From Candidatus Cloacimonadales bacterium (GTDB lineage Bacteria > Cloacimonadota > Cloacimonadia > Cloacimonadales > JAFGVF01): 64,000 nucleotides of DNA. Positions within the stretch are counted from its first letter, which is position 1; every line of letters starts with the position of its first letter. The position numbers and the translations under genes were made by a program. A model generated the notes under the pieces. It did no database searches, was not told the origin of the DNA, and worked only from the letters and a program-made list of their open reading frames with translations. The DNA is taken from the NCBI GenBank assembly GCA_963678315.1, contig OY782781.1:2848001-2912000 (forward strand), in the 5' to 3' direction. Below are positions 1 through 64,000 of the stretch, piece after piece.

Positions 1-174
1 TTCTGAAAGTTCTTCAACCATTCCTGCATTTGTTATTGATATGTTGTTCATAAAAGGTTTTACTCTTTTTGAATAAAGCACAACACCTGTATTTGATATA
101 GATGAAATATTCTTTAAAGTTTCTTCACTAGCAAATCTAATATCTACTGCACCAACATTCTTAATCTTTTTCAT
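1..174 (-). CDS. Hypothetical protein, 5' part only (runs off the window); third gene of the ECF sigma unit
   Basis: ATG at 174 preceded by AAGGAG; open frame MKKIKNVGAVDIRFASEETLKNISSISNTGVVLYS... to position 1. Confidence 0.7.
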   Translation of the reverse strand, partial: MKKIKNVGAVDIRFASEETLKNISSISNTGVVLYSKRVKPFMNNISITNAGMVEELSE

Positions 175-185
175 TTTATTCTCCT

Positions 186-329
186 TTATCTCCAGATGTG
201 GTTTTCTTCTCTTATCTTTTGTAATTCATTCAATTCTTCTTCTGATAACTCTTCCGCATCATTCGTTCGATTGTAAGGTATAATATGACTCACAATCCAC
301 TCACCTAAACTTAGTAATCTGTATTCCAT
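186..329 (-). CDS. 47-aa small protein absent from the ORF track; possible sigma-associated factor
   Basis: AGGAG/AAGGA before ATG 329; MEYRLLSLGEWIVSHIIPYNRTNDAEELSEEELNELQKIREENHIWR*; overlaps the sigma stop, and its own stop overlaps the next RBS. Confidence 0.55.
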   Translation of the reverse strand: MEYRLLSLGEWIVSHIIPYNRTNDAEELSEEELNELQKIREENHIWR

Positions 330-793
330 TTCCTTTCTCCTGCATACATCCTAAGCTTTTTCAATATCTTTGTTAGTTTCCATCTGACTGTAGAAGCAGG
401 AACTTCAAGTTCTTTAGCTACTTCTTTAGAATTCATACCTAGCCAGTATCTACAATGTACAATTTCTCTTTCTTCTTCATCTAATTTGTCCAGTAGCTGT
501 TCGACATATACTTCGAGTTCTGGATTAAAGTTAGATTTTTCTTGAACATCGCTAACAATGTTTAGAAGTTTTTCCTTACGTTTCTTATCAATTAGAATAT
601 TCTTTATTACCTTAAAAAGCCAGCTTCTTACTTGAGATGATTTTAATTGCTTTATCAACAAGGCATTATTAATAATTTTTAGATAACAATCTTGAACAAT
701 GTCGTCAGCCAAACTCTCATCTTTAGTGATGGAGAGTGCATAACATCGCATCATGTCATCATATTTATCAATAATCTCATCTAATATTTGCAT
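311..793 (-). CDS. ECF RNA polymerase sigma-70 factor
   Basis: Region 2 ADDIVQDCYLKI..SWLFKVIKN; region 4 HTH SKEVAKELEVPASTVRWKL; likely start MQILDE after GAGGTG. Confidence 0.9.
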   Translation of the reverse strand: MQILDEIIDKYDDMMRCYALSITKDESLADDIVQDCYLKIINNALLIKQLKSSQVRSWLFKVIKNILIDKKRKEKLLNIVSDVQEKSNFNPELEVYVEQLLDKLDEEEREIVHCRYWLGMNSKEVAKELEVPASTVRWKLTKILKKLRMYAGERKWNTDY

Positions 794-975
794 TGTATCA
801 CCTCTTTTCATAAACTAAGACGTATTAGAGAACAAAAGTGTTGGTACTTTTTGAAATAATTTTACATATAATAGAAAATTCTTGTAAAGGAATATAAATC
901 CCAATGATAATTAAATTGACAAAGTTTGATTTAAGTTAATAATTATCATTAAGTTAAAAGAGGAAAGGAGTATTC

Positions 976-1440
976 ATGATTAAGTTACTTGTATTTTTAC
1001 GATATTTCATCATCTTTGTGGCAGTATTCATGGGATTTTATTATTTAGAAATCAACAAAGAAATAACTATGAAGATAGTTGTTGGAGGAATGGTTGGCTG
1101 TGTTGGACTATTAAGCTTCGTAACTCACGTTATCTTTCATAAGGCTGATGCAAAAAGGCTTGGATGGCAGACTGATAGACCTGACTGGCAATTTGAAGTA
1201 GGCTTTGCAAACTTAGCATTCGGAATTTCTGCCTTATTATCTCTTACTTCTTATCTACCAGCTAGATCTGGCATAGTTATAACCATAGCCTATGCACTTT
1301 ACCTTTTTCAGGCAGCTATTCTCCATGGAATTAGAGCACTTCAATCAACACCAATAAAGCTAAAGAAATTAATTCTTAGTTCAGGACTAACATTCGTATT
1401 TGTTTTCTTCATGATCTACTTCACATGTCTCACCTATTAG
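976..1440 (+). CDS. Integral membrane protein (DUF6790-like)
   Basis: About 5 hydrophobic segments; H..F...AKRLGW...WQFEVGFANLAFG motif; AAGGAG RBS. Confidence 0.6.
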   Translation: MIKLLVFLRYFIIFVAVFMGFYYLEINKEITMKIVVGGMVGCVGLLSFVTHVIFHKADAKRLGWQTDRPDWQFEVGFANLAFGISALLSLTSYLPARSGIVITIAYALYLFQAAILHGIRALQSTPIKLKKLILSSGLTFVFVFFMIYFTCLTY

Positions 1441-1871
1441 AACTTTAATCTCTGACTTAACTCCCACAAGGCTGTCTTATTGCTGTCATACTTCAACATT
1501 TCCATAGCTTGATCATAGCTAACCCAGCTATATTCTGAATGTTCATCTGAGATAGTAACTTCTTGCTCTACTAGCTCTATGGCGAAGCTATGTTCTGTGA
1601 CAGTATAAACATTCTCTGGCCAATCTTGCTTAAATATATCAGCCCTCACCGAGCACATTGAATCTAGTGATATTATCTGCTTATAATTCACTATTTGAGC
1701 CTCTTCCCTACACTCTCTTATTGCCGTTTCAAGATAAGTTTCATTATCTTCAACCCCTCCAGCAATCCATTGCCATATCTGTGCCCTCTTGCGCTTGAAG
1801 ATAGCAAACTTCATCCCTTGATCTGTTTTTAGATATGGAATCACTAATACATTATGCGGTTGTCTTCCCAT
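1437..1871 (-). CDS. NUDIX hydrolase (dATP/dihydroneopterin triphosphate pyrophosphohydrolase-like)
   Basis: Nudix box GGVEDNETYLETAIRECREEA, SDEHSEYSW; likely start MGRQP at 1871. Confidence 0.85.
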   Translation of the reverse strand: MGRQPHNVLVIPYLKTDQGMKFAIFKRKRAQIWQWIAGGVEDNETYLETAIRECREEAQIVNYKQIISLDSMCSVRADIFKQDWPENVYTVTEHSFAIELVEQEVTISDEHSEYSWVSYDQAMEMLKYDSNKTALWELSQRLKF

Positions 1872-1949
1872 TAAATTTCCTTTATTTATTTTTCTTAATG
1901 CAATCATTGACAGATTACCCTTGTTTAAGAAACATAAATTGAGGATATT

Positions 1950-2474
1950 ATGAAAAATAGTCAAGCAAAGATTCAAGTTTATACAGGTAATGGAAAAGGC
2001 AAAACTACAGCTGCAATAGGTTTAGCTATTAGAGCAGTTGGACATGACTTAAAGGTTTTTATTGGTCAGTTCATGAAAGGTAGCTTTTATGGAGAACTCA
2101 GAACCCTAGAAGATATTCCAAACATTGACATAGTTCAATTTGGAAGTCCTGATTGCATTAGAAAAGAAGATGTTACAGAGTTTCATAAGAAGAAAGCAGA
2201 GGAAGGTTTAGCCTATTGCCATAGAGCGATTAGCAGTGGAGAATATGATCTAGTTATTCTTGACGAAATAAATGTTACTATCTGGTTTGAGCTCTTAGCT
2301 TTAGAAGATGTCTTAGTTATTATCAAAGATAAGCCTAATAATGTTGAGCTAGTCCTTACAGGTAGATACGCTCCTCAAGAAATCATCAATATAGCTGATT
2401 TAGTTACTGAGATGAAAGAGATAAAACACTACTATTCTCATGGCATAGAAGCAAGAGATGGAATAGAAAGATAG
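1950..2474 (+). CDS. cobO: Cob(I)yrinic acid a,c-diamide adenosyltransferase (CobO/BtuR)
   Basis: YTGNGKGKTTAAIG, QFMKG, LVILDEIN, ELVLTGR, ADLVTEM..IKH motifs. Confidence 0.93.
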   Translation: MKNSQAKIQVYTGNGKGKTTAAIGLAIRAVGHDLKVFIGQFMKGSFYGELRTLEDIPNIDIVQFGSPDCIRKEDVTEFHKKKAEEGLAYCHRAISSGEYDLVILDEINVTIWFELLALEDVLVIIKDKPNNVELVLTGRYAPQEIINIADLVTEMKEIKHYYSHGIEARDGIER

Positions 2475-3950
2475 TTATTTTAGAAGTAATATTTTTGACG
2501 TTTTAACTTGTTTTTTTGTTTTTACTTTAACAAGATATAGTCCGTTTGCAAAGCCATTCAAAGAAATACTTTCGCCTTTATTTCTAACACTAAGTGTTCT
2601 TAGTTTCTGCCCTTTAACATTGTATATTTCCACTTTTTGCAAAGAATCATCAGCTTCAACTCGTAAATGTTGATTTTTTCCAACAACAGAAGGATAAACA
2701 TAGACTTCTGGAACCATAGGAGACAAGTCATCAGAGTTAGGTGTTGCATCTAACCATTGTTCAATTACTTGAAAGACACCTTCTTCTAAGTCGTAAAAAC
2801 TATTTCCTTGGGCATAATTAGCACCATTAGTGATAAAGATAATCCCTATATCTCTTTCAAGATTATAGTACATATCACTTATAAGACCATAAGCTTCCCC
2901 AGCATGACCAATAAAAAGCTCTCCAGTAAACAAATCATAAGTTCTTTGAAGCTGTAATCCCATTTCCGTAAAGAAGCCACCTAAGCCAGATCCGTTCCAG
3001 TTGATATCTTCCATTAAGCCTATAGTGAAAGGAGATAATACTTCAACATCTCCATAATTCCCCCTATTCTTATACATAATAAGAATTTTTGCTAAGTCTT
3101 GTCCGCTTATTCTTAAGTTTCCCTGTGGACCATACATCAAAGCATTAGAGCCTATTGGCATATTATCATAGTCTAACTCCGTAGGAGTCACTCCATTATA
3201 GTCATCAACTTGTGCTTGAGGATTTCCCCCATAAATTCTATATAATACTGCTAAATCATTAATATCTGAAAGATTAGAGAAGTTACCCCAACAATAATCA
3301 ATATCCAGCGGTTCAAATAGTATTTCATCAAGATAATCATGAAAATGCTGATTACTCACACTTTCTATAATAGTGGCTAAAACACCAGAGCCCAAATTAG
3401 AATAGTCCCAGCCTGAAAAGCTTCCAGGAGCATGAGTACTTGACCACACATTGCTTTGATAATACTGTCCAGAAGCTAAGAACAACTCTGATATACTAGG
3501 GGGATTATTGTTATAAGAAGCTGATTGAAAATTGCTATATCCATTACCGTCTCTGATTGATGAGATATGAGTCATAATATCTCTTACGGTAATTTCAACT
3601 TCCGGGAAGTTAGGGTTTCTAAACTCAAATCCAAGATAGCTAGAAACATCTGTGTCGAGTTCTAACAGACCTTCTTCAACCAGTTTCATAGCTCCAATAG
3701 CAGTAATAATCTTCGATATCGAAGCTATTCTATATTTCGTATTAGAATTAACTCTTAACTGTCTTTCATAGTCTCTAAAGCCAAAAGAAAATTCATGACT
3801 ATCATTGCCTTCAACTAATAAAACTGTTGCTCCAATTGTATCATATTCTTGTATTACATCAAATAACCTTGCATCTAAATCATTATAATCCTGACCATTA
3901 AGCAAGCACGAAATAAGCAAAAGCATTATCATTAATATATATTTTATCAT
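2475..3950 (-). CDS. Secreted serine hydrolase (beta-lactamase/AmpC-like family) with C-terminal sorting domain
   Basis: Signal peptide; RIASISK (SxxK), YSN, GHAG motifs; C-terminal VYPS..IYNVKGQK..GLYLVKV..KILLLK. Confidence 0.85.
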   Translation of the reverse strand: MIKYILMIMLLLISCLLNGQDYNDLDARLFDVIQEYDTIGATVLLVEGNDSHEFSFGFRDYERQLRVNSNTKYRIASISKIITAIGAMKLVEEGLLELDTDVSSYLGFEFRNPNFPEVEITVRDIMTHISSIRDGNGYSNFQSASYNNNPPSISELFLASGQYYQSNVWSSTHAPGSFSGWDYSNLGSGVLATIIESVSNQHFHDYLDEILFEPLDIDYCWGNFSNLSDINDLAVLYRIYGGNPQAQVDDYNGVTPTELDYDNMPIGSNALMYGPQGNLRISGQDLAKILIMYKNRGNYGDVEVLSPFTIGLMEDINWNGSGLGGFFTEMGLQLQRTYDLFTGELFIGHAGEAYGLISDMYYNLERDIGIIFITNGANYAQGNSFYDLEEGVFQVIEQWLDATPNSDDLSPMVPEVYVYPSVVGKNQHLRVEADDSLQKVEIYNVKGQKLRTLSVRNKGESISLNGFANGLYLVKVKTKKQVKTSKILLLK

Positions 3951-4111
3951 TATTTATTATCCTCACTAACATAATCTAAGAAGAGAATATCTTGTCTAGT
4001 GAATTCCGCACGCTAGAAGCATGTGATCCAAAACAGTAGCTTTCCTTACTAGCCTCCTGCATTAAATGACTTTTTAATGGAGGAGGTCAATAAGTTTAAG
4101 CTGTTTTTAGC

Positions 4112-4143
4112 AAAAAAAAGAGGTGCTACAAAAGCACCTCTTT
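4112..4143 (-). terminator. Rho-independent terminator after the glucan phosphorylase gene
   Basis: AAAGAGGTGCT/AGCACCTCTTT stem followed by a T run on the minus strand. Confidence 0.8.
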
Positions 4144-4159
4144 GGGTATCAGCATCATC

Positions 4160-7100
4160 TTATTTCAGTGTTACGTATATTTTCTCTACTTGCCTATCTC
4201 TAATTGCTTCTACAATATCTCCTGAGAGCTTAGAATCATTATAAGTTTTTTCTGAACCATTCAAGAAAGTAATTTTATATGAAGTAATTTTAGCTTTATC
4301 TTGGCCATAAGTATTTTTACGTTGCGGATTATGATAAGTTACTAATATCTTTCCTAAGAAGATAAAACTGAAGCTATCTTTATCAACAAATTCTTCTTCA
4401 AGTTTTCCATTCTTATAGAGTTTCACTCTCTTTTCTTCATTGGTAAATAGCCAGCTAGGTAGAACAGGACTTAAACTAAACTCAAGTTGATTATTTAGGG
4501 TAAATGGGGTCTTACCTTGAATCATTATAAGCAAAATATTAATGAATTCTGCTGTTGCTCCACTAAGTCTTGCCACATAACCACCACCATGAATATCTGG
4601 ATCTGGGTTTGCTGAAGAAACAATGAATGATGAGTTTTCTAAGATACTTCGACCATACATCTCAGGCTTCAAGAATGGAATAAGAACTTTCTTGAAATCA
4701 TGGAAGAAATCCTCATAAAGACCACTCTTAAGCATTTCAAGAATATATTTATATTCCATGTGTAGCCAAATAGATTCATTTTCAAACCAACCAGGTGAAA
4801 ATGTTCTTGCTCTTCCAATTTCATCAGGTTCTGTATCTAGGCATTCATTTACCTTGTACATGTTTAGCTTTCTATCATAGAGACCGCTCTGACGGATATT
4901 CTTTACTAGTTGTCTAGATTTTTCAATATTTTTATTAGAACGTAGATAGTGGACTGGTCCTTCTAAGAACAAAGGTAAAGCCCTATGTCTAAACTTTGTA
5001 ACCTTATAGCAGAGAAATCCTTTAGGGCTGGTTTTAGGAGTCTTTGTATTTCCCTTACCTTCTTCGATTATGTGATAGTCTTCAATTTCATTCACAAAAT
5101 AAGAAGAGATAATACCTTTTTCTTTATCCCAAGCTTTTTCAATAGCTAGGTTAAGTTTATCCAATCCAGCATTTAGGAAATCCATTAGATAGCTTTTCTT
5201 AACATACACTTCTTCTCCGGAAATACCAAGTCTAGTTCTTTTACGATACTCTTCTTTCAAGCTAGAAGCATTATCCCAAAAGTCAAAAGCATTCAGCTTG
5301 TGTTTAGTTAGTGATATATAAGAATTTATAAAATCGTACATTTCTGTGAAGATAGCAAATGAAGCATTGATATCATAGAATTCATCTAAGCTTTCTATCA
5401 AGAATTGAATATTACGTTTTATTTCAAGCGTTTCATTCAGACTAGAACCAATAATTCCTGGTAAACCATTAAGGGCATCATACCAGTTAGGTTTATCAGA
5501 TTCCATCTCAACGCCAACACCTTCAGAATCTAAAGAAGTAAGCTTGTTTATAACAATATTAAGCATCTTGTTGAGGAGATTTGTATGATAAATCTCTTTT
5601 GTTCCATAGCCTGTTCTTACAAGATTGGGGTTAGATTCACGTTGGCCTATTAGATTCTCTTTCTCAGTATCTAAAGCAACAGAGTCTAATTGCATTGGCC
5701 TGTCATTCCAGATAACATATTTTTCATCCCTTGGTTTAACGGTATGAGGGTTATCATAGAAAGTAAATACTTTATCTTCAAACAATATGCTCTTTTTATT
5801 CTCAGGGTAGACTGCTAAGTAATTCTCAAGTAAATCTAGATTGTAAGTCCAATGGTCAGTCCAATAGCCTTCACCATGCTCTGTTCCATACTCTTTATGA
5901 CAGCATTCCAGAATTTCTCCCATGAAATCATCTGTTGTTTTCGGAAGATCAAGAGTAGATTCTTTGAGATATTCCATAAATTCACCTGGTGTAAAAGGCT
6001 TCTTTAAGAAGTCAAGGATAGCACTACAATCATCACAATTTAGATACTTACTCAGAACTGAACTAAGTTTAACTTTATCCTGAATAGTAAATCTAATTTC
6101 TTTGATAACCAAAGGATTAAATCCATCTAACTGGATTAAATTATAGAATTGGATGAGATTACTCTCTTTAACATCTGGATTAAAGAAAAGATCACTTCGT
6201 CTATTCTGATTAACATCTCTATAGTTACCATTACCTTGAGAATATTGTGTTGCTTTCAATCTAAAGTCATTATAATCTCTTTCTAAGTCACCATGTTTCC
6301 TAGAATATAGGTGCAAGGTCGTTGTCTTTTCCTTTCCTTTAAATGAGAATGGAAAACCACCTCTTAGAGCATTATCCAAGAAATTAGTTCTAGCATAGTT
6401 ATTAAAGATTGGATCATCACTAAGGATGAAGTTATTCTGAGTTAATTCTCTGATGATACGTCTATTCTCTGCATCTTTCTTGTTAACATAACTGTTCTTG
6501 CTAATGGTAGGGATTAATAGGTTAAGCTCTTCAACTGAAGCTGCTTGACCAATAATAGTGGTAACTTCATATTCTGAATGTGGAGCAATGCGCCTTTTAA
6601 ATCTGCCCATTGCACAAGGTAATCTATTCTCTAATATTTGATTGTCAGCTATTTCATCATAAGTCTTAGCTAAAAAGTTTTCAGGGTAATTATAGTCGCC
6701 TCTAATTCCAAAGACCTTTACTGGATCAACTATTGGTGTAAGTAACTTACTAGTAGAATCTTCACTTTCAAAAGCAAGATAGAAGTTACCTTTCTTAACC
6801 TTTATAACATCAGGGGTGTCACTAGGTAAAACTTTACTCTTAAAGAAAGGAGCTTTATTCTCGTGATTAACAACTTCTACAAAAGCTTCAAACAGACGCC
6901 TAAGATTCTTTAAACCAAAGTTGTTTATACCGTAAGGTACTATCATAGGAAGACCATCTAATCCTTCCAAGTCTATTGCTTTATCGTTTAAATTCTTTAT
7001 CTTTAGCTTTCTAATTAAGCCTGCAAACTTGTCCTGAGGAACATTAAAATACTCAACTGAGAACTGCAATCCTAAGGTCTTGTTTTTCTCAACAAGTGTT

Positions 7101-7474
7101 AACTTAGAAGAAGTAATCTTCATCTTCTGTTTAAGTCGCATATTCCTATTTTGATAATGATCTTGGAATGGTTCATAGAATGACCCATCACTGAACTTTA
7201 AGAAAGTCCGAAAGCCTTGTGTAGAAGTTAAATTGTATGCCCAGTTAGCTGGCAAGAATTCCATGATTGGATTATGTTTACCTTCGAGGCCAATACTACA
7301 TACACATTGTCCTCTATTAACATAGAAAGCCCACATTGGAATACCATTTTTCCCAGCTACTCCAGGGAAGAAAGAAGAGAACAACTTTGAAGAATTATAG
7401 TTATTAATTACAAATTCTCCAGAATTATTCAATTTATATTTTACTTTTTTATTGCTAGTCAAAGCTACCTCCAT
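4160..7474 (-). CDS. Beta-1,3-glucan phosphorylase, GH161-like
   Basis: About 1100 aa, no signal peptide; FSSFFPGVAGKNGIPMWAFYVNRGQ, YSRKHGDLERDYN, KPNWYDALNGLPG, ENESIWLHMEYKY, ARLSGATAEF; context of beta-1,3-glucanases; true start may be TTG 7462 after GGAGG. Confidence 0.8.
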   Translation of the reverse strand: MEVALTSNKKVKYKLNNSGEFVINNYNSSKLFSSFFPGVAGKNGIPMWAFYVNRGQCVCSIGLEGKHNPIMEFLPANWAYNLTSTQGFRTFLKFSDGSFYEPFQDHYQNRNMRLKQKMKITSSKLTLVEKNKTLGLQFSVEYFNVPQDKFAGLIRKLKIKNLNDKAIDLEGLDGLPMIVPYGINNFGLKNLRRLFEAFVEVVNHENKAPFFKSKVLPSDTPDVIKVKKGNFYLAFESEDSTSKLLTPIVDPVKVFGIRGDYNYPENFLAKTYDEIADNQILENRLPCAMGRFKRRIAPHSEYEVTTIIGQAASVEELNLLIPTISKNSYVNKKDAENRRIIRELTQNNFILSDDPIFNNYARTNFLDNALRGGFPFSFKGKEKTTTLHLYSRKHGDLERDYNDFRLKATQYSQGNGNYRDVNQNRRSDLFFNPDVKESNLIQFYNLIQLDGFNPLVIKEIRFTIQDKVKLSSVLSKYLNCDDCSAILDFLKKPFTPGEFMEYLKESTLDLPKTTDDFMGEILECCHKEYGTEHGEGYWTDHWTYNLDLLENYLAVYPENKKSILFEDKVFTFYDNPHTVKPRDEKYVIWNDRPMQLDSVALDTEKENLIGQRESNPNLVRTGYGTKEIYHTNLLNKMLNIVINKLTSLDSEGVGVEMESDKPNWYDALNGLPGIIGSSLNETLEIKRNIQFLIESLDEFYDINASFAIFTEMYDFINSYISLTKHKLNAFDFWDNASSLKEEYRKRTRLGISGEEVYVKKSYLMDFLNAGLDKLNLAIEKAWDKEKGIISSYFVNEIEDYHIIEEGKGNTKTPKTSPKGFLCYKVTKFRHRALPLFLEGPVHYLRSNKNIEKSRQLVKNIRQSGLYDRKLNMYKVNECLDTEPDEIGRARTFSPGWFENESIWLHMEYKYILEMLKSGLYEDFFHDFKKVLIPFLKPEMYGRSILENSSFIVSSANPDPDIHGGGYVARLSGATAEFINILLIMIQGKTPFTLNNQLEFSLSPVLPSWLFTNEEKRVKLYKNGKLEEEFVDKDSFSFIFLGKILVTYHNPQRKNTYGQDKAKITSYKITFLNGSEKTYNDSKLSGDIVEAIRDRQVEKIYVTLK

Positions 7475-7491
7475 GAGAGTTCTTTAAAATA

Positions 7492-7515
7492 GGGAGTGCT
7501 AGTTAAAGCACCCCC
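7492..7515 (-). terminator. Intra-operon stem-loop (weak terminator or RNA stabiliser)
   Basis: Minus strand GGGGGTGCT-TTAACT-AGCACTCCC then TATTTT. Confidence 0.55.
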
Positions 7516-7526
7516 AATAAATTATT

Positions 7527-10352
7527 CTACTTCATTAATACCATTTTCTTAGTACCAATTAGTTCATTATCAACTTTTAGCTGATAGAAATAGATACCAG
7601 ATGATACATTATTAGCTTTCCATACTACATTATAGTTATTTGCATCACGTTGACCATTAACCAAGCTTTCTACTAACTGTCCCTTTGAGTTATATATCTT
7701 TAGAGAAACATTACCTGCTCTCTTTAGGGTATAATTTATAGTTGTTTCTGGATTGAAAGGATTAGGGTAATTATTTCCCATAATCACCGAAGAAGCAAGG
7801 TCTACATCATCAGAAGCATTAGCAACTCCACCATCATAGAAATAGATATTATCAACGTAAAGAGTGTTTGGATCGCCACCGAATATTAGTTGTGCTATAT
7901 GACTTTGACCTGTCATATTTGCAAACTCAGTTAATGGAATATCAAAGCTTACCCATTCACCTGTGGCTAGACTTGTACCATCAAAAGTTAGCTCATGTTC
8001 TGTATCATCATTACCCCATACGCCGTCAGCACCAAAGTCAACTAACTTAATTCTAAACTCAGCTTGGTCAGTTGCATCTGGAGTCCATATATCCATATGG
8101 AAATAGTTCATACCACTAGCATCAATTGTTTCGGAAGTAAATTCAATACCAGCAAAGACGAGATCAGTATAGAGCTTAGTAGCATTCTCAGCAATCATAA
8201 CTTCTTCATAATCAGCATTATCCCATTCAGCTGACCAAGTATCTACATTAATATTTGGATAAACATCACTAAAAATAGAAGTAACATCTTCAGCATCTTC
8301 AGTAGGTGTTGGTGCTGCTTCTGAAGGGATTTGAGAAGGATCTTCTACTGTGAAATGAATATAGTAAGATAGCATTACTGTTTCATCTTCAGAAGTTACT
8401 TCAACTTCAGTTGTTCCAGGAAGTTCACTAGCATCCATTACCATATAGGAAGCATTAGGATTGCTAGTTGTTGCTGTTACCATCGGAACATCTGTAGTAC
8501 CTTCAGGGAGCATTACATCATAATTGAACATATCAGAAGCAAAAGCCTCTATGGAAGTTCCATCTACCATTAAGTCACTCAATGTAGCAATAGACTCTTC
8601 TCCTCCTGATGTTTTCCAGAAATATAGGTTATCAAACCAAATAGTACCATTTCCTACTACTTTAAATTGGAATACACCAGATAAGTCTACAAGGTCGCTA
8701 AAAGCTGTTAAAGGAATATCTACACTTACCCATTCTTCTAACTGAATGTTAAATTCATAAGGTGATTCAGCTCCTGTAGAAATGAGGTAAATATTCAAGT
8801 CAGTTGAGTTAGGAGTCCAGAAATCTACATGTAGATATTCGTATTCACTAAGATCTTGACTTGTAAATTCAGTACCTTGATAGTTCAAATTAGCATACTT
8901 CAAGGTATTGTTACCTGCAATCATTTCATTTACTGTAACGACTGTAGATTGCCCCCAATCAGGGTTGTAATTACTATTAGGTACATTGTTGTATGTATCA
9001 CTATAAATCGAAATCACATTGTCGGTATTATGCATAGGTATTTCAGGGGCAGTTGTTGGTTCTGTGATTGGTTGGTCAATAGTGAAGTTGATAGTATAAG
9101 TCTCATTCATACTTGCATCTGCAGAAGTAACTACAACTGTTGTTGTTCCTGGAAGTTCTGTTGCATCATTAACAACATAACTAGCTCCAGGGTCAGTTGT
9201 TGTGGCAGTAACCATAGGAAGATCTGTTGTTCCTTCAGGTAGAACTACATCATAGCTAAATGTTTGAGAATTAAAGCCTTCAATTGTCACACCATCAACT
9301 TGTAAATCACTTAGAGTAGCAACTTGAGCTCCTCCAACTTCTTTCCAGAAGTAGTAGTTATCAAACCAAACTGTTCCATTTCCTACAACTTTGAACTGGA
9401 TAACATCAGCTAAATTTAAAACAGAACTATAAGCTGAAAGAGGTATATCGATGCTTACCCATGTTTCATGAGTAATGTCTAAAGCATAACTAGCTTCTGC
9501 ACCTGGACTGATTAAATAGAAGTCTAAAGTTGTTGAATTAGGAGTCCAGAAATCTACATGTAAGTAATCATACTCTGATACATTTTGAGAAGTAAACTCT
9601 GTACCTTGATAGTTTAAGTTAGCATATTTTAAGGTATTGTTGCCAGCAATCATCTCATTTACAGTAACCATTGTTGATTGTCCCCAACCTGGATTATAGT
9701 TAGAGTTAGGAACATTATCATAAGAATCACTATAAATTGATATAACGTTCTCTGCATCTTGAGTAGGAAGTGCCGGTGCATCTGTTGGTTCTGCTGGTGG
9801 AGGTAGAACTTCACCTTCAGGTAAAACAATATTATCTAAATAAACAAGATTATCTTCTTCTCTTGCAGCGAAATCAGGTATAAGCACAATTCTATTATAT
9901 GTATTACCTATTTGAGCTGAGAAATCAAAGGTAATCTCTTCCCATTGGTTAACTACAGTATTAGGAACTTGTAGTTCTATAGCACCGCTCATTCCTTCAA
10001 ATTTAAGTCCAATATTGCTTATAACTGGCTTATGTATCATAAGAGATACTGTTGAATTATTAGCATCGAATGTGAAAGTTCCATTATCATCAGTGTAGAA
10101 TAATGCCCAAGCATTCCCATCACTTCTAGCTATAAACTTAGCCACTGTAGGTGTTTGATTAGCTCCACTAGAATTAGGGTTTGCTATAAATTCTATTGCT
10201 GGGTTATCTCCATTCTCTTCAACAGTCCAATCCCATTCTGAGCCAACTCCAGCTGACTCAAAATCTACAGTATGGCTTGCTTGAGCAAACATCAAACTTG
10301 TAAATGTTAATAGGACAAATATAAGTAAATTTCTCAAAGTAATCTGTTTCAT
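7527..10352 (-). CDS. Secreted multi-repeat, apparently non-catalytic carbohydrate-binding protein with C-terminal sorting domain
   Basis: Signal peptide; three 'AP.P...VISIYSD.Y...LHVDFWTP...FDN.YF' modules; two 'ATLSDL.VDG..I..F....Y.V.LP.GT' beta-sandwich modules; NYPNPFNPETTI tail; ATG 10352 after GGAGG. Confidence 0.7.
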   Translation of the reverse strand: MKQITLRNLLIFVLLTFTSLMFAQASHTVDFESAGVGSEWDWTVEENGDNPAIEFIANPNSSGANQTPTVAKFIARSDGNAWALFYTDDNGTFTFDANNSTVSLMIHKPVISNIGLKFEGMSGAIELQVPNTVVNQWEEITFDFSAQIGNTYNRIVLIPDFAAREEDNLVYLDNIVLPEGEVLPPPAEPTDAPALPTQDAENVISIYSDSYDNVPNSNYNPGWGQSTMVTVNEMIAGNNTLKYANLNYQGTEFTSQNVSEYDYLHVDFWTPNSTTLDFYLISPGAEASYALDITHETWVSIDIPLSAYSSVLNLADVIQFKVVGNGTVWFDNYYFWKEVGGAQVATLSDLQVDGVTIEGFNSQTFSYDVVLPEGTTDLPMVTATTTDPGASYVVNDATELPGTTTVVVTSADASMNETYTINFTIDQPITEPTTAPEIPMHNTDNVISIYSDTYNNVPNSNYNPDWGQSTVVTVNEMIAGNNTLKYANLNYQGTEFTSQDLSEYEYLHVDFWTPNSTDLNIYLISTGAESPYEFNIQLEEWVSVDIPLTAFSDLVDLSGVFQFKVVGNGTIWFDNLYFWKTSGGEESIATLSDLMVDGTSIEAFASDMFNYDVMLPEGTTDVPMVTATTSNPNASYMVMDASELPGTTEVEVTSEDETVMLSYYIHFTVEDPSQIPSEAAPTPTEDAEDVTSIFSDVYPNINVDTWSAEWDNADYEEVMIAENATKLYTDLVFAGIEFTSETIDASGMNYFHMDIWTPDATDQAEFRIKLVDFGADGVWGNDDTEHELTFDGTSLATGEWVSFDIPLTEFANMTGQSHIAQLIFGGDPNTLYVDNIYFYDGGVANASDDVDLASSVIMGNNYPNPFNPETTINYTLKRAGNVSLKIYNSKGQLVESLVNGQRDANNYNVVWKANNVSSGIYFYQLKVDNELIGTKKMVLMK

Positions 10353-10353
10353 C

Positions 10354-11463
10354 TTATCCTCCAAAATTAGTATCTTTTATTTTTCTTGTATAATCTATAA
10401 ATGATTGTTTAGGCTTCCTATTCTCATAGAATATACCCCAGTTCTTCTCAACTTCATTGCTTCCAGTAGAGTCTCCTCCACCTTTCCAGGGTTCATCAAA
10501 GACTTCAAATAAGAAGGTTAATCTCTTATTCTTCTTAGTCCATGTAGCAAGTTCTTGTAGAAACTTTCCCTGTGTTTCAACATCTGCTTTCCCCTTAATC
10601 AATGTTCCCTGTTGTCCATCACCTTTTTTGTTTGCATTGTAATTAGATGCCCAGCCAATTTCACCGACTACTAGCTGCTTTTCAGGATGAAGTTCCTGAA
10701 TTTTTACAAGTTCAGAGTCAACCCATTCCATTGAATTTTCAAGACTTTTGCCATTCCATAAAGGGTGAATATGACAAGTTATAAAGTCTATTTCCTGAGC
10801 TACTTTCTTGCTTTCTTCTTTGTTCCAAAAATTGTAATCATCTGCAGTGCTTATTGGTTTATTGACATTTGAGCGAATTACTTTAATGTACTTTATTAAG
10901 CTATCTATCTTCATTTTATGCCAAGACCAATAAACTTGAGTTTCATTACCAACGCTAACAGCAAAAATCTCTTCATTATATTCATTTGTTTGTCTAATTG
11001 CTTCAACAACATTGTTGATATTCTCTAGACGTTTTTCTTCTGAATCTTCTTTACCCAACCACACACCTAACATGACTTTTAGTGGTAATTGTTCTGCTCT
11101 AATTGTTTCTAAAATCATCTTACTCACTGCATCAGCATTATATAATCTAATTATATCAAAATGCTCTGCGATAATGTATAAGTCTTCTATTATTTGATCT
11201 TTTGATGGGTTTTTTACTCCTGGAGCTTGACCCTTTCGATATAAACTCACGCTTACTTGTATCCTTGAAAAATCGCTGTTTTTTAAAAGAGGCAAGTAAG
11301 GGTCAAGGGTAGTTGCACTGTCTATAGAATAATTTTTAGCAATTAATTCAGATTTTAACTTATCTAGATCTAAGCTATTATCTTGCTCTATCACTTGAGC
11401 TTGCTGAGAACATGAAAGAAGAATCAAGCTTAGTATAATGAGAATAAGATTATAAATCTTCAT
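10354..11463 (-). CDS. GH17 beta-1,3-glucanase/glucosidase, lipoprotein
   Basis: LLSC lipobox; IRLY, VMLGVW, VGNE (acid/base), VGEIGW (nucleophile), FDEPWK, EKNWG. Confidence 0.88.
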   Translation of the reverse strand: MKIYNLILIILSLILLSCSQQAQVIEQDNSLDLDKLKSELIAKNYSIDSATTLDPYLPLLKNSDFSRIQVSVSLYRKGQAPGVKNPSKDQIIEDLYIIAEHFDIIRLYNADAVSKMILETIRAEQLPLKVMLGVWLGKEDSEEKRLENINNVVEAIRQTNEYNEEIFAVSVGNETQVYWSWHKMKIDSLIKYIKVIRSNVNKPISTADDYNFWNKEESKKVAQEIDFITCHIHPLWNGKSLENSMEWVDSELVKIQELHPEKQLVVGEIGWASNYNANKKGDGQQGTLIKGKADVETQGKFLQELATWTKKNKRLTFLFEVFDEPWKGGGDSTGSNEVEKNWGIFYENRKPKQSFIDYTRKIKDTNFGG

Positions 11464-11472
11464 AGTTTCACC

Positions 11473-13161
11473 TTAATATTTCATTTGAAGTGTTTCTAAA
11501 GAATTTGCTGGTATTTCAACTTGAATATAGCTATCTTCAATTTGAATACTTGTAGAAATTATTTCATCAGAAGTGTTTAGCATTTGTATAGATATCTCTT
11601 TAGCCGAATTAATAGTTGCTAGAACATGTAAGTCATCATCATCTAAAGTAGAATTTACAACTTTGTTTGTGATAACATAATCTCCCGGTCTAATTGTTCT
11701 GCTAAACTGAGATAAAATATTATAGATAGGAGTATAATATACTTCTTTTGTTTGCCTATCAATCATGATGGGAGCCCCACAGAAGTTTCCAACATGATTA
11801 GGTCCACCCTTACTGTCTAACACTACATTCCAGTCTATCCAGCCAGAAACCCAGTTATCAAGACTAAGGATTATATTTCTAGCATATCGATGAACAGGAG
11901 TATAGATAGGATGATCTTCAACCTTTACTCCTTGCCATGTCACACTGTAAGCCCAGTCTGTAGCATTAGGATTCCACCAAAAGTCATCATTGTTAAACCA
12001 ATCTTTTTCCTTAAATCGAACAGTGTCAGTTACTCCACCTGGTGCATCTTTACCTAAATCATCAATACAACCTTCAGTATGCATTATATCAAAATCAGGG
12101 TATTTGTCATGAACTCTTCTTAATACATCTTCATATACTTTGTTAGTAGACTCATACCAGTGTATTGCAGCGCCATACACATACTCAGAACTTAGATTAT
12201 CATTATAAATAGGCTCAACCCATTCCTCAAGTCCATCTCTGTTTTGGTCATAAATTAGTAACTTTACATCTTTAAATTTATTCTCTTGAAGCTTTGGTCC
12301 TAAATATCTTTTGATAAAGCTATTTTGACTTTCAGGAGTAAATTTCATAGATTCCCATTGACCATTGTTGCCATGTGGCTCATTTACAGGAGTAATACCC
12401 CAAATATCAATACCAACCATTTGATAAGCTTGTAAGTACTTAATCAGATAATCAGCATAAACTTCTTCATATTCAGCTTTTAAAGAACCACCTGTACCTT
12501 GCCAGTTATTCTCTGGAGTTCCAGGAATGTACCAAGTCTCTATATCCTTCATCCAAGCTGGGGCTGTCCAAGCTGAGGCTACAATATTTAGAGTCTTGTC
12601 TTTCTGCTGACTTTTAACTTGATAAGCCTCCATAATCATAGGAAGTAAATCATAAGAAGTTTTAACAAGATCTGGGTATTTTTGTTTATCAAAACCTTTT
12701 AAATCATTCATTATCGAAAAGTTAGAAAGGTTTATATCATCAGCAAGGTCGTTATATGAATATTTCCCTTGGACTGTAAAGTCACATGAACCAATATGGG
12801 TTCTGGCTAAACTGAAGTTTGCACCCTTCTCCCCATAGATGTTTTCCATGACTTCCTTTCTATCATTTTCTGAGAGATGAGCCAGTACAAAAGCAGAAGA
12901 TTCTGTGAAAGAAGAACCGATTCCTACAATTGCTTGTTTTTTCATATCAGGATAGACTTCTATGACAAGACCATTTGCTTTCCCTTTATTAACTTCTAGA
13001 CTAGGCATTTGTTCTTGTATAGCTCCAGCTGAAGAAGTTAAAATTACTTTAGCAATATTGGCTTGTCTAGATGAATCAACTTCGTTCATAGAACAGCCAG
13101 TAATTATTAATGTTAAGATAATTATCCTAAAGACACTAGGAATTCTACTTATATTGTTCAT
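11473..13161 (-). CDS. GH30 glycoside hydrolase (probable beta-1,6 debranching enzyme), lipoprotein
   Basis: GIGSSFTES, RTHIGSCDF, SAWTAPAWMK, VNEP, HTEGC, WIDWN..D..GGPNH..N.C.AP. Confidence 0.88.
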   Translation of the reverse strand: MNNISRIPSVFRIIILTLIITGCSMNEVDSSRQANIAKVILTSSAGAIQEQMPSLEVNKGKANGLVIEVYPDMKKQAIVGIGSSFTESSAFVLAHLSENDRKEVMENIYGEKGANFSLARTHIGSCDFTVQGKYSYNDLADDINLSNFSIMNDLKGFDKQKYPDLVKTSYDLLPMIMEAYQVKSQQKDKTLNIVASAWTAPAWMKDIETWYIPGTPENNWQGTGGSLKAEYEEVYADYLIKYLQAYQMVGIDIWGITPVNEPHGNNGQWESMKFTPESQNSFIKRYLGPKLQENKFKDVKLLIYDQNRDGLEEWVEPIYNDNLSSEYVYGAAIHWYESTNKVYEDVLRRVHDKYPDFDIMHTEGCIDDLGKDAPGGVTDTVRFKEKDWFNNDDFWWNPNATDWAYSVTWQGVKVEDHPIYTPVHRYARNIILSLDNWVSGWIDWNVVLDSKGGPNHVGNFCGAPIMIDRQTKEVYYTPIYNILSQFSRTIRPGDYVITNKVVNSTLDDDDLHVLATINSAKEISIQMLNTSDEIISTSIQIEDSYIQVEIPANSLETLQMKY

Positions 13162-13173
13162 AGCTCATCTCAC

Positions 13174-14622
13174 TCAATTTACAAGTTTACTTTTATGTTC
13201 TTTTCTTTTCTTAAGCTCATCACGAATTTCATAAGACATCTTCTCAGTTAGGCTATACTTAGACATCACAATTATAGCTACTACAGCACCAATAATTGGG
13301 ACTATACTATAGGCTAGTCTAACACCTGTTATTGCACCAACAACTTGTTGACTTGCATCAGGATTGAATCCAACAAATGCCATTATAGCACCACTAAGTA
13401 GTCCTGCAAAAGCCTGACCAAACTTAACCATCCACCAATATATAGCTCCAAAAACGCCTTCTCTTCTTAAACCAGAATTAAGTTCATCTAAGTCACAAAC
13501 ATCAGCAGTCATAGACATCATCAAAGTAAATAGTCCACCAATACCAAATGAAAAGAATGGAAGCGGGATGAATATTAACCATGGCTTTCCAGGAACAAAA
13601 CAGAACCAGAAAAGGATGTAACCAATAAGAGAGATTGACTGAGTGATGATAAACGCTTTCTTTTTACCAAACTTCTTGGAAATAGGTGTTATAAGTGGTA
13701 TTACTAAGAATGTAGTAAAAATAGCACCAATAGAACCATTTAGTGTTGGCCACAAACCAGCATCTCCCGCATTTCCATTGAACATATAATGAACAATGAT
13801 GAAGAATGAGAATGCTGCAATTGTGTTGAAAGAATTAAAGACAAGGAATGTAGAAATACATAGCTTTCTAAAAGGTTTTAGTTTTAGAGCTTCTCCGAAC
13901 TCATGAAAAAGAGTCTTTAAATTATTTGATATATTCTGTCTGTTAAGTTCTTTATATTCTGTATTATTAAGAGTTGATTTACTTTTAACAAATATAGCAG
14001 GAACTGCTGCCAAAAGCATACAAATAAGTCCTACCCAAACAGCGAGGTATCTACTTCCTGCTGCTGCATCAGCAAACCATTCTTGTTTGTAGATTACCAC
14101 CCAGAACCATGGGGCTATAACCCATGCCCATTGACCAATCCATTGGGCAACAGCCATTATCTTAGTTCTTTCATGAAAATCACTACTCATTTCATAGCCC
14201 ATTGCAACATAAGGGACACTAAAAATGGTCAATCCTAAGTAGAAAATTAGTGAGAAAAACATGAAATAATAGAAGTTATAGTTTAGTCCATTAGAGGCAT
14301 ACAATTGCCACATGAAGACAAAGCTCAGACCTGTAATAAGGGCACCTAGTAAAACATATTGACGTCTTCTACCCCATTTAGATCTAGTATTATCAGAGAT
14401 AAAGCCCATCATTGGGTCTGTTATAGCATCAAATAATCTAGGGAAGAAGAAGATAAGTCCCCATAAGAAAGGAGAAAAACCTAGTCCTTGAACTAAGACA
14501 ATCATAAAGACACCTAAGGCAGCTGGAAACATTTGATTAGCAAGCATTCCTATACCAAAGGCAACCTTTTGCGACATTGGTACAGAGTCCCTTCTAACTA
14601 CATTGCTATTTATATTATTCAT
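13174..14622 (-). CDS. MFS sugar transporter (glycoside-pentoside-hexuronide/MelB type)
   Basis: About 12 TM segments; FDAITDPMMGFISDNTRSKWGRRR, ADVCDLDEL.SG.RREG motifs. Confidence 0.9.
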   Translation of the reverse strand: MNNINSNVVRRDSVPMSQKVAFGIGMLANQMFPAALGVFMIVLVQGLGFSPFLWGLIFFFPRLFDAITDPMMGFISDNTRSKWGRRRQYVLLGALITGLSFVFMWQLYASNGLNYNFYYFMFFSLIFYLGLTIFSVPYVAMGYEMSSDFHERTKIMAVAQWIGQWAWVIAPWFWVVIYKQEWFADAAAGSRYLAVWVGLICMLLAAVPAIFVKSKSTLNNTEYKELNRQNISNNLKTLFHEFGEALKLKPFRKLCISTFLVFNSFNTIAAFSFFIIVHYMFNGNAGDAGLWPTLNGSIGAIFTTFLVIPLITPISKKFGKKKAFIITQSISLIGYILFWFCFVPGKPWLIFIPLPFFSFGIGGLFTLMMSMTADVCDLDELNSGLRREGVFGAIYWWMVKFGQAFAGLLSGAIMAFVGFNPDASQQVVGAITGVRLAYSIVPIIGAVVAIIVMSKYSLTEKMSYEIRDELKKRKEHKSKLVN

Positions 14623-14641
14623 AATAAGTTATCCTCTTTCT

Positions 14642-17362
14642 TTAGTTGCTAAGGTAAATATCATCAAGATATAACTTACCGAACAATAGGTTATTTGAAA
14701 TATCATTAGGATTCCAAATTCCAAGGTATCTAAAGTCAGTTAAATCTACTCCAGTGAAATCACTTAATGGAACTTCATAAATGTACCAATCTCCTTGCAT
14801 AGAAGGAGTATAGTTTGCTATATCAACTTCAAGTTGACCACCAGAATTATCTTCAAGCTTTATGCCTAGATGTACTAAAGCAGAAAGTTCTGTTTTATTG
14901 ATAGCAAAGTTTAGTCTTGTATAAGAAGTAATATCTTGACCTGGGGTTCCAAAATTAAAGGCTATTCCTCCCCAACCATTACCAGAATCTTGGAAATCGA
15001 TAGATAAACAATGGTTCCCTTCTAGAGCTGTTATTTCTGTGTTTTCAAGATTTACTTCCACAACATTACCACTCCAATCAGCACTGTTAATAACCTGACT
15101 ATAGGCTATTACACTTCCATTATGAGTTTCTGTGTAGATTCCACCTTCTTCACCATCTGGTATTTCAATTTCATCCATAGATAAATAGATATTGTCGAAA
15201 AAGAGCTTGCCAAAGAGTAGATTGTTTGAAGCATCTTTTGGACTCCATATACCTAAGTATTTCAAGTCACTAAAATCAACCCCTACAAAATTATTTATAG
15301 GTATTTTATATATTGACCAATCTCCTTGGAGTAAAGGACTATAGTTTGAGATATCAAGCTCTGTTTGATTTCCAGCATTATCTTCAAACTTCATTCCTAA
15401 GTGAACTAAATTATTCATTTGAGTACTATTTACAGCGAATGAGAAAGTCAAGAATTCACTTACATCCTGGTTATTATTTGAGAAATCAAAGGCAATACCA
15501 CCCCACCCAACTCCTAGATCTTGGAAATCTACAGAAAGTGAATAAGTACCATCATAAGGAGTAACCTCTGTACTTTCAACATCTGGCTCTCCAATGTTAC
15601 CACTCCAATCTGCGCTATTGATAATTTGTGAATAAGATAAAGTAGCATCTGTGTATGTTTCAGAATATATCGCTATGTTATTAGATGGCTCTTGATTTTC
15701 TTCCATCATTGCACTAGCACTTTTAAGTAAGCCATTTGAATCTGTATAAGTAACTGTTAAATATTGACCTGGAACAAAGACTACTTGTTCTGAATTAGCG
15801 TCTGAGGAAACAAATTCTATTGTTTTACTGCCAGTTCCAGAGTTATCTAAGTCTAGAGAAATTTCAAAGCTTTGTTGAGAATTATCAACAGTAACATTGA
15901 CAGAGCTATCAATCAATCCTTCATCCATAACAGTAATTACTGCATTAGTTGAATCTTCAGTGTATGTTGCAGAATCAAGCATAATACTTGAGCTGTTTAG
16001 ACCACCACCACTATAGTATATGTCATCTATTGCAAAGTGACATTGAACTCCATTCTCTTCTCGAATGATGAAGACATAGTCTGAATTAGATAAATCAACT
16101 CCTACTGCAAGTTCTTGTAGAGGAATTGATGCCTTTCCCCATTCCCCATCTCTTACTAAGCCATAAGCAGTTTGATTTGCTGGGAATTCAAGGTAGTTTT
16201 CATTGCCATTTATATCATTCATACCTATTTGAAAAGTAACTTCAGCAGGTATCTTAATCATGAAGTTTAGGTAACCAGCTTGGAAATTGCTTAGATTAAG
16301 AGCTTCGTTCATCTTGATTCCACAGCCAAACCAACCAATGCCAGTAGTTAGCCATGTCATGCCTGCATCTCCTTCATAAGGATCGATTGAACCAGGAGAT
16401 AAAGTATTTTCCCAAACATATATCTCTGCATCAGCACCAACAACAATATTAGCATCTACTGGGCTCGTTTCTGTAAAGATACCAAGTGTTTCTACATCTC
16501 CGCTAGTATCTTCAATTTGATATACTCGTACCCAATCAATTAGCATTTCTTGAGGCCATTCAGTTGTTGAATCAGGTGCTCCACCAAGATTACCACCTAC
16601 TGCATTGTTGAGGATTATGAAAAAGTCGTTCATGAATTCACTCATAGTCTCAGGATCTATAATTTTAGTGAAATAAGTTACTCCATCAATACGTCCAACT
16701 ATCTTATCTGCATCCCATTCAACTTCAAAGATATGGTAATCTTCAGCAAGAGAGTATTCAAATTCTTTAGTTTGACTATAATAGACTCTTTCTCCATCCT
16801 CTTCCCAATGAACAGTGCACATTGTAGTATTCTCGTTATGATAGAAGGAGGACATTTCCATAACATCTATCTCTCCACATTGAGGCCAGCCAATTGTATC
16901 ATAATTTGCCCCTAACATCCAGAAAGCAGGCCACATACCCATTGTGCGAGGAGGTTTTATCTTGGCTTGAATCATACCATATTTGAAAGAATACTTGTTT
17001 TTTGTATTCACTCTTCCTGATGTGATTGAGCCATCCCTTTTACCGGGAGCAGAATAGTTTTCTGAATCGAATCGGGTGGTTATTACAAGGTTACCATTTT
17101 CTACTTTAACATTATCTTGAGAGTTGGTATATAATTGCCATTCATCATTACCCCAGCCATCTTGACCATACCCTTCTTCAATATTCCATTTAGTAGCATC
17201 TAATTGTGTAGATTCTTGATTAAATTCATCCGACCATACTAAAGTATAATTCTGTGATGGTAAAGTATCTTCAATTTGTTGAGGTTCTGTAGAATTGTCA
17301 CAACTAAATAAAATAGGAATCAATAATAAATATAACAATTTATAAATATTTCTGCTAGCCAT
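14642..17362 (-). CDS. GH16 laminarinase-type endo-beta-1,3-glucanase lipoprotein with C-terminal binding modules
   Basis: LFSC lipobox; LVWSDEF, WPAFWMLG..WPQCGEIDVME; last two ~177-aa modules duplicated (YSQ.INSADWSGN at DNA offset 531); likely start MASRN after GGAGG. Confidence 0.9.
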   Translation of the reverse strand: MASRNIYKLLYLLLIPILFSCDNSTEPQQIEDTLPSQNYTLVWSDEFNQESTQLDATKWNIEEGYGQDGWGNDEWQLYTNSQDNVKVENGNLVITTRFDSENYSAPGKRDGSITSGRVNTKNKYSFKYGMIQAKIKPPRTMGMWPAFWMLGANYDTIGWPQCGEIDVMEMSSFYHNENTTMCTVHWEEDGERVYYSQTKEFEYSLAEDYHIFEVEWDADKIVGRIDGVTYFTKIIDPETMSEFMNDFFIILNNAVGGNLGGAPDSTTEWPQEMLIDWVRVYQIEDTSGDVETLGIFTETSPVDANIVVGADAEIYVWENTLSPGSIDPYEGDAGMTWLTTGIGWFGCGIKMNEALNLSNFQAGYLNFMIKIPAEVTFQIGMNDINGNENYLEFPANQTAYGLVRDGEWGKASIPLQELAVGVDLSNSDYVFIIREENGVQCHFAIDDIYYSGGGLNSSSIMLDSATYTEDSTNAVITVMDEGLIDSSVNVTVDNSQQSFEISLDLDNSGTGSKTIEFVSSDANSEQVVFVPGQYLTVTYTDSNGLLKSASAMMEENQEPSNNIAIYSETYTDATLSYSQIINSADWSGNIGEPDVESTEVTPYDGTYSLSVDFQDLGVGWGGIAFDFSNNNQDVSEFLTFSFAVNSTQMNNLVHLGMKFEDNAGNQTELDISNYSPLLQGDWSIYKIPINNFVGVDFSDLKYLGIWSPKDASNNLLFGKLFFDNIYLSMDEIEIPDGEEGGIYTETHNGSVIAYSQVINSADWSGNVVEVNLENTEITALEGNHCLSIDFQDSGNGWGGIAFNFGTPGQDITSYTRLNFAINKTELSALVHLGIKLEDNSGGQLEVDIANYTPSMQGDWYIYEVPLSDFTGVDLTDFRYLGIWNPNDISNNLLFGKLYLDDIYLSN

Positions 17363-17424
17363 TATAAATCCTCCACTAGTCCTTAGTTTTTTTATCTTAA
17401 CATAATATAATAATAACATGTTTA

Positions 17425-17436
17425 TGCTATATAGCA
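17425..17436. promoter_or_regulatory. Putative operator palindrome TGCTATATAGCA
   Basis: Perfect 12-bp palindrome just downstream of the minus-strand TTGACA (17465-17460) promoter of the GH16 operon. Confidence 0.65.
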
Positions 17437-17592
17437 AATAAAGATAAATAAAATTTTGCTGTCAAGAATTTATTGATATACTTTCTATTATAGAGTTAAT
17501 TTTGCTTGACCTATTATAGCATTTTAAAGATTAGTCACTAAGTGCTATATTTTCAAAATGCAAAGAAACTAGATATTTCAGGAGAAATATAT

Positions 17593-18648
17593 ATGACTAA
17601 CACTCCAAAGTATATTGCTGTAAAAGAGCAAATAAGAGAAAGTATTAAAGACGGTAGCCTAAAAGGTAAAATACCAGGAGAGCGACAGTTAGCAAAACAC
17701 TATAATGTGTCTTATATGACTGTAAGAAGAGCTATCTCAGAGCTTGTTGAAAGCGGAATACTACATAAGTTTGCAACTAAAGGCACTTTCGTTAGCCATA
17801 GTAAAAGCACACCTAAAGTAACTAAAAACATTGGCTTCTTCCTAGACAAAGAGATTAAGCAGGGTATTTCTAGTCCCTATTACTCTTTAGTATTTAATGC
17901 TCTTGAACAAGAAGCACTTAAGATTGGTTATCACCTAATTCTTTTTTCTGAATTCGATGATCTTAACCCGGTAAATAGCATGAAAAAAATCGATGGTGTA
18001 ATCCTAAGTTGCTTCCCTAGGTTAGAACCTAAGATACAAGAACTTAAAAAGCTACTTCCAATTGTTCTAATAGACAATATTTCTTCAGATAAATCTATCC
18101 CTTCAGTAACTATTGACAACTTCAATGGTATTTATGAAGCAGTAGAATATTTGTGTGAACTGAATCACAAAAGAATTGCTTTTATTACTGGACTATTAGA
18201 TTCTAACATATACAATGAGCGTATCTTAGGCTACGAACATTCTTTAGTTGCTAATGGTATCGAACCAGATGAATCATTAACTTACAGAGGAGATTATTCT
18301 TATCAATCTGGAGAAGATGCTGCTATGTATTTCCTATCCTTAAAAAACCCTCCTACTGCTATAATGTGTGCTAACGATACAATGGCAATAGGAGCTATAA
18401 AAGTCGTTAGAGAAAAAGGCTTGGACGTTCCTCAAGACGTTAGTATAATAGGCTTTGATGACATTGAAGTCTCTTCTAAAATGTTCCCAGGACTTACAAC
18501 TTTAGCAGCCCCAATAGAAAAGATAGCTAAGGAAGCAGTTACTCTCTTAGTTAGTGTTATAGAGGGTGAAAATAAAGATTACAAGCATATAATATTACCT
18601 ACCGAATTAGTTAAAAGAGGAACTTGTACATTGATACAAAACAACTAG
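17593..18648 (+). CDS. Transcriptional regulator, GntR HTH fused to a LacI-type sugar-binding domain (AraR-like)
   Basis: KIPGERQLAKHYNVSYMTVRRAISEL..GTFV; C-terminal PTAIMCAND..VPQDVSIIGFDD; ATG 17593 after AGGAG. Confidence 0.9.
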   Translation: MTNTPKYIAVKEQIRESIKDGSLKGKIPGERQLAKHYNVSYMTVRRAISELVESGILHKFATKGTFVSHSKSTPKVTKNIGFFLDKEIKQGISSPYYSLVFNALEQEALKIGYHLILFSEFDDLNPVNSMKKIDGVILSCFPRLEPKIQELKKLLPIVLIDNISSDKSIPSVTIDNFNGIYEAVEYLCELNHKRIAFITGLLDSNIYNERILGYEHSLVANGIEPDESLTYRGDYSYQSGEDAAMYFLSLKNPPTAIMCANDTMAIGAIKVVREKGLDVPQDVSIIGFDDIEVSSKMFPGLTTLAAPIEKIAKEAVTLLVSVIEGENKDYKHIILPTELVKRGTCTLIQNN

Positions 18649-18948
18649 TTCTTCATCAGCAATTTAAGATAAATCCTTTTCACCACTACACTTTGATAGA
18701 CTGCTATCAAATAAAAGTCAAAAATACTATAGCAATAATAACTATTTAACTATAGAGTTGAAACTTACCCCTCTTAATCACATCTTCTTAATGCTATCAC
18801 ATAATATATTTATTCAATCTTGCACACTAGCGTCCCATATAGCTCCTTTTTTCATATAGAATTACTAATCAACACTTTAAAGGAGAAAATTTTATGATTA
18901 TTGATATCCGGATAATACTAGATATCAACATAACAGATAAAATACTTC

Positions 18949-18987
18949 TTGACAATTAGCAATAGTGGATTAAACTGCTATATAGTA
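18949..18987 (+). promoter_or_regulatory. Sigma-70 promoter with adjacent operator
   Basis: TTGACA (18949)-16 bp-TAAACT (18971), then TGCTATATAGTA (18976-18987), an 11/12 match to the palindrome at 17425. Confidence 0.65.
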
Positions 18988-19033
18988 GCTAAGCATTTTA
19001 CTACAAAACATCATAAGTCCGGGGAGTGATATT

Positions 19034-22000
19034 ATGTTAAAACTTGTTAATTTTAGAACGAAAAGTACATTACTTTTAATCATTTTTACATTACTATTTT
19101 CATTTCTATTCTCTAGCCCAACAAGCAAGGCAAATCTTGTAAACACTTACAATGATTCGGGGGGATGGAAACTTCAAGTTGATGGCGAAGACTATTTTGT
19201 GAAAGGTATAGTTTGGGGTTATACACCAATCGGAGAAAACTATTCCTACAATCTTTGGGCAAATAACGATGAGCAGATAATGAAAGTATTAGATTATGAA
19301 TGTTCATTAATGCAAAAGGCTGGGATTAATACTATAAGGTCTTTTGGAATGATACCACCTAAATGGGTTACCTATATCTATGATAAGTATGGTATCATGA
19401 CTATTATCAATCATTTAATGGGAAGATATGGCTATAATGTTGCTGGTGTTTGGATACCAAAAACTAATTATGCTGATAAGCTCACCAGAGAAACATTGAC
19501 AAAAGATTTTGTTGATTTAGTTCAACAATATAAAGAAGTTCCTGGTGTTCTTATGTTCGCTTTAGGTAATGAAAGCAATTACGGTTTAGAATGGTCTAGC
19601 TTCGAGATAGAAAATCTTCCTGTTGGGGAACAGCATAAAGAGAAAGCTAAATCTCTCTATAGTCTTTTCAATGACGTAATTGTAGAAGCTAAGAAAGTAA
19701 ACTCTAATCACCCATATATTATAGTTAATGGAGATATTCAGTATCTTGATTTGATAGTTGATTTATGTCCTGATTTAGATATTCTTGGGGTCAATGCTTA
19801 TCGTGGAATTAGCTTTACTGATATGTGGCAAAGAGTTGATGCAGAAGCAAATCTACCTATACTTTTAACAGAATTTGGTTCTGATGCTTTCAATGCACTT
19901 ACTTTTGCAGAAGACCAAGATGGTCAAGCAGAGATTGTTAAAGGTAATTGGGTTGAAATATACAACAAGTCTTATGATAAAGATGAAGAAGGGAATGCTC
20001 TTGGTGGCTGTCTTTTTGAATGGCGTGACGAGTGGTGGAAATACCTACAGGTTGAAAACCTTGATGTTCAAGACAATCATGCATCATGGAGTAATGGTGG
20101 TTACTATTTTGACTATAGACAAGGTGTCAACAACATGAATGAAGAGTGGTTTGGTATTTGTGGATTGGCTGGTCCAAATGATGATGGCGTGTTTGAAGCA
20201 ATCCCTAGAACTGCTTATGATGTTATGACAGCTATGTGGAAAATAGATCCATATAAGACTTCAAAAACAGATATGAATCACTATTTTGACAAGCTAGATA
20301 TGAAAGTTTACTCTCTCGGTGGACAAGTTACTAAATTGCTTTCAGAAAGTAAAAAGAATAAGTATTTTTATCTAAAAGGTGGAAGTTTAGAAGGAGACAT
20401 GGTATTCAACGGTCTCTCAGAAGACATCGAAAATGATGGTAAGGATGGTCTTAACTTCTCCAATGGTGAAATGCTTTACTTAGATTTCGGATTCCAACCA
20501 ACCAGCCGAATAAATGGTGAGTTTACTCTTAATATTCTTGGTAATGTAGTCGATAAACCTATGGATGAATATTATGGCAAACGTGGTTTAGCTTATAATA
20601 CTGTTGTTTCTGAATTAGACGACAATAATTTACCAGTCTTATCTGAGCAAGAAGTTACAGACAATGAAAGAGTGGAGATATATAGTTTTAAGGCTCACTA
20701 TCATAATGACAATTATGATTTAACAGCTTTCTATCATGTTCCTAGATATCATTGGGGATATGATGGGGACTTCTTTGGATTAATGTGGGAAGCTACAGAT
20801 ATGGAAGGAATGGATATTTGGAATGCTAAAGCTCCTTATGGAATGGAATTCGAAGGAAAAAAAGGACTTTCTGGATTAACTGTAGTTGCTGGACCTGAAG
20901 TTTACTGGGGAGCTAACCCAAAAGCAATCGTAAAATATAACTTTGGTAGCGATAGATTTAAATACACTTTCGTTCATTCTGAAGACTTTACCCAGGCTGA
21001 AGCTTCTTCAACTGCTACAGAAGCTACTGACAAAGCAACCAGACAAACAGCCTTATCATTAGAAACTAATGTCATCCCAAGAACAAAGATTGAATTGGGT
21101 TATCTCTTCTCAGGTAGTGAAAAGATAGATGATGAATTTTACTATTATGATGATGAAATGCTTTATCAAGATAAGATTGACATAGAGGATACTCAAGCAT
21201 TTAAAGCTAAGATTACTTTCACTGCACCATGGGCAATAGTCTTAGATGCCTCATTTAACTATGCAGGTTTAGTAGCTAATTCAGGTTCCCCTTTACGTGA
21301 ATTCGACACTGAAATGCCATATTCTTCCTTAGGTAATAAAATGGTATATGAAGCAGGTTTAATAGTTCCTATCGGCAACTTCTTCCTTCTTCCAAGAGCT
21401 ATGTATAGAGAGAATTTAATCGAAGCTAACCCAACTATTGAGGCTACATCAAATGCCTTAGATATATTCCCAGGTCTTACCCCAAGAAACCTTGAGTCTG
21501 ATCCATTTGCTGTTCTTGACAATAGAAAAGCACAGTCAGCAGAATTTTTCTTCTCATACGACCCAACTCCTGCAAGTTCTTTTTATGCTTGGGACTACGA
21601 GAAACGTGAAGATGCAAGCTTAGCTTTTAGTTTAGGTGGTAATTACACTAAGTATGAAACAGAAACAGATGCAAACCTCTTCTACTATCAAGAAGGTGGC
21701 TTTAATGCTCCATTTGGTGCTGGACTTCCTGCCGATGAAGTATGGTTAGGAAAGCTTAAAATGGTTATAAATCCTACAGCTAATGTTAGGTTAATCACTA
21801 ATATTAGCGCTGGAAAACAACAATCTTCTGGAACTCCGGAAGGAGAAGCTGCAGAATTTAGTGAAGTATCATCAAAACTAATCTTATCAAAGAAACACTA
21901 TCTAGAAGCTTATGTTAAAAAAGATGCCTGGGGACCACTTGATTGGTACAGACAGTTTAACATCACCTTCCCTTATCAATATATGTTAGACTATTCCTAC

Positions 22001-22156
22001 TTGATAGATAATCTACTTAGTGATACTTCCTCAAGTAGAATCGGATTTAGAGCTATCATGCGTGAACTCAATTCTGATTCTCCAACAAACGAAGGATTAG
22101 ATGTTCCAAGTGATTATGAGTTCCAAGCAGGAATTTACTACAAAATGGCATTTTAA
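19034..22156 (+). CDS. Clan GH-A TIM-barrel glycosidase (GH2/GH158-like) fused to a probable outer-membrane beta-barrel
   Basis: Signal peptide; ALGNESNYG and LLTEFGSD catalytic Glu motifs, FEWRDEWWK; C-terminal ~600 aa with alternating aromatic/hydrophobic strands ending QAGIYYKMAF. Confidence 0.7.
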   Translation: MLKLVNFRTKSTLLLIIFTLLFSFLFSSPTSKANLVNTYNDSGGWKLQVDGEDYFVKGIVWGYTPIGENYSYNLWANNDEQIMKVLDYECSLMQKAGINTIRSFGMIPPKWVTYIYDKYGIMTIINHLMGRYGYNVAGVWIPKTNYADKLTRETLTKDFVDLVQQYKEVPGVLMFALGNESNYGLEWSSFEIENLPVGEQHKEKAKSLYSLFNDVIVEAKKVNSNHPYIIVNGDIQYLDLIVDLCPDLDILGVNAYRGISFTDMWQRVDAEANLPILLTEFGSDAFNALTFAEDQDGQAEIVKGNWVEIYNKSYDKDEEGNALGGCLFEWRDEWWKYLQVENLDVQDNHASWSNGGYYFDYRQGVNNMNEEWFGICGLAGPNDDGVFEAIPRTAYDVMTAMWKIDPYKTSKTDMNHYFDKLDMKVYSLGGQVTKLLSESKKNKYFYLKGGSLEGDMVFNGLSEDIENDGKDGLNFSNGEMLYLDFGFQPTSRINGEFTLNILGNVVDKPMDEYYGKRGLAYNTVVSELDDNNLPVLSEQEVTDNERVEIYSFKAHYHNDNYDLTAFYHVPRYHWGYDGDFFGLMWEATDMEGMDIWNAKAPYGMEFEGKKGLSGLTVVAGPEVYWGANPKAIVKYNFGSDRFKYTFVHSEDFTQAEASSTATEATDKATRQTALSLETNVIPRTKIELGYLFSGSEKIDDEFYYYDDEMLYQDKIDIEDTQAFKAKITFTAPWAIVLDASFNYAGLVANSGSPLREFDTEMPYSSLGNKMVYEAGLIVPIGNFFLLPRAMYRENLIEANPTIEATSNALDIFPGLTPRNLESDPFAVLDNRKAQSAEFFFSYDPTPASSFYAWDYEKREDASLAFSLGGNYTKYETETDANLFYYQEGGFNAPFGAGLPADEVWLGKLKMVINPTANVRLITNISAGKQQSSGTPEGEAAEFSEVSSKLILSKKHYLEAYVKKDAWGPLDWYRQFNITFPYQYMLDYSYLIDNLLSDTSSSRIGFRAIMRELNSDSPTNEGLDVPSDYEFQAGIYYKMAF

Positions 22157-22167
22157 GGACTACTATT

Positions 22168-22779
22168 ATGAAAAAAATACTTATAATATTTATAACTTTA
22201 TTAATTATCGTTGCTTGTGAAGTTAAAGAAGGAAATCAGATTACTGGTCTTGATTTACCTCTTGATAATGAACTGGTTCTTTATGGAGAAAATGAAGGTA
22301 TTTATCCTAGTACTTCTATCTTAGATAACGAGAATAACCCTTATGCTAATGCAAATATCTCAGCTGAACAAGCTTGGGATTTCTTGGAAGACTGCCCTTC
22401 TCCTAAAGCAAAGTTCTACCTTTGGGGAACAATGCTAGCTAAAATATCAACTGGTGAATATCAGTATTTTACAGCTCAAGCTCTCCATGAGCTATATACA
22501 GTTAGTGGTAGCCAAAACGCTAAAGAACAAGCTAAAAAAGCTTACCGTTCTGTACTAGACAACTTCTTCACATCTACTACTTGGTATGAAGCCTGGTGGA
22601 TTCAAGAAGAAACAGTCTATGCTGTAGAATTAAATAATCTAGTTGGACAAAGCATGTATGACCCAACAGAATTAAATCTACTACCACTTTATAATGATCC
22701 TGTCTTAGCACTTCAAGATTTATCTTTATGGGGCTATGTTTATGATCCAGAAACAAAAACCATTTCAAGAATAAATTAA
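22168..22779 (+). CDS. Lipoprotein of unknown function, co-transcribed with the GH-barrel gene
   Basis: MKKILII...IVAC lipobox; 11-bp gap from the upstream gene; helical aromatic-rich segment. Confidence 0.7.
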   Translation: MKKILIIFITLLIIVACEVKEGNQITGLDLPLDNELVLYGENEGIYPSTSILDNENNPYANANISAEQAWDFLEDCPSPKAKFYLWGTMLAKISTGEYQYFTAQALHELYTVSGSQNAKEQAKKAYRSVLDNFFTSTTWYEAWWIQEETVYAVELNNLVGQSMYDPTELNLLPLYNDPVLALQDLSLWGYVYDPETKTISRIN

Positions 22780-22819
22780 TAGCTAAAAGATTAGACTTGT
22801 AATCTTAAATCTTGCTTTA

Positions 22820-22982
22820 ACCCATTTGATGCAGTAGGCTTCTCGTGAAGAGTGCAGATTATTTCAGCAAAATAAGTTACAGAATCGAAGTTTGAATAAT
22901 ATATATTCTAGCTGAGATTATGGAAGTTATTCTTGCCAAATAATATAGTACTATTCTAGAAGTTCTACTGTATTAGATGGGT
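22820..22982 (+). repeat. 163-bp stem-loop repeat (MITE-like), copy 1, empty
   Basis: ACCC...GGGT ends with a 19-bp terminal stem, TTA on both flanks; aligns end to end with the reverse complement of 28638-28830. Confidence 0.85.
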
Positions 22983-23118
22983 TTAATATTAAGCGCTTCC
23001 TGCATCAAATAACAAATTAATGCAGGAGGAGCAAGGGCGCATAGGCAGTATTGAGTGGGTAGTAGGACTTCAAGTTGCTAGATTTCTAATAGCATTCGAG
23101 TCAGATGCTATCCATAAA

Positions 23119-23203
23119 AACCCCGAAGGGGTGGTATGTATTAGCATTGGGTCTTGTACCCCATGTAAATATGAAATAAAATCCAGCCCTAAAAGGGCGA
23201 CAT
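23119..23203. repeat. REP-like palindrome cluster
   Basis: ACCCCGAAGGGGT and GCCCTAAAAGGGC mini-hairpins; same style as 38743-39110. Confidence 0.55.
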
Positions 23204-23300
23204 AAAGAGTAAAGAACAACCGTTAATCTAGAAGTTAGGAGTTTTAGTAATACTAGTTTATCCCAAGAATAATTTTTTTAGTTTCTTCTATTTTTGATAT

Positions 23301-23328
23301 AAAAAAAGGCTGACACTTGGTCAGCCCT
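23301..23328 (-). terminator. Rho-independent terminator after the C25 peptidase gene
   Basis: GGCTGAC/GTCAGCC stem plus T7 on the minus strand. Confidence 0.8.
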
Positions 23329-23394
23329 TCATTAATATTCAATTATGAATTACCTGCCTGTCGACAGACAAGTCAATTATTCATTAATATGATA

Positions 23395-25845
23395 TTACTT
23401 CAAGAGTAACAGTTTTTTTCTAAATGAATACTTATATGTCTTGATGTCTAAGAAATAAATAGCAGAAGATACTTCTTCATTATTATCATTTACACCATTC
23501 CAATGAACTGTGTGCTTGCCTACTTGGCACTCCTCATCTATCAATGTTCTAACTTTCTGACCTTTGATGTTATATATTTTGGCACAAACATTACTTTTTT
23601 TATCTAAGCAAAATGAAATACTAGTTGTTGGATTAAATGGGTTAGGATAAACTTGAACATTCAGTTGGGCTGGGATAGAATCATCAGCATTGCTAGTTAT
23701 ATTGACATCAAGTTCACTAAAATGGAAAGCTTCTTTGCAGTTACTATCCTCGAGCCTGTTGAGAATCACATGATTACCATTATTTAATGGAATATTAAAT
23801 TGAGAAGATACAATCTCATCACTCACTAAGCTAGAATATTCGTCCATCCAGAAGGTTTCCCAATAATAATCTGTCTCAATATCATAGCTATTCATAATAT
23901 ATTCAGTTTCAGTATTAACATTATAAATTGGACCATTAGAAGATGTTACAGAAGCTATTTGACCAATGTAACCATGAGTATCACTTCCTTCTAGTATTAT
24001 TCTTGGAACATTGTCTTGTTCGATGAAATTCGGTTTAGCTGGCAATATAAGACCAGCATCAGTAAGAGCAACAAACCTAAAATAGCCTGCTTGAATAAAT
24101 GTGTTCCCCATGTCTTGACTTGCAAGATACTTGATTTTGGCTTCTCTATATAAATCTCCCATCGTAGGATTTTCTAATTCTCTATAAGCCTCTAAATAGT
24201 AGTATATCAAAGCAAAAGTATCATTCACCCCAATATAGCTTATATTACCATGATCAACGTTGTAATCACTCATCCCATAATTTGATCTAGAACCACCAAT
24301 ATAGGCTATAGCTCCACCTTTTGAACGTATCAAGGCTTCACCAAATGATTCCCCTGCCCAATCTCCGTGATATATTTCAGTATCATAAGCTCCATTTCTA
24401 CAAGCTACTGATAGAAATATCGGTAAGCGATCTTTACTAGGATAGGATTGAACGTCCTCTACACTAATTGCTGAATTATCATCAAAATGAACAGCACCAC
24501 CAGAACCATGGGAAACATGCATCTGCCACAAAAAGTCATCATTCTTTAAATGATTAGTCATATCGCTCTCTGTAAAGTTGCCCTTAGTTTCATAGAATTT
24601 GTCAATATTATAACCAGAGAGTAAATCATCGCATATTACTTGGTTTGACATTAGCTCTCCACAGAAATAAGGTAATCCAAACGGAATACCTCCTGCTACT
24701 GCAGCATTGTACACCCAGGAAGAATCCCAAGAATCAACCCATCTTATCATCTTATGGTAATAATTACTTAACTCTTGCAAGGAAGACACGGTTACTCTAC
24801 TTGTTCCAAAATTATCTACCAGGTCATAATCTGGTGACGAATAATAGTGGTCAGAAGGAATCCAACCATCATATTCCATATCTTCAAAAGGTACAAGATA
24901 AGGGTAATAAAAGTAGTATGAAGGAGGAAGTATATGCCCTGAACCAAGCAATGTTACATTCTCTAAATATGGATGCTTACTATTATCTCTTAAGTAGGCA
25001 ATAATCTTTTTAGCTAATGAAAAATCATAGTTTTCTATATTTTGGTTTTCGGTATTTGCTATTCCAGTTAATTGAGGGTTTTCAACTTCTTCATAGCTAG
25101 AACTAATATCTTCTAAAGTTATGACATCAGTAGCAATACCATTATTACCATGAAAAGTAGCTATTGAATCTGCCACTAATGCCCATGCTTCCGGACAAAT
25201 TAAAAGATGTGATGCATTAGTCGAAGGTATATCTCTAGTATTAGTAAATTTACAGTTCTGTTTTCTTTGACCATAAATCTTGATCTTGTAATCTTTCAAT
25301 AAATAGATTTTTTGATTTTCCTGAACCCATTGAAGAGGCCTTAACTGTATAAATACTTTAGTTTCTTTCCCATCAAAACCTACACTATAACTAAACCACT
25401 TACCAGGACTAACTTCATCTGCTGATTTTGAAGCTATCATTGAAGTTGAAACTCTATTCTTCCACTTTACTTGCCTCAAGTTTATAGCTAATTTGTCTTC
25501 TAATTTTGTTTGTAAGATAGTTTGTTCAAGTAGTTCTAAACCTGTAATATCATAGTTTCCTTTAAAAGTCAAAGATATTTGCTTCTGTGGTAAGGCAGGG
25601 TTATTTGCTATTGCCTTATTCTGTAATCCTTCAAGTTTAACAACTAAACCATTTGAAGATTCTCTTACCGATAAATCCCCAAATTCTCCTGATAACTCTT
25701 TTATAGTCCCACTCCGTTCCCCTACTAAGCTTCCTATTACTAGCTCATCTGATGATTCCTCAACCTTAGTCATTTCTAAATAGTCAGCCCCAAATAAACT
25801 CATCCCCAACAAAAAAAACATGAATAATAACATTTTTCTATACAT
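23395..25845 (-). CDS. Secreted gingipain-like C25 cysteine peptidase with propeptide and C-terminal sorting domain
   Basis: Signal peptide; NPALP propeptide motif; SDHYY, SHGSG (catalytic His), SVAC (catalytic Cys), GGAIAYIG; VYPNPFNPTT tail. Confidence 0.82.
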   Translation of the reverse strand: MYRKMLLFMFFLLGMSLFGADYLEMTKVEESSDELVIGSLVGERSGTIKELSGEFGDLSVRESSNGLVVKLEGLQNKAIANNPALPQKQISLTFKGNYDITGLELLEQTILQTKLEDKLAINLRQVKWKNRVSTSMIASKSADEVSPGKWFSYSVGFDGKETKVFIQLRPLQWVQENQKIYLLKDYKIKIYGQRKQNCKFTNTRDIPSTNASHLLICPEAWALVADSIATFHGNNGIATDVITLEDISSSYEEVENPQLTGIANTENQNIENYDFSLAKKIIAYLRDNSKHPYLENVTLLGSGHILPPSYYFYYPYLVPFEDMEYDGWIPSDHYYSSPDYDLVDNFGTSRVTVSSLQELSNYYHKMIRWVDSWDSSWVYNAAVAGGIPFGLPYFCGELMSNQVICDDLLSGYNIDKFYETKGNFTESDMTNHLKNDDFLWQMHVSHGSGGAVHFDDNSAISVEDVQSYPSKDRLPIFLSVACRNGAYDTEIYHGDWAGESFGEALIRSKGGAIAYIGGSRSNYGMSDYNVDHGNISYIGVNDTFALIYYYLEAYRELENPTMGDLYREAKIKYLASQDMGNTFIQAGYFRFVALTDAGLILPAKPNFIEQDNVPRIILEGSDTHGYIGQIASVTSSNGPIYNVNTETEYIMNSYDIETDYYWETFWMDEYSSLVSDEIVSSQFNIPLNNGNHVILNRLEDSNCKEAFHFSELDVNITSNADDSIPAQLNVQVYPNPFNPTTSISFCLDKKSNVCAKIYNIKGQKVRTLIDEECQVGKHTVHWNGVNDNNEEVSSAIYFLDIKTYKYSFRKKLLLLK

Positions 25846-26067
25846 GCCATTTCTCCTTTTCCAAAACTTAGCTTACAATAGCATATTTAAGATGTAAAGG
25901 CAAGAAAATTCTTATGAGTAGTTATAATTGTGATCTGAACGGTTGATTTCTGTTAATCTATCATGAAGTAATCACATAATTAAACTTGTATAATATTTAC
26001 GGTATTTCTTTTTCCTTGCCAAATTATCTATTCATATTAGTTTTAAAAGAAAACTAAAGGAATTAGA

Positions 26068-26667
26068 ATGTCTTTTTTAGATAGTCCTGATATGGCATAC
26101 TTATTGCCAATAATAATATTCTTATCAAGAATTGTTGATGTTTCACTGGGAACACTTAGAATTATATTTGTTAATCGTGGTATGCGTTACATTGCCCCTG
26201 TTATAGGGTTTTTTGAAGTGCTAATATGGTTAATTGTTATTGGCCAGATTATGCAAAGAATTTCTAGTCCAATTAATTACATTTCTTATGCAGCTGGCTT
26301 TGCTGCAGGTAATTATATAGGTATTTTGCTAGAATCTAAGTTAGCAGTTGGACTTACCATGCTAAGAATCATTACTAGAACTAGAGCTAAAGAACTTATT
26401 GTCTCACTCAGAGAAATGGGATATCGTGTTACTCATGTTCCAGCTGAAGCGAACTCTGGTAAAGTACAAGTTATCTTCTTACCAACAAGAAGAAAAGAAA
26501 TTCCTAAACTAATAAATATTGTTCAAGCATATAACCCTAATGCTCTTTATACTATTGAAGATATGCGTTCAGTTTCTATGTGGTCTATACCAGGGACCCA
26601 ATTAAATACCAACAGAAGAGACAGACCTTATTGGAGACTTTATAGGTTTAAAAGAAAAGGGAAGTAG
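26068..26667 (+). CDS. DUF2179/UPF0316 family membrane protein
   Basis: RIVDVSLGTLRI, GFFEVLIW, YAAGFAAGNYIG motifs. Confidence 0.85.
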   Translation: MSFLDSPDMAYLLPIIIFLSRIVDVSLGTLRIIFVNRGMRYIAPVIGFFEVLIWLIVIGQIMQRISSPINYISYAAGFAAGNYIGILLESKLAVGLTMLRIITRTRAKELIVSLREMGYRVTHVPAEANSGKVQVIFLPTRRKEIPKLINIVQAYNPNALYTIEDMRSVSMWSIPGTQLNTNRRDRPYWRLYRFKRKGK

Positions 26668-26688
26668 ATATTCTCTTTAGCCCTACTT

Positions 26689-26723
26689 CTACCTTTAAGA
26701 AATAGGCTTTTTCTTAAAGGTAG
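26689..26723. terminator. Perfect 14-bp hairpin after the DUF2179 gene, next to the intron 3' end
   Basis: CTACCTTTAAGAAA / TTTCTTAAAGGTAG. Confidence 0.55.
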
Positions 26724-26730
26724 AGTTAAA

Positions 26731-28637
26731 GTAGAGTAGAGACAGGTTTTCACCTGCCCCCCTCTTCAAACCGTGCATGCGGTTTTCCCGCACACGGCTT
26801 ACCGACAAAGTTCTTTCTAAGCTTTCACAAGTTTGTCAGGGTGTTCTGTATGCTAAGTTATATAGACCATAATACCTAATTAACTTGGCATGAGCATTTT
26901 GACGATAAAGCTTACAGCTCTTCTGACTCTTGCGTTTGTAATACCTCTTTAAACTAAAAAAGAGATATGTATTAACACTATCTTTGGCTTTAGCTGGGTA
27001 GCTTACTTTTGGTATTGTGAAGTAGTTAACCCAACCTCTTAATATGGGATTGAGTTTCTTTACTAAAGTATAATTAGATGAGTGTCCATTATTCATAAGA
27101 CAATGTTTTATATTTGCCTTGAACTTTTTGACACTCTTTTTACTTGGAATAACATTCCAGTAATAACCATACCAATTGTAAAAAGATTTATCAAACCTAA
27201 AAGTAAAACCTAAAAAGTCAAAGGATAGCTTTGTTGCATTCAAGTGTTTCGTTTTTTCCATGTTAATGGTTAATTCCATTTTCTCTAGTATTCTGTGTAA
27301 ATACGATAAGCATTCTTTAGGTATTTTATTTCCCATTAGGATAAAGTCATCAGCATAACGAACTATTTTTATGCCTCTTTTAGCGAAAAAATCCATCTTC
27401 TCTATTGACAGCTTTATCAACAAGATTTAAGTATATATTTGCTAGTAAAGGAGAAATAACGCCTCCTTGAGGTGTTCCCTTTTTACTCTTGTGCAATTTA
27501 TTCTTTTCAAAGTATGGTGCTTTTAACCACATTTTAATAAGTTTTAATACTCTTTTATCTGTTATTCTTCTTTCAACAAGATACATCAGTTTATCGTGTG
27601 GAATATTATCGAAATAACCTGATAAATCAGCATCATATACTTCTGTTTTTCCAGCCTTTAGATTAGACTTAATTTCCTTTATAGCTCCATGTGCTGAACG
27701 CTTTGGTCTGAAACCATGAGAACAATCTTCAAAGTCTGCTTCAAAGATTGGTTCTATTATTAGTTTACAACACATCTGAACAACTCTATCTTTGATAGTT
27801 GGAATTCCTAATGGTCTCATTTTACCATTTGCTTTTGGAATATATACTCGAAGTATTGGAGATGGTTTATAAGTTGCATCTTTTAGTTCTTGTTGAATTT
27901 CAAAGAGAAAGTCTGTTACTCCATATTCTTCAATATCAGAGAAACTCTTCTTATCATATCCTGCAATCCCATTGTTCAACTTCACCCTTCTCCAAGCTTC
28001 TGTTAGAAAATATCCCACTGTTAACTTATCATACAATACATAAAAACGAAAATCCTTTTCATGTTTGGCTTTAGAATATAATTTACGTTGAAAAATTCGA
28101 ACTCTTTCTTCAGCTGTTAAATCAGCCTTTCGTTTGCTTGTTAGATTTTCATCAATCACAACTTTCTCCTTATCTTGTAAATTTCTTTGAAGTAATGCCC
28201 CTTCGCTACTTTTGAGTTATGTTGTCTCAAATATCATCACTACTATGGGCATCTCCGACTGCCTAAATAACTGGATTTCACTTCGACACCGTCTTATAGA
28301 AATCCATTTAGGGTTGTCACCTCTTATTAAATAGGCTCTCTCACGTTTAATGTGCAATCGTTTATAAGCACGCCACCAGTTATAACTCCGGTAATCTTTG
28401 ATAGTGCATACTTCTGTTTCTTCCTATCAAATAGCAGGTTTCATCCTCTGGGAAAGATTAACCGATTACAATTGCCTAACGAAGCTACCTGTTCGCTTAC
28501 GCTACGGCTTACTTACCGATTCAAAGAGCTTCAAACTAAACATTACTGTATTAGTTTGTCTTTTTCACTTCTGGTTGAACAGAAAATTAACCAGACTGGA
28601 TTTTCACCAGTTGACGGCACACCACCTCGTGACGCAC
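26731..28637 (-). mobile_element. Group II intron (1907 nt), RT/maturase without endonuclease domain
   Basis: 5' GTGCG at 28637; domain V AAGCCGTGTGCGGGAAAACCGCATGCACGGTTT and domain VI ending CTCTACTCTAC at 26731; removing it restores the end of the 163-bp repeat. Confidence 0.92.
26836..28159 (-). pseudogene. ltrA: Group II intron reverse transcriptase/maturase, split by a one-base frameshift
   Basis: RPLGIPTIKDRV, GFRPKRS, GTPQGGVISPLLANIYL in the first ORF; RYADDF, FDFLGF, LNPILRGWVNYF in the second; frames join if one base of the 6-nt run at 27386-27391 is removed. Confidence 0.88.
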
Positions 28638-28830
28638 CCCAAATAATGCACTAGGATTTAAAAAATAGCACTATATTATTCCTGTGAGGGCGTAGCTTTA
28701 GCGAAGACTCATGGCAAGAATAACTTCCATAATCTCAACTAGAATATATATTATTCAAGCTTCGATTCTGTAAGATATTTTGCTGAAAGAATCTGCACTA
28801 TTTCCATAAAGCCTAATGCATCATCTGGGT
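28638..28830 (-). repeat. 163-bp stem-loop repeat, copy 2 (carries a 31-bp insert; interrupted by the intron)
   Basis: Colinear with copy 1 apart from 28681-28711; its final T and the TTA flank are at 26730-26727. Confidence 0.85.
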
Positions 28831-28905
28831 TAAAGGAAAAGACTTTAATAACAATCTTTTAGATTTTTATCTTTTCTAAAGAGCAAAATCACTACTTCAG
28901 ACAAA

Positions 28906-29976
28906 TTATATAATCTCTTTTGTAATATACTTTGAGTTCATAAGATGAAGTAATCCCATATAATCCATATGAAATTCAAGCATATCACCTACTTTGTAAT
29001 TAGATTTATTATCTCCAATATCAATAACAATCATATCAGAGCTAGCACCCACAAATACAATATCTTTATCATCAGACCAAATATGTTTTTCATTTACATC
29101 AAGTAATCCTAGATTAATGATAGCACGATAGGATGTTTTACCAAGATCCTTAGCATCAAATTCATAAGATTTACCTTCAACATTAGTGCCCATTTCTCCA
29201 TTAGGAACAACAGGTTTTTCTGAAAGTTCAATTATTTCTGCATGTAGTTTAAAAATATCATTATGCATGCCTTTAATCAGCTTTTCATTATAAATATCTG
29301 TTCCAAAGAAAAGAGTTTCTCCAACTCTAAAATGATTTATTCCTCTAGGAAGAGTATTGTTCAAAATCAGTGGAATAACAACAGAAGAACCGCCAGATAC
29401 AAAAGGTATCAGCCTGTTGAATTTAGCTTCAATCAACTGTTCATAAAGACATAACTGGATCAACTTATCAGGATTGGGAAGCACTCCATATAAGCAAGAG
29501 AAGTTCGCTCCTATACCAACAACTTCTATATTATCGAGTTCGAACACACCTTTATAAAAATCAAGAAATTCCTCCCTTACAACTCCTTCTCGCAGTTCTC
29601 CAAGTTCAATCATAATTATAACTTTGTGAGTTTTATTTTGCTTTTTTGCTTCTACTGAAAGAGCATATATGGTTTCATACTCTGTATTGATAGATATATC
29701 TGCAAATTTAACAACGTCCTGAATATCTAGCATTGATGGAGGTTTTATATAGAGAGTTATAACGTTAGGGTCAATTTCTTTTATCATTTCAAGATTACTA
29801 AGTCTTGAATCACAAACCTGCTTAGTTCCAATTTCAATCAATACTTCTAGAAGTTGTTTATGTCCACAAAGAACTTTTGATACAATAGCCCAGTTTATGT
29901 CATTTTTGGTAAACAATTTATCCAGATATTTAAAGTTATCTTGTAACTTCTTCTTATCCATACTTAAATATGCCAT
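28906..29976 (-). CDS. Alanine/ornithine racemase-family PLP-dependent enzyme
   Basis: VSKVLCG (PLP Lys), DSRLSN, MIELGELREG, SGGSS, RVGE, GASSDM. Confidence 0.85.
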   Translation of the reverse strand: MAYLSMDKKKLQDNFKYLDKLFTKNDINWAIVSKVLCGHKQLLEVLIEIGTKQVCDSRLSNLEMIKEIDPNVITLYIKPPSMLDIQDVVKFADISINTEYETIYALSVEAKKQNKTHKVIIMIELGELREGVVREEFLDFYKGVFELDNIEVVGIGANFSCLYGVLPNPDKLIQLCLYEQLIEAKFNRLIPFVSGGSSVVIPLILNNTLPRGINHFRVGETLFFGTDIYNEKLIKGMHNDIFKLHAEIIELSEKPVVPNGEMGTNVEGKSYEFDAKDLGKTSYRAIINLGLLDVNEKHIWSDDKDIVFVGASSDMIVIDIGDNKSNYKVGDMLEFHMDYMGLLHLMNSKYITKEII

Positions 29977-29977
29977 T

Positions 29978-30427
29978 TTAATCCCTCACTAGTCTCATTT
30001 CAGCATATTTCTTAACAAATCCTACCTTTTCATACAAGAACTTAGCAGGGTTATCTTCCTCAACATGAAGAGCAATATTGCCATCACAAACCCTTTTTGC
30101 TTTGTTCATGAGTTGTTTACCAAATCCCATACCTCTACAATCATGTTTAACTGCAATATATACCAATATAGTTTCAGGAATATAACCTTGCATACCTGTT
30201 TTGTTTAAGACCACTACTCCCTTGATTTCATTATCATGGTAAGCAATAATTATTTTTCCTCCATAGCTATCTTTATCAAAAACATAGTTTATTGCTTTCA
30301 TAATATCAGCTTTGGGGTCTCCATATTGTTCTAAATTGTGATATAAAAAGTTAGCTATTTCTTCTTTATTATCTTTGTCCAAGTGTGTATCTTTGTCAAC
30401 AACATTAAATACAAGTTCTGTATTCAT
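29978..30427 (-). CDS. GNAT N-acetyltransferase
   Basis: YIAV..DCRGMGFGKQLM, LHVEEDNPAKFLYEKVGF. Confidence 0.88.
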   Translation of the reverse strand: MNTELVFNVVDKDTHLDKDNKEEIANFLYHNLEQYGDPKADIMKAINYVFDKDSYGGKIIIAYHDNEIKGVVVLNKTGMQGYIPETILVYIAVKHDCRGMGFGKQLMNKAKRVCDGNIALHVEEDNPAKFLYEKVGFVKKYAEMRLVRD

Positions 30428-30620
30428 TAAATCTCCTTTTCTTATTCTTATTGATTGAAAAATAATAATTTAGGCATGTCAACTCTTTTCTTGTTTTTTT
30501 TGAATTAAGAACAAGTTAACTTTTTCTTGTTAAAAATAATCTTTCACAGTGGATAATATATTGACACTTATTTCAGATCTCTTTTCTTGAATGGAAAATA
30601 ATTATTAACATAGAGGTATT

Positions 30621-31472
30621 ATGAAGACTTTTCTAGAGTGTATCCCTTGCTTCATGAAGCAGGCTCTAAAATCAGGCAAGATCGCAACATCTGATGAGGT
30701 CAAGATAAAAGAAATTCTTAACAGAGTTGGTAAAGAAATTGAAAATATACCACTGGAGAATACTCCTCCTGAAACAGGTAGGCTTATTTACAGAATCGTA
30801 TCAGAAGTGACAGGTTTAGAAGATCCTTATCATGATATAAAGCAAAACAATATTAAGCATGCTCTAAAAGTTTATCCTGAATATGAGCAAAAAGTAAATG
30901 ATATTGAAAACTATGATGAAAGGCTTGAACTTGCTATAAGAATCGCCACAGCTGGTAATGTTATTGACTTAGGAGTCGATAGAGTATTTGATTTGCAGAA
31001 AGATATTAATGAAGCGATAAAGGTAGATTTTAAAATCTGGGACTTTGATATTTTTAAAGAAAAACTAGCTCAAGCTGAAAATATCTTATATATTGGAGAT
31101 AATACTGGAGAAGCTGTCTTCGATAGAATTCTCATTAAACAGGTAGGCAAGAAGGTAACTTTTGCTACAAGAGGAATCCCAGTTCTTAATGATATAACAA
31201 TCAAAGAAGCTAAGCAACTTAATATCGATAAATTAGCAGAAGTAATTTCATCTGGTTCTAGCTGTCCAGGAGCTGTGACAAAGTACTGCAATGAAAACTT
31301 TATGCAGGTCTTTAATAATGCTGATTTAGTTATAGCTAAAGGACAAGGAAACTATGAAGCTCTCTCAAATGAAAATAGAGATATCTTCTTTTTAATGAAA
31401 GCTAAATGCCGTGTTATTGCAGAAGATGCAGGAGTTGAAGTAGAAGATTTTGTATTAGAGTACAAAAACTAG
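30621..31472 (+). CDS. DUF89/ARMT1-like damage-control phosphatase
   Basis: ECIPC, DPY..K, AGNVID, DNTGEAVFD, LNDIT, AKGQGNYE, KAKC. Confidence 0.9.
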   Translation: MKTFLECIPCFMKQALKSGKIATSDEVKIKEILNRVGKEIENIPLENTPPETGRLIYRIVSEVTGLEDPYHDIKQNNIKHALKVYPEYEQKVNDIENYDERLELAIRIATAGNVIDLGVDRVFDLQKDINEAIKVDFKIWDFDIFKEKLAQAENILYIGDNTGEAVFDRILIKQVGKKVTFATRGIPVLNDITIKEAKQLNIDKLAEVISSGSSCPGAVTKYCNENFMQVFNNADLVIAKGQGNYEALSNENRDIFFLMKAKCRVIAEDAGVEVEDFVLEYKN

Positions 31473-31492
31473 TTTATCTTTGTTATTCTTAT

Positions 31493-31535
31493 AAAAGAAA
31501 AAGCCGAAAACTAAACTTAGTTATCGGCTATTTTT
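31493..31535. terminator. Bidirectional terminator between convergent genes
   Basis: AGCCGA.AACTAA / TTAGTT.TCGGCT stem flanked by A and T runs. Confidence 0.7.
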
Positions 31536-31550
31536 AACAATTATATATGT

Positions 31551-32963
31551 TTAGAAGTAAAGGTCTCTTTCACCTTTAGCTACACGTTCTAACTTTTGGA
31601 TAAGTTCTTTTTGCACCTTTTCATCAGGTATATTTTTCACTTCTTCATCAACAAGTTTCATCACAGCTTCTCTTGTTTTTTCTGAAGAGTAATCATGAAC
31701 ATATTCTGAAACTGTTAGGATAGCGTTTGGTGTACAGAATCTTTTAACAAAACCCGGTATAGCAAATTCCATGAAGTGCTCACCTGTTCTACCTAATCTA
31801 TAACAAGCAGTACAGAATGATGGTAAGAAACCGTGAGTAGCAAGCTCATGAATAACATCATCTAAAGAGCGTTGATCACCAAGTAGGAATTGTGATTTTT
31901 TGAAAGCATCTTCATCTTTGTGTGAATAGTCACCGATACCGATACTTGATCCAGCATCAATTTGTGACACGCCAAAAGAAATAACTTCATTTCTGATTTC
32001 AATAGATTCTCTAGCTGTTAAAATCATTCCTGTATAAGGAACTGCTAATCTGATAATAGCTACTAACTTTTTGAAATCATCATCAGAAACAGCATAAGGA
32101 GGTTGCTCAGTAATGTCAGTATTATTAGCTGGTTCAATTCTTGGGAAGGAGATTGTATGAGGTCCTACATTATACTTCTCTTCTAAGTGAATAGTATGAT
32201 AAAGCAAGCCCATCACTTCAAAACGCCAATCATATAAGCCCATTAAAGCACCGATACCTAAATCATCAATACCTGCTTCCATAGCTCTATCCAGACCATG
32301 AAGTCTCCAAAGATAGTTTGATTTTGGTCCTCTTGGATGGAATTTTTTATATGATTCTTGGTGATAAGTTTCCATAAAGATTTGGTAAGTTCCAATACCT
32401 GCTGACTTCACCACTTTATAACCTTCAACATCAAGTGGAGCAGCATTAATATTAACACGTCTAATCTCCCCTTTACCCTCTTTAGTTTCATAAGTTTTTA
32501 GAACTGTGTCTCTAATAAACTCTGGAGAATACATTGGGTGCTCACCATAAACCATAATAAGTCTTTTATGACCTTTTGCTTCTAAAGCTCTAACTTCTTC
32601 TTCTAATTGGTCCATTGTTAAAGTATCACGATGAGTCTCTTTATTAGAACATCTAAAGCCACAATATGCACAATCATTGATGCATTCATTACCAACATAC
32701 AGAGGAGCAAAAAGAACTATTCTATTCCCATATATCTTCTCTTTAAGAGCTCTAGCACCTGCATAAATCTGTTCGATTAGTTCTTTATCGTTACAATTGA
32801 TAAGAGTTGCTGTCTCTTCAGGACTAAGTCTATTTTTGTTTAAAGACTTATTGATAATTTCTTGAACTCGTTCTTTAGTAGGGTTTGCAGTTTTTTCTAA
32901 TAAATCAAAGATTTCTTCTTCAGGGATGAAAGATTTTAAACCTTCTGTGTCAATTTTAACCAT
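31551..32963 (-). CDS. hydG: [FeFe]-hydrogenase H-cluster radical SAM maturase HydG
   Basis: YGNRIVLFAPLY, CINDCAYC, IRRVNIN, GPHTISFPRIEPA, C-terminal PSFCTACY...FCTPNA auxiliary-cluster motif. Confidence 0.93.
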   Translation of the reverse strand: MVKIDTEGLKSFIPEEEIFDLLEKTANPTKERVQEIINKSLNKNRLSPEETATLINCNDKELIEQIYAGARALKEKIYGNRIVLFAPLYVGNECINDCAYCGFRCSNKETHRDTLTMDQLEEEVRALEAKGHKRLIMVYGEHPMYSPEFIRDTVLKTYETKEGKGEIRRVNINAAPLDVEGYKVVKSAGIGTYQIFMETYHQESYKKFHPRGPKSNYLWRLHGLDRAMEAGIDDLGIGALMGLYDWRFEVMGLLYHTIHLEEKYNVGPHTISFPRIEPANNTDITEQPPYAVSDDDFKKLVAIIRLAVPYTGMILTARESIEIRNEVISFGVSQIDAGSSIGIGDYSHKDEDAFKKSQFLLGDQRSLDDVIHELATHGFLPSFCTACYRLGRTGEHFMEFAIPGFVKRFCTPNAILTVSEYVHDYSSEKTREAVMKLVDEEVKNIPDEKVQKELIQKLERVAKGERDLYF

Positions 32964-32990
32964 TGTTACCTCAATATTTATTTTTTTGTT

Positions 32991-33239
32991 TTATATTTTT
33001 AAGCTTGTAGATTTTACATTTACTGATGAAATCTGCCCTAACTTACCAGTAAAAGCACCTAATTCATCGTTAGTTAAGTTGATAATTACAAATATAATTG
33101 AAACATTTTTATCTGGGAATGGGTAACCAACTCGCAGAACTATTGAGTCAGCTAAGTTATGAAGAATAGATGAGACTTTGCTGAATGAGCTCTCCCTATC
33201 ATGTACAGTAATCGTAACAGTTCTAATACTTTTTTCCAT
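32991..33239 (-). CDS. TM1266-family iron-only hydrogenase system putative regulator (ACT/NikR-C-like)
   Basis: About 82 aa; VSSILH...IVLRVGYP...GAFTGKLGQI..V.VKS; directly upstream of hydG. Confidence 0.8.
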   Translation of the reverse strand: MEKSIRTVTITVHDRESSFSKVSSILHNLADSIVLRVGYPFPDKNVSIIFVIINLTNDELGAFTGKLGQISSVNVKSTSLKI

Positions 33240-33371
33240 AAAAAAACTCCACCACAAGGGTGGAGCTAAAATTTATATAATAATCCTATTATAATCTTGG
33301 CTTATCTCCATCCCTTGAACTTAGTAATATTTACCTTAATCTCAGGATTTTGTAATTCTTTATAATCCAAG
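33240..33371 (-). promoter_or_regulatory. Structured 5' leader with terminator/SD-sequestering hairpin (candidate riboswitch or attenuator)
   Basis: CTCCACC/GGTGGAG stem + T7 directly before the ATG; upstream GGGATGGAG is complementary to CTCCACCC; enclosing helix 33362-33371 with 33296-33305. Confidence 0.6.
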
Positions 33372-33478
33372 CAAGCAGATGTTATTCCTTTTACTTCGAT
33401 TTATTATTAAATTAATTTATTAAGTTTAAATGTCAATATTTATTTTATCGATTTCGATAATTATGAAGCTTTTACTAT

Positions 33479-34249
33479 CTACCAACCTGTTACTAGCAAC
33501 CTTTTGGCTGCATTAAGTCCACATTTCTGATATTTATGATAGGCTTGAGCTGCTCTAAGCCTAATTTCCTCATTAGTCTCACCAAGAATCCAGCCATCAA
33601 GAGCACTCTTTAATGTATATGCTTCTGGAGCCATATAACCTGTAGTCCATAACAGAGGGAAAGCACCAGTTTTTCTGAGATTCTCATTAAAATATATCTT
33701 ACTTTTACATGACAAGATAATAGTTTCAATATTGTTTGTTATGTTTTCATTCATATTACAATTTATTTGAAATTCCATTAATCCATCATGCCCAATATAA
33801 GCCACTAAATCTGACTTACCACCAAATGCTATATTAGTAGAATCTACAACAATAGATGTATCAAAATTCTTGTTTGAAGCATACATAAAATCGCTTATAG
33901 CCTCTTTAATATATCTTCCATCATAGGCATCTGCTAAAAGATAGGTTCCGCTATCCTTATGCTTAAAAACAATGCGTTCTAACACATGTTTCTTGGGATC
34001 TTTAATCGTTTGAAAAAGTTCCCATTCGTCACTTCTTTTGAAATAAGTTTTTACTCCATACAAAGCTCCCCAATACATGTTGTTCCTGGCATCTTGTCCA
34101 TTTCCAATCAATTCCGGGACTGGAATTATACCTTGATGAACATTGTCACAAAGTGCGACAAATACATGAATTTTACGGTATTCTCCAGCCTTAAGAATAG
34201 AAGGGACTAGAAGCAACATTACTATAACAAACCAAAACATTTTCTTCAT
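33479..34249 (-). CDS. Secreted hypothetical protein
   Basis: Signal peptide, AGGAG RBS; HVFVALCDN..QGI.PVP..IGNG, YIGHDGLM motifs. Confidence 0.7.
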   Translation of the reverse strand: MKKMFWFVIVMLLLVPSILKAGEYRKIHVFVALCDNVHQGIIPVPELIGNGQDARNNMYWGALYGVKTYFKRSDEWELFQTIKDPKKHVLERIVFKHKDSGTYLLADAYDGRYIKEAISDFMYASNKNFDTSIVVDSTNIAFGGKSDLVAYIGHDGLMEFQINCNMNENITNNIETIILSCKSKIYFNENLRKTGAFPLLWTTGYMAPEAYTLKSALDGWILGETNEEIRLRAAQAYHKYQKCGLNAAKRLLVTGW

Positions 34250-34392
34250 AATATCTCCTAATACTACTTTTTTGTCATAATTTCTATGAAAACATTAGCA
34301 ACAATACTACATACATATTCAAACTCTTTTACTCTAAATTCCCTACAAATAAACAATATTTATGGTTAATTTTAGAAGCAAAAAGCTAATCT

Positions 34393-34782
34393 TTATTTCT
34401 TCTTTGTGCTATCAGGAATGTTAAAATAGCTAGCATCGAATCTATCACTACCTACCCACAAATCAATCTTAGTTCCGCTTTGAGTCCTAGTAACATCAGC
34501 ATGTTTAATTTGCCAGCCTATAAGATTAAGTCGGGCTGCTCCTAGCATATCAGCTCCACTCATGCTTCCGTAGTATTCAGCAAGTTCAGGCCGTGTACCA
34601 GTATTTAGTGCTTTAGTCATATCTTCAAGTTCTTCATCAGTACGTATGTTATTATCCACAACAGCCAGGTGCATTCCATCCTCTTCTTGATGAAGAGAAA
34701 TCACCATTCTACGTGGTTTTGATTCTAATATATAGTTAGATATTTCTCCAATAATATGGAGTAAGTATTCTTTACTTTGCAT
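34393..34782 (-). CDS. Hypothetical protein co-transcribed with the DUF1576 gene
   Basis: AAGGAG RBS, 12-bp gap; RPELAEYYGSMSG motif. Confidence 0.65.
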   Translation of the reverse strand: MQSKEYLLHIIGEISNYILESKPRRMVISLHQEEDGMHLAVVDNNIRTDEELEDMTKALNTGTRPELAEYYGSMSGADMLGAARLNLIGWQIKHADVTRTQSGTKIDLWVGSDRFDASYFNIPDSTKKK

Positions 34783-34794
34783 AGTCTTATCTCC

Positions 34795-36042
34795 TTAAAT
34801 CTTTTTTGTTCCCTTAAACCATTGAATTATCGCCACAAAAAGTGTCGCTGTTAAACCACCAGCGAAACCATTATTATACAAATCTAAGCCACCGTGCCAG
34901 GCTGCACTTCGTTCTACAATGGATAAGTGAACAAAACCTGCTAATACACCTAAAACAGGTCCAAACTCTCCACTTATCGGAGCTAATGTTGTAACAAAAA
35001 GAAATGCTAAGACTGGTCCTGGAGCATTTAAATCTTTTCCATAAAGAAGGCTAGCTATAATTACGCCTAACATACAAGGCCAGACGTTTTTGAGGTGTTT
35101 ACCAAAAGTTGCAAAGCCAATGACAGTAAAAAGTCCGCCTATAACTGGACCATTCAAAGGTGCTTCGATTATTAATAGGTAAGCAGTTCCCAGGATGCCT
35201 AGTAGTCCTGCATTAACATAGGCTGCACCAGGTGACACTGAGTACATGAAATCAGTAGGTAGTCGACCAGATAATCTCATGATTTTTAGAAGGTTCCGTC
35301 CCAGTTTTTTACCATCCATTAATGCACCCCAGACAATTAACAACAAAGAAATAGCTGGAGTAAGAAGAATTAAAGCTAAATGAGCTTCAGTATTCCAGAT
35401 TACCTTAATTCCAATATCTTGTTTAGCTCCTACTAAGAAAGAAGCAAAGAACAAGGCTAAAAATCCACAGGTCAGACCAATGTTATAAAGGTTAAATCCT
35501 TCATGCATACGTAACATTGCCATACCTAAAGCAGGCAAGACGAAGCCAGCAATAATACCACACAAGATACCAAGTGCTATAGCTAAAGGTCCTGTAAAGC
35601 CTGATTCAAAGATTAAATAAGAAACTAAAGGACCTAATGCTGTTCCAAAGAGAGCAAAGAGTAAGTATGATGAAAAAGTCTTTCTACTTACCTTGCTGGC
35701 TATAAATACACCTACAACAATAGGTATTGTGTTCAAAGGTGTTTTACCAAAAAGACTGAATCCCACTACTGTGAAAAAAGCTGCGATGGTAGGTCCAGAT
35801 AGACTAACTTTACTCAATTTTATCAGTAGTAGAGTCAGAAAGCCCATTATTCCTGCATTTAGAAGTGCTCCACCGACTCCTCCAACGACAGTAAAATCAT
35901 TGATAAGCCTTGCTGCATGAGCTTGTAGACTTAGAAATCCTTTGATAGAAGGAATCAGACCATCCGAAGCAATCCCTAATATAGTAATTCCTAAAGCACA
36001 AATAATCATGAGCAAGTAGCTTTTCTTTTCATAAGCAAGCAT
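34795..36042 (-). CDS. DUF1576 family multi-pass membrane protein
   Basis: Internally duplicated: RLINDF..GFSLFGK..GFNLYNIG and RLPTDF..GFATFGK..GLDLYNNG. Confidence 0.8.
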   Translation of the reverse strand: MLAYEKKSYLLMIICALGITILGIASDGLIPSIKGFLSLQAHAARLINDFTVVGGVGGALLNAGIMGFLTLLLIKLSKVSLSGPTIAAFFTVVGFSLFGKTPLNTIPIVVGVFIASKVSRKTFSSYLLFALFGTALGPLVSYLIFESGFTGPLAIALGILCGIIAGFVLPALGMAMLRMHEGFNLYNIGLTCGFLALFFASFLVGAKQDIGIKVIWNTEAHLALILLTPAISLLLIVWGALMDGKKLGRNLLKIMRLSGRLPTDFMYSVSPGAAYVNAGLLGILGTAYLLIIEAPLNGPVIGGLFTVIGFATFGKHLKNVWPCMLGVIIASLLYGKDLNAPGPVLAFLFVTTLAPISGEFGPVLGVLAGFVHLSIVERSAAWHGGLDLYNNGFAGGLTATLFVAIIQWFKGTKKI

Positions 36043-36282
36043 AATATTAAATATTCCTTTCTTTATACCATTTAATGCAATAAACTATACTGAAATACTG
36101 CATCAATTTGGTTAATGGTTACTATCATACTTACAAAAGTTATGGCTAAACCTAGATGATGTCAAGATTTATCAGTACATTTTTAGATACATTCAAATTC
36201 AATTAATTCATAGTTATCAAGTATATTATTCTTGACAAGTTATAAAAAGAGATGTCTTATTGCTTCAATTTTGGAGGTAAAT

Positions 36283-38727
36283 ATGAAGAAAGTGATTATT
36301 TTATTTGCTGTGTTGTTGATTATATATGGTTGTAAGGCACAAGCTAACTCAAAAAATCATGTTAACAGTTCAAATGAATCAGCTGAAGTAAAACTAAAAG
36401 AGAATGTTATTAGCTATATTGAGAAAGAAGTAGCTAAAACTGACTTCTCAAAAACAGGTGATGATTGGAATCAAGAGCAGATTAATTCAATAATGTATTA
36501 CAATACTTACCAAGGAAAATCTGTTATTAGCGGTGTTTTAAGAGATCAATTTGATAAAGCAATCCCACAAGTTAACCTAGAACTAGAGACTACTGATGGT
36601 TCATATCATTATGCCATGGGAAATTCAATTACAGCTGAAGACGGCACATTTAAATTCGAGAGTTTAACAGATAACACATACATGCTAAAAGTTTCTGGTA
36701 AATACATTAAAGACTTCGAAACAGAAAATATCGTAATTAAAAATGATAACAAAGCTCAATTAGAACTTTATGCAGAAAAGTATACTGATGATCCAAACAT
36801 AAAAAACACATTGCAAGGTCTAGTTAAATTAAAAGACGGAAAGCTTGCTGATGAATTTGAGATAGAAGTCCGTAATGTTTATGATGATAAAGAATACTCT
36901 GCAAAAACAAATAAGAAAGGTGTCTACTCCTTCGATGATATTGAGATGGGAAAATATTGTCTATCATTCGAACACCCAGCTAATTCAAGGGATTATCGTA
37001 TTGATATTGAAGTAAAAAGTGATATTGTTACTAAACATGACATTAATCTTGATAACTTAGATAATAGATATTATGAGTATGTAGTAGAAACTCTTTCAAA
37101 GACTTGTTCAATGATTAGTTCAAGTATTACACCAATGTCAACAAGTTCTGTTATGTCTATTGGAAATAATGCAATAGCGGGTGGAGCTATAGAGATGTAT
37201 TCCTCTGCTGAGAACATTGGTTTATCAGTTGGAGGAGCTAAGGACATTGATAACTTTAGACAGAATATTAAAAATAATTATATGCCTCAATCCACTGATT
37301 TAACCTATGAAGGCTTATTCTATGATTACTACTTTGATACTGATATAGAAGAGGAAGCAGAGCAACTCTTTGAGCCAAGTTATTCTTCTTCTACTTCCAT
37401 AAATCCTCTGACAAAGGAGAAAGAATATTATCTTAGCCTTGGATTGAATTCTAATATTAAAGAATCTGATTTTGAGAGAAAGAATCTTAACCTTACTGTA
37501 GTTATGGATATATCGGGTTCAATGACTTCATCTTTCAATAACTATTATTATGACAATAGAAGAAATTCTCATTATTCATACAATGAAGAAGATAAAAAGT
37601 ATGAAAACATGTCAAAGATGGAGATTGCTTGCAAGGTTCTAGCTAAAATGACAGAGCACTTAGGTCCTAAAGATAGACTAGCCATAGTCCTTTACAATAA
37701 TGGTTCAGCTTTAGCTAAGCCACTCAATCTAGTTGGAAAAACAGATATGAAAGCAATCAGACAACATATTCTCGCTTTGGAAGCAGATGGTGGTACTAAT
37801 ATGTATGCTGGTATGCAGACAGCTACTAACTTATATAAGGATTTGATCAAAGCTGATAAATCTAAATATGAAAATAGAATCATCTTCTTAACAGATGCTA
37901 TGCCTAATAGAAATATAACAGATGAACATACAATCTGGGGATACTTAAAAGCTAACGCTTCACAAGGATTATATACTTCATTCATCGGCGTAGGCGTTGA
38001 TTTCAATACTGAATTAGTTGAGTATATAACTAAAACTAAAGGAGCAAACTACTATTCTGTTCATAGCTATAGAGACTTCAATAAACGTCTCAATGAAGAA
38101 TTTGATTTTATGGTTACACCCTTAGTATTTGATTTATCCTTGGAATTTGAATCAGATAGCTTTGAAATTGAACAAGTTATCGGTTCTCCTGAAGCTAATA
38201 AGTCAACAGGTTCTATTATGTATGTCAACACTCTTTTCCCTTCTCAAAATGAAGGAGGAAAAAGTAAGGGTGGCTTAGTTCTTCTTAAACTTAAAAAGAA
38301 GAATGGTGATTCAGAGAAAATAAAACTTAAATGTAACTACAAAAATAGAGATGGTAAGTCATTCACTAATAATAAGAAGATAAATACTTTCTCAAACAAG
38401 AAAGGTAACCCACAAGGTATTAGGAAAGGAGTTCTTCTAGCTCGTTATGCAACAATGTTACAAGCATGGATTAAAGGAGAGAAAACTCTCGATGCTAACA
38501 ATGAAACTGAAGAAAATAAAGTTGATGATTGGTCTTATGGTCACAAGAAGACTAAACATCCAGGCTCTAAATGGGAAAGAAGATCACGTAGGTTATTAGT
38601 TGAAGACTACTATAAAGATAAATTTAAAAGTTTTAAACAACACCTCATCTCAGAGAATGATGTTATCAATGATAAGGATCTACAACAAGAAATAGAATTG
38701 TTAGACCTTCTTATCAAGAAAAACTAA
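36283..38727 (+). CDS. VWA-domain lipoprotein with two carboxypeptidase-regulatory-like beta-sandwich domains
   Basis: IYGC lipobox; two SG/QG.(L/V)..TxxxGx(F/Y)xF repeats; MIDAS DISGSM, GGTN, FLTD; ATG 36283 after GGAGG. Confidence 0.8.
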   Translation: MKKVIILFAVLLIIYGCKAQANSKNHVNSSNESAEVKLKENVISYIEKEVAKTDFSKTGDDWNQEQINSIMYYNTYQGKSVISGVLRDQFDKAIPQVNLELETTDGSYHYAMGNSITAEDGTFKFESLTDNTYMLKVSGKYIKDFETENIVIKNDNKAQLELYAEKYTDDPNIKNTLQGLVKLKDGKLADEFEIEVRNVYDDKEYSAKTNKKGVYSFDDIEMGKYCLSFEHPANSRDYRIDIEVKSDIVTKHDINLDNLDNRYYEYVVETLSKTCSMISSSITPMSTSSVMSIGNNAIAGGAIEMYSSAENIGLSVGGAKDIDNFRQNIKNNYMPQSTDLTYEGLFYDYYFDTDIEEEAEQLFEPSYSSSTSINPLTKEKEYYLSLGLNSNIKESDFERKNLNLTVVMDISGSMTSSFNNYYYDNRRNSHYSYNEEDKKYENMSKMEIACKVLAKMTEHLGPKDRLAIVLYNNGSALAKPLNLVGKTDMKAIRQHILALEADGGTNMYAGMQTATNLYKDLIKADKSKYENRIIFLTDAMPNRNITDEHTIWGYLKANASQGLYTSFIGVGVDFNTELVEYITKTKGANYYSVHSYRDFNKRLNEEFDFMVTPLVFDLSLEFESDSFEIEQVIGSPEANKSTGSIMYVNTLFPSQNEGGKSKGGLVLLKLKKKNGDSEKIKLKCNYKNRDGKSFTNNKKINTFSNKKGNPQGIRKGVLLARYATMLQAWIKGEKTLDANNETEENKVDDWSYGHKKTKHPGSKWERRSRRLLVEDYYKDKFKSFKQHLISENDVINDKDLQQEIELLDLLIKKN

Positions 38728-38742
38728 ATTAGTAATTAGTCT

Positions 38743-39110
38743 ATAAACTACCCTGAAAGGTTAAATTATACAAAGCCCATGATTTCAATCATGGGTTATT
38801 GTTAAAATATATTTTTTTAGTCCTGAAGGGACTTATATAATTAATTTTATATTAGAATGGCCTTACCTAGCTTTGAAAAGCTAGGCTTTGGAGAATTAAT
38901 CCTTTCAGGATAAGCTAGCATTTTGATAATACAATAAACTACCCTGAAAGGGTAAATTATACAAAGCCCATGATTTCAATCATGGGTTATTGTTAAAATA
39001 TATCTTTATAGTCCTGTAGGGACTTATAGAATTAATTTTATATTAGAAAGTACCTTCAGCACTTCCTCTAAAAATGTTATGACCTTACCTAGCTTTGAAA
39101 AGCTAGGCTC
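38743..39110. repeat. Tandemly duplicated REP-like composite element (period 191 bp)
   Basis: ATAAACTACCCTGAAAGG...GCCCATGATTTCAATCATGGG...GTCCTG.AGGGAC at 38743 and 38934; CCTAGCTTTGAAAAGCTAGG at about 38866 and 39088. Confidence 0.85.
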
Positions 39111-39419
39111 TTGTCCAACAGATTTAACTAATCTAGATGATGCTTGTTGTAATTGTTCTTGCTGATTCTTACTTAAAATGTTATCCATATCAATCAAGCA
39201 ATATACAAGATCTGTACCATCATTCTTGATAAGTTCCTTGGCTTTCTTGAATATTTGCTTATAAGAGGAGTTTTGGGGTAGTTGCGGTTTAACTTTGAAG
39301 GAGTATCTCATGTAATTCTTCAAGCTAATAAAATACTCTTGTTCAGTAATTCCCTCACCAATAATTGCTATACTTGATCTCAGTTTTCTAGGAATCCTAC
39401 ACTTTCTTGCCATCATCAT
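39024..39419 (-). pseudogene. rloB: RloB-like protein, probably 3'-truncated
   Basis: IAIIGEGITEQEYF and VYCLIDMD Toprim-like motifs; last ~28 codons read through the REP repeat; no C-terminal SNPCFE-type motif. Confidence 0.7.
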
Positions 39420-40707
39420 CTCCTAGAGCAACTAATGTTGAGCCAAGATTCGGAACAGCTCCTAACTTGCCTGATTTATATGCTTTCAAATAGCTCATAT
39501 TTTTTCTTAAATCAGAGAAATCTGCAAGTGAATATAAATCTGTTGAACCATCTCTTTGCTTATCAGTAAACCAAACAACATCTTTTCGTATCTCATCCGT
39601 ATCTGAAATAAAATCTATATTATGAGTAGTAACTATCAATTGAGACTCTGCTGAGTTTCGTAGGAAAGTATTTATGAAATGTCTTACTAAATCAGGATGT
39701 AGGCTTCCTTCTATTTCATCAATCGCCAATATATGATTTTCAATGATTAACTTACTGAGGATACCACCTAATTCAAAGTATCTTTTCGTACCATCTGATT
39801 CAGCTTCAAAGTTAAGGCTAAAGATTCCTTCTTTACCATGGTTATCAGTTTTGTGAATCATTATTAACTCTACTGTAGAAGGTTTACCATCATCTATTAC
39901 TTTTCTTTTAATATTAGCTGGAATAATGCTATTAACAATTACATCATTCAATTGATCACTAGCGGTATTTTCTTCTCTGTTGATAATTATATCACTTATA
40001 TTAAAGTCAGCTTTCTTCAAAAGATTTATGATATTCTTTTTATGGCTTGTATTCTCGTCAACACCTTGCATTGCCCAGCTTCTTAGGTCTGAGCTTTGTT
40101 TAACCATAGGCATTAAGAAATTTCTAAACCAATCAACAACATTCTGTAAAACAGGTGCCTTAACCTTAGTTACCTGCAAAGCTGATAATAAAGTCATTGT
40201 TTTTACTGTATTAGAATCTAAGGCATCTCTATCTTTCTTCACAAGCTTGACAGTCTTATGCGTGCCAAAATCAATCTTATCACCTCTTCTTTTGAATACT
40301 TCGACAGGTTGGCCCTTTGGATAGTAGTTGAGCTTTTCTTCTAGAATTTGCTCCTTATTCAAAATAAGAGAATAATGGTGTTTAACATTTCCAACAAAGA
40401 AGATAATTTCAAATTCACCTGGCATATCTCTTGTATCAGGATCAAATAAGAAAGGAGTAAAATCTGTATTTTCATCTAATCTTTTTGGATAGATTGTTTT
40501 TTGTTTTAGAAAGTCTAAAGCTCTAAGAATATTAGTCTTTCCTGAAGCATTTGAGCCAATCAGGACACCCAGCTTAAGTATTCTTGTTTTCTCATTAATC
40601 TTATAACAGTAATACTCTTCAAGTGTCTTATCTTTAGTAGCTTCAAAAGACAAAGTCATCTTCTCTTTATATGATAAGAAATTCTTTACAGAAAACTCTA
40701 ATAACAT
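39397..40707 (-). CDS. RloA/AbiEii-like AAA ATPase (AAA_21)
   Basis: MLLEFSVKNFLSY, GSNASGKTN, ESDGTKR, IDEIEGSLHP, QLIVTTHN, Y..GKLGAVP. Confidence 0.88.
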   Translation of the reverse strand: MLLEFSVKNFLSYKEKMTLSFEATKDKTLEEYYCYKINEKTRILKLGVLIGSNASGKTNILRALDFLKQKTIYPKRLDENTDFTPFLFDPDTRDMPGEFEIIFFVGNVKHHYSLILNKEQILEEKLNYYPKGQPVEVFKRRGDKIDFGTHKTVKLVKKDRDALDSNTVKTMTLLSALQVTKVKAPVLQNVVDWFRNFLMPMVKQSSDLRSWAMQGVDENTSHKKNIINLLKKADFNISDIIINREENTASDQLNDVIVNSIIPANIKRKVIDDGKPSTVELIMIHKTDNHGKEGIFSLNFEAESDGTKRYFELGGILSKLIIENHILAIDEIEGSLHPDLVRHFINTFLRNSAESQLIVTTHNIDFISDTDEIRKDVVWFTDKQRDGSTDLYSLADFSDLRKNMSYLKAYKSGKLGAVPNLGSTLVALGDDDGKKV

Positions 40708-40920
40708 ACTTTCTCCTAATTATTAGTTTGATTTATGTAGCTTTTCTACAAAATAAACAAATAAATAATGCTGTCAATAGATAATTTATTCACGCTGAGG
40801 ACAAGCTGGAAGCTTGTGCACCCATAATTTATTGGAGTGTAAGCATCCACCGATAGGTTGAACGTAGTTCATGCTTACGCAAAGATGGTCGCTGTATGAG
40901 TAGAATAATCACACCCTTAC

Positions 40921-40943
40921 GGGCGTATGCCATACGCCCCTAC
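40921..40943 (-). repeat. GTAG-type REP palindrome
   Basis: Minus strand GTAGGGGCGTATGGCATACGCCC; further hairpin AGACCTTC-TTCG-GAAGGTCT at 40985-41004. Confidence 0.7.
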
Positions 40944-41026
40944 ATTAAGCAAAAACAAAGAGCTTTGGCTTTGTTAAGGCTCTCAGACCTTCTTCGGAAG
41001 GTCTTATTTTTCTATCACAATTGGGG

Positions 41027-42067
41027 TTACATCTTCCTATAGATATATTCAATTGAAAACTTCTCTAAGCCATCCTTCCTCATTTTGTTAAGAGTATTTG
41101 AACCGATAACGCCATCAGCTGTTAAATCATTATCTCTTTGATATTGCATTAGGGCAGACTTCAACACAGAATCAAAAATGCAATCAATATCAGATGAATA
41201 ATAGCCCTTTTCTTTTAAGAATTCTTTTATTTTTTTAATGTTTTCAGACAAATCATCTACCTGTAAATATCGTCTATTAGTTACGACTGATAAAGGCATT
41301 TTATATTTATCGAATAGCTTTTCGCCAAAGGCAAGATTCTTCCAAAAGCTCCTTAATTTATCAGGAGAATATTTCTTATGATGCATATAGTTTTCGCTGT
41401 ATTCAGTAATTTCATTCTCGCTTTTATCGGCAGACCTAAAAGGGAAAATATGATATTGAATTTTACCGTATTTTGATGAATCATGGTGTCTAGAAAAGGC
41501 ATACACTGGAATAAAGTTCTTGTTTTGGAAAGAAACACAACCTATAGATACACAATTTCCATGGACACATATAGCACCACCGGTATTGCTAAAACCAGCT
41601 GTACTGGTATGTCTTTGATCAATTTGATTTGGATAATTCAGACAGATTCTAAAAGCTGAACCTTTTCCAACTTCTCCTGATTGACCTATATTATTGAGGT
41701 CCATCCACATAAACCAGTTACTACTATAATAGGCGAAATTACCATAATAAAATCCCTCAGGTGTTTTAGAATCTCCTTCTTTCAACTTAGGACCAGGCTC
41801 AAAGTCCATGGAACAAATAGGTAAAGTTAATATTAAAGACAAGCTATCTTGCTTTGCATCTTTAGACCATATTTCACACTCTCTCTCCTGCTTGAACACT
41901 CTAATAACTGTACAGTCAGGAGGATAGCTAATTTTCTTTTCAATATTAGGATGATTCTTTAAGGTTATAGAGTCCACAAGAGTCAAAATATCACTTGCTT
42001 TAGTGATGTTTTGAGAAAATAAACAAGCTGAATAAAACAAAGTGAACAATAAAATTATTTTTTTCAT
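41027..42067 (-). CDS. YkuD-family L,D-transpeptidase-like protein (YafK/DpaA type) with C-terminal peptidoglycan-binding domain
   Basis: Signal peptide; IRVFKQE, GPKLKEGDSKTPEGFY, LNYPN, GGAICVHGNCVSIGC; YQRDNDLTADGVIG. Confidence 0.85.
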   Translation of the reverse strand: MKKIILLFTLFYSACLFSQNITKASDILTLVDSITLKNHPNIEKKISYPPDCTVIRVFKQERECEIWSKDAKQDSLSLILTLPICSMDFEPGPKLKEGDSKTPEGFYYGNFAYYSSNWFMWMDLNNIGQSGEVGKGSAFRICLNYPNQIDQRHTSTAGFSNTGGAICVHGNCVSIGCVSFQNKNFIPVYAFSRHHDSSKYGKIQYHIFPFRSADKSENEITEYSENYMHHKKYSPDKLRSFWKNLAFGEKLFDKYKMPLSVVTNRRYLQVDDLSENIKKIKEFLKEKGYYSSDIDCIFDSVLKSALMQYQRDNDLTADGVIGSNTLNKMRKDGLEKFSIEYIYRKM

Positions 42068-42135
42068 AAGTCCTCGCTAAAAATCTTAGATTAGTTGATT
42101 AGTTTCTTTAAAAGCTGTTAACTCATTTACTATCC

Positions 42136-44166
42136 TTACTCATCTTTTTGTTCCACCTTCAAGTAGGTCACTTCGAATCTTTTGCATTTACGATATTCTT
42201 GCATTTTATTCTCTAGTGAGAAGGCATCGTTCATTTCATAGTGTTGGAATATATCGAGCCCTCTATCTAGTTTAATTTTCCAGCCATTATTGAGGACGAT
42301 TGATCTAGCGTGAATGGTATTAGTATCGTCATAATCCCAGGTGAAGAAGATACCTATGTTAGAGAAAGTTCCTCTAATTTTACCTAGGTAGTCATCTTGT
42401 TGGAAAGGTTTATGGTCATCTTCGCCAGTAACAAGGTGAATATATATTTCATCTGCTTCATTTTTAATTGAGGCTAGCATTTCGATAAATTCCATGAGGT
42501 TTCTAATTTGTGGAAAGTTTCTGATATAGGGGTCAGTTATCTCTATTTTACTAGCACCTTGCAGGTATTTTCCAAAGAGTTTATTGTAGGAGACACCTGT
42601 TTGATTTTCTTCAACAATAATTTCACCAGTTTCCAGTTGAACTTTAAATGTTTCTTTACATGGAGCTGCTACAGGAGCTTGAGCGAGTGTTTCATGCTCT
42701 TCCTCTTCAACAGGGAAATATTGTGGGTATGTTTTTTCTTCTAGGGTTTTAACAAATTTCCTGACATTATTATCTACATATTCAAATTTCACATTAGTAT
42801 AGGTTTTGTCGATTCTCATGAGGTGTTGCTTAACTCTTTTTCTTCCTTCCATGGCAAAGATGAGCAATTCTTCCATTTCATCCTTACTTGCCTGTTTGTG
42901 GGGGTAAAGAATCTTCATCAAGCCTGAGAAAGTTTTTTTAATAGCATCTTTATCTCTAGTAGAGAGAGAATCAGAGAGGGCGAAGTGTTCTTCATAGAGG
43001 TTGGTATAATCGCTATTACGAAGGAATCTAAGAATTTCCGCAAGATAATCAACCACAAAGCCGTAACCATTAGAGAATAGTTCAGAGCGAATAATATCTA
43101 CTTCCCAGCCAGGAATATAGAAGTGTAGTCTATCAAGGAAAGCAGAATCATAGTATTGTTCAGGTAGCTCATCAAAGAGGTCACCATGTTTGAGCATATA
43201 AGGTAGATTATGGCTAGTATTGCCTATAAATGCTAAAGAAGCTTCAGCTCCTAGAGTTTCAATACCTCGAGAGAAGGTCTTGTTTGCCATATAGTTTTTG
43301 AGAATATCTACCAGTGCTTTATTGGCTTTTTTCTTTCTGCCAGCAAATTCATCAAAAGCGATTACATCCCAGTAGCCCACAAGTCCTATTTTACCTGATG
43401 AGTTATTAACAAATAGTTTAGGAACAGTCACTTCCCCACCAGAGATTAGCATACCGTGAGGTGAAAACTCTGAATAGATATGGGATTTACCAGTACCTTT
43501 AGCACCTAGTTCTATCAGGTTATAATTTCTTTCGCAGAAAGGAATCATTCTGACTAAGGCTAAGAGTTTATTTCTTCTAGATAGTTTAGAAGGTTCAAAA
43601 CCAATACTTTGAATTAGGAGGTCTATCCATTCATCAGTAGAGAATTTTTCTCTTTTTTGCAGGTAGGATTCAAAGTCGAAGTTAGAAAGTTGGATAGGTT
43701 TCAGCTTTGCCATTTGCCAAGGAGAAACTCTTTTATCATCTTGGTGTGAATACTCCATATCGACCATACACCAGACTCCAGATACCAGAAGTTTAGGATG
43801 ATTCTTAACTGTTGCAGGGTCAACTATAACTCCTTTGATACCTAGATTAGAAAAAGAAGCTTCATAGCAATCATCTTTATCATTGAGGCTTACAGACACC
43901 TTATCTATTATTTTGTGTCTTCCTTTTTGTTCTATAATTGCTTTAATCAAGCCAGCTTCGTTTCTATGAACATAATGTTTACTTAATATTTCTTTTACTG
44001 TTTCAATCCCAGATTGAATATTATCTTCATCGTCAGAGGCACAGTATTGTCCAAGTAGATATTCTAATACATAGGTAGGAACTATGGCATTGCCTTTTAT
44101 CTTCTTAGCAAGATCTTTACGAACAACTAAGCCTTCAAAATTTTCATTTATCATTTTATCTAACAT
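42136..44166 (-). CDS. brxL: BREX BrxL variant (MCM-like ATPase with C-terminal PLD/MIT_C-like domain)
   Basis: VPTYVLEYLLGQYC, ELGAKGTGKSH, VIAFDE, SAFLDRLH.YIPGWE; C-terminal ITDPYIR and IHARSIVLNNGWKIKLDRGLD. Confidence 0.88.
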   Translation of the reverse strand: MLDKMINENFEGLVVRKDLAKKIKGNAIVPTYVLEYLLGQYCASDDEDNIQSGIETVKEILSKHYVHRNEAGLIKAIIEQKGRHKIIDKVSVSLNDKDDCYEASFSNLGIKGVIVDPATVKNHPKLLVSGVWCMVDMEYSHQDDKRVSPWQMAKLKPIQLSNFDFESYLQKREKFSTDEWIDLLIQSIGFEPSKLSRRNKLLALVRMIPFCERNYNLIELGAKGTGKSHIYSEFSPHGMLISGGEVTVPKLFVNNSSGKIGLVGYWDVIAFDEFAGRKKKANKALVDILKNYMANKTFSRGIETLGAEASLAFIGNTSHNLPYMLKHGDLFDELPEQYYDSAFLDRLHFYIPGWEVDIIRSELFSNGYGFVVDYLAEILRFLRNSDYTNLYEEHFALSDSLSTRDKDAIKKTFSGLMKILYPHKQASKDEMEELLIFAMEGRKRVKQHLMRIDKTYTNVKFEYVDNNVRKFVKTLEEKTYPQYFPVEEEEHETLAQAPVAAPCKETFKVQLETGEIIVEENQTGVSYNKLFGKYLQGASKIEITDPYIRNFPQIRNLMEFIEMLASIKNEADEIYIHLVTGEDDHKPFQQDDYLGKIRGTFSNIGIFFTWDYDDTNTIHARSIVLNNGWKIKLDRGLDIFQHYEMNDAFSLENKMQEYRKCKRFEVTYLKVEQKDE

Positions 44167-44174
44167 TTATTCTC

Positions 44175-46655
44175 CTAGAAATCTGCAAAGATAGATATCT
44201 TCAATAGGTATGGATAAGATTTATAGTCAACATACTTATTAGTGTCGCTCATCTTATTTTTTAGTTTCAAATATACAGTTTGATTGTTGTAGTCATTTGC
44301 TTTATCATTGAGGATTAATTTTACCTTAGTTTCCCTCTCTCTTGACAGTTGAGCATTAGAGTTAAAAGTCAATTCATGCACATCAGAGATAAGTTCATCT
44401 TGGTCTGAATAGAGTCCTAGAGTCAAGAACCTAGCTTTAATCTTTTCTGTAACAGCTTGGCTTTGGTAGATAGTTACACTTACCTGTCCTGTTGTTATTG
44501 AATTATTACTTTTTTGTAGAAGGTCAACTTCAACCTGAGAAACATCATCTTTACGACCTGGCTTGCTTATCCTAACAATAGGAATAATAAGCTCTTGTAG
44601 AGAAGCTCCCCCATGCACATACCTAGAACCAGAACCTTGCACTCTCAATTTATTGATAGATTTGGCTACTAGTATTTGCAAGCCTGAACCAATGTTAAGT
44701 TGTTCCGATGTAAACTTCATCATGTTTGGACTTTCCGGAAGTTTCTTGCCTATCACAAATCGTCTATTCTTGTTAATATCTTGACCCTTGATATCAATAT
44801 CCAAGAAGTCACTCTCATCAACTTTACTATCTTGATATAAGAAACCATGGTCTGCTGTTATCATGAAGTTAGTTATTCTATTTCCTCCACCAATCTTTTT
44901 GACTAGTCCTGTCAATTGCTCCAATGTCTTTTCTACAGCTTGAGGAAGTTGAGCTTCACTTACAAGCTTATCTCCTGTAGCATCTATGACATTATGATAG
45001 ATATAGATTAGTTTATGGTCTACACACAATTGTTTTATCTCATCTCCACTCTTGCTCATAATATCTTCATAGTTAAAGGCTATTGAATTCTCAACTTGAC
45101 TTTGAAGTATCTTGTTTCTATTATCTAAGCCGAGAGAAGACCTGCCATCTACTTCAACATTACTAAGGCTTTTGCTATCAAGGCATAGTTGTTCATGTGG
45201 TAGTAGGCTAGCCATACCCAGTTGCGTATAAGAAGGTAAGCTAGCAAGCATCATTTGTATATTGCCAATATATCTGTTTTCAGAAGTAATTCTAGTAAGT
45301 AATTCTTGCCCTACCTCATAACGCATAGCATCTGAAATAATCACCACTAATTTACTTGTTTTGAGTTTAGATTCTACAGCTAACTTATAGAAATCACTTT
45401 GTCTGATATATTCAGTCTTCTGCTCAATATCAAAGTATTCTTGCCACTTATTGTTTAGGTCTAAAAGGAAGTTATTGGAATATAGTCTTTCTATCTTCTC
45501 AAAAAGAGCAAGCAGACTAGAATTACTATTAGTCTTTTTAAAGTGATAAGAGAACTGCCTATAATCTTGGTCTATTTGATAGTAAGTAGTCATATACTTA
45601 GTCATCATATCAGCCATAGAATCAACTTGCAGGTCTAGCAAGCCTAATTTTTCTAAAAAGACAGCTCCTATCTGGATAGTCTTATAAACATTCTCGAAAT
45701 CACTATACCAGAAGCTAGATTGTCTTTTAGAAATAATATTTCCAAGATCTTTTTGATTTATGCTCTCATGCAGTATAGCATCTATCAGATAGCCTATAAT
45801 AGCCTTATCTATATCTTGATAGATATCTAATTTTTCTAGCTTATTAATATCAATCTTATGGACTTTTTCACTAATAGAATATTGCTTAGCAAAGTCTTGG
45901 GATAGCTTAATAAAGGCTTGTCTATTCTTTCGGTTGTCTTTAAAGTTATTAAAAAAGGCTATAGCTGTAATAAATAGCGAGTCTCTATCCTCTGTGCTAT
46001 TAGTCCACATATTATCGAAAAGTTCAGCTATAAAGTCTTTTATACTTGGTTTTTTACTTTCATAGCCATAAGATCTACGTGCAAAGTCCCATAATTCACT
46101 TTCCAGACTAGATTTAACAATTAAGTTATATTTACTGTACTTATCATAGCCATATTCTTTTATCAATTCTGTTAAGATAGAAGCTATATCAGCATTAGTA
46201 TTTGCACATATTGCTAGCATCTTAAGATGTATATCAGCTACTCCATCAGCAGGATCAACTATATTTTTCAGAGCCTGCCTTCGCTTGTCAGAATTCAAGA
46301 AGTATTCTCTTGATTTTAGTATTCCTTGCATCAACTGGTTATTATGAAATTCACTCAACATTAGACCTAACTTATCAGCAGAGAAAAGGCCTTCAGCTAA
46401 TTGCACATCTAAGAGCCAATTATCTTTATCTGCTTTTTGTTCATAAGGAAAGTATAATAAGAACTTATCTTTCGCCTTTTCCTTGAGAATCCTATATTTA
46501 ACCTGAAATTCATTATTATTTATCTCAATCTTGCTTACTTGTGAGATTTCCAGTTGATTAAAGAAATCAGTAAATTCCTGCTTGCCATCATACCAGAAGA
46601 TTATCCTAGTCTCTTTAAATCTATCTTCTAAATGTTTTTTTATCTTTTCATTCAT
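44175..46655 (-). CDS. pglZ: BREX-1 phosphatase/nuclease PglZ
   Basis: RIIFWYD, VIISDAMRYE, LPSYTQLGMASLLPH, YIYHNVID..GD, ITADHGF, YVHGGASLQE. Confidence 0.95.
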   Translation of the reverse strand: MNEKIKKHLEDRFKETRIIFWYDGKQEFTDFFNQLEISQVSKIEINNNEFQVKYRILKEKAKDKFLLYFPYEQKADKDNWLLDVQLAEGLFSADKLGLMLSEFHNNQLMQGILKSREYFLNSDKRRQALKNIVDPADGVADIHLKMLAICANTNADIASILTELIKEYGYDKYSKYNLIVKSSLESELWDFARRSYGYESKKPSIKDFIAELFDNMWTNSTEDRDSLFITAIAFFNNFKDNRKNRQAFIKLSQDFAKQYSISEKVHKIDINKLEKLDIYQDIDKAIIGYLIDAILHESINQKDLGNIISKRQSSFWYSDFENVYKTIQIGAVFLEKLGLLDLQVDSMADMMTKYMTTYYQIDQDYRQFSYHFKKTNSNSSLLALFEKIERLYSNNFLLDLNNKWQEYFDIEQKTEYIRQSDFYKLAVESKLKTSKLVVIISDAMRYEVGQELLTRITSENRYIGNIQMMLASLPSYTQLGMASLLPHEQLCLDSKSLSNVEVDGRSSLGLDNRNKILQSQVENSIAFNYEDIMSKSGDEIKQLCVDHKLIYIYHNVIDATGDKLVSEAQLPQAVEKTLEQLTGLVKKIGGGNRITNFMITADHGFLYQDSKVDESDFLDIDIKGQDINKNRRFVIGKKLPESPNMMKFTSEQLNIGSGLQILVAKSINKLRVQGSGSRYVHGGASLQELIIPIVRISKPGRKDDVSQVEVDLLQKSNNSITTGQVSVTIYQSQAVTEKIKARFLTLGLYSDQDELISDVHELTFNSNAQLSRERETKVKLILNDKANDYNNQTVYLKLKNKMSDTNKYVDYKSYPYLLKISIFADF

Positions 46656-49600
46656 TATTTATCCTTATCAGTAAGCCCTGTTACTTTTCTAAGTGCCTTG
46701 CCAAACTTATTGTAGTTAACTAGAACACCATCATCAAGATCTATCTCAAGATGCTTATTAGCTAGTGGAAAGAGAATATCCCGCTCATAATCATTAAGTT
46801 CGTTTATCAGCTTACTTAATTTATCAAGCTCTTTCATGGCTTTAGTCCTTTCTTGTGCCTTCACTTCTGGATTAAGAGATAAATCATTAAAGTGGTCTTT
46901 CTGCTTATCTAGCCTAGCTACATACTCACGCAGATAGTCATTCAAGACTACATTAGCCGTGTCTTTTGTGTATCTATGCATGTAGATTAAAGCAGAGAAT
47001 CCCTTATTAGGAGAAGAGAACAACCAATAAATTGGCCTCTTCTTATAGCGTTTGATATGGTCATTATAGAAGTCTTTTAACAGATACTTTTCTATATCCT
47101 TACCTAAAGACTCTTCCACAAAGGCTAAGTTCTCTGCAAAGCTCTCACTTCCAAAGGTAACCTTCAAAAAGTCTTTAAACCTCTCTACAATATCATCGCC
47201 AAACCACTGTCCTCCCAAGACTGGTATTACATTGGTCTCAGCTATTTCATAGCTTAAATTACTTATATTTGCCTCTTCCTTTGCCTGCTCTATGGTCTGT
47301 CCCTGATTTGCTATAAACAAGCCTTCTTTATCTAAAGTATATCTACCAAACATACAGCCTACAGCATAAGAGATAAACTGCTTCATAGCCTCAGCCTTAT
47401 CAAAGACTATAACCTTCTCTTGCCTTAACTCAGCCTCCTCTAAAGAAGACTTATCAATAACAATATCCTTTTCCCTAGCCTGGTCAAAAGTAAGAATAGA
47501 CTTCTCAGTCTTAAAAAGAGTTACATCTTCAAGTTCAACATACTTGTCCATCTCATCATTTAAATCATAGATATCTAAGAAGATCTGATTCAATTCCTCT
47601 TCATTGGCATGTAACTTAAAGAAAGACTCCCTAGACTGCTTTACCCATAAATTATATGCTTTTCTTAATTGATAATTGTTAATTGATAATTCTGAATTAT
47701 GAATTTGCTCTGCATTTCCATTTTTCTCTTTTAATTCTTCATTTTTCATTTGCAAAATAGGATTTTGCAAGAAGTCCCATGAGGTCTCTCTTGAGTCCCA
47801 TTCGGATTTGGAGATGCTAATTGTCTTTCTACTAATATTATCTAACTGATTAATTATGCTTTTGTTATACAGAATTTTCCAAGGAATAGATATAATATTA
47901 CCTAACTGAAAAGCTAAAGTGGGGTTAATAATTTTCAGTATTTTAAAACATAATTTACTACCAAGAAATGCAACTGTTAAGTTTACATCATTATTAGGAA
48001 AATAGCTCATACTATTAACATCAAATATGTTTCCAATATCACAATATCTAACACCGAAAGAAGAACTACTTAAAAGAGTCCAAGAAACTGATTCCCTAAA
48101 ATAATAATCTGGATTTCTTACTACAGATCTATCGAAGTTTCTTATTTCCCTCCCATCATCTTCCCAATTAACTAGGTATTCTTGATTACCATACCACTTT
48201 CGGAACTCACCACCCTTGTTATATGGGAACCACTTCAAGCCACTCTCTTGGGCTTCTTGTCTATTAGCCATGCCAAATCCAATTCTATCAATAGAGACTT
48301 CATTCCATAGCCTTAGGAACCTGTTGTTATCGCCAGTTTGTAGACCAACTTTAGCCTCCCCAACTTCCCCCAACTTAGGATTATTAGCAAATATATCTCT
48401 CACCTTATCAGACACCCAATAGGCTATAGGAGAGCCTGGTATTTTCTTAAAATCGCTTTGATTAGCTGTGTAGTAGTAGCCACAGTCAGGGTTAGAGATA
48501 GCCTCGAGGGTTTTAGGTGCTTGATTCTTTGCTCCCTTGAACTCAGATAGCTTGATATAAGAACCTTTGAAGGTATCATCTTTTGTATTTTCTAGGGTGA
48601 AAGTACATATTGGAACTGTTGCTCCGTCAAAACCTGAATATTCTAATTGTACTAAAGAGCTTATATTTGTATTATTTATTAGCTTATTTCTCATCTGTTC
48701 ATAAGAAGAAATAAACATCCAAACAAATGGAGTCATAAATCCAAGCTTTCCAGCCTTTTCTGTCATATTTACACATCTATATATGAAGGCTGAAAATAAA
48801 TCTGATTTAACTTCTTTATAGTTTTTTACAAGGTAACTTTTCAAGTCTTTATTAAGCCATTTATTACCCATATAAGGCGGGTTAGTCACCACGCAGTGGT
48901 ATTTTCTTTGGAGGAAGTCAATCTGTTTAAGAGCAACTTGTATTTTAGAGTAGTGATATTGGTAGTAAGCGTCTTGGTCAAGTTTAGCCATAGCCAATCT
49001 ATCTTTAAGCTTGTTTAGGTCACTTAGCTGAGGATTAATAAGAGAACCGTAAGTATCGGCAGATCTTAAGAGATTAAGAGTTTTTTGAAGATTAAGGCTA
49101 TCGTGTCCTAGTTTATCTGCTCCTACTTCATCTAGCATTTCACTAACTTGTATCTCTTCAAGCTGGCAGTTTTCCATGACAATAACATTAGGAATTAGCA
49201 CTTCTTTTCTAAAGTATCTATTGAAGTAGGCTCTAGCCTTCATAGTGAGGGCTAGGGAGGCAAGTTCGCCTGCTCTTTTATCTATATCAATAGCAAAAAG
49301 GTTTTTCTCTAAGATAAGTTTAGGGATTTCAGACTTATTATAGCCTTCTTCTTCATAGATTTTGGTTAGCAGGTCAAAGGCATAGACTAGGATATGGCCA
49401 GAACCACAGCAGGGGTCTATAAAAGTAATATCTTCTGGTGATTGAATTTTTAATTTATTATCATAAGATTCAGGCTTAATATAGTAAGGCATATCATTAA
49501 TTAGAGAAGACTTAGGGTGGTTTTCCATCCACAATCTACCTAGGGAATTTTCTACCATATACTGGACAATCCAATGAGGAGTAAAGAGCTGAGTAACTGC

Positions 49601-50275
49601 CGGAATTTCATCTGTTTTATAGGCTTTTTTCTTTGCCATTGCCTGGTCTTTCTTCTCAGATATATAGAACTGATAGAGCCAACCTATAAGCTCTACTTGC
49701 GAGCAATCTTGGTCGCTTAGGGTTTGCAGAGTCTTACTTATGAAAGAGTTTTCAGACAGAAGGTCTTCCGGAAGGAGAAGTTCTTGGTAATCAGTAATTC
49801 TTTCAAAGAGGAAAGGCATTAAGCTATGATAGTAATTACAAGCACAAGCTAGGAGAATTCTATAAGCTTCTTGTTGGGCATTATTACTCTTAATCTTACC
49901 TGTAAGCAGGTCAAGTATTCTTTCTTGTTTATCTAGGGGAGTTAATTCTTCATCAAAGTGTCCTTCTCTAGCATCGACTAAGATTTGGGCTTGCAGACTA
50001 TTGCCTTGAGGGCTTACTATTCCTACTTTGCTATAATTATTTGCATCCATAAAGCGAAGGGCTACTATCCTATTAAACCAGGTGTAGGCTACTCTTTCTA
50101 AGACTATAGCCAAAGATTCTTTTTTGATATCTTTATTAAGTTTTTCTATAGCTCCAGGGTTTTCTCTAGCCTCTATACTAGTTCCATTTGATATTATCTT
50201 ATATCTATTTTCTATTTGCTTGATTAGCTCTCTTCTGGCTTCTTGAGCATATTTCTTTAATTTATTTGTATTCAT
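46655..50275 (-). CDS. pglX: BREX-1 adenine methyltransferase PglX (BrxX)
   Basis: AYTWFNR, PAVTQLFTP.WIV, DPCCGSGHIL, VTNPPY, KKRPIYW, DLDDGV.VNY; likely start MNTNKLK. Confidence 0.95.
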   Translation of the reverse strand: MNTNKLKKYAQEARRELIKQIENRYKIISNGTSIEARENPGAIEKLNKDIKKESLAIVLERVAYTWFNRIVALRFMDANNYSKVGIVSPQGNSLQAQILVDAREGHFDEELTPLDKQERILDLLTGKIKSNNAQQEAYRILLACACNYYHSLMPFLFERITDYQELLLPEDLLSENSFISKTLQTLSDQDCSQVELIGWLYQFYISEKKDQAMAKKKAYKTDEIPAVTQLFTPHWIVQYMVENSLGRLWMENHPKSSLINDMPYYIKPESYDNKLKIQSPEDITFIDPCCGSGHILVYAFDLLTKIYEEEGYNKSEIPKLILEKNLFAIDIDKRAGELASLALTMKARAYFNRYFRKEVLIPNVIVMENCQLEEIQVSEMLDEVGADKLGHDSLNLQKTLNLLRSADTYGSLINPQLSDLNKLKDRLAMAKLDQDAYYQYHYSKIQVALKQIDFLQRKYHCVVTNPPYMGNKWLNKDLKSYLVKNYKEVKSDLFSAFIYRCVNMTEKAGKLGFMTPFVWMFISSYEQMRNKLINNTNISSLVQLEYSGFDGATVPICTFTLENTKDDTFKGSYIKLSEFKGAKNQAPKTLEAISNPDCGYYYTANQSDFKKIPGSPIAYWVSDKVRDIFANNPKLGEVGEAKVGLQTGDNNRFLRLWNEVSIDRIGFGMANRQEAQESGLKWFPYNKGGEFRKWYGNQEYLVNWEDDGREIRNFDRSVVRNPDYYFRESVSWTLLSSSSFGVRYCDIGNIFDVNSMSYFPNNDVNLTVAFLGSKLCFKILKIINPTLAFQLGNIISIPWKILYNKSIINQLDNISRKTISISKSEWDSRETSWDFLQNPILQMKNEELKEKNGNAEQIHNSELSINNYQLRKAYNLWVKQSRESFFKLHANEEELNQIFLDIYDLNDEMDKYVELEDVTLFKTEKSILTFDQAREKDIVIDKSSLEEAELRQEKVIVFDKAEAMKQFISYAVGCMFGRYTLDKEGLFIANQGQTIEQAKEEANISNLSYEIAETNVIPVLGGQWFGDDIVERFKDFLKVTFGSESFAENLAFVEESLGKDIEKYLLKDFYNDHIKRYKKRPIYWLFSSPNKGFSALIYMHRYTKDTANVVLNDYLREYVARLDKQKDHFNDLSLNPEVKAQERTKAMKELDKLSKLINELNDYERDILFPLANKHLEIDLDDGVLVNYNKFGKALRKVTGLTDKDK

Positions 50276-50279
50276 AAGA

Positions 50280-53200
50280 TTAGTCCACCTCAATTATCTT
50301 GCCATCAGCAAGTTGTTTCTTATATTCTGCTTTTATTTTTGCAAGATATTCTTCTAAGTCTTCCTCTGTTTCTATAGTCATCTTCTTATAGTCTATTACT
50401 AGGCTCTTTGAAAAAACGCGATTTTTTCCAAGAGACCCATAAGGGTCAGGTGATAGAGACTTAGTATTTGATTGACTAGGAGGAGAAATCAATAGACTAA
50501 TCTCCCTGATAATTTGAGGGTAAGTCTTTTCTTCAAAAGTTCTTTTCATATCTCTAATCAGGGCAATTGATTTACTTGCCTTAATTCTTTCAATATTGTC
50601 TTTAAATTTTCCTAAAATATCATCTTTGCTATCTTGAGAAAGTTTTTCAAACTCTTCTTTTTCTTTTAGTTTATCTTCTAAAGCTTTGATTTCAGTAATA
50701 GCGTTATCTTGCTCTTGACTAAGAAGATTGTTAATAGTTGAATCAAGACTAGCAACATAGTCTTTTAAGAGCTTTATTTTATTGCCTTTAAGGCTCTTTT
50801 CATCTGAGATTATATCCTCTATATTCTTGATATAATCGCTAGTAACATAATTCAAATTTGAGTTAGATTCTGCTACTAAAGCTTTAGCTGAATCAAATAT
50901 CTCTCTTTGTCTATTAGCAGACATCATGAAGTTAAGAATTGGGTCTGTTTGCTCTAACTTAGTATCTAGCAGATTATCATAATTAGAATCAAGGGAAGTA
51001 AGAAACCACTCATAGGAGTTTTTAGCAACTTTAGAAAATTCTTCAATAGCTTGGTCTAGAATATTATTAAAGGGATATTTAGAGGATCTAGAGTTTTGAA
51101 GTTTTCTGATATAAGCAGTTAATCTAGTCTTAACATCATTGGCTAAGGCTCTAGCCTCATTATAAGTAGCTGGTTCTTCAAAGAAATCATTGTAGAAGTC
51201 ATTCAAGCGCTTGATTTGTGCTTTGCTATAATCTACTAAAGGATTAAGGACTATCTTATCATGATTAGAAGAGGAATTAAAGTTAAAGAAGATATCTTTA
51301 GATTCTAAGATTTGAGAGTTCTTATTGGCTTCCACTTTATCTAACTTATATAATTCTGCTACTAAGCATATAACTGCTGTGTAATCCCAGCCATAAGGCT
51401 TTTTAGTAAACTTATCAATAATAGATTTAAGAGTAGGTCGCATGCCAGAAGTCTTAGCTAGCTTAATTTCTCTTAATATTTCTTCTTGGGCTTCAGTAAG
51501 AACCCCTCTAGCTAATTCATTAATCTCTTCAGATAAAATATCTTGAATGTTGTTTATATGATAGTTTTTTGTTACCATTTTAAGATAAGGGTAAGTGCGT
51601 CTGATTAGTTCATGAAAAGCATTCTCAATAATATTTATAGGGCTAGCAGAGGAGACAGGCAATTCTTCCCCATTAATAAAGAGCTTTGACTGAGATATAA
51701 GGCTCTCTATTCTAGTTAGTATATTATCTCGCCTATCTCTATTTTGGTTAACTTTATCAGCTAGAATACGCTGAATATTAGTGGATTGGTTTTGAGAATT
51801 ATTCTGCCTAACATACTTCTCTGTCTGCTTAAATAACTTTAAGTCTTTAGTAATTCTACCATCATCAGCCAGCATGAGAATAAGTTCATCTAAATTCATG
51901 GAATGCATGAGAATAGTAGTTTCATCAGCATAGTATTCATACAAAGGACTGACAAGATGAATAGCTAATTCATATTCACGACCATAGAGCTTACCATCAA
52001 TCTTTTTAGAATATTGGTAATCACGTTTGTTATCAGGTAAGCGAATCTTATTCTTTTTTAAAATATCATCAAAGACAAGTTTATTGAATTCATCAACAAT
52101 TTCTTTAAGCTCAATTTCGGTATGTTTTATCTCTTCTTCAACATCTTTTTCATCATCGGTAAGATATTCATATTGGTCCTTGTTCTTCTGGATATAGGAT
52201 TGGTCTTCTAGGATATTTAAGGCTTCCTCAACCTGTAAACTTAGCTTATCCATATCTACATGAAGAGAATCAATCATAAGAACTACTAGGTTACGAATAG
52301 TAGCTTTAAATTCTTTGATATATTTGACTAAGAAGAGAGCTTTTAAGACTTTAACAGCAAAATCATTTTGCAGATGCCTTTCAGCTATATTGATAGATGA
52401 TTGAATCTTAGTTTTCAAGGAAGATCTAATACCTTCAAACATGAGGTCAAAGGAAGCTAAATTATTGATTTCAAAGTTGCAAATCTGGATAGCTACATTC
52501 TGGAAAACTCCCAGCATAGACCTTTCACCAACAGATGAGTGCTTTCCTTCAAAAGCATTATGACTAGATAGATTAGTAATAGCTGTTTGGAAAAGAGTGA
52601 ATTGATAAGGAATAAATGGATAGCTTCCTTGGAAATGCTGGCAATCTTTGAAGTTCTGATAATGCTTAGAACCATCTACAAAATCAAACATAGTTTTAAA
52701 GTTAAAATGATGTTGATTATAGATATCAGCCAGCATAGGAAGAGAAGATTCTTTCTTTTCTAGCAAACGCTTCTTGATAACTTCTTCTACATTAGCAGAA
52801 GTAAGCTTTAACCTATTCTTAAAACGACCCTGAATCTTAGTGAAGTCATTGCTCTGAGATTTGATATTATCGTTTTTACCCATATCTCCAAGAATGGATT
52901 CCATGTCTTCTTGAGCTGTCACAAATATCCAAGCTCTCCCTTTGCAGATAGTGTTTAAGGATTCGGCAACTGTCTGCAGATTGGTCATTAGCTTAACATT
53001 ATTGGCTATATACTGTCCCACTTCATCCACAAAGAAGTTAAGGCGGAAGTTCTTTTCCTGAGAGTCTATGTAGTCCTTTACATTATGGGCGAAATCTTCT
53101 ATGGAAAGACTGTAGTCGCTTCTATACTTATCAAGAATAGCTATGTGATTTTGTTGGGTAACAGCATTGTAAGCAGAATCAACTAAGTTAGCGTAACGCT

Positions 53201-53792
53201 TGCTTCTAACCTTGCCTTTATCCCAATCAACTTGCTTGTCTGAAGCCTCAAAGAAGGCTTCTTTAAACTTACTAAATAAACCCTCTCTATCTAAATCTCT
53301 TTCAAACTGAGCGATATAAGGTTGATTACCATAGTAGCCACAAGCTTGGTCAAAAACCTTAACAAAAACTGCTATCAAGGCTTCTGTCTCTGTTTTACTG
53401 ATAACATTAGCCTTCTGGTCTATGTTAAATAAAATGCTTTTAGATGGTATTCTGACTGCTCTTCCTATATTGCCAGAAAGAATGACATTATCACCACACT
53501 TGTTCATAAATATGTCAGCTGTTTTTTCATTGTCTATCTCATAATTCTCAAGTATGAGTGCCAGCATCTTGAGTAAATGAGATTTACCTGAGCCAAAGAA
53601 ACCTGATATCCAGACTCCATTAGCACCTTGATAATTAGAATAGGCATCTAATACTTCTTCTAAACGATCCTCAACTTCCTTAGTTATGACATATTCTTCT
53701 ATCTCTGTCTTGAGTGATTGTAGGTCATCAGCCTTAATTACACCCTCAATAGTTCTATCTAGAGCTTTCTTAAATATAGTGTTCAATTTCAT
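50280..53792 (-). CDS. brxC: BREX P-loop ATPase BrxC
   Basis: R.IEGVIKAD, WISGFFGSGKSHLLK, FFVDEVGQYI, YPFIPYQF, GERSML. Confidence 0.95.
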   Translation of the reverse strand: MKLNTIFKKALDRTIEGVIKADDLQSLKTEIEEYVITKEVEDRLEEVLDAYSNYQGANGVWISGFFGSGKSHLLKMLALILENYEIDNEKTADIFMNKCGDNVILSGNIGRAVRIPSKSILFNIDQKANVISKTETEALIAVFVKVFDQACGYYGNQPYIAQFERDLDREGLFSKFKEAFFEASDKQVDWDKGKVRSKRYANLVDSAYNAVTQQNHIAILDKYRSDYSLSIEDFAHNVKDYIDSQEKNFRLNFFVDEVGQYIANNVKLMTNLQTVAESLNTICKGRAWIFVTAQEDMESILGDMGKNDNIKSQSNDFTKIQGRFKNRLKLTSANVEEVIKKRLLEKKESSLPMLADIYNQHHFNFKTMFDFVDGSKHYQNFKDCQHFQGSYPFIPYQFTLFQTAITNLSSHNAFEGKHSSVGERSMLGVFQNVAIQICNFEINNLASFDLMFEGIRSSLKTKIQSSINIAERHLQNDFAVKVLKALFLVKYIKEFKATIRNLVVLMIDSLHVDMDKLSLQVEEALNILEDQSYIQKNKDQYEYLTDDEKDVEEEIKHTEIELKEIVDEFNKLVFDDILKKNKIRLPDNKRDYQYSKKIDGKLYGREYELAIHLVSPLYEYYADETTILMHSMNLDELILMLADDGRITKDLKLFKQTEKYVRQNNSQNQSTNIQRILADKVNQNRDRRDNILTRIESLISQSKLFINGEELPVSSASPINIIENAFHELIRRTYPYLKMVTKNYHINNIQDILSEEINELARGVLTEAQEEILREIKLAKTSGMRPTLKSIIDKFTKKPYGWDYTAVICLVAELYKLDKVEANKNSQILESKDIFFNFNSSSNHDKIVLNPLVDYSKAQIKRLNDFYNDFFEEPATYNEARALANDVKTRLTAYIRKLQNSRSSKYPFNNILDQAIEEFSKVAKNSYEWFLTSLDSNYDNLLDTKLEQTDPILNFMMSANRQREIFDSAKALVAESNSNLNYVTSDYIKNIEDIISDEKSLKGNKIKLLKDYVASLDSTINNLLSQEQDNAITEIKALEDKLKEKEEFEKLSQDSKDDILGKFKDNIERIKASKSIALIRDMKRTFEEKTYPQIIREISLLISPPSQSNTKSLSPDPYGSLGKNRVFSKSLVIDYKKMTIETEEDLEEYLAKIKAEYKKQLADGKIIEVD

Positions 53793-53811
53793 CTTAAACC
53801 TCCTCCTATCC

Positions 53812-54402
53812 TTATGCTTTTACGTCTTCTATGTTAAATGCTCGGTAATATCTATCATCTGTTAGCCTTCCAAAAAGTTCAAGTACAGACCCCTTCTCCA
53901 ATGTGTGTGTGTATTTCCCCGGAAAAAACATGAGCATAGGCTTATTCTTAATAGTAGACTGTAGATTACTGAGAAAATTATGTGCCCTAATATAGGGAAA
54001 AACCTGACCTATGCCAGTAACAAAAATAATGTCATGCTGATGTGCAGATAATAAGTTCTTGATTTCAGGAATAACAAAATCCCCTACATCTAAGATGTTT
54101 TGAAGTTCTTCTTTAAGCTCATCCTTAGACATATTCTCTTCTTCTTCAATAATCCAGTCTAAGTCTCCTTCTCTAACAAGTAAATCTAAACAAATATCAT
54201 ATAAATCTAACTTTAAGACCTTAATATTCTTCTCATTTAACTTCTTGATTAAATTAGAAACATCCCTCATCATCTCATTAGTCTCTTGGGGTAAAAAAGG
54301 ACAAATAAAAAATGGTATCTCTTGTATGTATGTATCATTAGCTAAAAACTTCTTAGAGCTTGTAACAGCTAATAAATGGTCAAATCTTTCACGCTTATTC
54401 AT
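53812..54402 (-). CDS. brxB: BREX BrxB (DUF1788)
   Basis: TGIGQVFPYIRAHNFLSNLQ, FFPGKY, YYRAFN; position in operon. Confidence 0.92.
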   Translation of the reverse strand: MNKRERFDHLLAVTSSKKFLANDTYIQEIPFFICPFLPQETNEMMRDVSNLIKKLNEKNIKVLKLDLYDICLDLLVREGDLDWIIEEEENMSKDELKEELQNILDVGDFVIPEIKNLLSAHQHDIIFVTGIGQVFPYIRAHNFLSNLQSTIKNKPMLMFFPGKYTHTLEKGSVLELFGRLTDDRYYRAFNIEDVKA

Positions 54403-55006
54403 TAATCCACCTCTCTACTTCGCTTGTGGTTAAGGGGAATAGTTTTAGTAATTGTTTATCTTTTTGCATTATAAATTCTCCTAATCGAGGAGTTAAAATC
54501 ATAGGAATCAATTCTTCTTTATCTATGATTCCGACTTGTCTTAGCATCTTGAATAGTACAGACATTGCTTTCTTCTGGGTAGATGGGGCAATTTTAGCTA
54601 ATAGATCACTCTCCTCAGCCTTGTTTTCATAGAATCTGTTGTAATCAGTATAAGTTAACTTGTTATCTAACATAATAATCTTATTGGGGATGGTCTCACT
54701 GATAAACTCATATATAATACGATATTGTAAGCAGATAGCTATCCAGATCATTCCCAGCTGTGTCTCTCTATCTGAGGCAAGCAAATAGTCTAAATCTTCT
54801 GAAGTAAATTGGGCTATTCTCTGCTTTATTTCACTGAAGATACGCTTGCTAGCAGAAGGGGTCTTGTATTGTAATATATTTTCGGATAAAACATATTTGC
54901 GAGTATCATTCCAATTATGCTTTTCTAAGTATATCTCAACTACATCTATCGTTTCATTAAAAAGAAGCGAACCAGCTGTAAAAGATAATGAGTATTTCGT
55001 GTTCAA
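54395..55006 (-). CDS. brxA: BREX BrxA (DUF1819)
   Basis: KYSLSFTAGSLL, ENILQ, ST.KK..VLFKML..G; TTG start after AAGGAG; first gene of the operon. Confidence 0.9.
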   Translation of the reverse strand: MNTKYSLSFTAGSLLFNETIDVVEIYLEKHNWNDTRKYVLSENILQYKTPSASKRIFSEIKQRIAQFTSEDLDYLLASDRETQLGMIWIAICLQYRIIYEFISETIPNKIIMLDNKLTYTDYNRFYENKAEESDLLAKIAPSTQKKAMSVLFKMLRQVGIIDKEELIPMILTPRLGEFIMQKDKQLLKLFPLTTSEVERWINE

Positions 55007-55086
55007 GCTATCTCCTTATATAGCATGTTAACAACATTGCCTATTTGCTATTTATGCTATTCATATACTAATTAAGCTGTTAAACA

Positions 55087-55146
55087 ATCATAGCAAGCTA
55101 TGATGATTAATTACGATATTAAATAATTGTAAATAAAATTAGTCAA
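55087..55146 (-). promoter_or_regulatory. Putative BREX promoter with downstream palindrome
   Basis: TTGACT (55146-55141)-17 bp-TTTAAT (55123-55118); ATCATAGC-AA-GCTATGAT at 55087-55104. Confidence 0.55.
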
Positions 55147-55166
55147 TATTTTTCTGAAATAAATGA

Positions 55167-55217
55167 AAAAGTGTGCCTAATTCAACAAAAGTGTGCCTAA
55201 TTCAACAAAAGTGTGCC
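55167..55217. repeat. 20-bp direct tandem repeat, 2.5 copies
   Basis: AAAAGTGTGCCTAATTCAAC at 55167 and 55187, AAAAGTGTGCC at 55207. Confidence 0.9.
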
Positions 55218-55387
55218 CATTATATTTATAGAAGGTCCTTTGATTGATATTTGAAAAGCCTATAGTGTGTTAAGAGATTGTGTAGAGAGCTAAGGGGTCT
55301 CACAAATAAAGCACCTCTACTAAAAAAAAAAGACTTGACTTAACGGTGTTAATATTTATTTGTGATATAAAAATAAATGGAGGATAC

Positions 55388-55837
55388 ATGAAAAGATTTT
55401 GCTTTCTGATATGTTTGTTTTTAGTTTCAAATATCTTTGCTGAGACACTTACAATTGTCACAAGCAATGAAACATATAGCTTTGAGCTTACTGAAATTCA
55501 AAACATTACATTTTCTGGAACAGTTTCAGTAGAAGATATGACAACTATAGTCAATTCAGTACCTATTGAATTTCTAAGAAACTATCCAAACCCTTTCAAC
55601 CCTGAAACAACAATTTCTTTTGAGCTTAACTCTAAAGGTAAAACTAAGCTTGAGATCTTTAATATTAAGGGACAAAAAGTAAAAGAATTAGTTAATGAAA
55701 AACTTAGTGCTGGGCAACATAACATTGTCTGGAATGGAACAAATAACAATAACAAAAGAGTTGCCAGCGGAGTATATTTCTACTCTTTAACTCATAAAAA
55801 CAAATCAATAGCTAAAAAAATGATATTAATGAAATAG
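55388..55837 (+). CDS. Small secreted protein: short N-terminal motif plus FlgD-Ig/T9SS-like sorting domain
   Basis: GGAGG RBS, signal peptide, NYPNPFNPETTI..IFNIKGQKV..ASGVYF..KKMILMK. Confidence 0.8.
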   Translation: MKRFCFLICLFLVSNIFAETLTIVTSNETYSFELTEIQNITFSGTVSVEDMTTIVNSVPIEFLRNYPNPFNPETTISFELNSKGKTKLEIFNIKGQKVKELVNEKLSAGQHNIVWNGTNNNNKRVASGVYFYSLTHKNKSIAKKMILMK

Positions 55838-55846
55838 GAGAATATA

Positions 55847-56551
55847 ATGAAGAAAGTTTTAACAATATTTATGACAATTCTAATGGTTGCAAGCCTCTTT
55901 TCTGCAAACATGATAATAAATAAAACTGACGGAAGTTCAGTTGAAATCAATATCGACAATATAGAAAGTATTAATTTTACTGATGATCAAGCAACAAGTC
56001 TAGATCTTTTAATAGAATATATGACAGGTTCATTCTCAAGTGAAGCACAATCAGAAACATCAACAGACCCTTACCACGTAGATGTAAGATTGAAAATGGT
56101 AAGAATCTGGGATCATTTATCAACAGATAATGGCTACTGGATATATGTAGAGCAAGCTTATGCTGATCAATTAAGTTCTCCTTACAGACAACGTATTTAC
56201 AGAGTTTATGAAGAGAATGGTCAAATAGAAGATGAGATATATGCAATCCCAACACCATCTAGTTATGTTGGTTCATGGGAAACACCAGAAGATTTTGATG
56301 CAATCAGTCAAGATGATCTTACCCTTAAACCAGGTTGTGGCCTTGAGTTTAATTGGGACGGCGACCACTTCTCAGGTTCTACAAGCGGAACAGATTGTAC
56401 AGCTTCTATTCCTGGCGTATCATACATTACTTCAGAAACAACCCTCTTCCCTACTTATTTAACAAGTTGGGATTTAGGATACAATTCAGCTGGGACTATT
56501 GTTATGGGTCCTTATTCACCATATATCTTTGATAAAATCGAGAATTTCTAA
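55847..56551 (+). CDS. Secreted CpcT/CpeT-family (bilin lyase-like) protein
   Basis: Signal peptide; MTGSFSSEAQ, RIW...YWIYVEQA..PYRQRIY, GC...F.GST.G..C, SWDLGY...G...PYIF.K. Confidence 0.78.
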   Translation: MKKVLTIFMTILMVASLFSANMIINKTDGSSVEINIDNIESINFTDDQATSLDLLIEYMTGSFSSEAQSETSTDPYHVDVRLKMVRIWDHLSTDNGYWIYVEQAYADQLSSPYRQRIYRVYEENGQIEDEIYAIPTPSSYVGSWETPEDFDAISQDDLTLKPGCGLEFNWDGDHFSGSTSGTDCTASIPGVSYITSETTLFPTYLTSWDLGYNSAGTIVMGPYSPYIFDKIENF

Positions 56552-56569
56552 ATTTGAATATACGTCTTT

Positions 56570-56722
56570 CATCCTTAGTTCTCTTTATATTTTTGATTAG
56601 TATTTTATCAGCAGATACTGATCCATTAAGTCTTACTTTAATAGCAAGAAAGATGGACAGATACACTTTTAAAGTAACTAATCAAACAGACATGCGAGTT
56701 GATATAGAGAGAATTGAGGGTG
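56570..56722 (+). other. Long rod-like hairpin (candidate structured RNA or repeat element)
   Basis: 21-bp outer stem 56570-56590/56702-56722 with 4 G-U pairs and no other mismatch on +; inner stem 56592-56601/56677-56686. Confidence 0.6.
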
Positions 56723-56829
56723 GCTGAGGTTTTAAAGTTATTGATAAGTTTATCAAGCCAATATTACCTAAGCAAAGTCAAGAAGTAAATGTAACAATTC
56801 CACAAAGCACATTTTGCATCTGGGATTCT

Positions 56830-57252
56830 TTGATAATGAACTTTCATATTAAGGATATCCCTGATGTCTTCTCTATAGATTTAATTGCTGAAAAGCTAGT
56901 AGAAGTTCCTGAAACAATAATTAATTTGGATAGTAGAACTATCACAGCTTCAGAATCATTTGATTTAATAAAGTATTATAGTGATGAATTGATTATAATT
57001 GATTTGAGAGAAGCTGAATTATTTAAACAAGGATCGATTGATAAGGCTATAAACCTTAGTAAGAAGACTCTTATAAAACAAGCAGATACTAAATTAGATA
57101 AGTCAAAGCATTATCTTATATTTGGGGATAAACTAACTGAAAATGAGCTTTCAAAAATAAGTAAACATTCAAATAAATACTATTATATGAAGTCCTCTCT
57201 TGATGAATGGTATCTAGCTGCCATGAGATACTACGAAAGAGTGATTAAGTAA
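56830..57252 (+). CDS. Rhodanese-like domain protein, apparently lacking the catalytic Cys
   Basis: IIDLREAELFKQGSIDKAINL motif; LIFGD at the usual Cys loop. Confidence 0.65.
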   Translation: MIMNFHIKDIPDVFSIDLIAEKLVEVPETIINLDSRTITASESFDLIKYYSDELIIIDLREAELFKQGSIDKAINLSKKTLIKQADTKLDKSKHYLIFGDKLTENELSKISKHSNKYYYMKSSLDEWYLAAMRYYERVIK

Positions 57253-57267
57253 ACTTATTCAAAATAT

Positions 57268-57302
57268 ATAAGGAAGTCCCTAGCAATAGAGACTTCCTCT
57301 TT
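57268..57302. terminator. Terminator between convergent genes
   Basis: AGGAAGTC/GACTTCCT stem. Confidence 0.65.
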
Positions 57303-57319
57303 AAATACAATTTATATTC

Positions 57320-58621
57320 TTAAGAACCTGCAATATCTACATTACATACTTTAATATATTTAGGTCCATAGTAAGATCCTTTTTGAATCATTTCTGAAGA
57401 AAAGTAAACTTCTGTCATAGCCTTGTCCATCATACCAGTTACTGAACCACCCTTTATTTGAAGCTTTTTTCCATCCTTAACTTGATAGCCAGATCTTATT
57501 TCTCCTGAGAAAGCACCAGTGATACCGCTCGGTGAGAAGGTGGAGAACCTTGATAAAACAAATGTGTTTTGACTTTTAAGCTCTTCAAAAGAATGATTAC
57601 CTGCAGGAACATGAATATTGCTAATGCTTCCTAAAGGCTTAATATTTAGATATGTTGCATACTGTATGTTAGCAGCAATATTAACTATCTTGCCATCTTG
57701 AATTATTGGGAATTTCTCTAATAGAAGTCCATAACTATCATACTTACCTGTAGCTAAGCCACCTTTCAAAGATGGATCAGAGATAATAGTTAACTTATCC
57801 CCTTTGACATCTTTAGCAATATGGTCATTCAAGGAGAATTTACCTGCTTTATTGTAAGCAGCATAACCTGAAGCTTGGAAAGCATAATAATCAAAGAATG
57901 AATTTAAAGCTTCTCCAGTGAAGATTACATCAAATTTACCACTCTCAGGTAATACAGCTATTAAGCTATTTCTTGCATGCTCTGCATATTCTTTTACTAG
58001 TTCACAAGTGTTCAAAAGGTCCAAGAACCTTTCATTTCTGATGAATGAACTTTCAACTTCATTTTCTCCTGAACCTGAAAGCATTACTGCTTCTAACATA
58101 ATATTTGTAGATTTATTATTGCTAGTTAAACCCTTAGAAGTAACAAAGGTGTTTTCTCTACAGGTAATGAATATTTCAGCAGAAGCAAGCTTAACTTGCT
58201 CTTCATTTGCTAAGCTAGTAATCAGTTGCTTAGATACTTCTTTGATAGCTGCTTTAGGGTTATCAAATACTGATTGGTCACAAGTATCATAGCATTCATC
58301 ATTTTCAGCTTTATCTGCTAGTGGATAGTATGGATTTAATGCTAAAGAAGCAGCAAAAACAGCATCTTTTATCAGAGATTCTACCTTTGCTAAGCTTGTA
58401 TTACTAGAGAAAGTCTGATAAGCCATTCCTCTCATTTTATTATCATTAAGCATCTTATCAACATAGACAATTACTGTATATCTTTCTTCATTAACTTCTC
58501 TTAGAGATTCTCTTGTGTCAGCAATGAAATATTCTTCAACACGTTTAATTATATTTTTAGAAATAGACCAATCTGAAATTCCATCTATTTCTTTTATTAA
58601 TTGTTTAATCTGATTTATCAT
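57320..58621 (-). CDS. pmbA: TldE/PmbA-family metalloprotease subunit
   Basis: SGKFDVIF, LTIISDP...YDSYG, TGAFSGEIR.G; paired with tldD; no HExxGH. Confidence 0.75.
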   Translation of the reverse strand: MINQIKQLIKEIDGISDWSISKNIIKRVEEYFIADTRESLREVNEERYTVIVYVDKMLNDNKMRGMAYQTFSSNTSLAKVESLIKDAVFAASLALNPYYPLADKAENDECYDTCDQSVFDNPKAAIKEVSKQLITSLANEEQVKLASAEIFITCRENTFVTSKGLTSNNKSTNIMLEAVMLSGSGENEVESSFIRNERFLDLLNTCELVKEYAEHARNSLIAVLPESGKFDVIFTGEALNSFFDYYAFQASGYAAYNKAGKFSLNDHIAKDVKGDKLTIISDPSLKGGLATGKYDSYGLLLEKFPIIQDGKIVNIAANIQYATYLNIKPLGSISNIHVPAGNHSFEELKSQNTFVLSRFSTFSPSGITGAFSGEIRSGYQVKDGKKLQIKGGSVTGMMDKAMTEVYFSSEMIQKGSYYGPKYIKVCNVDIAGS

Positions 58622-58634
58622 TTGTAACTCCTTA

Positions 58635-60017
58635 TTATGCTAATCTAGCTTTCAACTTCATAAAGGGACCACCATCAGATACTTTAACCCATTCTTTGTG
58701 GCCTTTACCACACATTCCACCACCAAAGAGTTCAATATCTTTGCCAATGCCAGTTATTGAGTTTAGAAGTTCAGGAACATAGCCTGTTACAATAACAGGT
58801 GTAAAGTAGTTATCAGTTAGCTTGCCATCTTTGATTTCTCTAGCATAGATTGCTTCTAATTGGATTCCCCAACCTTTAGGATCTTCCATACCATTTGTAG
58901 GATAATCAACTAAGAAACCATATTCTATGTCTTTTATCATATCTTCAAATGTATCATTTCCTGCTTCAAAGTAGGTGTTAGTCATTCTAGCATAGCTTTT
59001 GTGAGAATAACTTTGTCTTCTTCCATTCGGAGTTCTATCATAAGAAAGTTTAATAGCTGAATTCATATCAGTTAATCCAGATACTAGAATTCCATCTTTA
59101 ATGATTTGCGTATCTTTAGCTAATTGTCCTTCATTATCAAAGAAATAAGAACCAGATTCATTAGGATAAGCTGGAGAATCTACCATATTAACTATCTCAG
59201 AAGCAACTGATTTACCCATGTAATCTCTACCTTTAGCTCTCTTCTTTAAATACATGTCAGTTTCAGTACCATGACCAAATGCTTCATGAGCAAACATTCC
59301 AGACATAGCAGGTGAGAATATACAATCATAAGTCCCAGGTTTGATTCTTTCAGCATGAAGAAGTTTTTCACCATCTGCAATCAAGGTTTGAAGATCACTG
59401 TCAGTGAAATTAAATAATTCATAACCACCAAGCTTACTAAATGACTTCCATACTTGATTAGTCTTATCGCCATCTCTTAGAACAGCAAAACACATTGAAT
59501 CCCAGCGATTCAACTCTTGATAAAGAGTCTTGTTTCGATTAACAAATAATTCTTTTACCTTCTGATGCCCTATTCTAACAGCACCATTAACAATCTTATC
59601 ACTAATTTTAATTAACTTATCTTTCCACATCTCTGCAGATTTCAAAAGTTCTTCTAACTCAATTGTCTCAGGGTCTATCTTCATTTCAATAAAGAAATCC
59701 TTTTCAATCTTCTCACCTGGATCAATTTCCATGGTTTGCTTTTTACTAACTTCATAAGAGCTAAGTAATTTATTAACTACTTCATCAACTTTCTCTTGAG
59801 AAAGATCATCAAAAGATTCTTCTATAAAGTTCTCTCCATTATGAATAGTAAGAGTTATTCCTTTTTCAGGTTGAATAAAAGAAGCACCCTTTTCATGATT
59901 AGAAACAAATATGTTCCTACCACTTGTATCGCCAACAAAGGCTGACGCATAAGGGAACTTTTCTTCTAGTTTCTCTACAGCTGTTTTGAGAATTGGCTTC
60001 AATTGCTTGATGTCCAT
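58635..60017 (-). CDS. tldD: TldD metalloprotease
   Basis: FAHEAFGHGTE, FDNEG, GNGRR-like PNGRRQ..ARMTNT, CGK...V.VSDGGP. Confidence 0.9.
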   Translation of the reverse strand: MDIKQLKPILKTAVEKLEEKFPYASAFVGDTSGRNIFVSNHEKGASFIQPEKGITLTIHNGENFIEESFDDLSQEKVDEVVNKLLSSYEVSKKQTMEIDPGEKIEKDFFIEMKIDPETIELEELLKSAEMWKDKLIKISDKIVNGAVRIGHQKVKELFVNRNKTLYQELNRWDSMCFAVLRDGDKTNQVWKSFSKLGGYELFNFTDSDLQTLIADGEKLLHAERIKPGTYDCIFSPAMSGMFAHEAFGHGTETDMYLKKRAKGRDYMGKSVASEIVNMVDSPAYPNESGSYFFDNEGQLAKDTQIIKDGILVSGLTDMNSAIKLSYDRTPNGRRQSYSHKSYARMTNTYFEAGNDTFEDMIKDIEYGFLVDYPTNGMEDPKGWGIQLEAIYAREIKDGKLTDNYFTPVIVTGYVPELLNSITGIGKDIELFGGGMCGKGHKEWVKVSDGGPFMKLKARLA

Positions 60018-60171
60018 TTGGCCTCCATCATCTTAGTTTTGTTTGTCTACTTTTAAAGCTGTCTTATATTACTTGTCAAGGATGAAAAATGACTAAGCTA
60101 TTTCTGACATCCTTGCTTATTATTTAAAATCCCGCTTATAAATCACTATGTTCATATTTCTATAGTCTTCT

Positions 60172-61011
60172 TTATAACTCTATTTCCAACAAAGTAGGAG
60201 TATGATCTTGTCTTTCACCTGAATCAATCATTTCTGATTTTCTAACTTTATCAGCTAGACTCTCACTAACTAACCAATAGTCAATTCTCCAGCCAGAGTT
60301 ATTAATTTTACTTGTTTTAACCCTTTGAGCCCACCATGAATAAACATTTTCTATGCTACCATGCAGGTGTCTAAAAGTATCTATAAAACCTCTATTTAGA
60401 AGGTTGGTAAAGCCTTGACGTTCTTCATCTGTAAAGCCTGCGGATCTATGGTTACTTTGTGGATTAGCAAGATCTATTTCTTGATGAGCGACATTATAAT
60501 CTCCTGTTGCCAGTACAGGCTTATCTTTAGCAAGTTTTTCAAGATAATCAGCATATTTTTCATCCCAGACTTGCCTATCGGAGAGTCTTTTTAGTCCATC
60601 GCCAGCATTGGGAGTATATACTTGAGTTATATAGAAATCACCAAAGTCAAGGGTAATGATTCTTCCTTCATAATCCATAGTAGTAGGAGCACCAATACTA
60701 GGATTATCTGCAATAGGAGAATATTTTTCTTTGTATAAGAACATTGTTCCGGCATATCCCTTTTTGGCAGGTTCTTGGGAAGATCTCCATACAAAGTTAT
60801 ATCCTTTAAAAAGCTCTTCTATAATTTCTATATGTTTTTTACTAGGTCCATTAGCAGGTAATTTTGTTTCTTGTAAAGCTATGACATCTGCATCTTTAGC
60901 AAGAATAGTTTTTAGCACTTCTCTTGAAAGAAGAGCTCTATTAGAAGAGCTGGTTAATGCAGCATTTAATGAATCAATATTCCATGATATTAGTCTCAAA
61001 TCTTCCTCCAT
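60172..61011 (-). CDS. xth: Exodeoxyribonuclease III / AP endonuclease
   Basis: ISWNID, LQETK, GYAG, EGR, VYTPN, GDYNVAH, GWRIDY, DHTP. Confidence 0.93.
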   Translation of the reverse strand: MEEDLRLISWNIDSLNAALTSSSNRALLSREVLKTILAKDADVIALQETKLPANGPSKKHIEIIEELFKGYNFVWRSSQEPAKKGYAGTMFLYKEKYSPIADNPSIGAPTTMDYEGRIITLDFGDFYITQVYTPNAGDGLKRLSDRQVWDEKYADYLEKLAKDKPVLATGDYNVAHQEIDLANPQSNHRSAGFTDEERQGFTNLLNRGFIDTFRHLHGSIENVYSWWAQRVKTSKINNSGWRIDYWLVSESLADKVRKSEMIDSGERQDHTPTLLEIEL

Positions 61012-61243
61012 AAATAATGATACAGTATTATTTCATACTAGCTATATCAGTCAAGAAAGAAAGTCAAAGGATGGTAAATAAGGATAGGGGGGCAAAAATA
61101 GTTCTTGACTATTAGATTATAATTTTGATTTTGAAGAAGAAGGATATGATTTAGTGTAGGAAGCTGAATCAAAACAATTTATTTAATACTAATACTACTT
61201 GCACAAACTTGATTATTTATAATTAAAAATATAGGAGTTTTAC

Positions 61244-62134
61244 GTGAAAAAACTAATAATTGAAGGTTTGTCAAAAACGTATTCAAATGGGACACATGCA
61301 TTAAAAGATATCAATTTAGAGATATCAGAAGGTATGTTCGGACTACTAGGACCTAATGGTGCTGGTAAATCAACTTTAATGAGAACAATTTCGACACTAC
61401 AAGATGCTGACACAGGTATGATTGAATTTAATGGCATTAAGATTAGTCAGAACAAAGATGATATAAGAAAAAAACTTGGTTTCTTACCACAGAACTTTGG
61501 TTTTTATCCTAATCTATCAGCTCTTGACACATTAAACTACTTCGCAGTCTTAAAGGGTATATCAAAGGCATCTGAGAGAAAGAACTTAGTAGCTGAATGG
61601 CTGGATAAAGTCAATCTTTATGAATATCGTAAGAAAAAGGTAGGTGGATTCTCGGGCGGTATGAAGCAACGCTTAGGAATTGCTCAAGCTTTGATAGCCA
61701 ACCCTGAATTAGTAATTGTAGATGAACCTACTGCAGGACTTGATCCTAAAGAGAGAAATCACTTCCACAATATACTATCAGAAATAGGTGAAGACAAAAT
61801 AGTTATTCTATCAACCCATATCGTAGATGATGTTAGTGATCTTTGTACTGACATGGCTATTATCAATAGAGGGCAAGTAATACTACAAGGTTCACCAGAG
61901 AATGAAATTAAGAATCTACAAGGTAAGATTTGGCAAAGAGTTATTAATAAAGATGAGATTGGACGCTTCCATCAAGATTATAATGTTATATCAGCTAACC
62001 TTTTCATGGGCAAGCTCAAAGTTACTGTTAACTCAGAAGATGATTTAAGTAAAGATTTCCAGTTAAAGACTCCAGATTTAGAAGATGTTTACTTCACAAT
62101 GATTCCACAAGGTGAATTCAACGGAGGAAAGTAA
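61244..62134 (+). CDS. ABC transporter ATP-binding protein
   Basis: GPNGAGKST, FSGGMKQR, IVDEPTAGLDP, STH; GTG start after AGGAG. Confidence 0.93.
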   Translation: MKKLIIEGLSKTYSNGTHALKDINLEISEGMFGLLGPNGAGKSTLMRTISTLQDADTGMIEFNGIKISQNKDDIRKKLGFLPQNFGFYPNLSALDTLNYFAVLKGISKASERKNLVAEWLDKVNLYEYRKKKVGGFSGGMKQRLGIAQALIANPELVIVDEPTAGLDPKERNHFHNILSEIGEDKIVILSTHIVDDVSDLCTDMAIINRGQVILQGSPENEIKNLQGKIWQRVINKDEIGRFHQDYNVISANLFMGKLKVTVNSEDDLSKDFQLKTPDLEDVYFTMIPQGEFNGGK

Positions 62135-64000
62135 TGTTTTTTAACTTATTAAAATACGAGTATAAGTATATGCTCAAGAAAAGTTCTACCTATGTGTACA
62201 CTTTTATCTTCATGGCTTTGGGATTCCTCATCATGAATATTTTAGCAGGTGCTTTCACAGGGGTTAGAATGTCTGTTCAATCTGGTAGTGAGGAACAAGT
62301 ATTTACAAATTCATCCATGATGATAATGATAATCTCTACAGCTCTTAATATGCTATTAATTCTTTTTGTTGGTGGCTATATGAGTGATATTCTTTTGAAG
62401 GATTATAACCACAATGCTTTCCAATTAGTTTATACTAAGCAAGTTAAGAAAATAGAATTATTTGCAAGCAGGTTATTTGTAGCAATAAGTGTCTTACTTA
62501 GTATGTTTTCTTTCATATCTATAGGTATGATTCTAGGTCGTTTTGCACCTTGGTTAGATGCTAAGCAATTCCAACCATTCAATGTGGCTTACTATCTGAG
62601 TCCATTCTTTAAGATATCAGCTCTCAATGTATTATATGCATCGTCGTTCTTCGCCCTAATAGCAATAATAACTAAGAAGAAGTTATATGTTAATCTATCA
62701 GCTGTCATACTATATATTGTATACTCTATAATTGTACCTTTTGCTTCTAGCTTAGAACTCAAGGAATTAGTAGCCATACTTGATCCATTCGCTATAACAA
62801 CCATGGAGATTATGACTGAGAATTGGTCTATTGCTCAAAGAAATACCGAGATAATGCCTTTAAACTCCTACCTTCTTTATAACAGATTATTGTGGCTAGC
62901 TATTGCAAGTGTAATTTATTTTATAGCCTACAAGAGCTACAAGTTTGCTTATCCATTGGATAGAAAAAAGAATAAAGAAAGTAAAGGAACTAATGAAAAA
63001 GCAAGATATAATAAAATTACCAATATATCTATTAAGTGGAATCTTGCTAATTACTTAACACAACTAAAACATTACTTCTTAATTGAATTCAAGATTTTAT
63101 ATAAGTCAGTTATGTTCAAGGTCATTCTTGTAATTTATACAATTTTCTTAGTAACAACACTTATGAATATGCAAATGATTTACGACACATCTGTCCATCC
63201 TGTAACCTATAAGATAGCTGAAGAGTTGATGAATGTACTAGAGATGTTCTCTCTTCTCTTCATAGCCATATTTGCGGGAGAATTACTCTGGAAATCAAGA
63301 GCTAACAAATGTGATATGTTTGAAGATGTTGCTCCTTTTAGTTCAGGAGTGAGAGTTATTTCTCATTTCTTAACTCTCCTAAGCTATATGGTTATTTATT
63401 GGCTTATTGGTTCAATTGCAGGTATGTCTTTCCAACTAGTTAATGGATTCACAGCAATAGAGCCTGGATTGTATCTGTCCTATGGAGGTCTTTGGCTTCT
63501 TCAGATTATGATAGTTATATGCGTGGCAATATTTATACATAATCTTGCACCAAACAGAATAGCAGGTATTTTCTTGTTTTTCGGTTTCTTTATTGCTAAA
63601 GGACAACTTTCGAATCTTGGGCTTGAACATCCACTTTGGCAGTTATTTAGCAATCAAAGGTTTATCTACTCCGATATGAATGCTTTTGGTTCATACCTAC
63701 CAAAACTCTTTACTTATAAGTTATATTGGGGGAGCTTTGCTTTTATTCTACTTCTTTTAGCATCAAAAATGTATAGAAGAGGAACAGCCCTAAGACTTAG
63801 AGATTACTTCAAGAATATTAAAGAGAACTGGAACACTCCACAAAGATTATTACTGATAGTTCTCTGCCTGGCATTTGTTTCTGGGGGGTCTATAATCTAT
63901 TATAACACAAATATATTAAATGATTACAGAACTATGGAAGAATCCCGCTTAGAAAATGTTAAATATGAAAACACTTATGCTTATCTTAAAAATCTAAAAC
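62134..64000 (+). CDS. ABC-2 type permease, partial; resembles permease/M1-aminopeptidase fusions
   Basis: TAATG overlap with the ATPase gene, GGAGG RBS; MFFNLLKYE start, many TM segments, YNRLLW, YSDMNAFG, IYYNTNILN; open to the window end. Confidence 0.75.
   Translation, partial: MFFNLLKYEYKYMLKKSSTYVYTFIFMALGFLIMNILAGAFTGVRMSVQSGSEEQVFTNSSMMIMIISTALNMLLILFVGGYMSDILLKDYNHNAFQLVYTKQVKKIELFASRLFVAISVLLSMFSFISIGMILGRFAPWLDAKQFQPFNVAYYLSPFFKISALNVLYASSFFALIAIITKKKLYVNLSAVILYIVYSIIVPFASSLELKELVAILDPFAITTMEIMTENWSIAQRNTEIMPLNSYLLYNRLLWLAIASVIYFIAYKSYKFAYPLDRKKNKESKGTNEKARYNKITNISIKWNLANYLTQLKHYFLIEFKILYKSVMFKVILVIYTIFLVTTLMNMQMIYDTSVHPVTYKIAEELMNVLEMFSLLFIAIFAGELLWKSRANKCDMFEDVAPFSSGVRVISHFLTLLSYMVIYWLIGSIAGMSFQLVNGFTAIEPGLYLSYGGLWLLQIMIVICVAIFIHNLAPNRIAGIFLFFGFFIAKGQLSNLGLEHPLWQLFSNQRFIYSDMNAFGSYLPKLFTYKLYWGSFAFILLLLASKMYRRGTALRLRDYFKNIKENWNTPQRLLLIVLCLAFVSGGSIIYYNTNILNDYRTMEESRLENVKYENTYAYLKNLK

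Follow-up and report, generated by a model that had tools for sequence, protein, structure and literature searches.

A glucanase-fused predicted outer-membrane barrel and its lipoprotein partner as a candidate import pair in beta-1,3-glucan loci

Related barrels, lipoproteins and glucanases

In Bacteroidota, the gene of a large barrel precedes that of a lipoprotein in SusC/SusD, BtuB-BtuG and XusA-XusB, with SusC/SusD found in glycan loci. SusD has about 500 residues and is TPR-based, and SusCD has no fused enzyme. The TonB-independent channels LamB, ScrY, ChiP chitoporin, OprB and CymA are encoded beside single-glycan uptake or catabolic genes; these sugar porins have 14-18 strands and neither a lipoprotein partner nor a fused enzyme. 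In LptD/LptE and MtrB/MtrA, which are involved in LPS or electron transfer, a very large barrel encloses a partner protein. LptE is a separately encoded lipoprotein of about 190 aa, and the extra N-terminal domain of LptD is periplasmic. Type Va autotransporters have an N-terminal functional domain, which is a beta-helical passenger, then a helical linker and a C-terminal barrel. Export systems commonly include a glycoside hydrolase and a periplasmic domain besides the barrel. On the enzyme side, GH158 (BuGH158, 6PAL; GH158(Pro), 9ORO/9P25) and GH157 (LaGH157, 9FZ9) are clan GH-A enzymes of beta-1,3-glucan loci. In both solved GH158 structures an Ig-like domain packs C-terminally on the TIM barrel, according to an excerpt of PMC13195107.

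The gene pair described here was found in the window, the whole stretch of 64,000 nucleotides that was analysed. It has the SusC/SusD order of large barrel gene and lipoprotein gene, but its lipoprotein has only 186 mature residues, its barrel has a covalent enzyme, and nothing points to energisation. The enzyme shares its predicted fold and beta-1,3-glucan context with GH158 and GH157, whereas a helical linker and a membrane barrel of about 600 aa take the place of the GH158 Ig-like domain. The order of parts is that of type Va autotransporters, although the barrel here also exists alone with the lipoprotein. Unlike LptD/LptE and MtrB/MtrA, the pair stands in a context of sugar catabolism. 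A literature search found no description of the barrel-lipoprotein module.

Predicted parts of the gene pair

The features of the locus are listed in Table 1. An earlier note on this DNA had described the two ORFs and a tight linkage of the lipoprotein gene, and we recovered both with the same coordinates and lengths, 11 nt apart. Its description of a GH-A domain with both catalytic Glu motifs was confirmed by the motif positions, the GH158 alignment and their invariance in homologues. A strand-rich C-terminal region of about 600 aa ending in Phe was also present (...YYKMAF); however, its predicted start is residue 445, behind two helices, and not right after residue ~410 as had been read. The structure prediction that the note had proposed for this region gave a barrel-type fold, with no soluble beta-sandwich among the matches listed.

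Table 1. Features of the gene pair and its neighbours, with positions in the window
Feature	Position	Strand	Remarks
GH161 beta-1,3-glucan phosphorylase	4160..7474	-	without signal peptide (N-terminus read)
GH17-like lipoprotein	10354..11463	-	weak Pfam; lipobox ...LLSC
GH30 lipoprotein	11473..13161	-	Pfam E 3.4e-63; lipobox ...ITGC
MFS_2 (GPH-type) inner-membrane sugar transporter	13174..14622	-	Pfam E 1.4e-63
GH16 laminarinase-type lipoprotein, CBM-like C-terminal part	14642..17437	-	Pfam E 1.1e-16; lipobox ...LFSC
GntR-HTH / LacI-type sugar-binding regulator, upstream of pair	17542..18648	+	Pfam
Fusion gene	19034..22156	+	1040 aa; ORF exactly as first described
Putative signal peptide, residues 1 to ~34 (...SSPTSKA/N)	19034..19135	+	read from translation
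GH158-like clan GH-A (beta/alpha)8 glucanase domain (predicted), residues ~35-410	19136..20263	+	
Putative acid/base, E180 codon	19571-19573	+	GH158 alignment
Putative nucleophile, E280 codon	19871-19873	+	GH158 alignment
Helical linker, helices 411-419 and 423-442	20264..20365	+	DSSP of both models
Predicted outer-membrane beta-barrel domain, residues 445-1040, final Phe	20366..22156	+	stop codon included
Partner lipoprotein, 203 aa	22168..22779	+	lipobox ...IVAC, Cys17

The motifs GNE and TEFG are located at residues 178-180 and 279-282 of the fusion protein. In a phmmer alignment E180 and E280 corresponded to chain-sequence positions 135 and 221 of GH158(Pro) (9oro_A). An excerpt of PMC13195107 gives Glu143 as the acid/base and Glu229 as the nucleophile of GH158(Pro); the 86-residue spacing, common to the positions aligned with the fusion protein and to this published pair, fits a constant numbering offset of 8, which would place E180 and E280 on the catalytic pair. 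Both residues were invariant among 45 aligned homologues, and in the full-length homologues GNE[SN]NY was found in 115/115 and xEFG[SA]D in 113/115. Pfam gave a weak Glyco_hydro_2_C match (E 2.6e-4), and the PDB sequence match to 9oro_A was marginal (phmmer E 2e-4), covering residues 161-284 only (124 residues). Structural comparison with VIA identified a (beta/alpha)8 fold of clan GH-A, with 9oro_A at Z 27.5 (rmsd 3.0, 282 aligned, 24% identity) and 9g4n_C at Z 26.6, and the top Foldseek matches of the domain were GH158 chains. GH2 glucuronidases reached nearly equal VIA Z values (26-27) with 13-19% identity. The best structural alignments span chain residues 27-322 of 9oro_A only, and in place of a GH158-type C-terminal Ig-like domain the model has two short strands (376-391), followed by helices and the membrane barrel. 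In the phmmer alignment, 9oro_A lacks an equivalent of two long insertions (181-200 and 335-371), which are invariant but modelled with low confidence. Judged by sequence and model, the N-terminal domain has the TIM-barrel fold of clan GH-A, is most similar to the GH158 endo-beta-1,3-glucanases and looks catalytically intact.

The C-terminal domain was modelled with high confidence (pLDDT 91.6, pTM 0.84) as one continuous antiparallel meander with 28 DSSP strands; we put the strand number at about 26 (range 24-28), counted from the DSSP strings only. All Foldseek matches listed were outer-membrane barrels, the best of them being BtuB3 (8p97_A, E 3.4e-10, TMq 0.36). In a wide VIA search of 48,161 chains the best 50 listed were all membrane barrels, including AlgE (4xnk_A, Z 15.6, rmsd 6.1, 294 aligned), FimD (3ohn_B, Z 14.2, 356 aligned) and the 26-strand MtrB (6r2q_B, Z 11.7), whose 402 aligned residues extend across the whole domain (model residues 36-631). 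Among the structural matches listed were also further TBDT barrels (8bmx_C, 5t3r_D, 8aa4_A) and chitoporin, maltoporin, sucrose porin, OprB and CymA; the 18-strand porins aligned to model residues ~35-500 only. The barrel class is new, given Foldseek TM-scores of just 0.25-0.37 to known barrels, and the properties of those cannot be carried over to it.

On the side of both termini the turns of the model are short (11/13 have at most 6 residues) with a conservation of 0.33-0.59. The loops on the opposite side have up to 39 residues and a conservation of 0.63-0.97, and these long loops are more conserved than the strands. Dyad hydrophobicity was clear in many strands (e.g. S3, S10, S13, S16, S18, S23, S25, S27 and S28), with no clear pattern in S14 and S15. 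Short periplasmic turns, long external loops and alternating hydrophobic strand residues, as predicted here, are typical of outer-membrane proteins, as are the hydrophobic leader read from the translation (helix 2-26 in the fusion protein model) and the C-terminal aromatic residue, which was F or Y in 112/115 full-length homologues. The C-terminus matches the full beta-signal consensus in part. No outer-membrane protein family of Pfam matched any of 24 barrel-bearing proteins, and both barrel and lipoprotein are without a Pfam family. From these models we predict a beta-barrel of the transmembrane type for residues 445-1040 rather than soluble beta-sandwiches.

The lipoprotein gene product begins MKKILIIFITLLIIVAC. 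Its homologues numbered 159, and one was found directly downstream in 47/80 related loci. The lipobox Cys was invariant in all 34 aligned homologues, so that by conservation and gene order the lipoprotein is a conserved partner of the barrel. In a distant clade (~37% identity) tblastn did not detect a homologue. For the lipoprotein, Pfam gave no match up to E 1, no PDB chain scored better than E 0.36 in a profile search, and an Atlas search gave sub-threshold TPR leads only (score at most 0.80). No SusD_RagB or SusD-like domain was found in it by Pfam and the PDB profile search, which speaks against SusD membership. Docking of barrel and lipoprotein gave ipSAE values of 0.47, 0.47 and 0.52, compared with 0.00 for the best of 3 controls, with a contact agreement of at least 91% between runs and a partner pLDDT of at least 85. 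The docking mark is reached by 116/157 solved complexes and 2/215 mismatched pairs, and scores of 0.60 or lower were obtained for only 18/157 solved complexes. These models give a faint indication that the lipoprotein docks to the barrel.

Other known identities did not fit the pair. A SusC or other TBDT barrel does not fit, as no Plug or TonB_dep_Rec match was obtained (E up to 1; 0.01 in 24 family members) and the strand number is about 26, not 22; Pfam searches of the pair and the 24 family members also found no SusD_RagB domain. LptD was among the Foldseek matches listed, but the likeness to LptD/LptE is in barrel size only, without Pfam or NCBIfam matches, and no sequence relationship of the pair to LptD/LptE or MtrB/MtrA was found in Pfam, NCBIfam and PDB profile searches. 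The type Va identity was dismissed on the missing PF03797 match and a barrel about twice the 12-strand size; AIDA-I was a weak VIA match (Z 8.8, 164 aligned).

Locus context and distribution

The GH16 lipoprotein gene belongs to an operon divergent from the pair. The GH17-like lipoprotein matched the PDB GH17 glucanosyltransferase 4wtp_A (E 2.6e-13), and the GH161 gene matched 9qqk_A, 'gh161 phosphorylase', over residues 19-1101 (E 1.9e-216); the phosphorylase, which has no signal peptide, is the cytoplasmic end of the pathway. The same regulator type occupies the same place in four related loci and is nearby in a fifth. A GH16 gene was found in 13/15 related loci examined, from at least 8 phyla, and these loci also carry GH30, GH17, GH3, GH1, MFS/ABC/SSF importers and LacI/GntR regulators.

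Pfam searches detected SusC, SusD, Plug or TonB_dep_Rec in 0/110 neighbouring ORFs of the 15 related loci. In the genome that the window comes from (one contig of 2.99 Mb, 97.9% complete), SusD was not detected, and the Plug domain occurs in just two genes, both distant from the locus. Among the neighbouring ORFs of the window no other outer-membrane channel was found with Pfam, in agreement with the earlier view of the fusion protein as the sole channel candidate of the locus. The gene content supports a context of beta-1,3-glucan catabolism without SusCD or TBDT. An excerpt of a Woeseiaceae survey reports a single SusC gene in the PUL of 7/11 MAGs with laminarin-type GH sets (PMC12175321); the module therefore sometimes coexists with a TonB-dependent transporter in its wider surroundings.

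At 50-76% identity the gene pair was found in Cloacimonadota, Gemmatimonadota, Desulfuromonadales and Gammaproteobacteria, with more distant versions in Bacteroidota and Myxococcota. Flavobacterium franklandianum and Lentisalinibacter orientalis are among its carriers in culture. Some lineages have partner lipoproteins with sub-threshold CBM-like stretches. The barrel is also encoded alone, without the enzyme domain; these homologues have no linker, and the first strand directly follows the signal peptide. In one such locus (L085) a lipoprotein homologue lies downstream (45% identity over 100 aa, E 5e-23), with an SBP_bac_5 ABC importer next to it, and another stand-alone barrel adjoins a glucokinase gene. 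Because the lone barrel keeps a lipoprotein homologue downstream, barrel and lipoprotein look like the core and the enzyme like an add-on; this link comes from one informative locus, as two other stand-alone loci stop at a contig edge.

A proposed import route and its alternatives

We propose, with a probability of roughly 0.6, that the pair is a two-part outer-membrane device which imports beta-1,3-glucan (laminarin) fragments and has as its core a plug-less, TonB-independent barrel together with the small lipoprotein, the glucanase being joined to the barrel N-terminally through the linker. Laminarin would be cut by the GH16 lipoprotein, and the barrel would pass the fragments across the outer membrane, with the lipoprotein and the long loops, which are conserved to an unusual degree, as binding and gating parts. 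An open barrel of about 26 strands would leave the outer membrane leaky, and we assume that loops or lipoprotein gate it. The tethered GH158-like enzyme, presumably a retaining endo-beta-1,3-glucanase, would then cleave the chain at one pore mouth, by which entry and cleavage would be coupled. GH30 and GH17 may trim the products, the MFS_2 transporter may take oligosaccharides into the cell, and the GH161 phosphorylase may release glucose-1-phosphate. We infer transport, the substrate, the coupling of entry and cleavage and the membrane side of the enzyme from these predictions. Since the usual topology of outer-membrane proteins puts the N-terminus of strand 1 in the periplasm, the hydrolase may equally be periplasmic, and we regard the odds between periplasm and surface as about even. 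As the pair occupies beta-glucan loci missing the usual import machinery, it probably represents an undescribed uptake route for laminarin, which is an abundant algal sugar polymer, and the pair is found in many bacterial phyla. The earlier suggestion of a hydrolase-barrel and lipoprotein replacing SusCD gained partial support from the barrel fold, the intact-looking enzyme, the conserved partner and the SusCD-free context.

A bolder version, which we consider doubtful, is a hydrolysis-driven, TonB-independent polymer importer. The lipoprotein and the conserved outer loops would capture a beta-1,3-glucan chain that threads the barrel, and the fused enzyme at the periplasmic mouth would cleave it processively; cleavage would block back-sliding, so that a ratchet pulls the chain inward without energy input from the inner membrane. 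If true, this would add a third glycan route across the outer membrane to those of diffusion porins and of SusCD, which is powered by TonB, and would explain 'selfish'-like laminarin uptake in phyla without SusCD.

The barrel could instead mainly anchor, and perhaps translocate in an autotransporter-like way, an outward-facing glucanase that forms a single-chain 'utilisome' with the lipoprotein. The order of catalytic domain, alpha-helical linker (423-442) and barrel would suit such surface display, as would an additional N-terminal CBM_4_9 (E 3.6e-8) in homologue P0300 and a second GH-like domain in P0270, since extra CBM or GH domains are more usual in enzymes meeting the polymer extracellularly. 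The GH158 of the Bacteroides uniformis beta-1,3-glucan locus is reportedly a cell-surface enzyme, and downstream lipoproteins in Flavobacterium and Chryseobacterium loci begin ...GCQTDDSD or ...GCQRDINE, which we take to resemble the Bacteroidota surface-export signal. However, about 26 strands are far beyond the 12 of a type Va anchor, no Autotransporter Pfam domain was found in the fusion protein or 24 family members, the long loops are better conserved than the strands, and strand parity places the N-terminus of strand 1 in the periplasm. Moreover, the barrel exists with no enzyme domain in the vicinity of sugar importers, so its main role cannot be that of an anchor, and we judge surface display to be unlikely. 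With an outward-facing enzyme, products might or might not go through the pore, a picture close to the 'self-feeding' one of the earlier note.

Returning to import by the barrel-lipoprotein pair, the opposite direction has also been weighed. Parallels to PgaA/PgaB, BcsC/BcsZ, PelB/PelA and AlgE/AlgL would make the barrel a secretion channel for self-made beta-glucan or exopolysaccharide and the fused hydrolase its periplasmic editor; such systems often combine these parts, and AlgE, PelB and a polysaccharide secretin were among the structural matches (4xnk_A, Z 15.6; 9h80_M, Z 10.1; 4y25_A, Z 11.4). We find this very improbable, as neither the 110 ORFs of 15 loci nor the locus of the window showed a glycosyltransferase, a synthase or a Wzx/Wzy-type gene, and the neighbours are catabolic (GH16, GH30, GH17, GH3, GH1, GH161 phosphorylase, importers and sugar-responsive repressors). 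A glycosyltransferase near locus L086 is part of an upstream lipid A/LPS-type cluster, with a glucokinase gene between the cluster and the barrel. Large glucanases often have C-terminal beta-rich CBM or Ig domains, and the barrel has no Pfam family to settle its class, but the chance that the fusion protein is a secreted multidomain glucanase whose C-terminal region is made up of soluble domains, beta-sandwich or lectin-like, seems slight indeed. This reading was already disfavoured by the single continuous meander of 28 long strands and by the best 50 VIA and listed Foldseek matches, which held no soluble sandwich; the retained terminal aromatic residue and the alternation of turn and loop length and conservation likewise follow the manner of outer-membrane proteins.

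The gene pair and the GH158-like domain

Both catalytic motifs claimed in the earlier note were present in the glucanase-barrel fusion P0001, with GNE at residues 178-180 and TEFG at residues 279-282. The tight linkage it had claimed to a lipoprotein gene was also borne out, as only 11 nt separate P0001 from the next ORF (P0002), which starts with a lipoprotein signal (MKKILIIFITLLIIVAC). P0001 has a hydrophobic leader (MLKLVNFRTKSTLLLIIFTLLFSFLFSSPTSKA) at the N terminus and ends in ...YYKMAF, and its gene was found in single copy in its own genome (one contig, 97.9% complete). Pfam gave a weak Glyco_hydro_2_C match alone on P0001 (E 2.6e-4, residues 86-318) and no match on its residues 430-1040 or on P0002. 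NCBIfam matches of P0001 and P0002 were at noise level (E 0.16 and 0.21).

A PDB sequence search with P0001 retrieved GH158(Pro), a solved GH158 endo-beta-1,3-glucanase (9oro_A, E 2e-4, residues 161-284), and in this alignment E180 and E280 of P0001 were paired with chain positions 135 and 221. In the available text of PMC13195107 the acid/base of GH158(Pro) is Glu143 and the nucleophile Glu229; these two are 86 residues apart, as are chain positions 135 and 221, which makes the offset constant at 8. The catalytic motifs were intact in 115/115 and 113/115 full-length homologues. The AlphaFold2 model of full-length P0001, based on an alignment of 45 homologues, had a pLDDT of 80.2 and a pTM of 0.64, values at which the mutual placement of the domains is unreliable. 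Its best Foldseek matches were GH158 and GH157 laminarinases, and the structural comparison search VIA aligned it with 9oro_A (Z 27.5, rmsd 3.0, 282 aligned, 24% identity) and with GH2 glucuronidases (Z 26-27, identity 13-19%). Based on the PDB sequence match, the pairing of the catalytic glutamates and the Foldseek and VIA matches, the N-terminal domain is predicted to be a clan GH-A retaining glycosidase nearest to GH158, and we call it GH158-like rather than a GH158 member.

The solved GH158 enzymes carry an Ig-like domain, whereas P0001 has none. Two long insertions (residues 181-200 and 335-371) were almost invariant across phyla and were modelled with low confidence (pLDDT < 50). They may be loops that gate the active site, or may provide contacts to the barrel or the lipoprotein. 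A second, separate protein of ~590-610 aa with a weak Glyco_hydro_2_C signature was seen in loci of Woeseiaceae and other Gammaproteobacteria, and may be a soluble GH158-like paralogue acting as partner to the fused enzyme.

The predicted barrel and its lipoprotein

For the ~600-aa C-terminal region the earlier note had claimed a membrane barrel, and had named soluble beta-sandwich domains as the fold that would speak against it. Residues 410-1040 were folded alone with a 62-sequence alignment (A2) that included distant and stand-alone forms. The model (pLDDT 91.6, pTM 0.84) had two helices followed by 28 DSSP strands, mostly of 8-17 residues, in a single up-and-down meander. Among the Foldseek matches listed against the PDB there were outer-membrane barrels only (TonB-dependent transporters, MtrB, chitoporin, MOMP, AlgE, LptD and ushers), with low TM-scores of 0.25-0.37, and the best 50 of the 48,161 chains compared with VIA, which is independent of Foldseek, were membrane barrels only. 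The 18-strand porins aligned over model residues ~35-500 only (AlgE: Z 15.6, rmsd 6.1, 294 aligned), and whole-domain matches were found with 24-strand ushers (FimD: Z 14.2, 356 aligned), the 26-strand MtrB (Z 11.7, 402 aligned) and 22-strand TonB-dependent transporters. Many strands showed the alternating hydrophobicity of lipid-facing barrels. This was absent from strands 14 and 15, which may form an external hairpin, and the strand number is therefore given as about 26 (24-28).

The connections differed between the two sides of the model. On the side of both termini 11 of the 13 connections were 2-6 residues long, with a conservation of 0.33-0.59, whereas those on the opposite side reached 39 residues with a conservation of 0.63-0.97. 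The 34-residue loop 568-601 had a conservation of 0.85, and VYWGANP one of 0.97. Together with the meander, the barrel-only structural matches and the strand hydrophobicity, this asymmetry of turns and loops makes soluble beta-sandwich domains the disfavoured reading of the predicted structure, and the barrel claim holds at the level of the model. The very high conservation of the long loops argues against exposed, variable segments and for a function, be it binding, constriction or docking of the lipoprotein. Some gate would be needed, since an open pore of ~26 strands would be harmful to the cell.

The lipoprotein P0002 had 159 detectable homologues, and tblastn across 80 related loci located a homologue directly downstream of the fusion gene in 47; the remaining 33 were cut by contig ends or belonged to a distant clade (~37% identity). 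The lipobox cysteine was invariant in all 34 aligned lipoproteins, which came from several phyla. In 19 loci of the distant clade a simple lipobox pattern flagged the next ORF in six (Flavobacterium, Chryseobacterium or Bacteroidales) and three more were recognised by eye, the rest being high-GC loci where the crude ORF picking is unreliable. Two of the downstream lipoproteins in this clade had Big_2 domains and one a sub-threshold CBM_11/CBM30 match. Some partner lipoproteins (those of L024, L031, L032 and L085) were much longer, at 385-560 aa, than P0002 with its 203 aa. When the lipoprotein alignment was used as a profile against the PDB, nothing was below E 0.36, and the best ESM Atlas score for the lipoprotein was 0.82, with a recognition of 2014 (below the 2300 mark); the TPR-flavoured leads, all below 0.9, were not used as evidence.

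Docking of the barrel (residues 421-1040) with the mature lipoprotein gave scores of 0.47, 0.47 and 0.52, the best of three controls scoring 0.00; of 157 solved complexes 116 attained the docking mark, as did 2 of 215 mismatches, and scores of 0.60 or lower were seen for only 18 of the 157. The contact agreement between runs was at least 91% and the partner pLDDT at least 85. These predictions lend weak support to the barrel-lipoprotein complex that the earlier note had put forward.

Residues 433-1040, used as a HMMER query against the full library, yielded 289 cluster representatives. Among the homologues, P0254, P0265 and P0288 were stand-alone barrels of ~570-625 aa, each starting with a signal peptide of its own that immediately precedes the first strand. 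P0265 had 27 members, 26 of them of 597 aa, on contigs of up to 1.7 Mb, and P0288 had a Spirochaetota member. Two other short barrel forms were rejected as stand-alone, being fragments of long proteins. In 401 sampled Gammaproteobacteria genomes P0265 had two matches, both fused, and the stand-alone form was absent among them. Other variants carried N-terminal additions, namely CBM_4_9 (P0300) and a second GH-like domain (P0270).

A metagenome scan with P0265 gave four loci, of which only L085 had DNA downstream of the barrel. There, the stand-alone barrel was followed by a 560-aa lipoprotein and an SBP_bac_5 ABC importer. The two ends of this lipoprotein matched P0002 (100 aa at 45% identity, E 5e-23). 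Between them lay an inserted segment with a CBM_11-like match that fell short of the Pfam cut-off (E 1.9e-4), a hint of a glycan-binding role for the lipoprotein. As the L085 barrel keeps the lipoprotein without the enzyme, the lipoprotein appears to belong with the barrel and not with the enzyme, judging from the gene order of this single key locus. In another locus, L086, a glucokinase gene preceded the stand-alone barrel.

The glucan locus and its relatives

Features of the window and of related loci (L011, L022, L032)
Feature	Location	Strand	Remark
Beta-lactamase-fold protein	2475-3950	-	type IX secretion C-terminal sorting domain
GH161 beta-1,3-glucan phosphorylase	4160-7474	-	leaderless, 1104 aa; 9qqk_A, E 1.9e-216
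Protein with T9SS sorting domain	7527-10364	-	945 aa, weak cadherin-like match, inside glucan operon
GH17-like lipoprotein	10354-11463	-	
GH30 lipoprotein	11473-13161	-	
MFS_2 transporter	13174-14622	-	
GH16 lipoprotein	14642-17437	-	
GntR/LacI-type regulator	17542-18648	+	
Palindrome TGATAGACTGCTATCA	18694-18709	+	between regulator and fusion genes
Glucanase-barrel fusion P0001	19034-22156	+	1040-aa ORF
P0001 insertion, residues 181-200	19574-19633		
P0001 insertion, residues 335-371	20036-20146		
Partner lipoprotein P0002	22168-22779	+	203-aa ORF
C25 peptidase	23395-25845	-	type IX secretion C-terminal sorting domain
Group II intron	26731-28613	-	
Rfam Intron_gpII	26731-26802		domain V/VI region
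Intron ORF	26836-27423		RVT_1 end and GIIM
Intron ORF	27380-28159		RVT_1
Rfam group-II-D1D4-4	28477-28613		
Second Glyco_hydro_2_C-signature protein	L011:13776-15605		directly downstream of lipoprotein gene
Second Glyco_hydro_2_C-signature protein	L022:13864-15645		directly downstream of lipoprotein gene
Second Glyco_hydro_2_C-signature protein	L032:18881-20635		several genes beyond lipoprotein gene

The locus in the window is a complete laminarin pathway save for the outer-membrane passage. The GH161 protein had no Pfam match, and ORFs of 1109-1198 aa, also without Pfam matches, were seen in seven related loci (L011, L022, L044, L048, L058, L074 and L080); they may belong to the same family. 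In 15 related loci we scanned ~6.5 kb on the upstream and 7 kb on the downstream side of the gene. The loci came from Cloacimonadota, Gemmatimonadota, Woeseiaceae and other Gammaproteobacteria, Desulfuromonadales, Krumholzibacteriia, Bacteroidales, Myxococcota, Flavobacterium and Chryseobacterium. GH16 was present in 13 of them, along with GH30, GH17, GH3, GH1, MFS/ABC/SSF importers and a GntR/LacI-type regulator.

The suggested exclusion of SusCD held in part. None of the 110 neighbouring ORFs of the 15 loci matched SusC, SusD, Plug or TonB_dep_Rec at E <= 1e-5, and the window's own genome (one contig, 97.9% complete) had no SusD match and two Plug-domain genes, both elsewhere. Against a strict exclusion counts a Woeseiaceae survey (PMC12175321): according to its available text, 7 of the 11 MAGs with gene sets associated with laminarin PULs carry a single SusC gene, and GH158 is one of the families listed for these loci.

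The perfect palindrome TGATAGACTGCTATCA (TGATAG-ACTG-CTATCA) was considered as a candidate operator. It occurred exactly once in the window, and with two mismatches it had five matches against a chance mean of 5.5, so a shared operator was dropped. Promoter and terminator scans were not usefully above shuffles.

Proposed entry of beta-1,3-glucan fragments

Beta-1,3-glucan fragments would cross the outer membrane by way of the barrel with its lipoprotein, and their cleavage by the fused glucanase would be coupled to passage. In known outer-membrane proteins the side of the C terminus is periplasmic. Strand parity and the short turns put the beginning of strand 1 on this side too, so the enzyme would be periplasmic, unless the linker helix (residues 423-442) runs through the lumen, as it does in autotransporters. 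We give about even odds to the enzyme being on the cell surface instead: strand parity speaks against it, while the CBM-bearing variants, an analogy with the 'utilisome' and the location of BuGH158, the GH158 enzyme of Bacteroides uniformis, which is reportedly at the cell surface, speak for it. In favour of a periplasmic enzyme is the processive, tunnel-forming catalysis described for a GH158 enzyme in the available part of PMC13195107, which suggests a hydrolysis ratchet that would not need TonB.

In its working the module would come closest to SusCD pairs and sugar-specific porins, but it belongs to neither: plug, TonB box and SusD fold signature are absent, and the number of strands differs. 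The resemblance to LptDE and MtrAB is limited to the size of the barrel and the presence of a partner. On its predicted function, we class the module among outer-membrane glycan channels that have a lipoprotein partner; in this case an enzyme is fused to the channel.

There is no Pfam family for the barrel or the lipoprotein, and the database names of homologues were 'hypothetical protein' or 'beta-galactosidase' only. In the literature on GH158, laminarin uptake and porins, and Woeseia, we found no GH-barrel fusion described. The terms 'outer membrane', 'porin', 'beta-barrel' and 'periplasm' do not occur in the available text of PMC13195107. The available text of PMC12175321 mentions no barrel fusion and has no occurrence of 'porin', and its five mentions of 'outer membrane' relate, where shown, to Mla lipid asymmetry, siderophore receptors and cytochromes; its supplements (Fig. 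S15, Table S11), outside this check, may show these genes. Newly seen here are the stand-alone barrel with a lipoprotein, the conservation asymmetry of loops and turns, GH161 as the end of the pathway, and the weak support from docking.

Searches detected the module in at least 592 genome stretches of species representatives and in over 2100 database proteins. Its carriers include abundant sediment groups such as Woeseiaceae, anaerobic Cloacimonadota, and the cultured Flavobacterium franklandianum LB3P56 and Lentisalinibacter orientalis YNA5901. To our knowledge, laminarin uptake is understood mechanistically almost only for the SusCD systems of Bacteroidota. If the module is the outer-membrane entry step, it would fill in the missing transporter of many 'PUL-like' loci, provide a marker gene for beta-glucan uptake beyond Bacteroidota, and offer a compact enzyme-plus-channel system to study TonB-free polymer crossing of the outer membrane. 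New protein families would also be defined, one by the barrel and one by the lipoprotein.

Three proteins in the window carried T9SS sorting domains, indicating that the organism possesses a T9SS, in line with the affinity of the nearest homologues to the FCB group or Cloacimonadota. The window also contained a group II intron, whose reverse transcriptase/maturase was split into two overlapping ORFs, so that the intron-encoded protein looks frameshifted.

Follow-up and report, generated by a model that had tools for sequence, protein, structure and literature searches.

A mobile group II intron lacking an endonuclease (En) domain was identified on the minus strand of the window, i.e. the entire stretch of 64,000 nucleotides of the Candidatus Cloacimonadales genome analysed here. 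It is considered highly probable that this element is an E/F-type intron whose natural homing site is formed by the outer TIR tips of a Cloacimonadales MITE family, recognised through pairing with the intron RNA, and that its RT/maturase is most likely produced through a programmed +1 shift of the reading frame. The specificity of the insertion site across copies and species, the covariation of EBS1 with the exon, the conservation of the frameshift and the purifying selection on both halves of the RT gene were observed directly.

The intron was identified through Rfam families RF02003 (64.2 bits; cut-off, 49) and RF00029 (56.8 bits; cut-off, 40), and was shown to possess the GUGYG 5′ end (here GTGCG), domain V triad, domain VI and domain IV-encoded RT/maturase of a group II intron. 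The intron, the repeat in which it resides and the nearby empty copy of this repeat are located as follows:

26731..28637, minus strand: group II intron of 1907 nt, 5′ GTGCG and 3′ CTCTAC (Rfam RF02003 and RF00029)
28638..28829, minus strand: occupied MITE of 192 bp (core plus an optional 31-nt module), whose right TIR tip (...TTTGGG) adjoins intron base 1 (family alignment, TIR pair scan and hairpin fold)
28830..28834, minus strand: upstream copy of the target-site duplication, TTTAA (family alignment, TIR pair scan and site survey)
26726..26730, minus strand: downstream copy of the target-site duplication, TTTAA, representing bases 1 to 5 of the 3′ exon, of which the +1 T is the presumed IBS3
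22821..22981, plus strand: unoccupied 161-bp MITE belonging to a sister subfamily, with TTTAA at 22816-22820 and 22982-22986

Upon removal of 26731-28637, ...CTAGTGCATTATTTGGG abuts TTTAACTC, and the joined sequence was shown to align without gaps to the empty copy, up to the end of the repeat at 22821-22981 and including the flanking TTTAA, as had been proposed in the initial annotation. This match is supported by the full-length alignment of the element (28 full copies and the two occupied sites) and not by a 15-mer alone, a search for which returned seven matches at up to three mismatches against 5.18 expected, i.e. chance level. The annotated position of the intron at the repeat end, at a GGG/TTTA junction, was also confirmed, the last TIR base (...TTTGGG) being followed by the intron and then by the TTTAA duplication; the accompanying statement that the intron is located one base inside the element end was incorrect, as the identical 5-bp flanks place it exactly at the junction of TIR and target duplication. 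A second, identical copy of the intron is present in the source genome (G000:C1:982661-984567). The 26730-28638 junction of an empty allele was found in none of the assembled contigs, which by their nature cannot show absence.

The repeat represents a MITE, as it is short (161-192 bp), non-coding, bounded by TIRs of 18 nt (CCCAGATGATGCATTAGG and CCTAGTGCATTATTTGGG), associated with a 5-bp target duplication and present at 44 loci, 28 of which are full-length; the family was also found in the relative G009. According to the TIR pair scan, both flanking 5-mers are identical for 11 of 14 unoccupied TIR pairs, and the loose ends of other MITE copies begin precisely at position 28638. Folded as a single strand, the MITE is predicted to form a long hairpin with the TIR tip as its lowest pair (z values of -7.6 and -3.3 for the empty and the occupied copy, respectively). 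With regard to an autonomous parent, no TIR pair 600-6000 bp apart in the source genome was shown to enclose a matching transposase. The sole long TIR pair surrounds an IS4/IS5-type IS (DDE_Tnp_1) that is unrelated, has TIRs of its own and 8-13-bp duplications, and is located inside a MITE remnant; it was rejected as a parent.

According to the initial annotation, the finding of further copies in unrelated sequences would reduce the present case to a one-off insertion. When the flanks were mapped, all nine sites with a readable 5′ flank (two in the source genome, six in G009 and one in G005) were found to be located at the same TIR end, sharing the consensus ...TGCAnnAnYTGGG / TTWAA, while 10 of 11 3′ flanks open with TTTAA or TTAAA. 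A complete MITE is present at six of these nine sites, with both end types in use (L007/L033 versus L035-L037), and at five of the six the 5-mer preceding the partner TIR equals that following the intron. The other three sites lack a partner TIR within 300 nt and represent solo TIR remnants. Sequences resembling the target (22-mers with up to two mismatches) were observed 52 times in the source genome and 205, 227, 180 and 41 times in its relatives, as opposed to zero times for a reversed-pattern control. The nine concordant sites and the 41 to 227 empty look-alikes per genome support the earlier proposal of a non-class-C intron whose multi-copy target is a dispersed repeat. Occupancy is low, at two occupied sites versus 52 empty look-alikes in the source genome.

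To this consistency of location can be added the predicted base-pairing between intron and exon, for which the following elements were assigned:

28638..28643, minus strand: IBS1 UUUGGG, the last six bases of the 5′ exon, pairing with EBS1 CCCAGA with one G-U pair
28447..28452, minus strand: EBS1 CCCAGA, intron nt 186-191, in a terminal domain I loop of 8 nt (RNAalifold consensus)
28402..28409, minus strand: candidate EBS2 at intron nt 229-236, AUGCACUA, with complementarity to positions -16 to -9 of the exon (UAGUGCAU); tentative

Pairing of EBS1 with TTTGGG, suggested previously as a check, was borne out: the 6-nt CCCAGA matches the TIR tip and covaries with the exon in eight related lineages, the EBS1/exon-end matches being CCCAGA/UYUGGG, CCCAAU/UUUGGG, AGGGG/CCCCU, CAGAG/CUCUG, CGGAU/AUYCG, CUGACA/UGUCAG, CAGAU/AUCUG and CAGGUG/CACCUG. 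The domain I fold that carries the EBS1 loop exhibited compensatory changes in 48 of its 89 pairs in the RNAalifold consensus. The candidate EBS2 may be a structural motif instead, because it follows EBS1 on the 3′ side and remains conserved in lineages whose exons differ (alignments judged by eye); furthermore, it lies partly in a stem, and just three of five bases pair with it at two G009 sites. At the site of the second copy in the source genome, IBS1 and the candidate IBS2 are each mismatched at one position. The unoccupied repeat that had been noted about 4 kb away is indeed present, but it constitutes a weak target, since only four of the six EBS1 bases pair with the ends of its subfamily (..GATGGG and ..AATGGG), neither of which is among the sites with six of six. 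The occupied MITE itself offers a much better empty target at its opposite end (28829 side), where IBS1 pairs at all six positions.

The classification of the intron was based on its RNA and on the encoded protein (IEP), with domain V as the principal RNA feature:

26768..26800, minus strand: domain V of 33 nt with an AGC triad and a 5-nt loop, GAAAA (GCGG-GAAAA-CCGC; Rfam alignment and sequence)

The AGC triad of the initial annotation was recovered, while the domain V described there as full-length is in fact one of 33 nt with a 5-nt loop; the claimed N-terminal RT motif (RKLY..) was found as FQRKLYSKAKHEKDFRFYVLYDKL. A 5-nt domain V loop in place of a GNRA tetraloop is described as a hallmark of E/F introns (PMC3753933), and such a loop is present here. 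Also in keeping with this group are the absence of a D/En domain and a ribozyme within the range of 450-700 nt without its ORF (~580 nt, i.e. 1907 nt minus an ORF of ~1320 nt). The IEP was matched by the profiles RVT_1 (1.5e-38), GIIM (8.2e-11) and TIGR04416 (399.8 bits; cut-off, 300), whereas the profile search returned no match to an HNH endonuclease domain, the protein stopping after domain X. In the Id arm, for which the E/F feature sought was an alpha′ at the DId3 stem-loop tip with an extra bulge loop, two hairpins are seen in the consensus fold, that of EBS1 and another with a loop of 19 nt, and no convincing alpha/alpha′ pairing was found. The intron of Nitrobacter hamburgensis plasmid 1 matches the same RF02003 (102 bits) with a 5-nt domain V loop (GAAAT), and its protein is 42% identical in amino acids to the IEP; Ni.ha.I1 is listed as class F/g3 (PMC3552965). 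The best plasmid matches in a tblastn search (39-48% identical) carry generic 'ltrA' names that are uninformative on class, and no link of RF02003 to an intron class was found in the literature by title and abstract. On these sequence features, the intron is assigned to the E/F type (IIB-like, En-less) and not to class C, with the E-versus-F label being provisional, as drawn from hallmarks and a single labelled reference (amino-acid identity, 42%). That it is unlike class C, as previously claimed, is evident from the 6-nt EBS1 that covaries with the exon, the AGC triad and the 5-nt domain V loop, as opposed to the reduced EBS1, absent EBS2 and hairpin-dependent site choice of that class.

These data also bear on how the site is chosen. 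The earlier proposal of a hairpin repeat as target holds for the repeat, whereas the hairpin appears to be incidental: because three of the nine sites are solo TIR remnants, it is judged not to be needed, and the predicted folding of the MITE is taken as a by-product and not as a signal. Class C-like, structure-directed targeting, in which the MITE DNA hairpin is recognised, insertion occurs at its foot and sequence is of minor importance, would fit the long hairpin and the start of the intron straight after its lowest pair, a geometry observed at six of nine sites, and class C introns are reported to occur after terminators and other inverted repeats (PMC1702495). It is nevertheless unlikely, given the three sites without a partner TIR, the location of the EBS1-paired bases within the stem (so that folding would hide them), the domain V with AGC and a 5-nt loop, and the 6-nt EBS1 covarying in eight lineages, whereas IIC introns are described as missing part of EBS1 and EBS2 altogether (PMC3753933). 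Spread of the copies as passengers of MITE transposition or duplication, or as chance one-off insertions, is less likely still, indeed scarcely credible. MITEs are mobile and repeated, and duplication of an intron together with its flank does occur in the source genome, as the two copies of another intron family share flanks (96% over 2124 nt); yet the two source-genome copies of the present intron are 100% alike although their exons agree at no more than 13 of the final 18 bases, and the rest of the MITE is missing at three sites. Moreover, the G009 introns comprise five identical copies and a sixth with four differences in 1905 bases, while the MITEs that flank them, at both end types, are merely ~70-80% alike, indicating that the intron moved by itself.

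Apart from its targeting, the intron is characterised by an RT/maturase gene that is divided over two reading frames:

27380..28159, minus strand: IEP ORF1, 259 aa, RT blocks 0-4, ending in ...DGFFR*
26836..27384, minus strand: IEP ORF2 in the +1 frame (AKRGIKIVRYADDF...), RT blocks 5-7 and maturase X, no endonuclease domain
27380..27394, minus strand: shift site GGA TTT TTT CGC TAA, at which a +1 shift reads TTC GCT AAA (11 of 11 copies)

The shift motif is retained in all 11 copies that cover the site, representing four genomes, and in one metagenome contig (L066), which carries a run of T7 where the others have T6. Database clusters of 259 aa numbered four, at 92, 91, 90 and 79% identity, the next relatives (≤76%) being 440-446 aa in length, and the fused ORF1-ORF2 junction aligned residue for residue and without gaps to intact homologues. 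Both halves were shown to be under purifying selection, with dN/dS values of 0.05-0.06 for ORF1 and 0.06-0.08 for ORF2, compared with 1.7-2.9 for wrong-frame controls, at a dS of 0.41-0.65 between frameshift-bearing lineages. Contigs from three runs (three studies) span the intron with no indel. The CGC codon is the second-rarest sense codon (0.9 per 1000 codons), and the sole tRNA-Phe has the anticodon GAA. The site therefore presents the sequence features of a +1 shift, i.e. conservation, P-site re-pairing, a slow A-site codon and selection on both frames; no frameshift-stimulating element was identified. In the +1 frame, the source genome, G009 and G005 encode K-M-D-F-F-A-K-R, with an ATG four codons before the junction, while L066 encodes G-R-L-V-F-F without an ATG. 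The conserved frameshift, the dN/dS of ~0.06 in both halves and the recent burst of the intron in G009 together point to programmed recoding.

Programmed +1 sites are known from prfB (CUU-UGA) and Ty1 (CUU-AGG), and the transposases of IS1 and IS3 are controlled by frameshifting. The intron site resembles these in combining a slippery P-site codon that pairs better in the +1 frame with a slow A-site codon, and in a mobile-element enzyme made only after recoding; unlike the IS examples, which are -1 shifts, its shift is +1. There is, in our estimation, an even chance that the RT/maturase is made only via programmed +1 ribosomal frameshifting (UUU-CGC read as UUC-GCU), a trait that would have been kept for long (down to 79% identity of ORF1 within the clade), and that the element throttles its own RT as IS elements throttle their transposase, which, together with homing to both MITE tips, would make it a low-burden, self-limiting retroelement. 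A search of the literature, mostly by title and abstract, revealed no earlier description of a group II intron protein that is recoded.

A different resolution of the frame, through RNA polymerase slippage on U6/U7 or through two polypeptides with ORF2 initiated at an in-frame ATG or TTG, is possible though doubtful. The shift site is a run of T6 (T7 in L066), an ATG precedes the junction in the +1 frame in three of the genomes, and selection on both halves fits any route; however, this ATG is missing from L066, the fused product matches intact homologues without a gap, and the re-pairing of UUU to UUC, adjacent to the second-rarest codon, is in keeping with classical +1 sites. Runs of six are short for efficient polymerase slippage. 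Far less plausible is an RT gene that is simply broken, either by a mis-sequenced homopolymer or as a dead pseudogene of an intron moved by the protein of another. The genomes are single-contig MAGs in which homopolymer errors are possible, the same genome contains a second intron family, and ORF-less relatives exist, but the same frame structure is found in four genomes, in four 259-aa clusters from other sources, in the indel-free contigs of three runs and in a metagenome contig with a T7 run that is, by name, a separate assembly, and dN/dS is ~0.06 in each half's own frame at the dS observed between frameshift-bearing lineages.

In the preferred model of RNA-paired homing and programmed recoding, the EBS1 loop CCCAGA (6 nt) would pair with UYUGGG, the six bases at the TIR tip, through ordinary base-pairing by the intron RNA, while an EBS2 of 5-8 nt may pair with the conserved UGCAU deeper in the TIR, and IBS3 would be the T with which the AT-rich target duplication opens. 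Reverse splicing would therefore land exactly at the TIR/duplication junction. Since the same sequence is present at both MITE ends on opposite strands, each MITE would offer one site per orientation, and solo TIR remnants would serve as targets too. As the IEP has no endonuclease, priming presumably occurs from replication-fork DNA, and we infer retrohoming at replication forks, with a safe-harbour benefit. The copies are oriented along fork movement: both copies in the source genome follow the leading-strand direction (cumulative GC skew), as do six of seven in G009, where one is ambiguous (noisy skew, sampled coarsely in twenty 20-kb stretches). The full-length RT/maturase would most likely arise when, with the ribosome paused at the rare CGC, tRNA-Phe re-pairs from UUU to UUC.

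Homing of a group II intron into an IS is exemplified by the class D intron RmInt1, which occupies an internal position of the IS, in the transposase gene or close to it, and not a TIR tip. With ISRm2011-2, RmInt1 likewise provides an example of an En-less intron for which a multi-copy mobile element is the homing site (PMC1802570). Homing into transposon inverted repeats is itself already known, as RmInt2 (class D) of Sinorhizobium meliloti GR4 was shown by experiment to home into the inverted repeats of ISRm17 (PMC4615759). RmInt2 and the Cloacimonadales intron are alike in being En-less, in the restriction of all copies to transposable-element inverted repeats, with two sites per element on opposite strands, in EBS/IBS recognition that tolerates mismatches, and in a lagging-strand-template bias (PMC4615759); the corresponding features, i.e. 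copies confined to inverted repeats, use of both ends and a conserved IBS, were observed across the nine sites analysed here. Unlike RmInt2, which is hosted by an IS with a transposase, the present intron is of E/F type, its host is a non-coding MITE or a solo end thereof, it is inserted exactly at the TIR/duplication junction, its RT gene is frameshifted and its homing is predicted from sequence. No precedent for an intron in a MITE was found in the literature by title and abstract.

The class F introns Ge.ur.I1, Pe.th.I2 and Ni.ha.I1 also combine a small IIB-like ribozyme (~580 nt without the ORF in the present case), a 5-nt domain V loop and an En-less IEP of ~440 aa (PMC3753933, PMC3552965), and the Rfam D1-D4 family is common to the Cloacimonadales intron and that of the N. 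hamburgensis plasmid. In relatives at 69-80% identity, the exons AUUCG and CGUGU are the IBS1 and IBS2 printed for Ge.ur.I1-1 (PMC3753933). Unlike these class F introns, the Cloacimonadales lineage targets MITE tips and not heptamer-like repeats, its IEP is frameshifted and it is 42% identical in amino acids to the labelled reference. Class C introns, which are found after terminators and attC sites (PMC1702495, PMC3753933), share with it an insertion directly 3′ of a stem, a location in non-coding DNA and an IEP without endonuclease; the covarying 6-nt EBS1, the AGC triad, the 5-nt domain V loop and the use of stem-less sites set it apart.

With nine independent sites and eight covarying EBS1 variants, the targeting represents a clean natural example of an E/F-type intron specialised on the tips of another selfish element, for which a nearby hairpin was shown not to be the signal, and it would carry the RmInt2/ISRm17 strategy over to non-coding MITEs and a further class of intron. 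More important is the frameshift: if genuine, it would add translational recoding to the means by which group II introns control their protein, representing the first recoded group II intron protein, and pipelines that label such genes 'pseudogenes' would misjudge active retroelements. For the construction of targetrons, an intron that is compact and En-less, relies chiefly on a simple 6-nt determinant and has dosage control built in could be of interest as well.

Two minor observations concern other introns: the source genome holds a second intron family, represented by two copies with flanks that are 96% alike over 2124 nt, and relatives of the present intron without an ORF exist.

A complete group II intron lies on the minus strand of the window, with its domains I–IV and V–VI matched in Rfam, both over cut-off, by RF02003 (group-II-D1D4-4; 64.2 bits, 28613–28477) and RF00029 (56.8 bits, 26802–26731), respectively.

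Features of the window, and of the source genome where stated
28637 to 26731, minus strand: complete group II intron, 1907 nt, from GTGCGTCACG... to ...CTCTACTCTAC
28159 to 27380, minus strand: ORF1 of the RT gene, ending ...NREDGFFR and a stop codon
AKRGIKIVRYADDF... on to 26836, minus strand: ORF2, the +1 frame, continuing the RT
26068 to 26667, plus strand: DUF5698/DUF2179 gene, upstream of a terminator-like hairpin (26685–26727)
Source genome G000:C1:1246908-1248524 (L226): IS of ~1.6 kb with a 385-aa DDE_Tnp_1 transposase; two more copies near 1667860 and 2192883

The 5′ exon ends in ...CCTAGTGCATTATTTGGG and the 3′ exon runs from TTTAACTCTACC onward; an empty relative of the host repeat (22821–22981) ends in ...CTACTGTATTAGATGGG, followed by TTTAAT. 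The ends of the occupied and empty repeats agree, and the gap-free alignment of the joined flanks with the empty copy reported in the initial annotation was correct. Its placement of the intron one base inside the element end was revised to the exact element/flank junction, because the first intron base directly follows the last base of the terminal inverted repeat (TIR), and the second copy of the target duplication directly follows the intron. Since the terminator-like hairpin (CTACCTTTAAGAAA ... TTTCTTAAAGGTAG) directly after the DUF5698/DUF2179 gene starts 7 nt into the 3′ exon, the repeat and its intron are located between convergent genes.

A BLAST search of the whole source genome (2,988,751 bp, single contig, 32.8% G+C) with both repeat copies as query identified 44 repeat loci. 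Alignment of 28 full-length copies and the two occupied sites revealed a 161-bp core with optional modules of 20 and 31 nt, bounded by TIRs (CCCAGATGATGCATTAGG ... CCTAGTGCATTATTTGGG) with subfamily variants. In a TIR-pair scan, 11 of 14 unoccupied pairs were shown to possess identical 5-bp flanks (TTTAA, TTAAA, TTTAT or ATTAT), the remaining three being one base apart. The TIRs and matching flanks therefore define the repeat as a MITE, a short dispersed non-coding element, with a 5-bp AT-rich target duplication. Modularity of the family is seen in two inserts, a 20-nt hairpin (TCCGTCTAAGCCGGACACGG) and a 31-nt sequence (TGAGTCTTCGCTAAAGCTACGCCCTCACAGG), whose combination differs between copies. 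Folded as single-stranded DNA, the empty copy adopts a single long hairpin of -31.1 kcal/mol (z -7.6), matched by 0 of 200 shuffles, and the occupied copy gave a z of -3.3. An autonomous parent was not found in G000 by a search for long TIR pairs; the sole such pair encloses the unrelated DDE_Tnp_1 IS, present in three copies with its own ends (..AGCATACCCCC) and duplications of 8–13 bp; one of the IS copies had inserted into a MITE remnant.

The second intron copy in G000 (982661–984567) is 100% identical to that of the window and occupies a solo TIR-like remnant (exon ...GCTTAATGCATCATCCGGG, then TTTAAC), flanked by an ABC-2 transporter gene on one side and an SNF2-type helicase gene on the other. 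A search of 40 relatives identified six full copies at 92% identity and one 5′-truncated copy in G009, a member of the same family, as well as one full copy in G005 and a 3′ fragment in G001. That a dispersed repeat serves as a multi-copy target was borne out by mapping the flanks: all nine readable 5′ flanks end in the TIR-like ...TGCAnnAnYTGGG or a near variant, none lying in unrelated sequence, and 10 of 11 readable 3′ flanks start with TTTAA or TTAAA (TTCAT in the other). A complete MITE, with the partner TIR 161–192 nt upstream, is present at six of nine sites, five of which have equal target duplications on both sides; the partner TIR is absent at the other three. Both MITE end types are occupied. 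Of six G009 introns, five share one sequence and the remaining one departs from it at 4 of 1905 positions, whereas the MITEs that host them are just ~70–80% alike; this rejects passive spread of the intron along with the MITE and is, at the level of sequence, the signature of recent, independent retrohoming.

A consensus fold of domain I from 12 aligned related introns, with compensatory changes in 48 of 89 pairs, placed CCCAGA (intron nt 186–191, window 28452–28447) inside an 8-nt terminal loop. This loop pairs with the exon UUUGGG of the window copy (one G-U), and likewise with UCUGGG of the other TIR type (perfect) and UCCGGG of the second copy (one mismatch). It is fixed as EBS1 because loop and exon vary together across lineages: CCCAAU in G005, and AGGGG/...CCCCU, CAGAG/...CUCUG, CGGAU/...AUYCG, CUGACA/...UGUCAG, CAGAU/...AUCUG and CAGGUG/...CACCUG elsewhere. 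An 8-nt complement of exon positions -16 to -9 (AUGCACUA, intron nt 229–236) may tentatively represent EBS2; it lies 3′ of EBS1, partly inside a conserved stem, is nearly invariant among lineages and matches poorly at two G009 sites. In IIE/IIF introns, EBS2 is described as not needed for in vitro splicing (PMC3753933). At all 11 sites, position +1 is T, presumed to be IBS3. Of the proposal that a hairpin repeat is the target, the repeat end stands, whereas the hairpin itself is incidental, since three sites lack it and the EBS1-pairing bases lie inside its stem.

Scanning G000 for full IBS1 pairing with at least 6 of 8 bases paired at the candidate IBS2 yielded 88 sites (25–45 in mononucleotide shuffles), 35 of them inside listed MITE loci and several others being solo tips. 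A 22-nt consensus with up to two mismatches occurred 52 times in G000, 205 in G009, 227 in G005, 180 in G001 and 41 in G007, and its reversed pattern 0 times. Introns occupy only a few percent of target sites. The empty MITE 4 kb away, listed initially as an unoccupied site, exists, but its ends (..GATGGG and ..AATGGG, as read from the sequences) pair at only 4 of 6 EBS1 bases, and neither belongs to the 6/6-paired sites of the scan. The opposite end of the occupied MITE (genome 2876829, window 28829), which carries no intron, is paired 6/6.

In G000, the cumulative GC skew is lowest near 0.74 Mb and highest near 2.01 Mb, and both intron copies are oriented with the fork. In G009, twenty sampled 20-kb stretches placed the sign change coarsely between 1.42 and 1.60 Mb, with six of seven copies oriented with the fork and one (1.57 Mb) ambiguous. 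Within this coarse sample, copy orientation is consistent with the use of the lagging-strand template for insertion, which has been described for RmInt1 and RmInt2 (PMC4615759; PMC8914252). The dnaA gene (G000:C1, 1105068–1106375) lies ~365 kb from the skew minimum near 740000; seven 246-aa ORFs matching the DnaA model weakly probably encode IstB-like ATPases of an IS.

The intron protein P0001 (440 aa, read through with X at the break) contains RVT_1 and GIIM, matches TIGR04416 at 399.8 bits and yielded no endonuclease (En) domain in domain searches. Domain V carries AGC and a 5-nt GAAAA loop, and the ribozyme minus ORF measures ~580 nt. A 5-nt domain V loop and small size are hallmarks of classes E and F (PMC3753933), and the En domain is absent from classes C, D, E and F (PMC4424553). 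The intron of Nitrobacter hamburgensis plasmid 1 belongs to the same Rfam family (102 bits), with a GAAAT 5-nt loop and a 42% identical protein; Ni.ha.I1 is class F, group g3 (PMC3552965). Relatives at 69–80% identity sit at the end of ...ATTCGTGTnATTCG repeats carrying IBS1 (AUUCG) and IBS2 (CGUGU) of class F Ge.ur.I1-1 (PMC3753933). By hallmarks and sequence comparison, the intron was thus filed as E/F-type, and is probably class F in the wide sense. At the 69–80% loci (L011, L022, L039–L042 in G040, L068 and L159), the repeats are tandem and heptamer-like (...ATTCGTG..ATTCG or ...ATCTGTG..ATCTG before the intron), the target type given for Ge.ur.I1-1 (PMC3753933), with EBS1 altered to match. 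Targeting by the window intron is a further case of known behaviour, because homing of the En-less RmInt2 into the inverted repeats of ISRm17, each of which offers two sites, one on either strand, has been described and tested (PMC4615759); here, the intron class differs and the host element is non-coding.

The part for which no description was found is the conserved, selected frameshift between ORF1 and ORF2: literature searches, covering mostly titles and abstracts, found recoding described for no protein of a group II intron. All 11 copies covering the site (two in G000, seven in G009, one each in G005 and G001) carry the motif GGA-TTT-TTT-CGC-TAA, which also appears in a metagenome contig, where GGT results in a T7 run. 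Four database clusters of 259-aa proteins are 92, 91, 90 and 79% identical to ORF1, and the next relatives (≤76%) measure 440–446 aa; all 20 more distant loci examined except the 91% metagenome contig L066 have an ORF of at least 250 codons upstream of YADD. The read-through product aligns gap-free with intact proteins across the junction (DGFF-X-KRG versus DG.F[HYS]K[YH]G). Between G000 and G009/G005, substitutions at codon positions 1/2/3, each in its own frame, numbered 7/7/52 in ORF1 and 12/6/45 in ORF2, with dN/dS values of 0.05–0.06 and 0.06–0.08, respectively (dS 0.41–0.65); in wrong-frame controls, dN/dS was 1.7–2.9. Contigs from three runs of three studies, one run possibly being the source sample, cover the intron without indel. 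A mis-sequenced or dead RT gene is therefore rejected, given the conserved motif, selection on both halves and indel-free contigs, and the G009 burst indicates an element mobile in its frameshifted state.

The motif, a predicted +1 ribosomal frameshift site, has the classical layout of such sites, of which prfB and Ty1 are examples. Among sense codons CGC ranks second-rarest, at 0.9 per 1000 across 1177 long ORFs, and the sole tRNA-Phe (anticodon GAA) has a better match in UUC, the +1 codon, than in UUU. Full RT may instead arise by transcriptional slippage, or the enzyme may consist of two polypeptides, a route for which G000 and G009 offer an ATG in the +1 frame, although this ATG is missing from L066.

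ORF-less derivatives of this intron type were also observed: contigs of sequencing runs X1 and X3 join window positions 26799 and 28198, skipping 1398 nt, i.e. the whole RT gene, with short sides of 22–31 nt, and in G019 (C114 and C219) the domain I and domain V–VI matches lie only ~75 nt apart. A second group II intron family in G000:C1 (L003–L006) comprises two copies, ~1079300–1081000 (minus) and ~2505150–2507060 (plus), with approximate boundaries, 96% alike over 2124 nt, flanks included. It also has a 5-nt domain V loop, encodes a 339-aa ORF and adjoins GC-rich hairpin repeats (GCCAGC-N4-6-GCTGGC), then GTTCG/GTTCC.

Follow-up and report, generated by a model that had tools for sequence, protein, structure and literature searches.

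RESULTS

A leader with a terminator precedes TM1266 and hydG

The window, by which we mean the whole 64,000-nt stretch of DNA that was analyzed, carries on its minus strand a TM1266-family gene followed in the same operon by hydG. The TM1266-family open reading frame (ORF) scored 85.4 bits against TIGR03959 (cut-off, 60.8) and 88.7 bits against PF21699 (cut-off, 27), and hydG scored 515 bits against TIGR03955 (cut-off, 312), which bears out both gene calls of an earlier, sequence-only reading of this DNA. A leader of ~190 nt separates a TTGACA at 33436-33431 from the ATG at 33239. The features of the locus are as follows.

33431 to 33436, minus strand: candidate -35 box TTGACA, read in the sequence; the -10 box is uncertain
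33362 to 33371, minus strand: 5' arm of a proposed outer helix, CTTGGATTAT, with its on-paper partner at 33305-33296; excluded from the element
33312 to 33346, minus strand: conserved sensor hairpin of 35 nt, from covariance models, covariation and strand symmetry
33305 to 33317, minus strand: antiterminator strand CAAGGGAUGGAGA, made up of the hairpin 3' strand and a purine tail, from duplex energy
33245 to 33267, minus strand: intrinsic terminator stem-loop AGCUCCACC-CUUGU-GGUGGAGUU, from a terminator scan; its 5' arm partners the antiterminator strand
33247 to 33253, minus strand: Shine-Dalgarno (SD) sequence GGUGGAG within the terminator 3' arm, read in the sequence
33240 to 33246, minus strand: U7 tract of the terminator, abutting the start codon, from the sequence and the terminator scan
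32991 to 33239, minus strand: TM1266-family gene of 82 amino acids, type A with LRVGYP (TIGR03959, PF21699); candidate trans-acting factor
31551 to 32963, minus strand: hydG, the radical SAM maturase of the H-cluster, downstream in the operon (TIGR03955)

The TTGACA had been placed correctly in the earlier reading and is kept 43 to 94 nt 5' of the hairpin in 11 of 11 family-level loci, the window's own counted, though it is absent from the list of a promoter scan, which returned 7 promoters against 8.9 expected and thus did not rise above chance. Written as DNA, the terminator is AGCTCCACC-CTTGT-GGTGGAGTT at 33267-33245, followed by T7 (33246-33240). It has the GC-rich stem-loop and U tract of an intrinsic terminator, its stem alone is worth -13.2 kcal/mol, and it is the one terminator-like site returned by the scan, against 0.4 expected. 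Sequence and scan agree with the proposal that a single stem before the ATG would both terminate transcription and sequester the SD sequence. The fold of the leader as a whole beat 199 of 200 dinucleotide shuffles (z = -2.65).

The leader had also been thought to match no known RNA family, and Rfam 15 returned nothing to the contrary. At the gathering score, the whole window yielded only group II intron matches, all elsewhere, and 20 diverse homologous loci yielded none. With the threshold relaxed to E ≤ 10, positions 33150-33520 gave 12 matches, all far below their thresholds; the best of them was Phe_leader (21.9 bits versus 55), which fell on the terminator.

Distribution of the motif

Covariance models of the hairpin were built in three versions, of which R1 came first, followed by R2 and the final R3. 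In the 2.99-Mb genome of the window, R1 gave one strong match (54.2 bits, E = 2.2e-14) with a runner-up of 16.7 bits, and a BLAST search of the same genome for a second copy of the leader found none. R3 gave a single match in the window, at 33352-33302 (45.2 bits, E = 2.3e-10).

TIGR03959 matched in 31 of 41 related genomes and scored above its cut-off in 29. A motif of ~35 nt, CCUGAGAU.AAGG-loop-.CU.A.AUCAAGGG, was present in 27 of the 28 upstream regions of TM1266 genes confirmed by tblastn, the window's own counted; the protein at the single locus without it (L010) is just 39% identical. When one genome per species was used, the motif lay just 5' of TM1266 at 51 of 53 loci (52 matches, one locus being doubled), including records titled Neomarinimicrobiota, Fidelibacterota, Ignavibacteria(ceae), Marinitoga lauensis and Thermotogae, and was absent from the Opitutaceae and Omnitrophota TM1266 loci among the 53. 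A third TM1266 set had it upstream in 80 of 85 loci, and the conservation upstream of TM1266 orthologs that the sequence-only reading had called for was strong in all three sets. An exact-pattern scan of metagenome contigs added 48 loci, in 44 of which TM1266 starts 89 to 121 nt after the start of the motif; the remaining four comprise two with too little downstream DNA and two with other or no ORFs. Altogether, the motif precedes [FeFe]-hydrogenase maturation genes in Cloacimonadota, Thermotogota, Ignavibacteria, Neomarinimicrobiota and Fidelibacterota, a spread over at least five phyla when taxon names are taken as given in the records.

A few model matches fell outside this pattern. An extra match in genome G028 lies inside a coding region and is false, and a weak match (G090:C62) lacks any downstream ORF of 50 amino acids or more on the motif strand of its 1.5-kb piece. 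Another weak match (G064:C18) sits before a pyrophosphatase-like gene.

The conserved hairpin is a nearly symmetric helix

The sensor is a 14-pair, nearly two-fold symmetric helix with the consensus CCUGAGAUGAAGGA-loop-UCUGACAUCAAGGG, and its 14 positions read C-G, C-G, U.G, G.A, A.A, G-C, A-U, U-A, G-C, A.A, A.G, G.U, G-C, A-U. It therefore contains two tandem purine-purine GA/AA internal loops, each beside a conserved G.U pair, that are four base pairs apart. The two consensus half-sites are identical at 10 of 14 positions, and the strands, each read 5' to 3', match at a mean of 8.8 of 14 positions, compared with 3.3 in other registers.

Covariation supports this helix. In an initial 10-pair model of 27 sequences, 95.5% of paired cells could pair, versus 86.4% after shuffling and at most 61.9% with the register slid, and both sides had changed at 4 of the 10 pairs. 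Among 59 sequences that included the Thermotogota variants, the opening C of CCU and the final G of AAGGG change in concert (C-G in 50, U-A in 9), an alternation that fixes the symmetric register. Other double changes run A-U/G-C/U-A (41/12/5), A-U/G-C (44/10) and G-C/C-G/U-A (50/2/2); all of these counts are of related sequences, not independent events. The compensatory changes in the alignments support the 14-pair helix with its two GA/AA loops.

An early register that paired CCU with AGG was dropped on the C-G/U-A covariation and is 3.4 kcal/mol worse in the window. The inner hairpin of the sequence-only reading starts correctly, with CCTGAG at 33346, but its register was wrong: CCU pairs with GGG, not CCTGAG with TTCAAGG. 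The outer helix that was said to enclose it, CTTGGATTAT/ATAAGCCAAG (33371-33362 with 33305-33296), is possible, at -5.9 kcal/mol, but is absent from the minimum-energy folds, and the flanks of 10 close relatives pair only via different, non-homologous AU-rich stretches; we therefore left it out of the element. The window's own hairpin deviates from the consensus in having GAUU/GUUC with a U-U mismatch and an apical stem two A-U pairs longer, and on its own it is weak (-5.2 kcal/mol). A kink-turn was rejected because the internal loops are 2x2 (G.A plus A.A) and the alignments contain no bulge. A leader peptide was rejected as well: the AUG within GGGAUGG is not conserved, and a short ORF with its own SD sequence occurs in one Thermotogota clade only, where this non-conserved leader ORF has its SD and AUG running straight on from the hairpin.

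The hairpin competes with an antiterminator

The sequence-only reading held that GGGATGGAG (33314-33306) can pair with CTCCACCC (33265-33258) to give a fold that excludes the terminator. These coordinates are correct, and the two folds of the window are mutually exclusive and nearly isoenergetic, at -26.3 kcal/mol for hairpin plus terminator and -25.7 kcal/mol for the antiterminator. The full antiterminator duplex pairs CAAGGGAUGGAGA (33317-33305) with GCUCCACCCUUGU (33266-33254) at -17.8 kcal/mol, and before the 3' arm of the terminator has been transcribed the antiterminator is the minimum-energy fold (-21.1 kcal/mol).

The same competition recurs among the relatives. In 60 of 67 distinct leaders, the hairpin 3' strand finds its complement in the 5' arm either of a terminator or of a hairpin that sequesters the SD sequence. 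A U-tract terminator stands beside the start codon in 30 of the 67, and its 5' arm is overlapped in every one of these leaders by the best complement of the 3' strand plus tail. Among the 37 leaders without a U tract, the best complement overlaps the last hairpin's 5' arm in 30, and SD-like purines occupy the 3' arm of that hairpin in 35. The duplex energy is -13.65 kcal/mol for a leader's own pair, -11.44 kcal/mol for crossed pairs and -9.2 kcal/mol for shuffled tails; these differences lend modest support to the switch, the relatives not being independent.

The conserved sensor strand can thus re-pair with a terminator or an SD-hiding hairpin in the manner of an expression platform. Because the hairpin 3' strand is shared with the antiterminator, the folded hairpin corresponds to the OFF state, and whatever stabilizes the hairpin represses. 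One logic would then apply in all leaders: an open hairpin allows the antiterminator and expression, and folding of the hairpin leads to a terminator or to concealment of the SD sequence, with no expression.

The motif precedes several hyd operons

The operons preceded by the motif are TM1266-hydG, hydG-hydE-hydF-aspA, hydA-TM1266-hydG, hydE-TM1266-hydG and hydF-aspA. The arrangements other than TM1266-hydG were found in Thermotogota, where the motif stands before hydG, an 89-amino-acid ORF, hydE, hydF and an aspartase-like gene (loci L144 and L145, with TM1266 elsewhere in the genome), before hydA-TM1266-hydG (L149, L150 and L154), before hydE-TM1266-hydG (L155) and before hydF and an aspA-like gene (L140 and L152). 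At L152, the SD sequence of hydF is the hairpin's own 3' strand. Some Thermotogota genomes have two motif matches. An NMT1-like ABC transporter follows one copy of the motif, in a genome of 1.4 Mb where searches for TM1266 and hydG detected neither.

The motif follows TM1266 more closely than hydG

We compared the occurrence of the RNA with that of the two genes. In a sample of 151 Cloacimonadota genomes (RNA match at E ≤ 1e-3 with R1; TM1266 at E ≤ 1e-10), the RNA was present in 95, TM1266 in 95, both in 92, and hydG in 106. The three genomes with RNA only are the false match in G028, G083, in which TM1266 is cut by a contig end, and G087, which is 99% complete and has the motif directly before hydG with TM1266 reduced to a C-terminal remnant. 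Of the three with TM1266 only, G041 yielded a divergent motif with R3, and G027 and G117 yielded none. Among 101 Thermotogota genomes, the RNA was found in 63, TM1266 in 68, both in 61, and hydG in 73; a rescan with R3 recovered the motif in four of the five TM1266-only genomes examined. TM1266 therefore accompanies the RNA in 92 of 95 Cloacimonadota and 61 of 63 Thermotogota genomes, exceptions unsorted, which is the co-occurrence expected of attenuation by a protein.

Genomes with hydG and no TM1266 separate the two genes. The motif was found in none of five such Thermotogota genomes (R2, and R3 at E < 0.01) and in 1 of 14 such Cloacimonadota genomes, that one being G087 with its TM1266 remnant; 6 of the 14 were rescanned with R3, giving no matches, and the rest were searched with R1 only. 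R3 also returned two weak matches in the same five Thermotogota genomes, on contigs other than the one with hydG. Of ten Thermotogota genomes examined that carry the motif away from TM1266, eight (G166, G182, G202, G242, G243, G245, G254 and G256) have TM1266 elsewhere; the other two (G227 and G231) have no TM1266 or hydG match and may be incomplete. In these gene and motif searches it is TM1266, not hydG, that the motif tracks.

The second strand divides the TM1266 family into type A, R[VILT]G[YF]P (83 distinct proteins), and type B, R[MLV]G[ILVM]P (13 proteins). The motif lies upstream of all 83 type A genes, within 200 nt in 80 cases and at ~1.9 kb, with hydA in between, in the other 3, and none of the 13 type B proteins has it in its locus. 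Five genomes with only type B (G027, G117, G021, G237 and G162) have no motif anywhere. We also considered whether protein subtype tracks the presence of the RNA, and there was no clean covariation, as type-B-only genomes occur both with and without the motif.

TM1266 as a predicted symmetric homodimer

The TM1266 protein of the window matches Protein Data Bank (PDB) entry 2nzc with an E value of 3.5e-22 over 81 residues. That entry is TM1266 of Thermotoga maritima, in four chains, deposited as "Hypothetical protein". Our model of the window's protein (pLDDT 92.4) has a beta-alpha-beta-beta-alpha-beta fold and superimposes on 2nzc with a TM score of 0.93 and 49% identity in the structural alignment. 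The next-best folds found by Foldseek are ACT domains and NikR C-domains, and a more distant neighbor is S6, an RNA-binding ribosomal protein (1g1x_A; E = 3.5e-4, TM score 0.71).

A homodimer was predicted with a score of 0.52, and the best control scored 0.00. Among proteins of solved structure, 20 of 30 pairs of one chain and 1 of 23 single chains attained this mark. Contact agreement among the runs was at least 93% and pLDDT at least 82. In the predicted dimer, sheet packs against sheet across a two-fold interface, and the conserved RVGYP strand lies within it, unexposed; the pass may reflect likeness to the solved four-chain 2nzc. Judged from its sequence, TM1266 is only slightly basic.

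DISCUSSION

The hairpin is a conserved and apparently undescribed cis-regulatory RNA that probably acts as an off-switch: besides the Rfam comparisons, a literature search on TM1266, hydE, hydF, hydG and hydrogenase maturation in combination with riboswitches or attenuation found no description of the RNA element, and passages of a paper on hyd operons (PMC11736057) mention no regulator, TM1266 or riboswitch. The proposal of the sequence-only reading that the leader is an uncharacterized switch for hydrogenase maturation is supported, although the conserved sensor is only the inner, symmetric 14-pair hairpin. We propose that this leader works by attenuation and represents a new family of RNAs, one specific to the maturation genes of [FeFe]-hydrogenase.

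The following sequence of events would account for the layout. The 35-nt hairpin would be the first element to form as transcription proceeds, and its 3' strand (CAAGGG plus the purine tail) could alternatively capture the 5' arm of the terminator or, elsewhere, that of the SD-hiding hairpin. Without a bound factor, the weak hairpin would lose to the antiterminator, and TM1266-hydG would be expressed. A factor that locks the hairpin would let the terminator form, with the SD sequence buried as well, and the operon would be off.

As the factor itself we favor, at about even odds, the protein TM1266, which would attenuate by binding the hairpin. This ACT/NikR-C-like protein, as a two-fold symmetric dimer, would sit on the near-symmetric helix with its two GA/AA loops, and a small molecule bound to TM1266 would probably govern RNA binding. 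The outcome would be feedback on H-cluster maturation, which would be autoregulatory where the operon includes TM1266. We infer, and only infer, from the modeled dimer that a symmetric protein is matched to a symmetric RNA helix, attractive as that correspondence is. Several observations count against TM1266 as the effector. G087 has kept the motif before hydG with only a TM1266 remnant left, type B loci never have the motif, and the five type-B-only genomes listed above lack it altogether. The RVGYP strand is buried in the predicted interface, and the protein is only slightly basic. The co-occurrence is also open to simpler accounts, because the motif lies immediately 5' of TM1266 in most Cloacimonadota, so that joint loss could be mere physical linkage, and because the five Thermotogota genomes with hydG and no TM1266 may be one clade. 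Finally, terminator and SD platforms are equally typical of metabolite riboswitches.

This last point leads to a possible, though less probable, explanation in which no protein takes part: the hairpin would itself bind one or two copies of a small molecule or metal ion connected with H-cluster assembly, such as an intermediate, by-product or substrate, and once locked in this way would end transcription or block translation. A small, highly conserved sensor on two kinds of expression platform would be in keeping with this, as would its position ahead of a variety of hyd operons, with two copies in some genomes, its retention before hydG after TM1266 decay, its occurrence with either TM1266 subtype elsewhere in the genome, and the copy before the NMT1-like ABC transporter. 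Tandem G.A and G.U sites, moreover, often bind ions. The absence of the motif from genomes with hydG and no TM1266 (0/5 and 1/14) is unexpected for a sensor of a pathway metabolite, however, and this phyletic pattern, as far as the genome searches go, argues mildly against a metabolite riboswitch. The near-invariant stems and the plain symmetric helix, with neither junction nor pseudoknot, resemble a protein site; the hairpin alone is worth just -5.2 kcal/mol; and a polarity in which ligand means OFF is ill-suited to a needed substrate such as Fe2+. The more specific form of this explanation, a stand-alone new riboswitch class with two equivalent pockets (the GA/AA loops by G.U pairs) that would sense a molecule or metal species of H-cluster assembly, we consider slightly less probable again and thus rather unlikely.

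It is improbable that some other trans-acting factor, such as the 89-amino-acid protein, HydF, a GGA-binding CsrA-like regulator or a small RNA, acts on the hairpin and that TM1266 is a co-regulated passenger. The motif does contain two AAGG(A/G) elements, which resemble CsrA sites, and type B TM1266 genes are unlinked to it, but there is one copy per genome, confined to hyd genes, the CCUGAGAUG part is as strongly conserved as the GGA parts, and among the loci examined the 89-amino-acid ORF was observed in Thermotogota only. We give very little credence to a DNA operator, in which a transcription factor would recognize the repeated half-sites in double-stranded DNA and the fold of the RNA would have no role. 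The halves are direct repeats at 10 of 14 consensus positions and lie downstream of the promoter-like TTGACA, as an operator might, but only base pairing in RNA would explain the compensatory changes and the two conserved G.U pairs, the element always faces the gene in the same direction, changes in the tail go with changes in the terminator arm, and the spacing to TTGACA varies from 43 to 94 nt. Least credible of all is the absence of any switch, with an ordinary terminator or SD hairpin and an upstream similarity due to shared ancestry, in view of an element conserved across at least five phyla (names as in the records), covariation in the hairpin and a competing complement in 60 of 67 leaders.

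Attenuation by TM1266 would have counterparts in PyrR on the Bacillus subtilis pyr operon, TRAP on the trp leader and HutP on hut. As in those systems, a leader hairpin overlaps an antiterminator, and binding of a small protein would let the terminator form; the regulator is often encoded in its own operon and governed by a metabolite, giving negative feedback. The candidate here differs in being ACT/NikR-C-like, with a putative RNA-binding role, and we know of no protein of that fold that acts in attenuation. The RNA site is also different from those of PyrR and TRAP, being a pseudo-symmetric 14-pair helix and not a PyrR binding loop or GAG/UAG repeats. NikR, whose C-terminal domain is among the nearest folds of TM1266, carries a DNA-binding domain that TM1266 lacks. 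In autoregulatory ribosomal-protein leaders such as that of S6:S18, a small ferredoxin-like protein likewise binds a short conserved hairpin, located in the leader of its own mRNA; the two systems are unrelated in sequence, however, and the regulon here is that of hydrogenase maturation, with a terminator/antiterminator platform. On the side of riboswitches, the preQ1-I and guanidine-II classes share with the present motif a sensor of ~35 nt, a terminator or SD platform, restriction to one pathway and occurrence in several phyla. Unlike them, it has no Rfam 15 match and no pseudoknot or loop-loop architecture, its helix is near two-fold symmetric, and it follows TM1266, not the pathway genes.

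Our searches turned up no account of how bacteria regulate HydE/F/G, the machinery that assembles the H-cluster of [FeFe]-hydrogenase, and TM1266, whose structure has been solved since 2006 (PDB 2nzc), is still called only a "putative regulator" in family libraries. If TM1266 binds the hairpin, an ACT-like fold would serve as an RNA-binding attenuation protein. If it does not, the leader would represent a riboswitch of a new class, with a ligand that signals cofactor assembly, and a stand-alone riboswitch of this kind would be the first RNA sensor for hydrogenase cofactor biogenesis. Either outcome would provide a natural off-switch for engineering hydrogen-producing strains, and this leader RNA, present in multiple phyla, offers a concrete and testable handle on hyd regulation and on the function of TM1266.

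Motif copies apart from an intact TM1266 gene or from hyd genes

In genome G087 (locus L073:771-2338), the conserved leader hairpin lies directly 5' of hydG, and all that is left of the TM1266 gene in this 99% complete genome is a C-terminal remnant. The sole clear association of the motif outside the [FeFe]-hydrogenase (hyd) genes is with a locus of genome G227 (L148:1987-4630), where it is followed by a short ORF and then by an ABC transporter whose binding protein is NMT1-like. Both TM1266 and hydG were looked for in this 1.4-Mb genome, and neither was found. A weak, possibly spurious motif-like match (28.5 bits) on contig G064:C18 (L075:721-768), not linked to hyd genes, lies 323 nt upstream of a pyrophosphatase-like membrane ORF of 788 aa.

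Second TM1266 subtype and neighboring elements

None of the loci encoding the second TM1266 subtype (GRMG[IL]P; L009, L010, L130, L131, and L212-L220) carries the motif upstream of the gene. Two of them, L009 and L010, have different leaders with strong terminators, which may form a second leader class. Most related genomes also contain, elsewhere, a weak second TM1266-like ORF, with E values of 1e-4 to 1e-9 that fall under the family cutoff. An example with counterparts in relatives is as follows:

G000:C1:75883-76101, weak TM1266-like ORF

A conserved ORF of 84 to 94 aa, which matched no Pfam family, separates hydG from hydE in Thermotogota loci L144, L145, L146, L147, and L151, for example:

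L144:1772-2041, + strand, hydG/hydE intergenic ORF

The window itself has Rfam matches to a group II intron within 26731-28613 on the minus strand:

28477-28613, - strand, group II intron domains D1-D4, 64.2 bits
26731-26802, - strand, group II intron catalytic domain, 56.8 bits

Doubled and leader-ORF forms of the hairpin

Two motif copies occur ~2 kb apart at L083:305-2444 and likewise at L186 and L187, which belong to a single metagenome contig; one 348-aa gene and one 265-aa gene lie between them. This arrangement resembles the product of an insertion event in the leader, in which the hairpin became duplicated.

In one Thermotogota clade, the 3' strand of the hairpin reads GAGGAGGUUAAAGAUG (motif 3' ends of L146, L147, L148, L151, and L153), which provides a strong Shine-Dalgarno sequence together with the AUG start of a short leader ORF; the peptide that this ORF encodes is not conserved. 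These features suggest that the hairpin of this clade is a translation-coupled variant of the switch.
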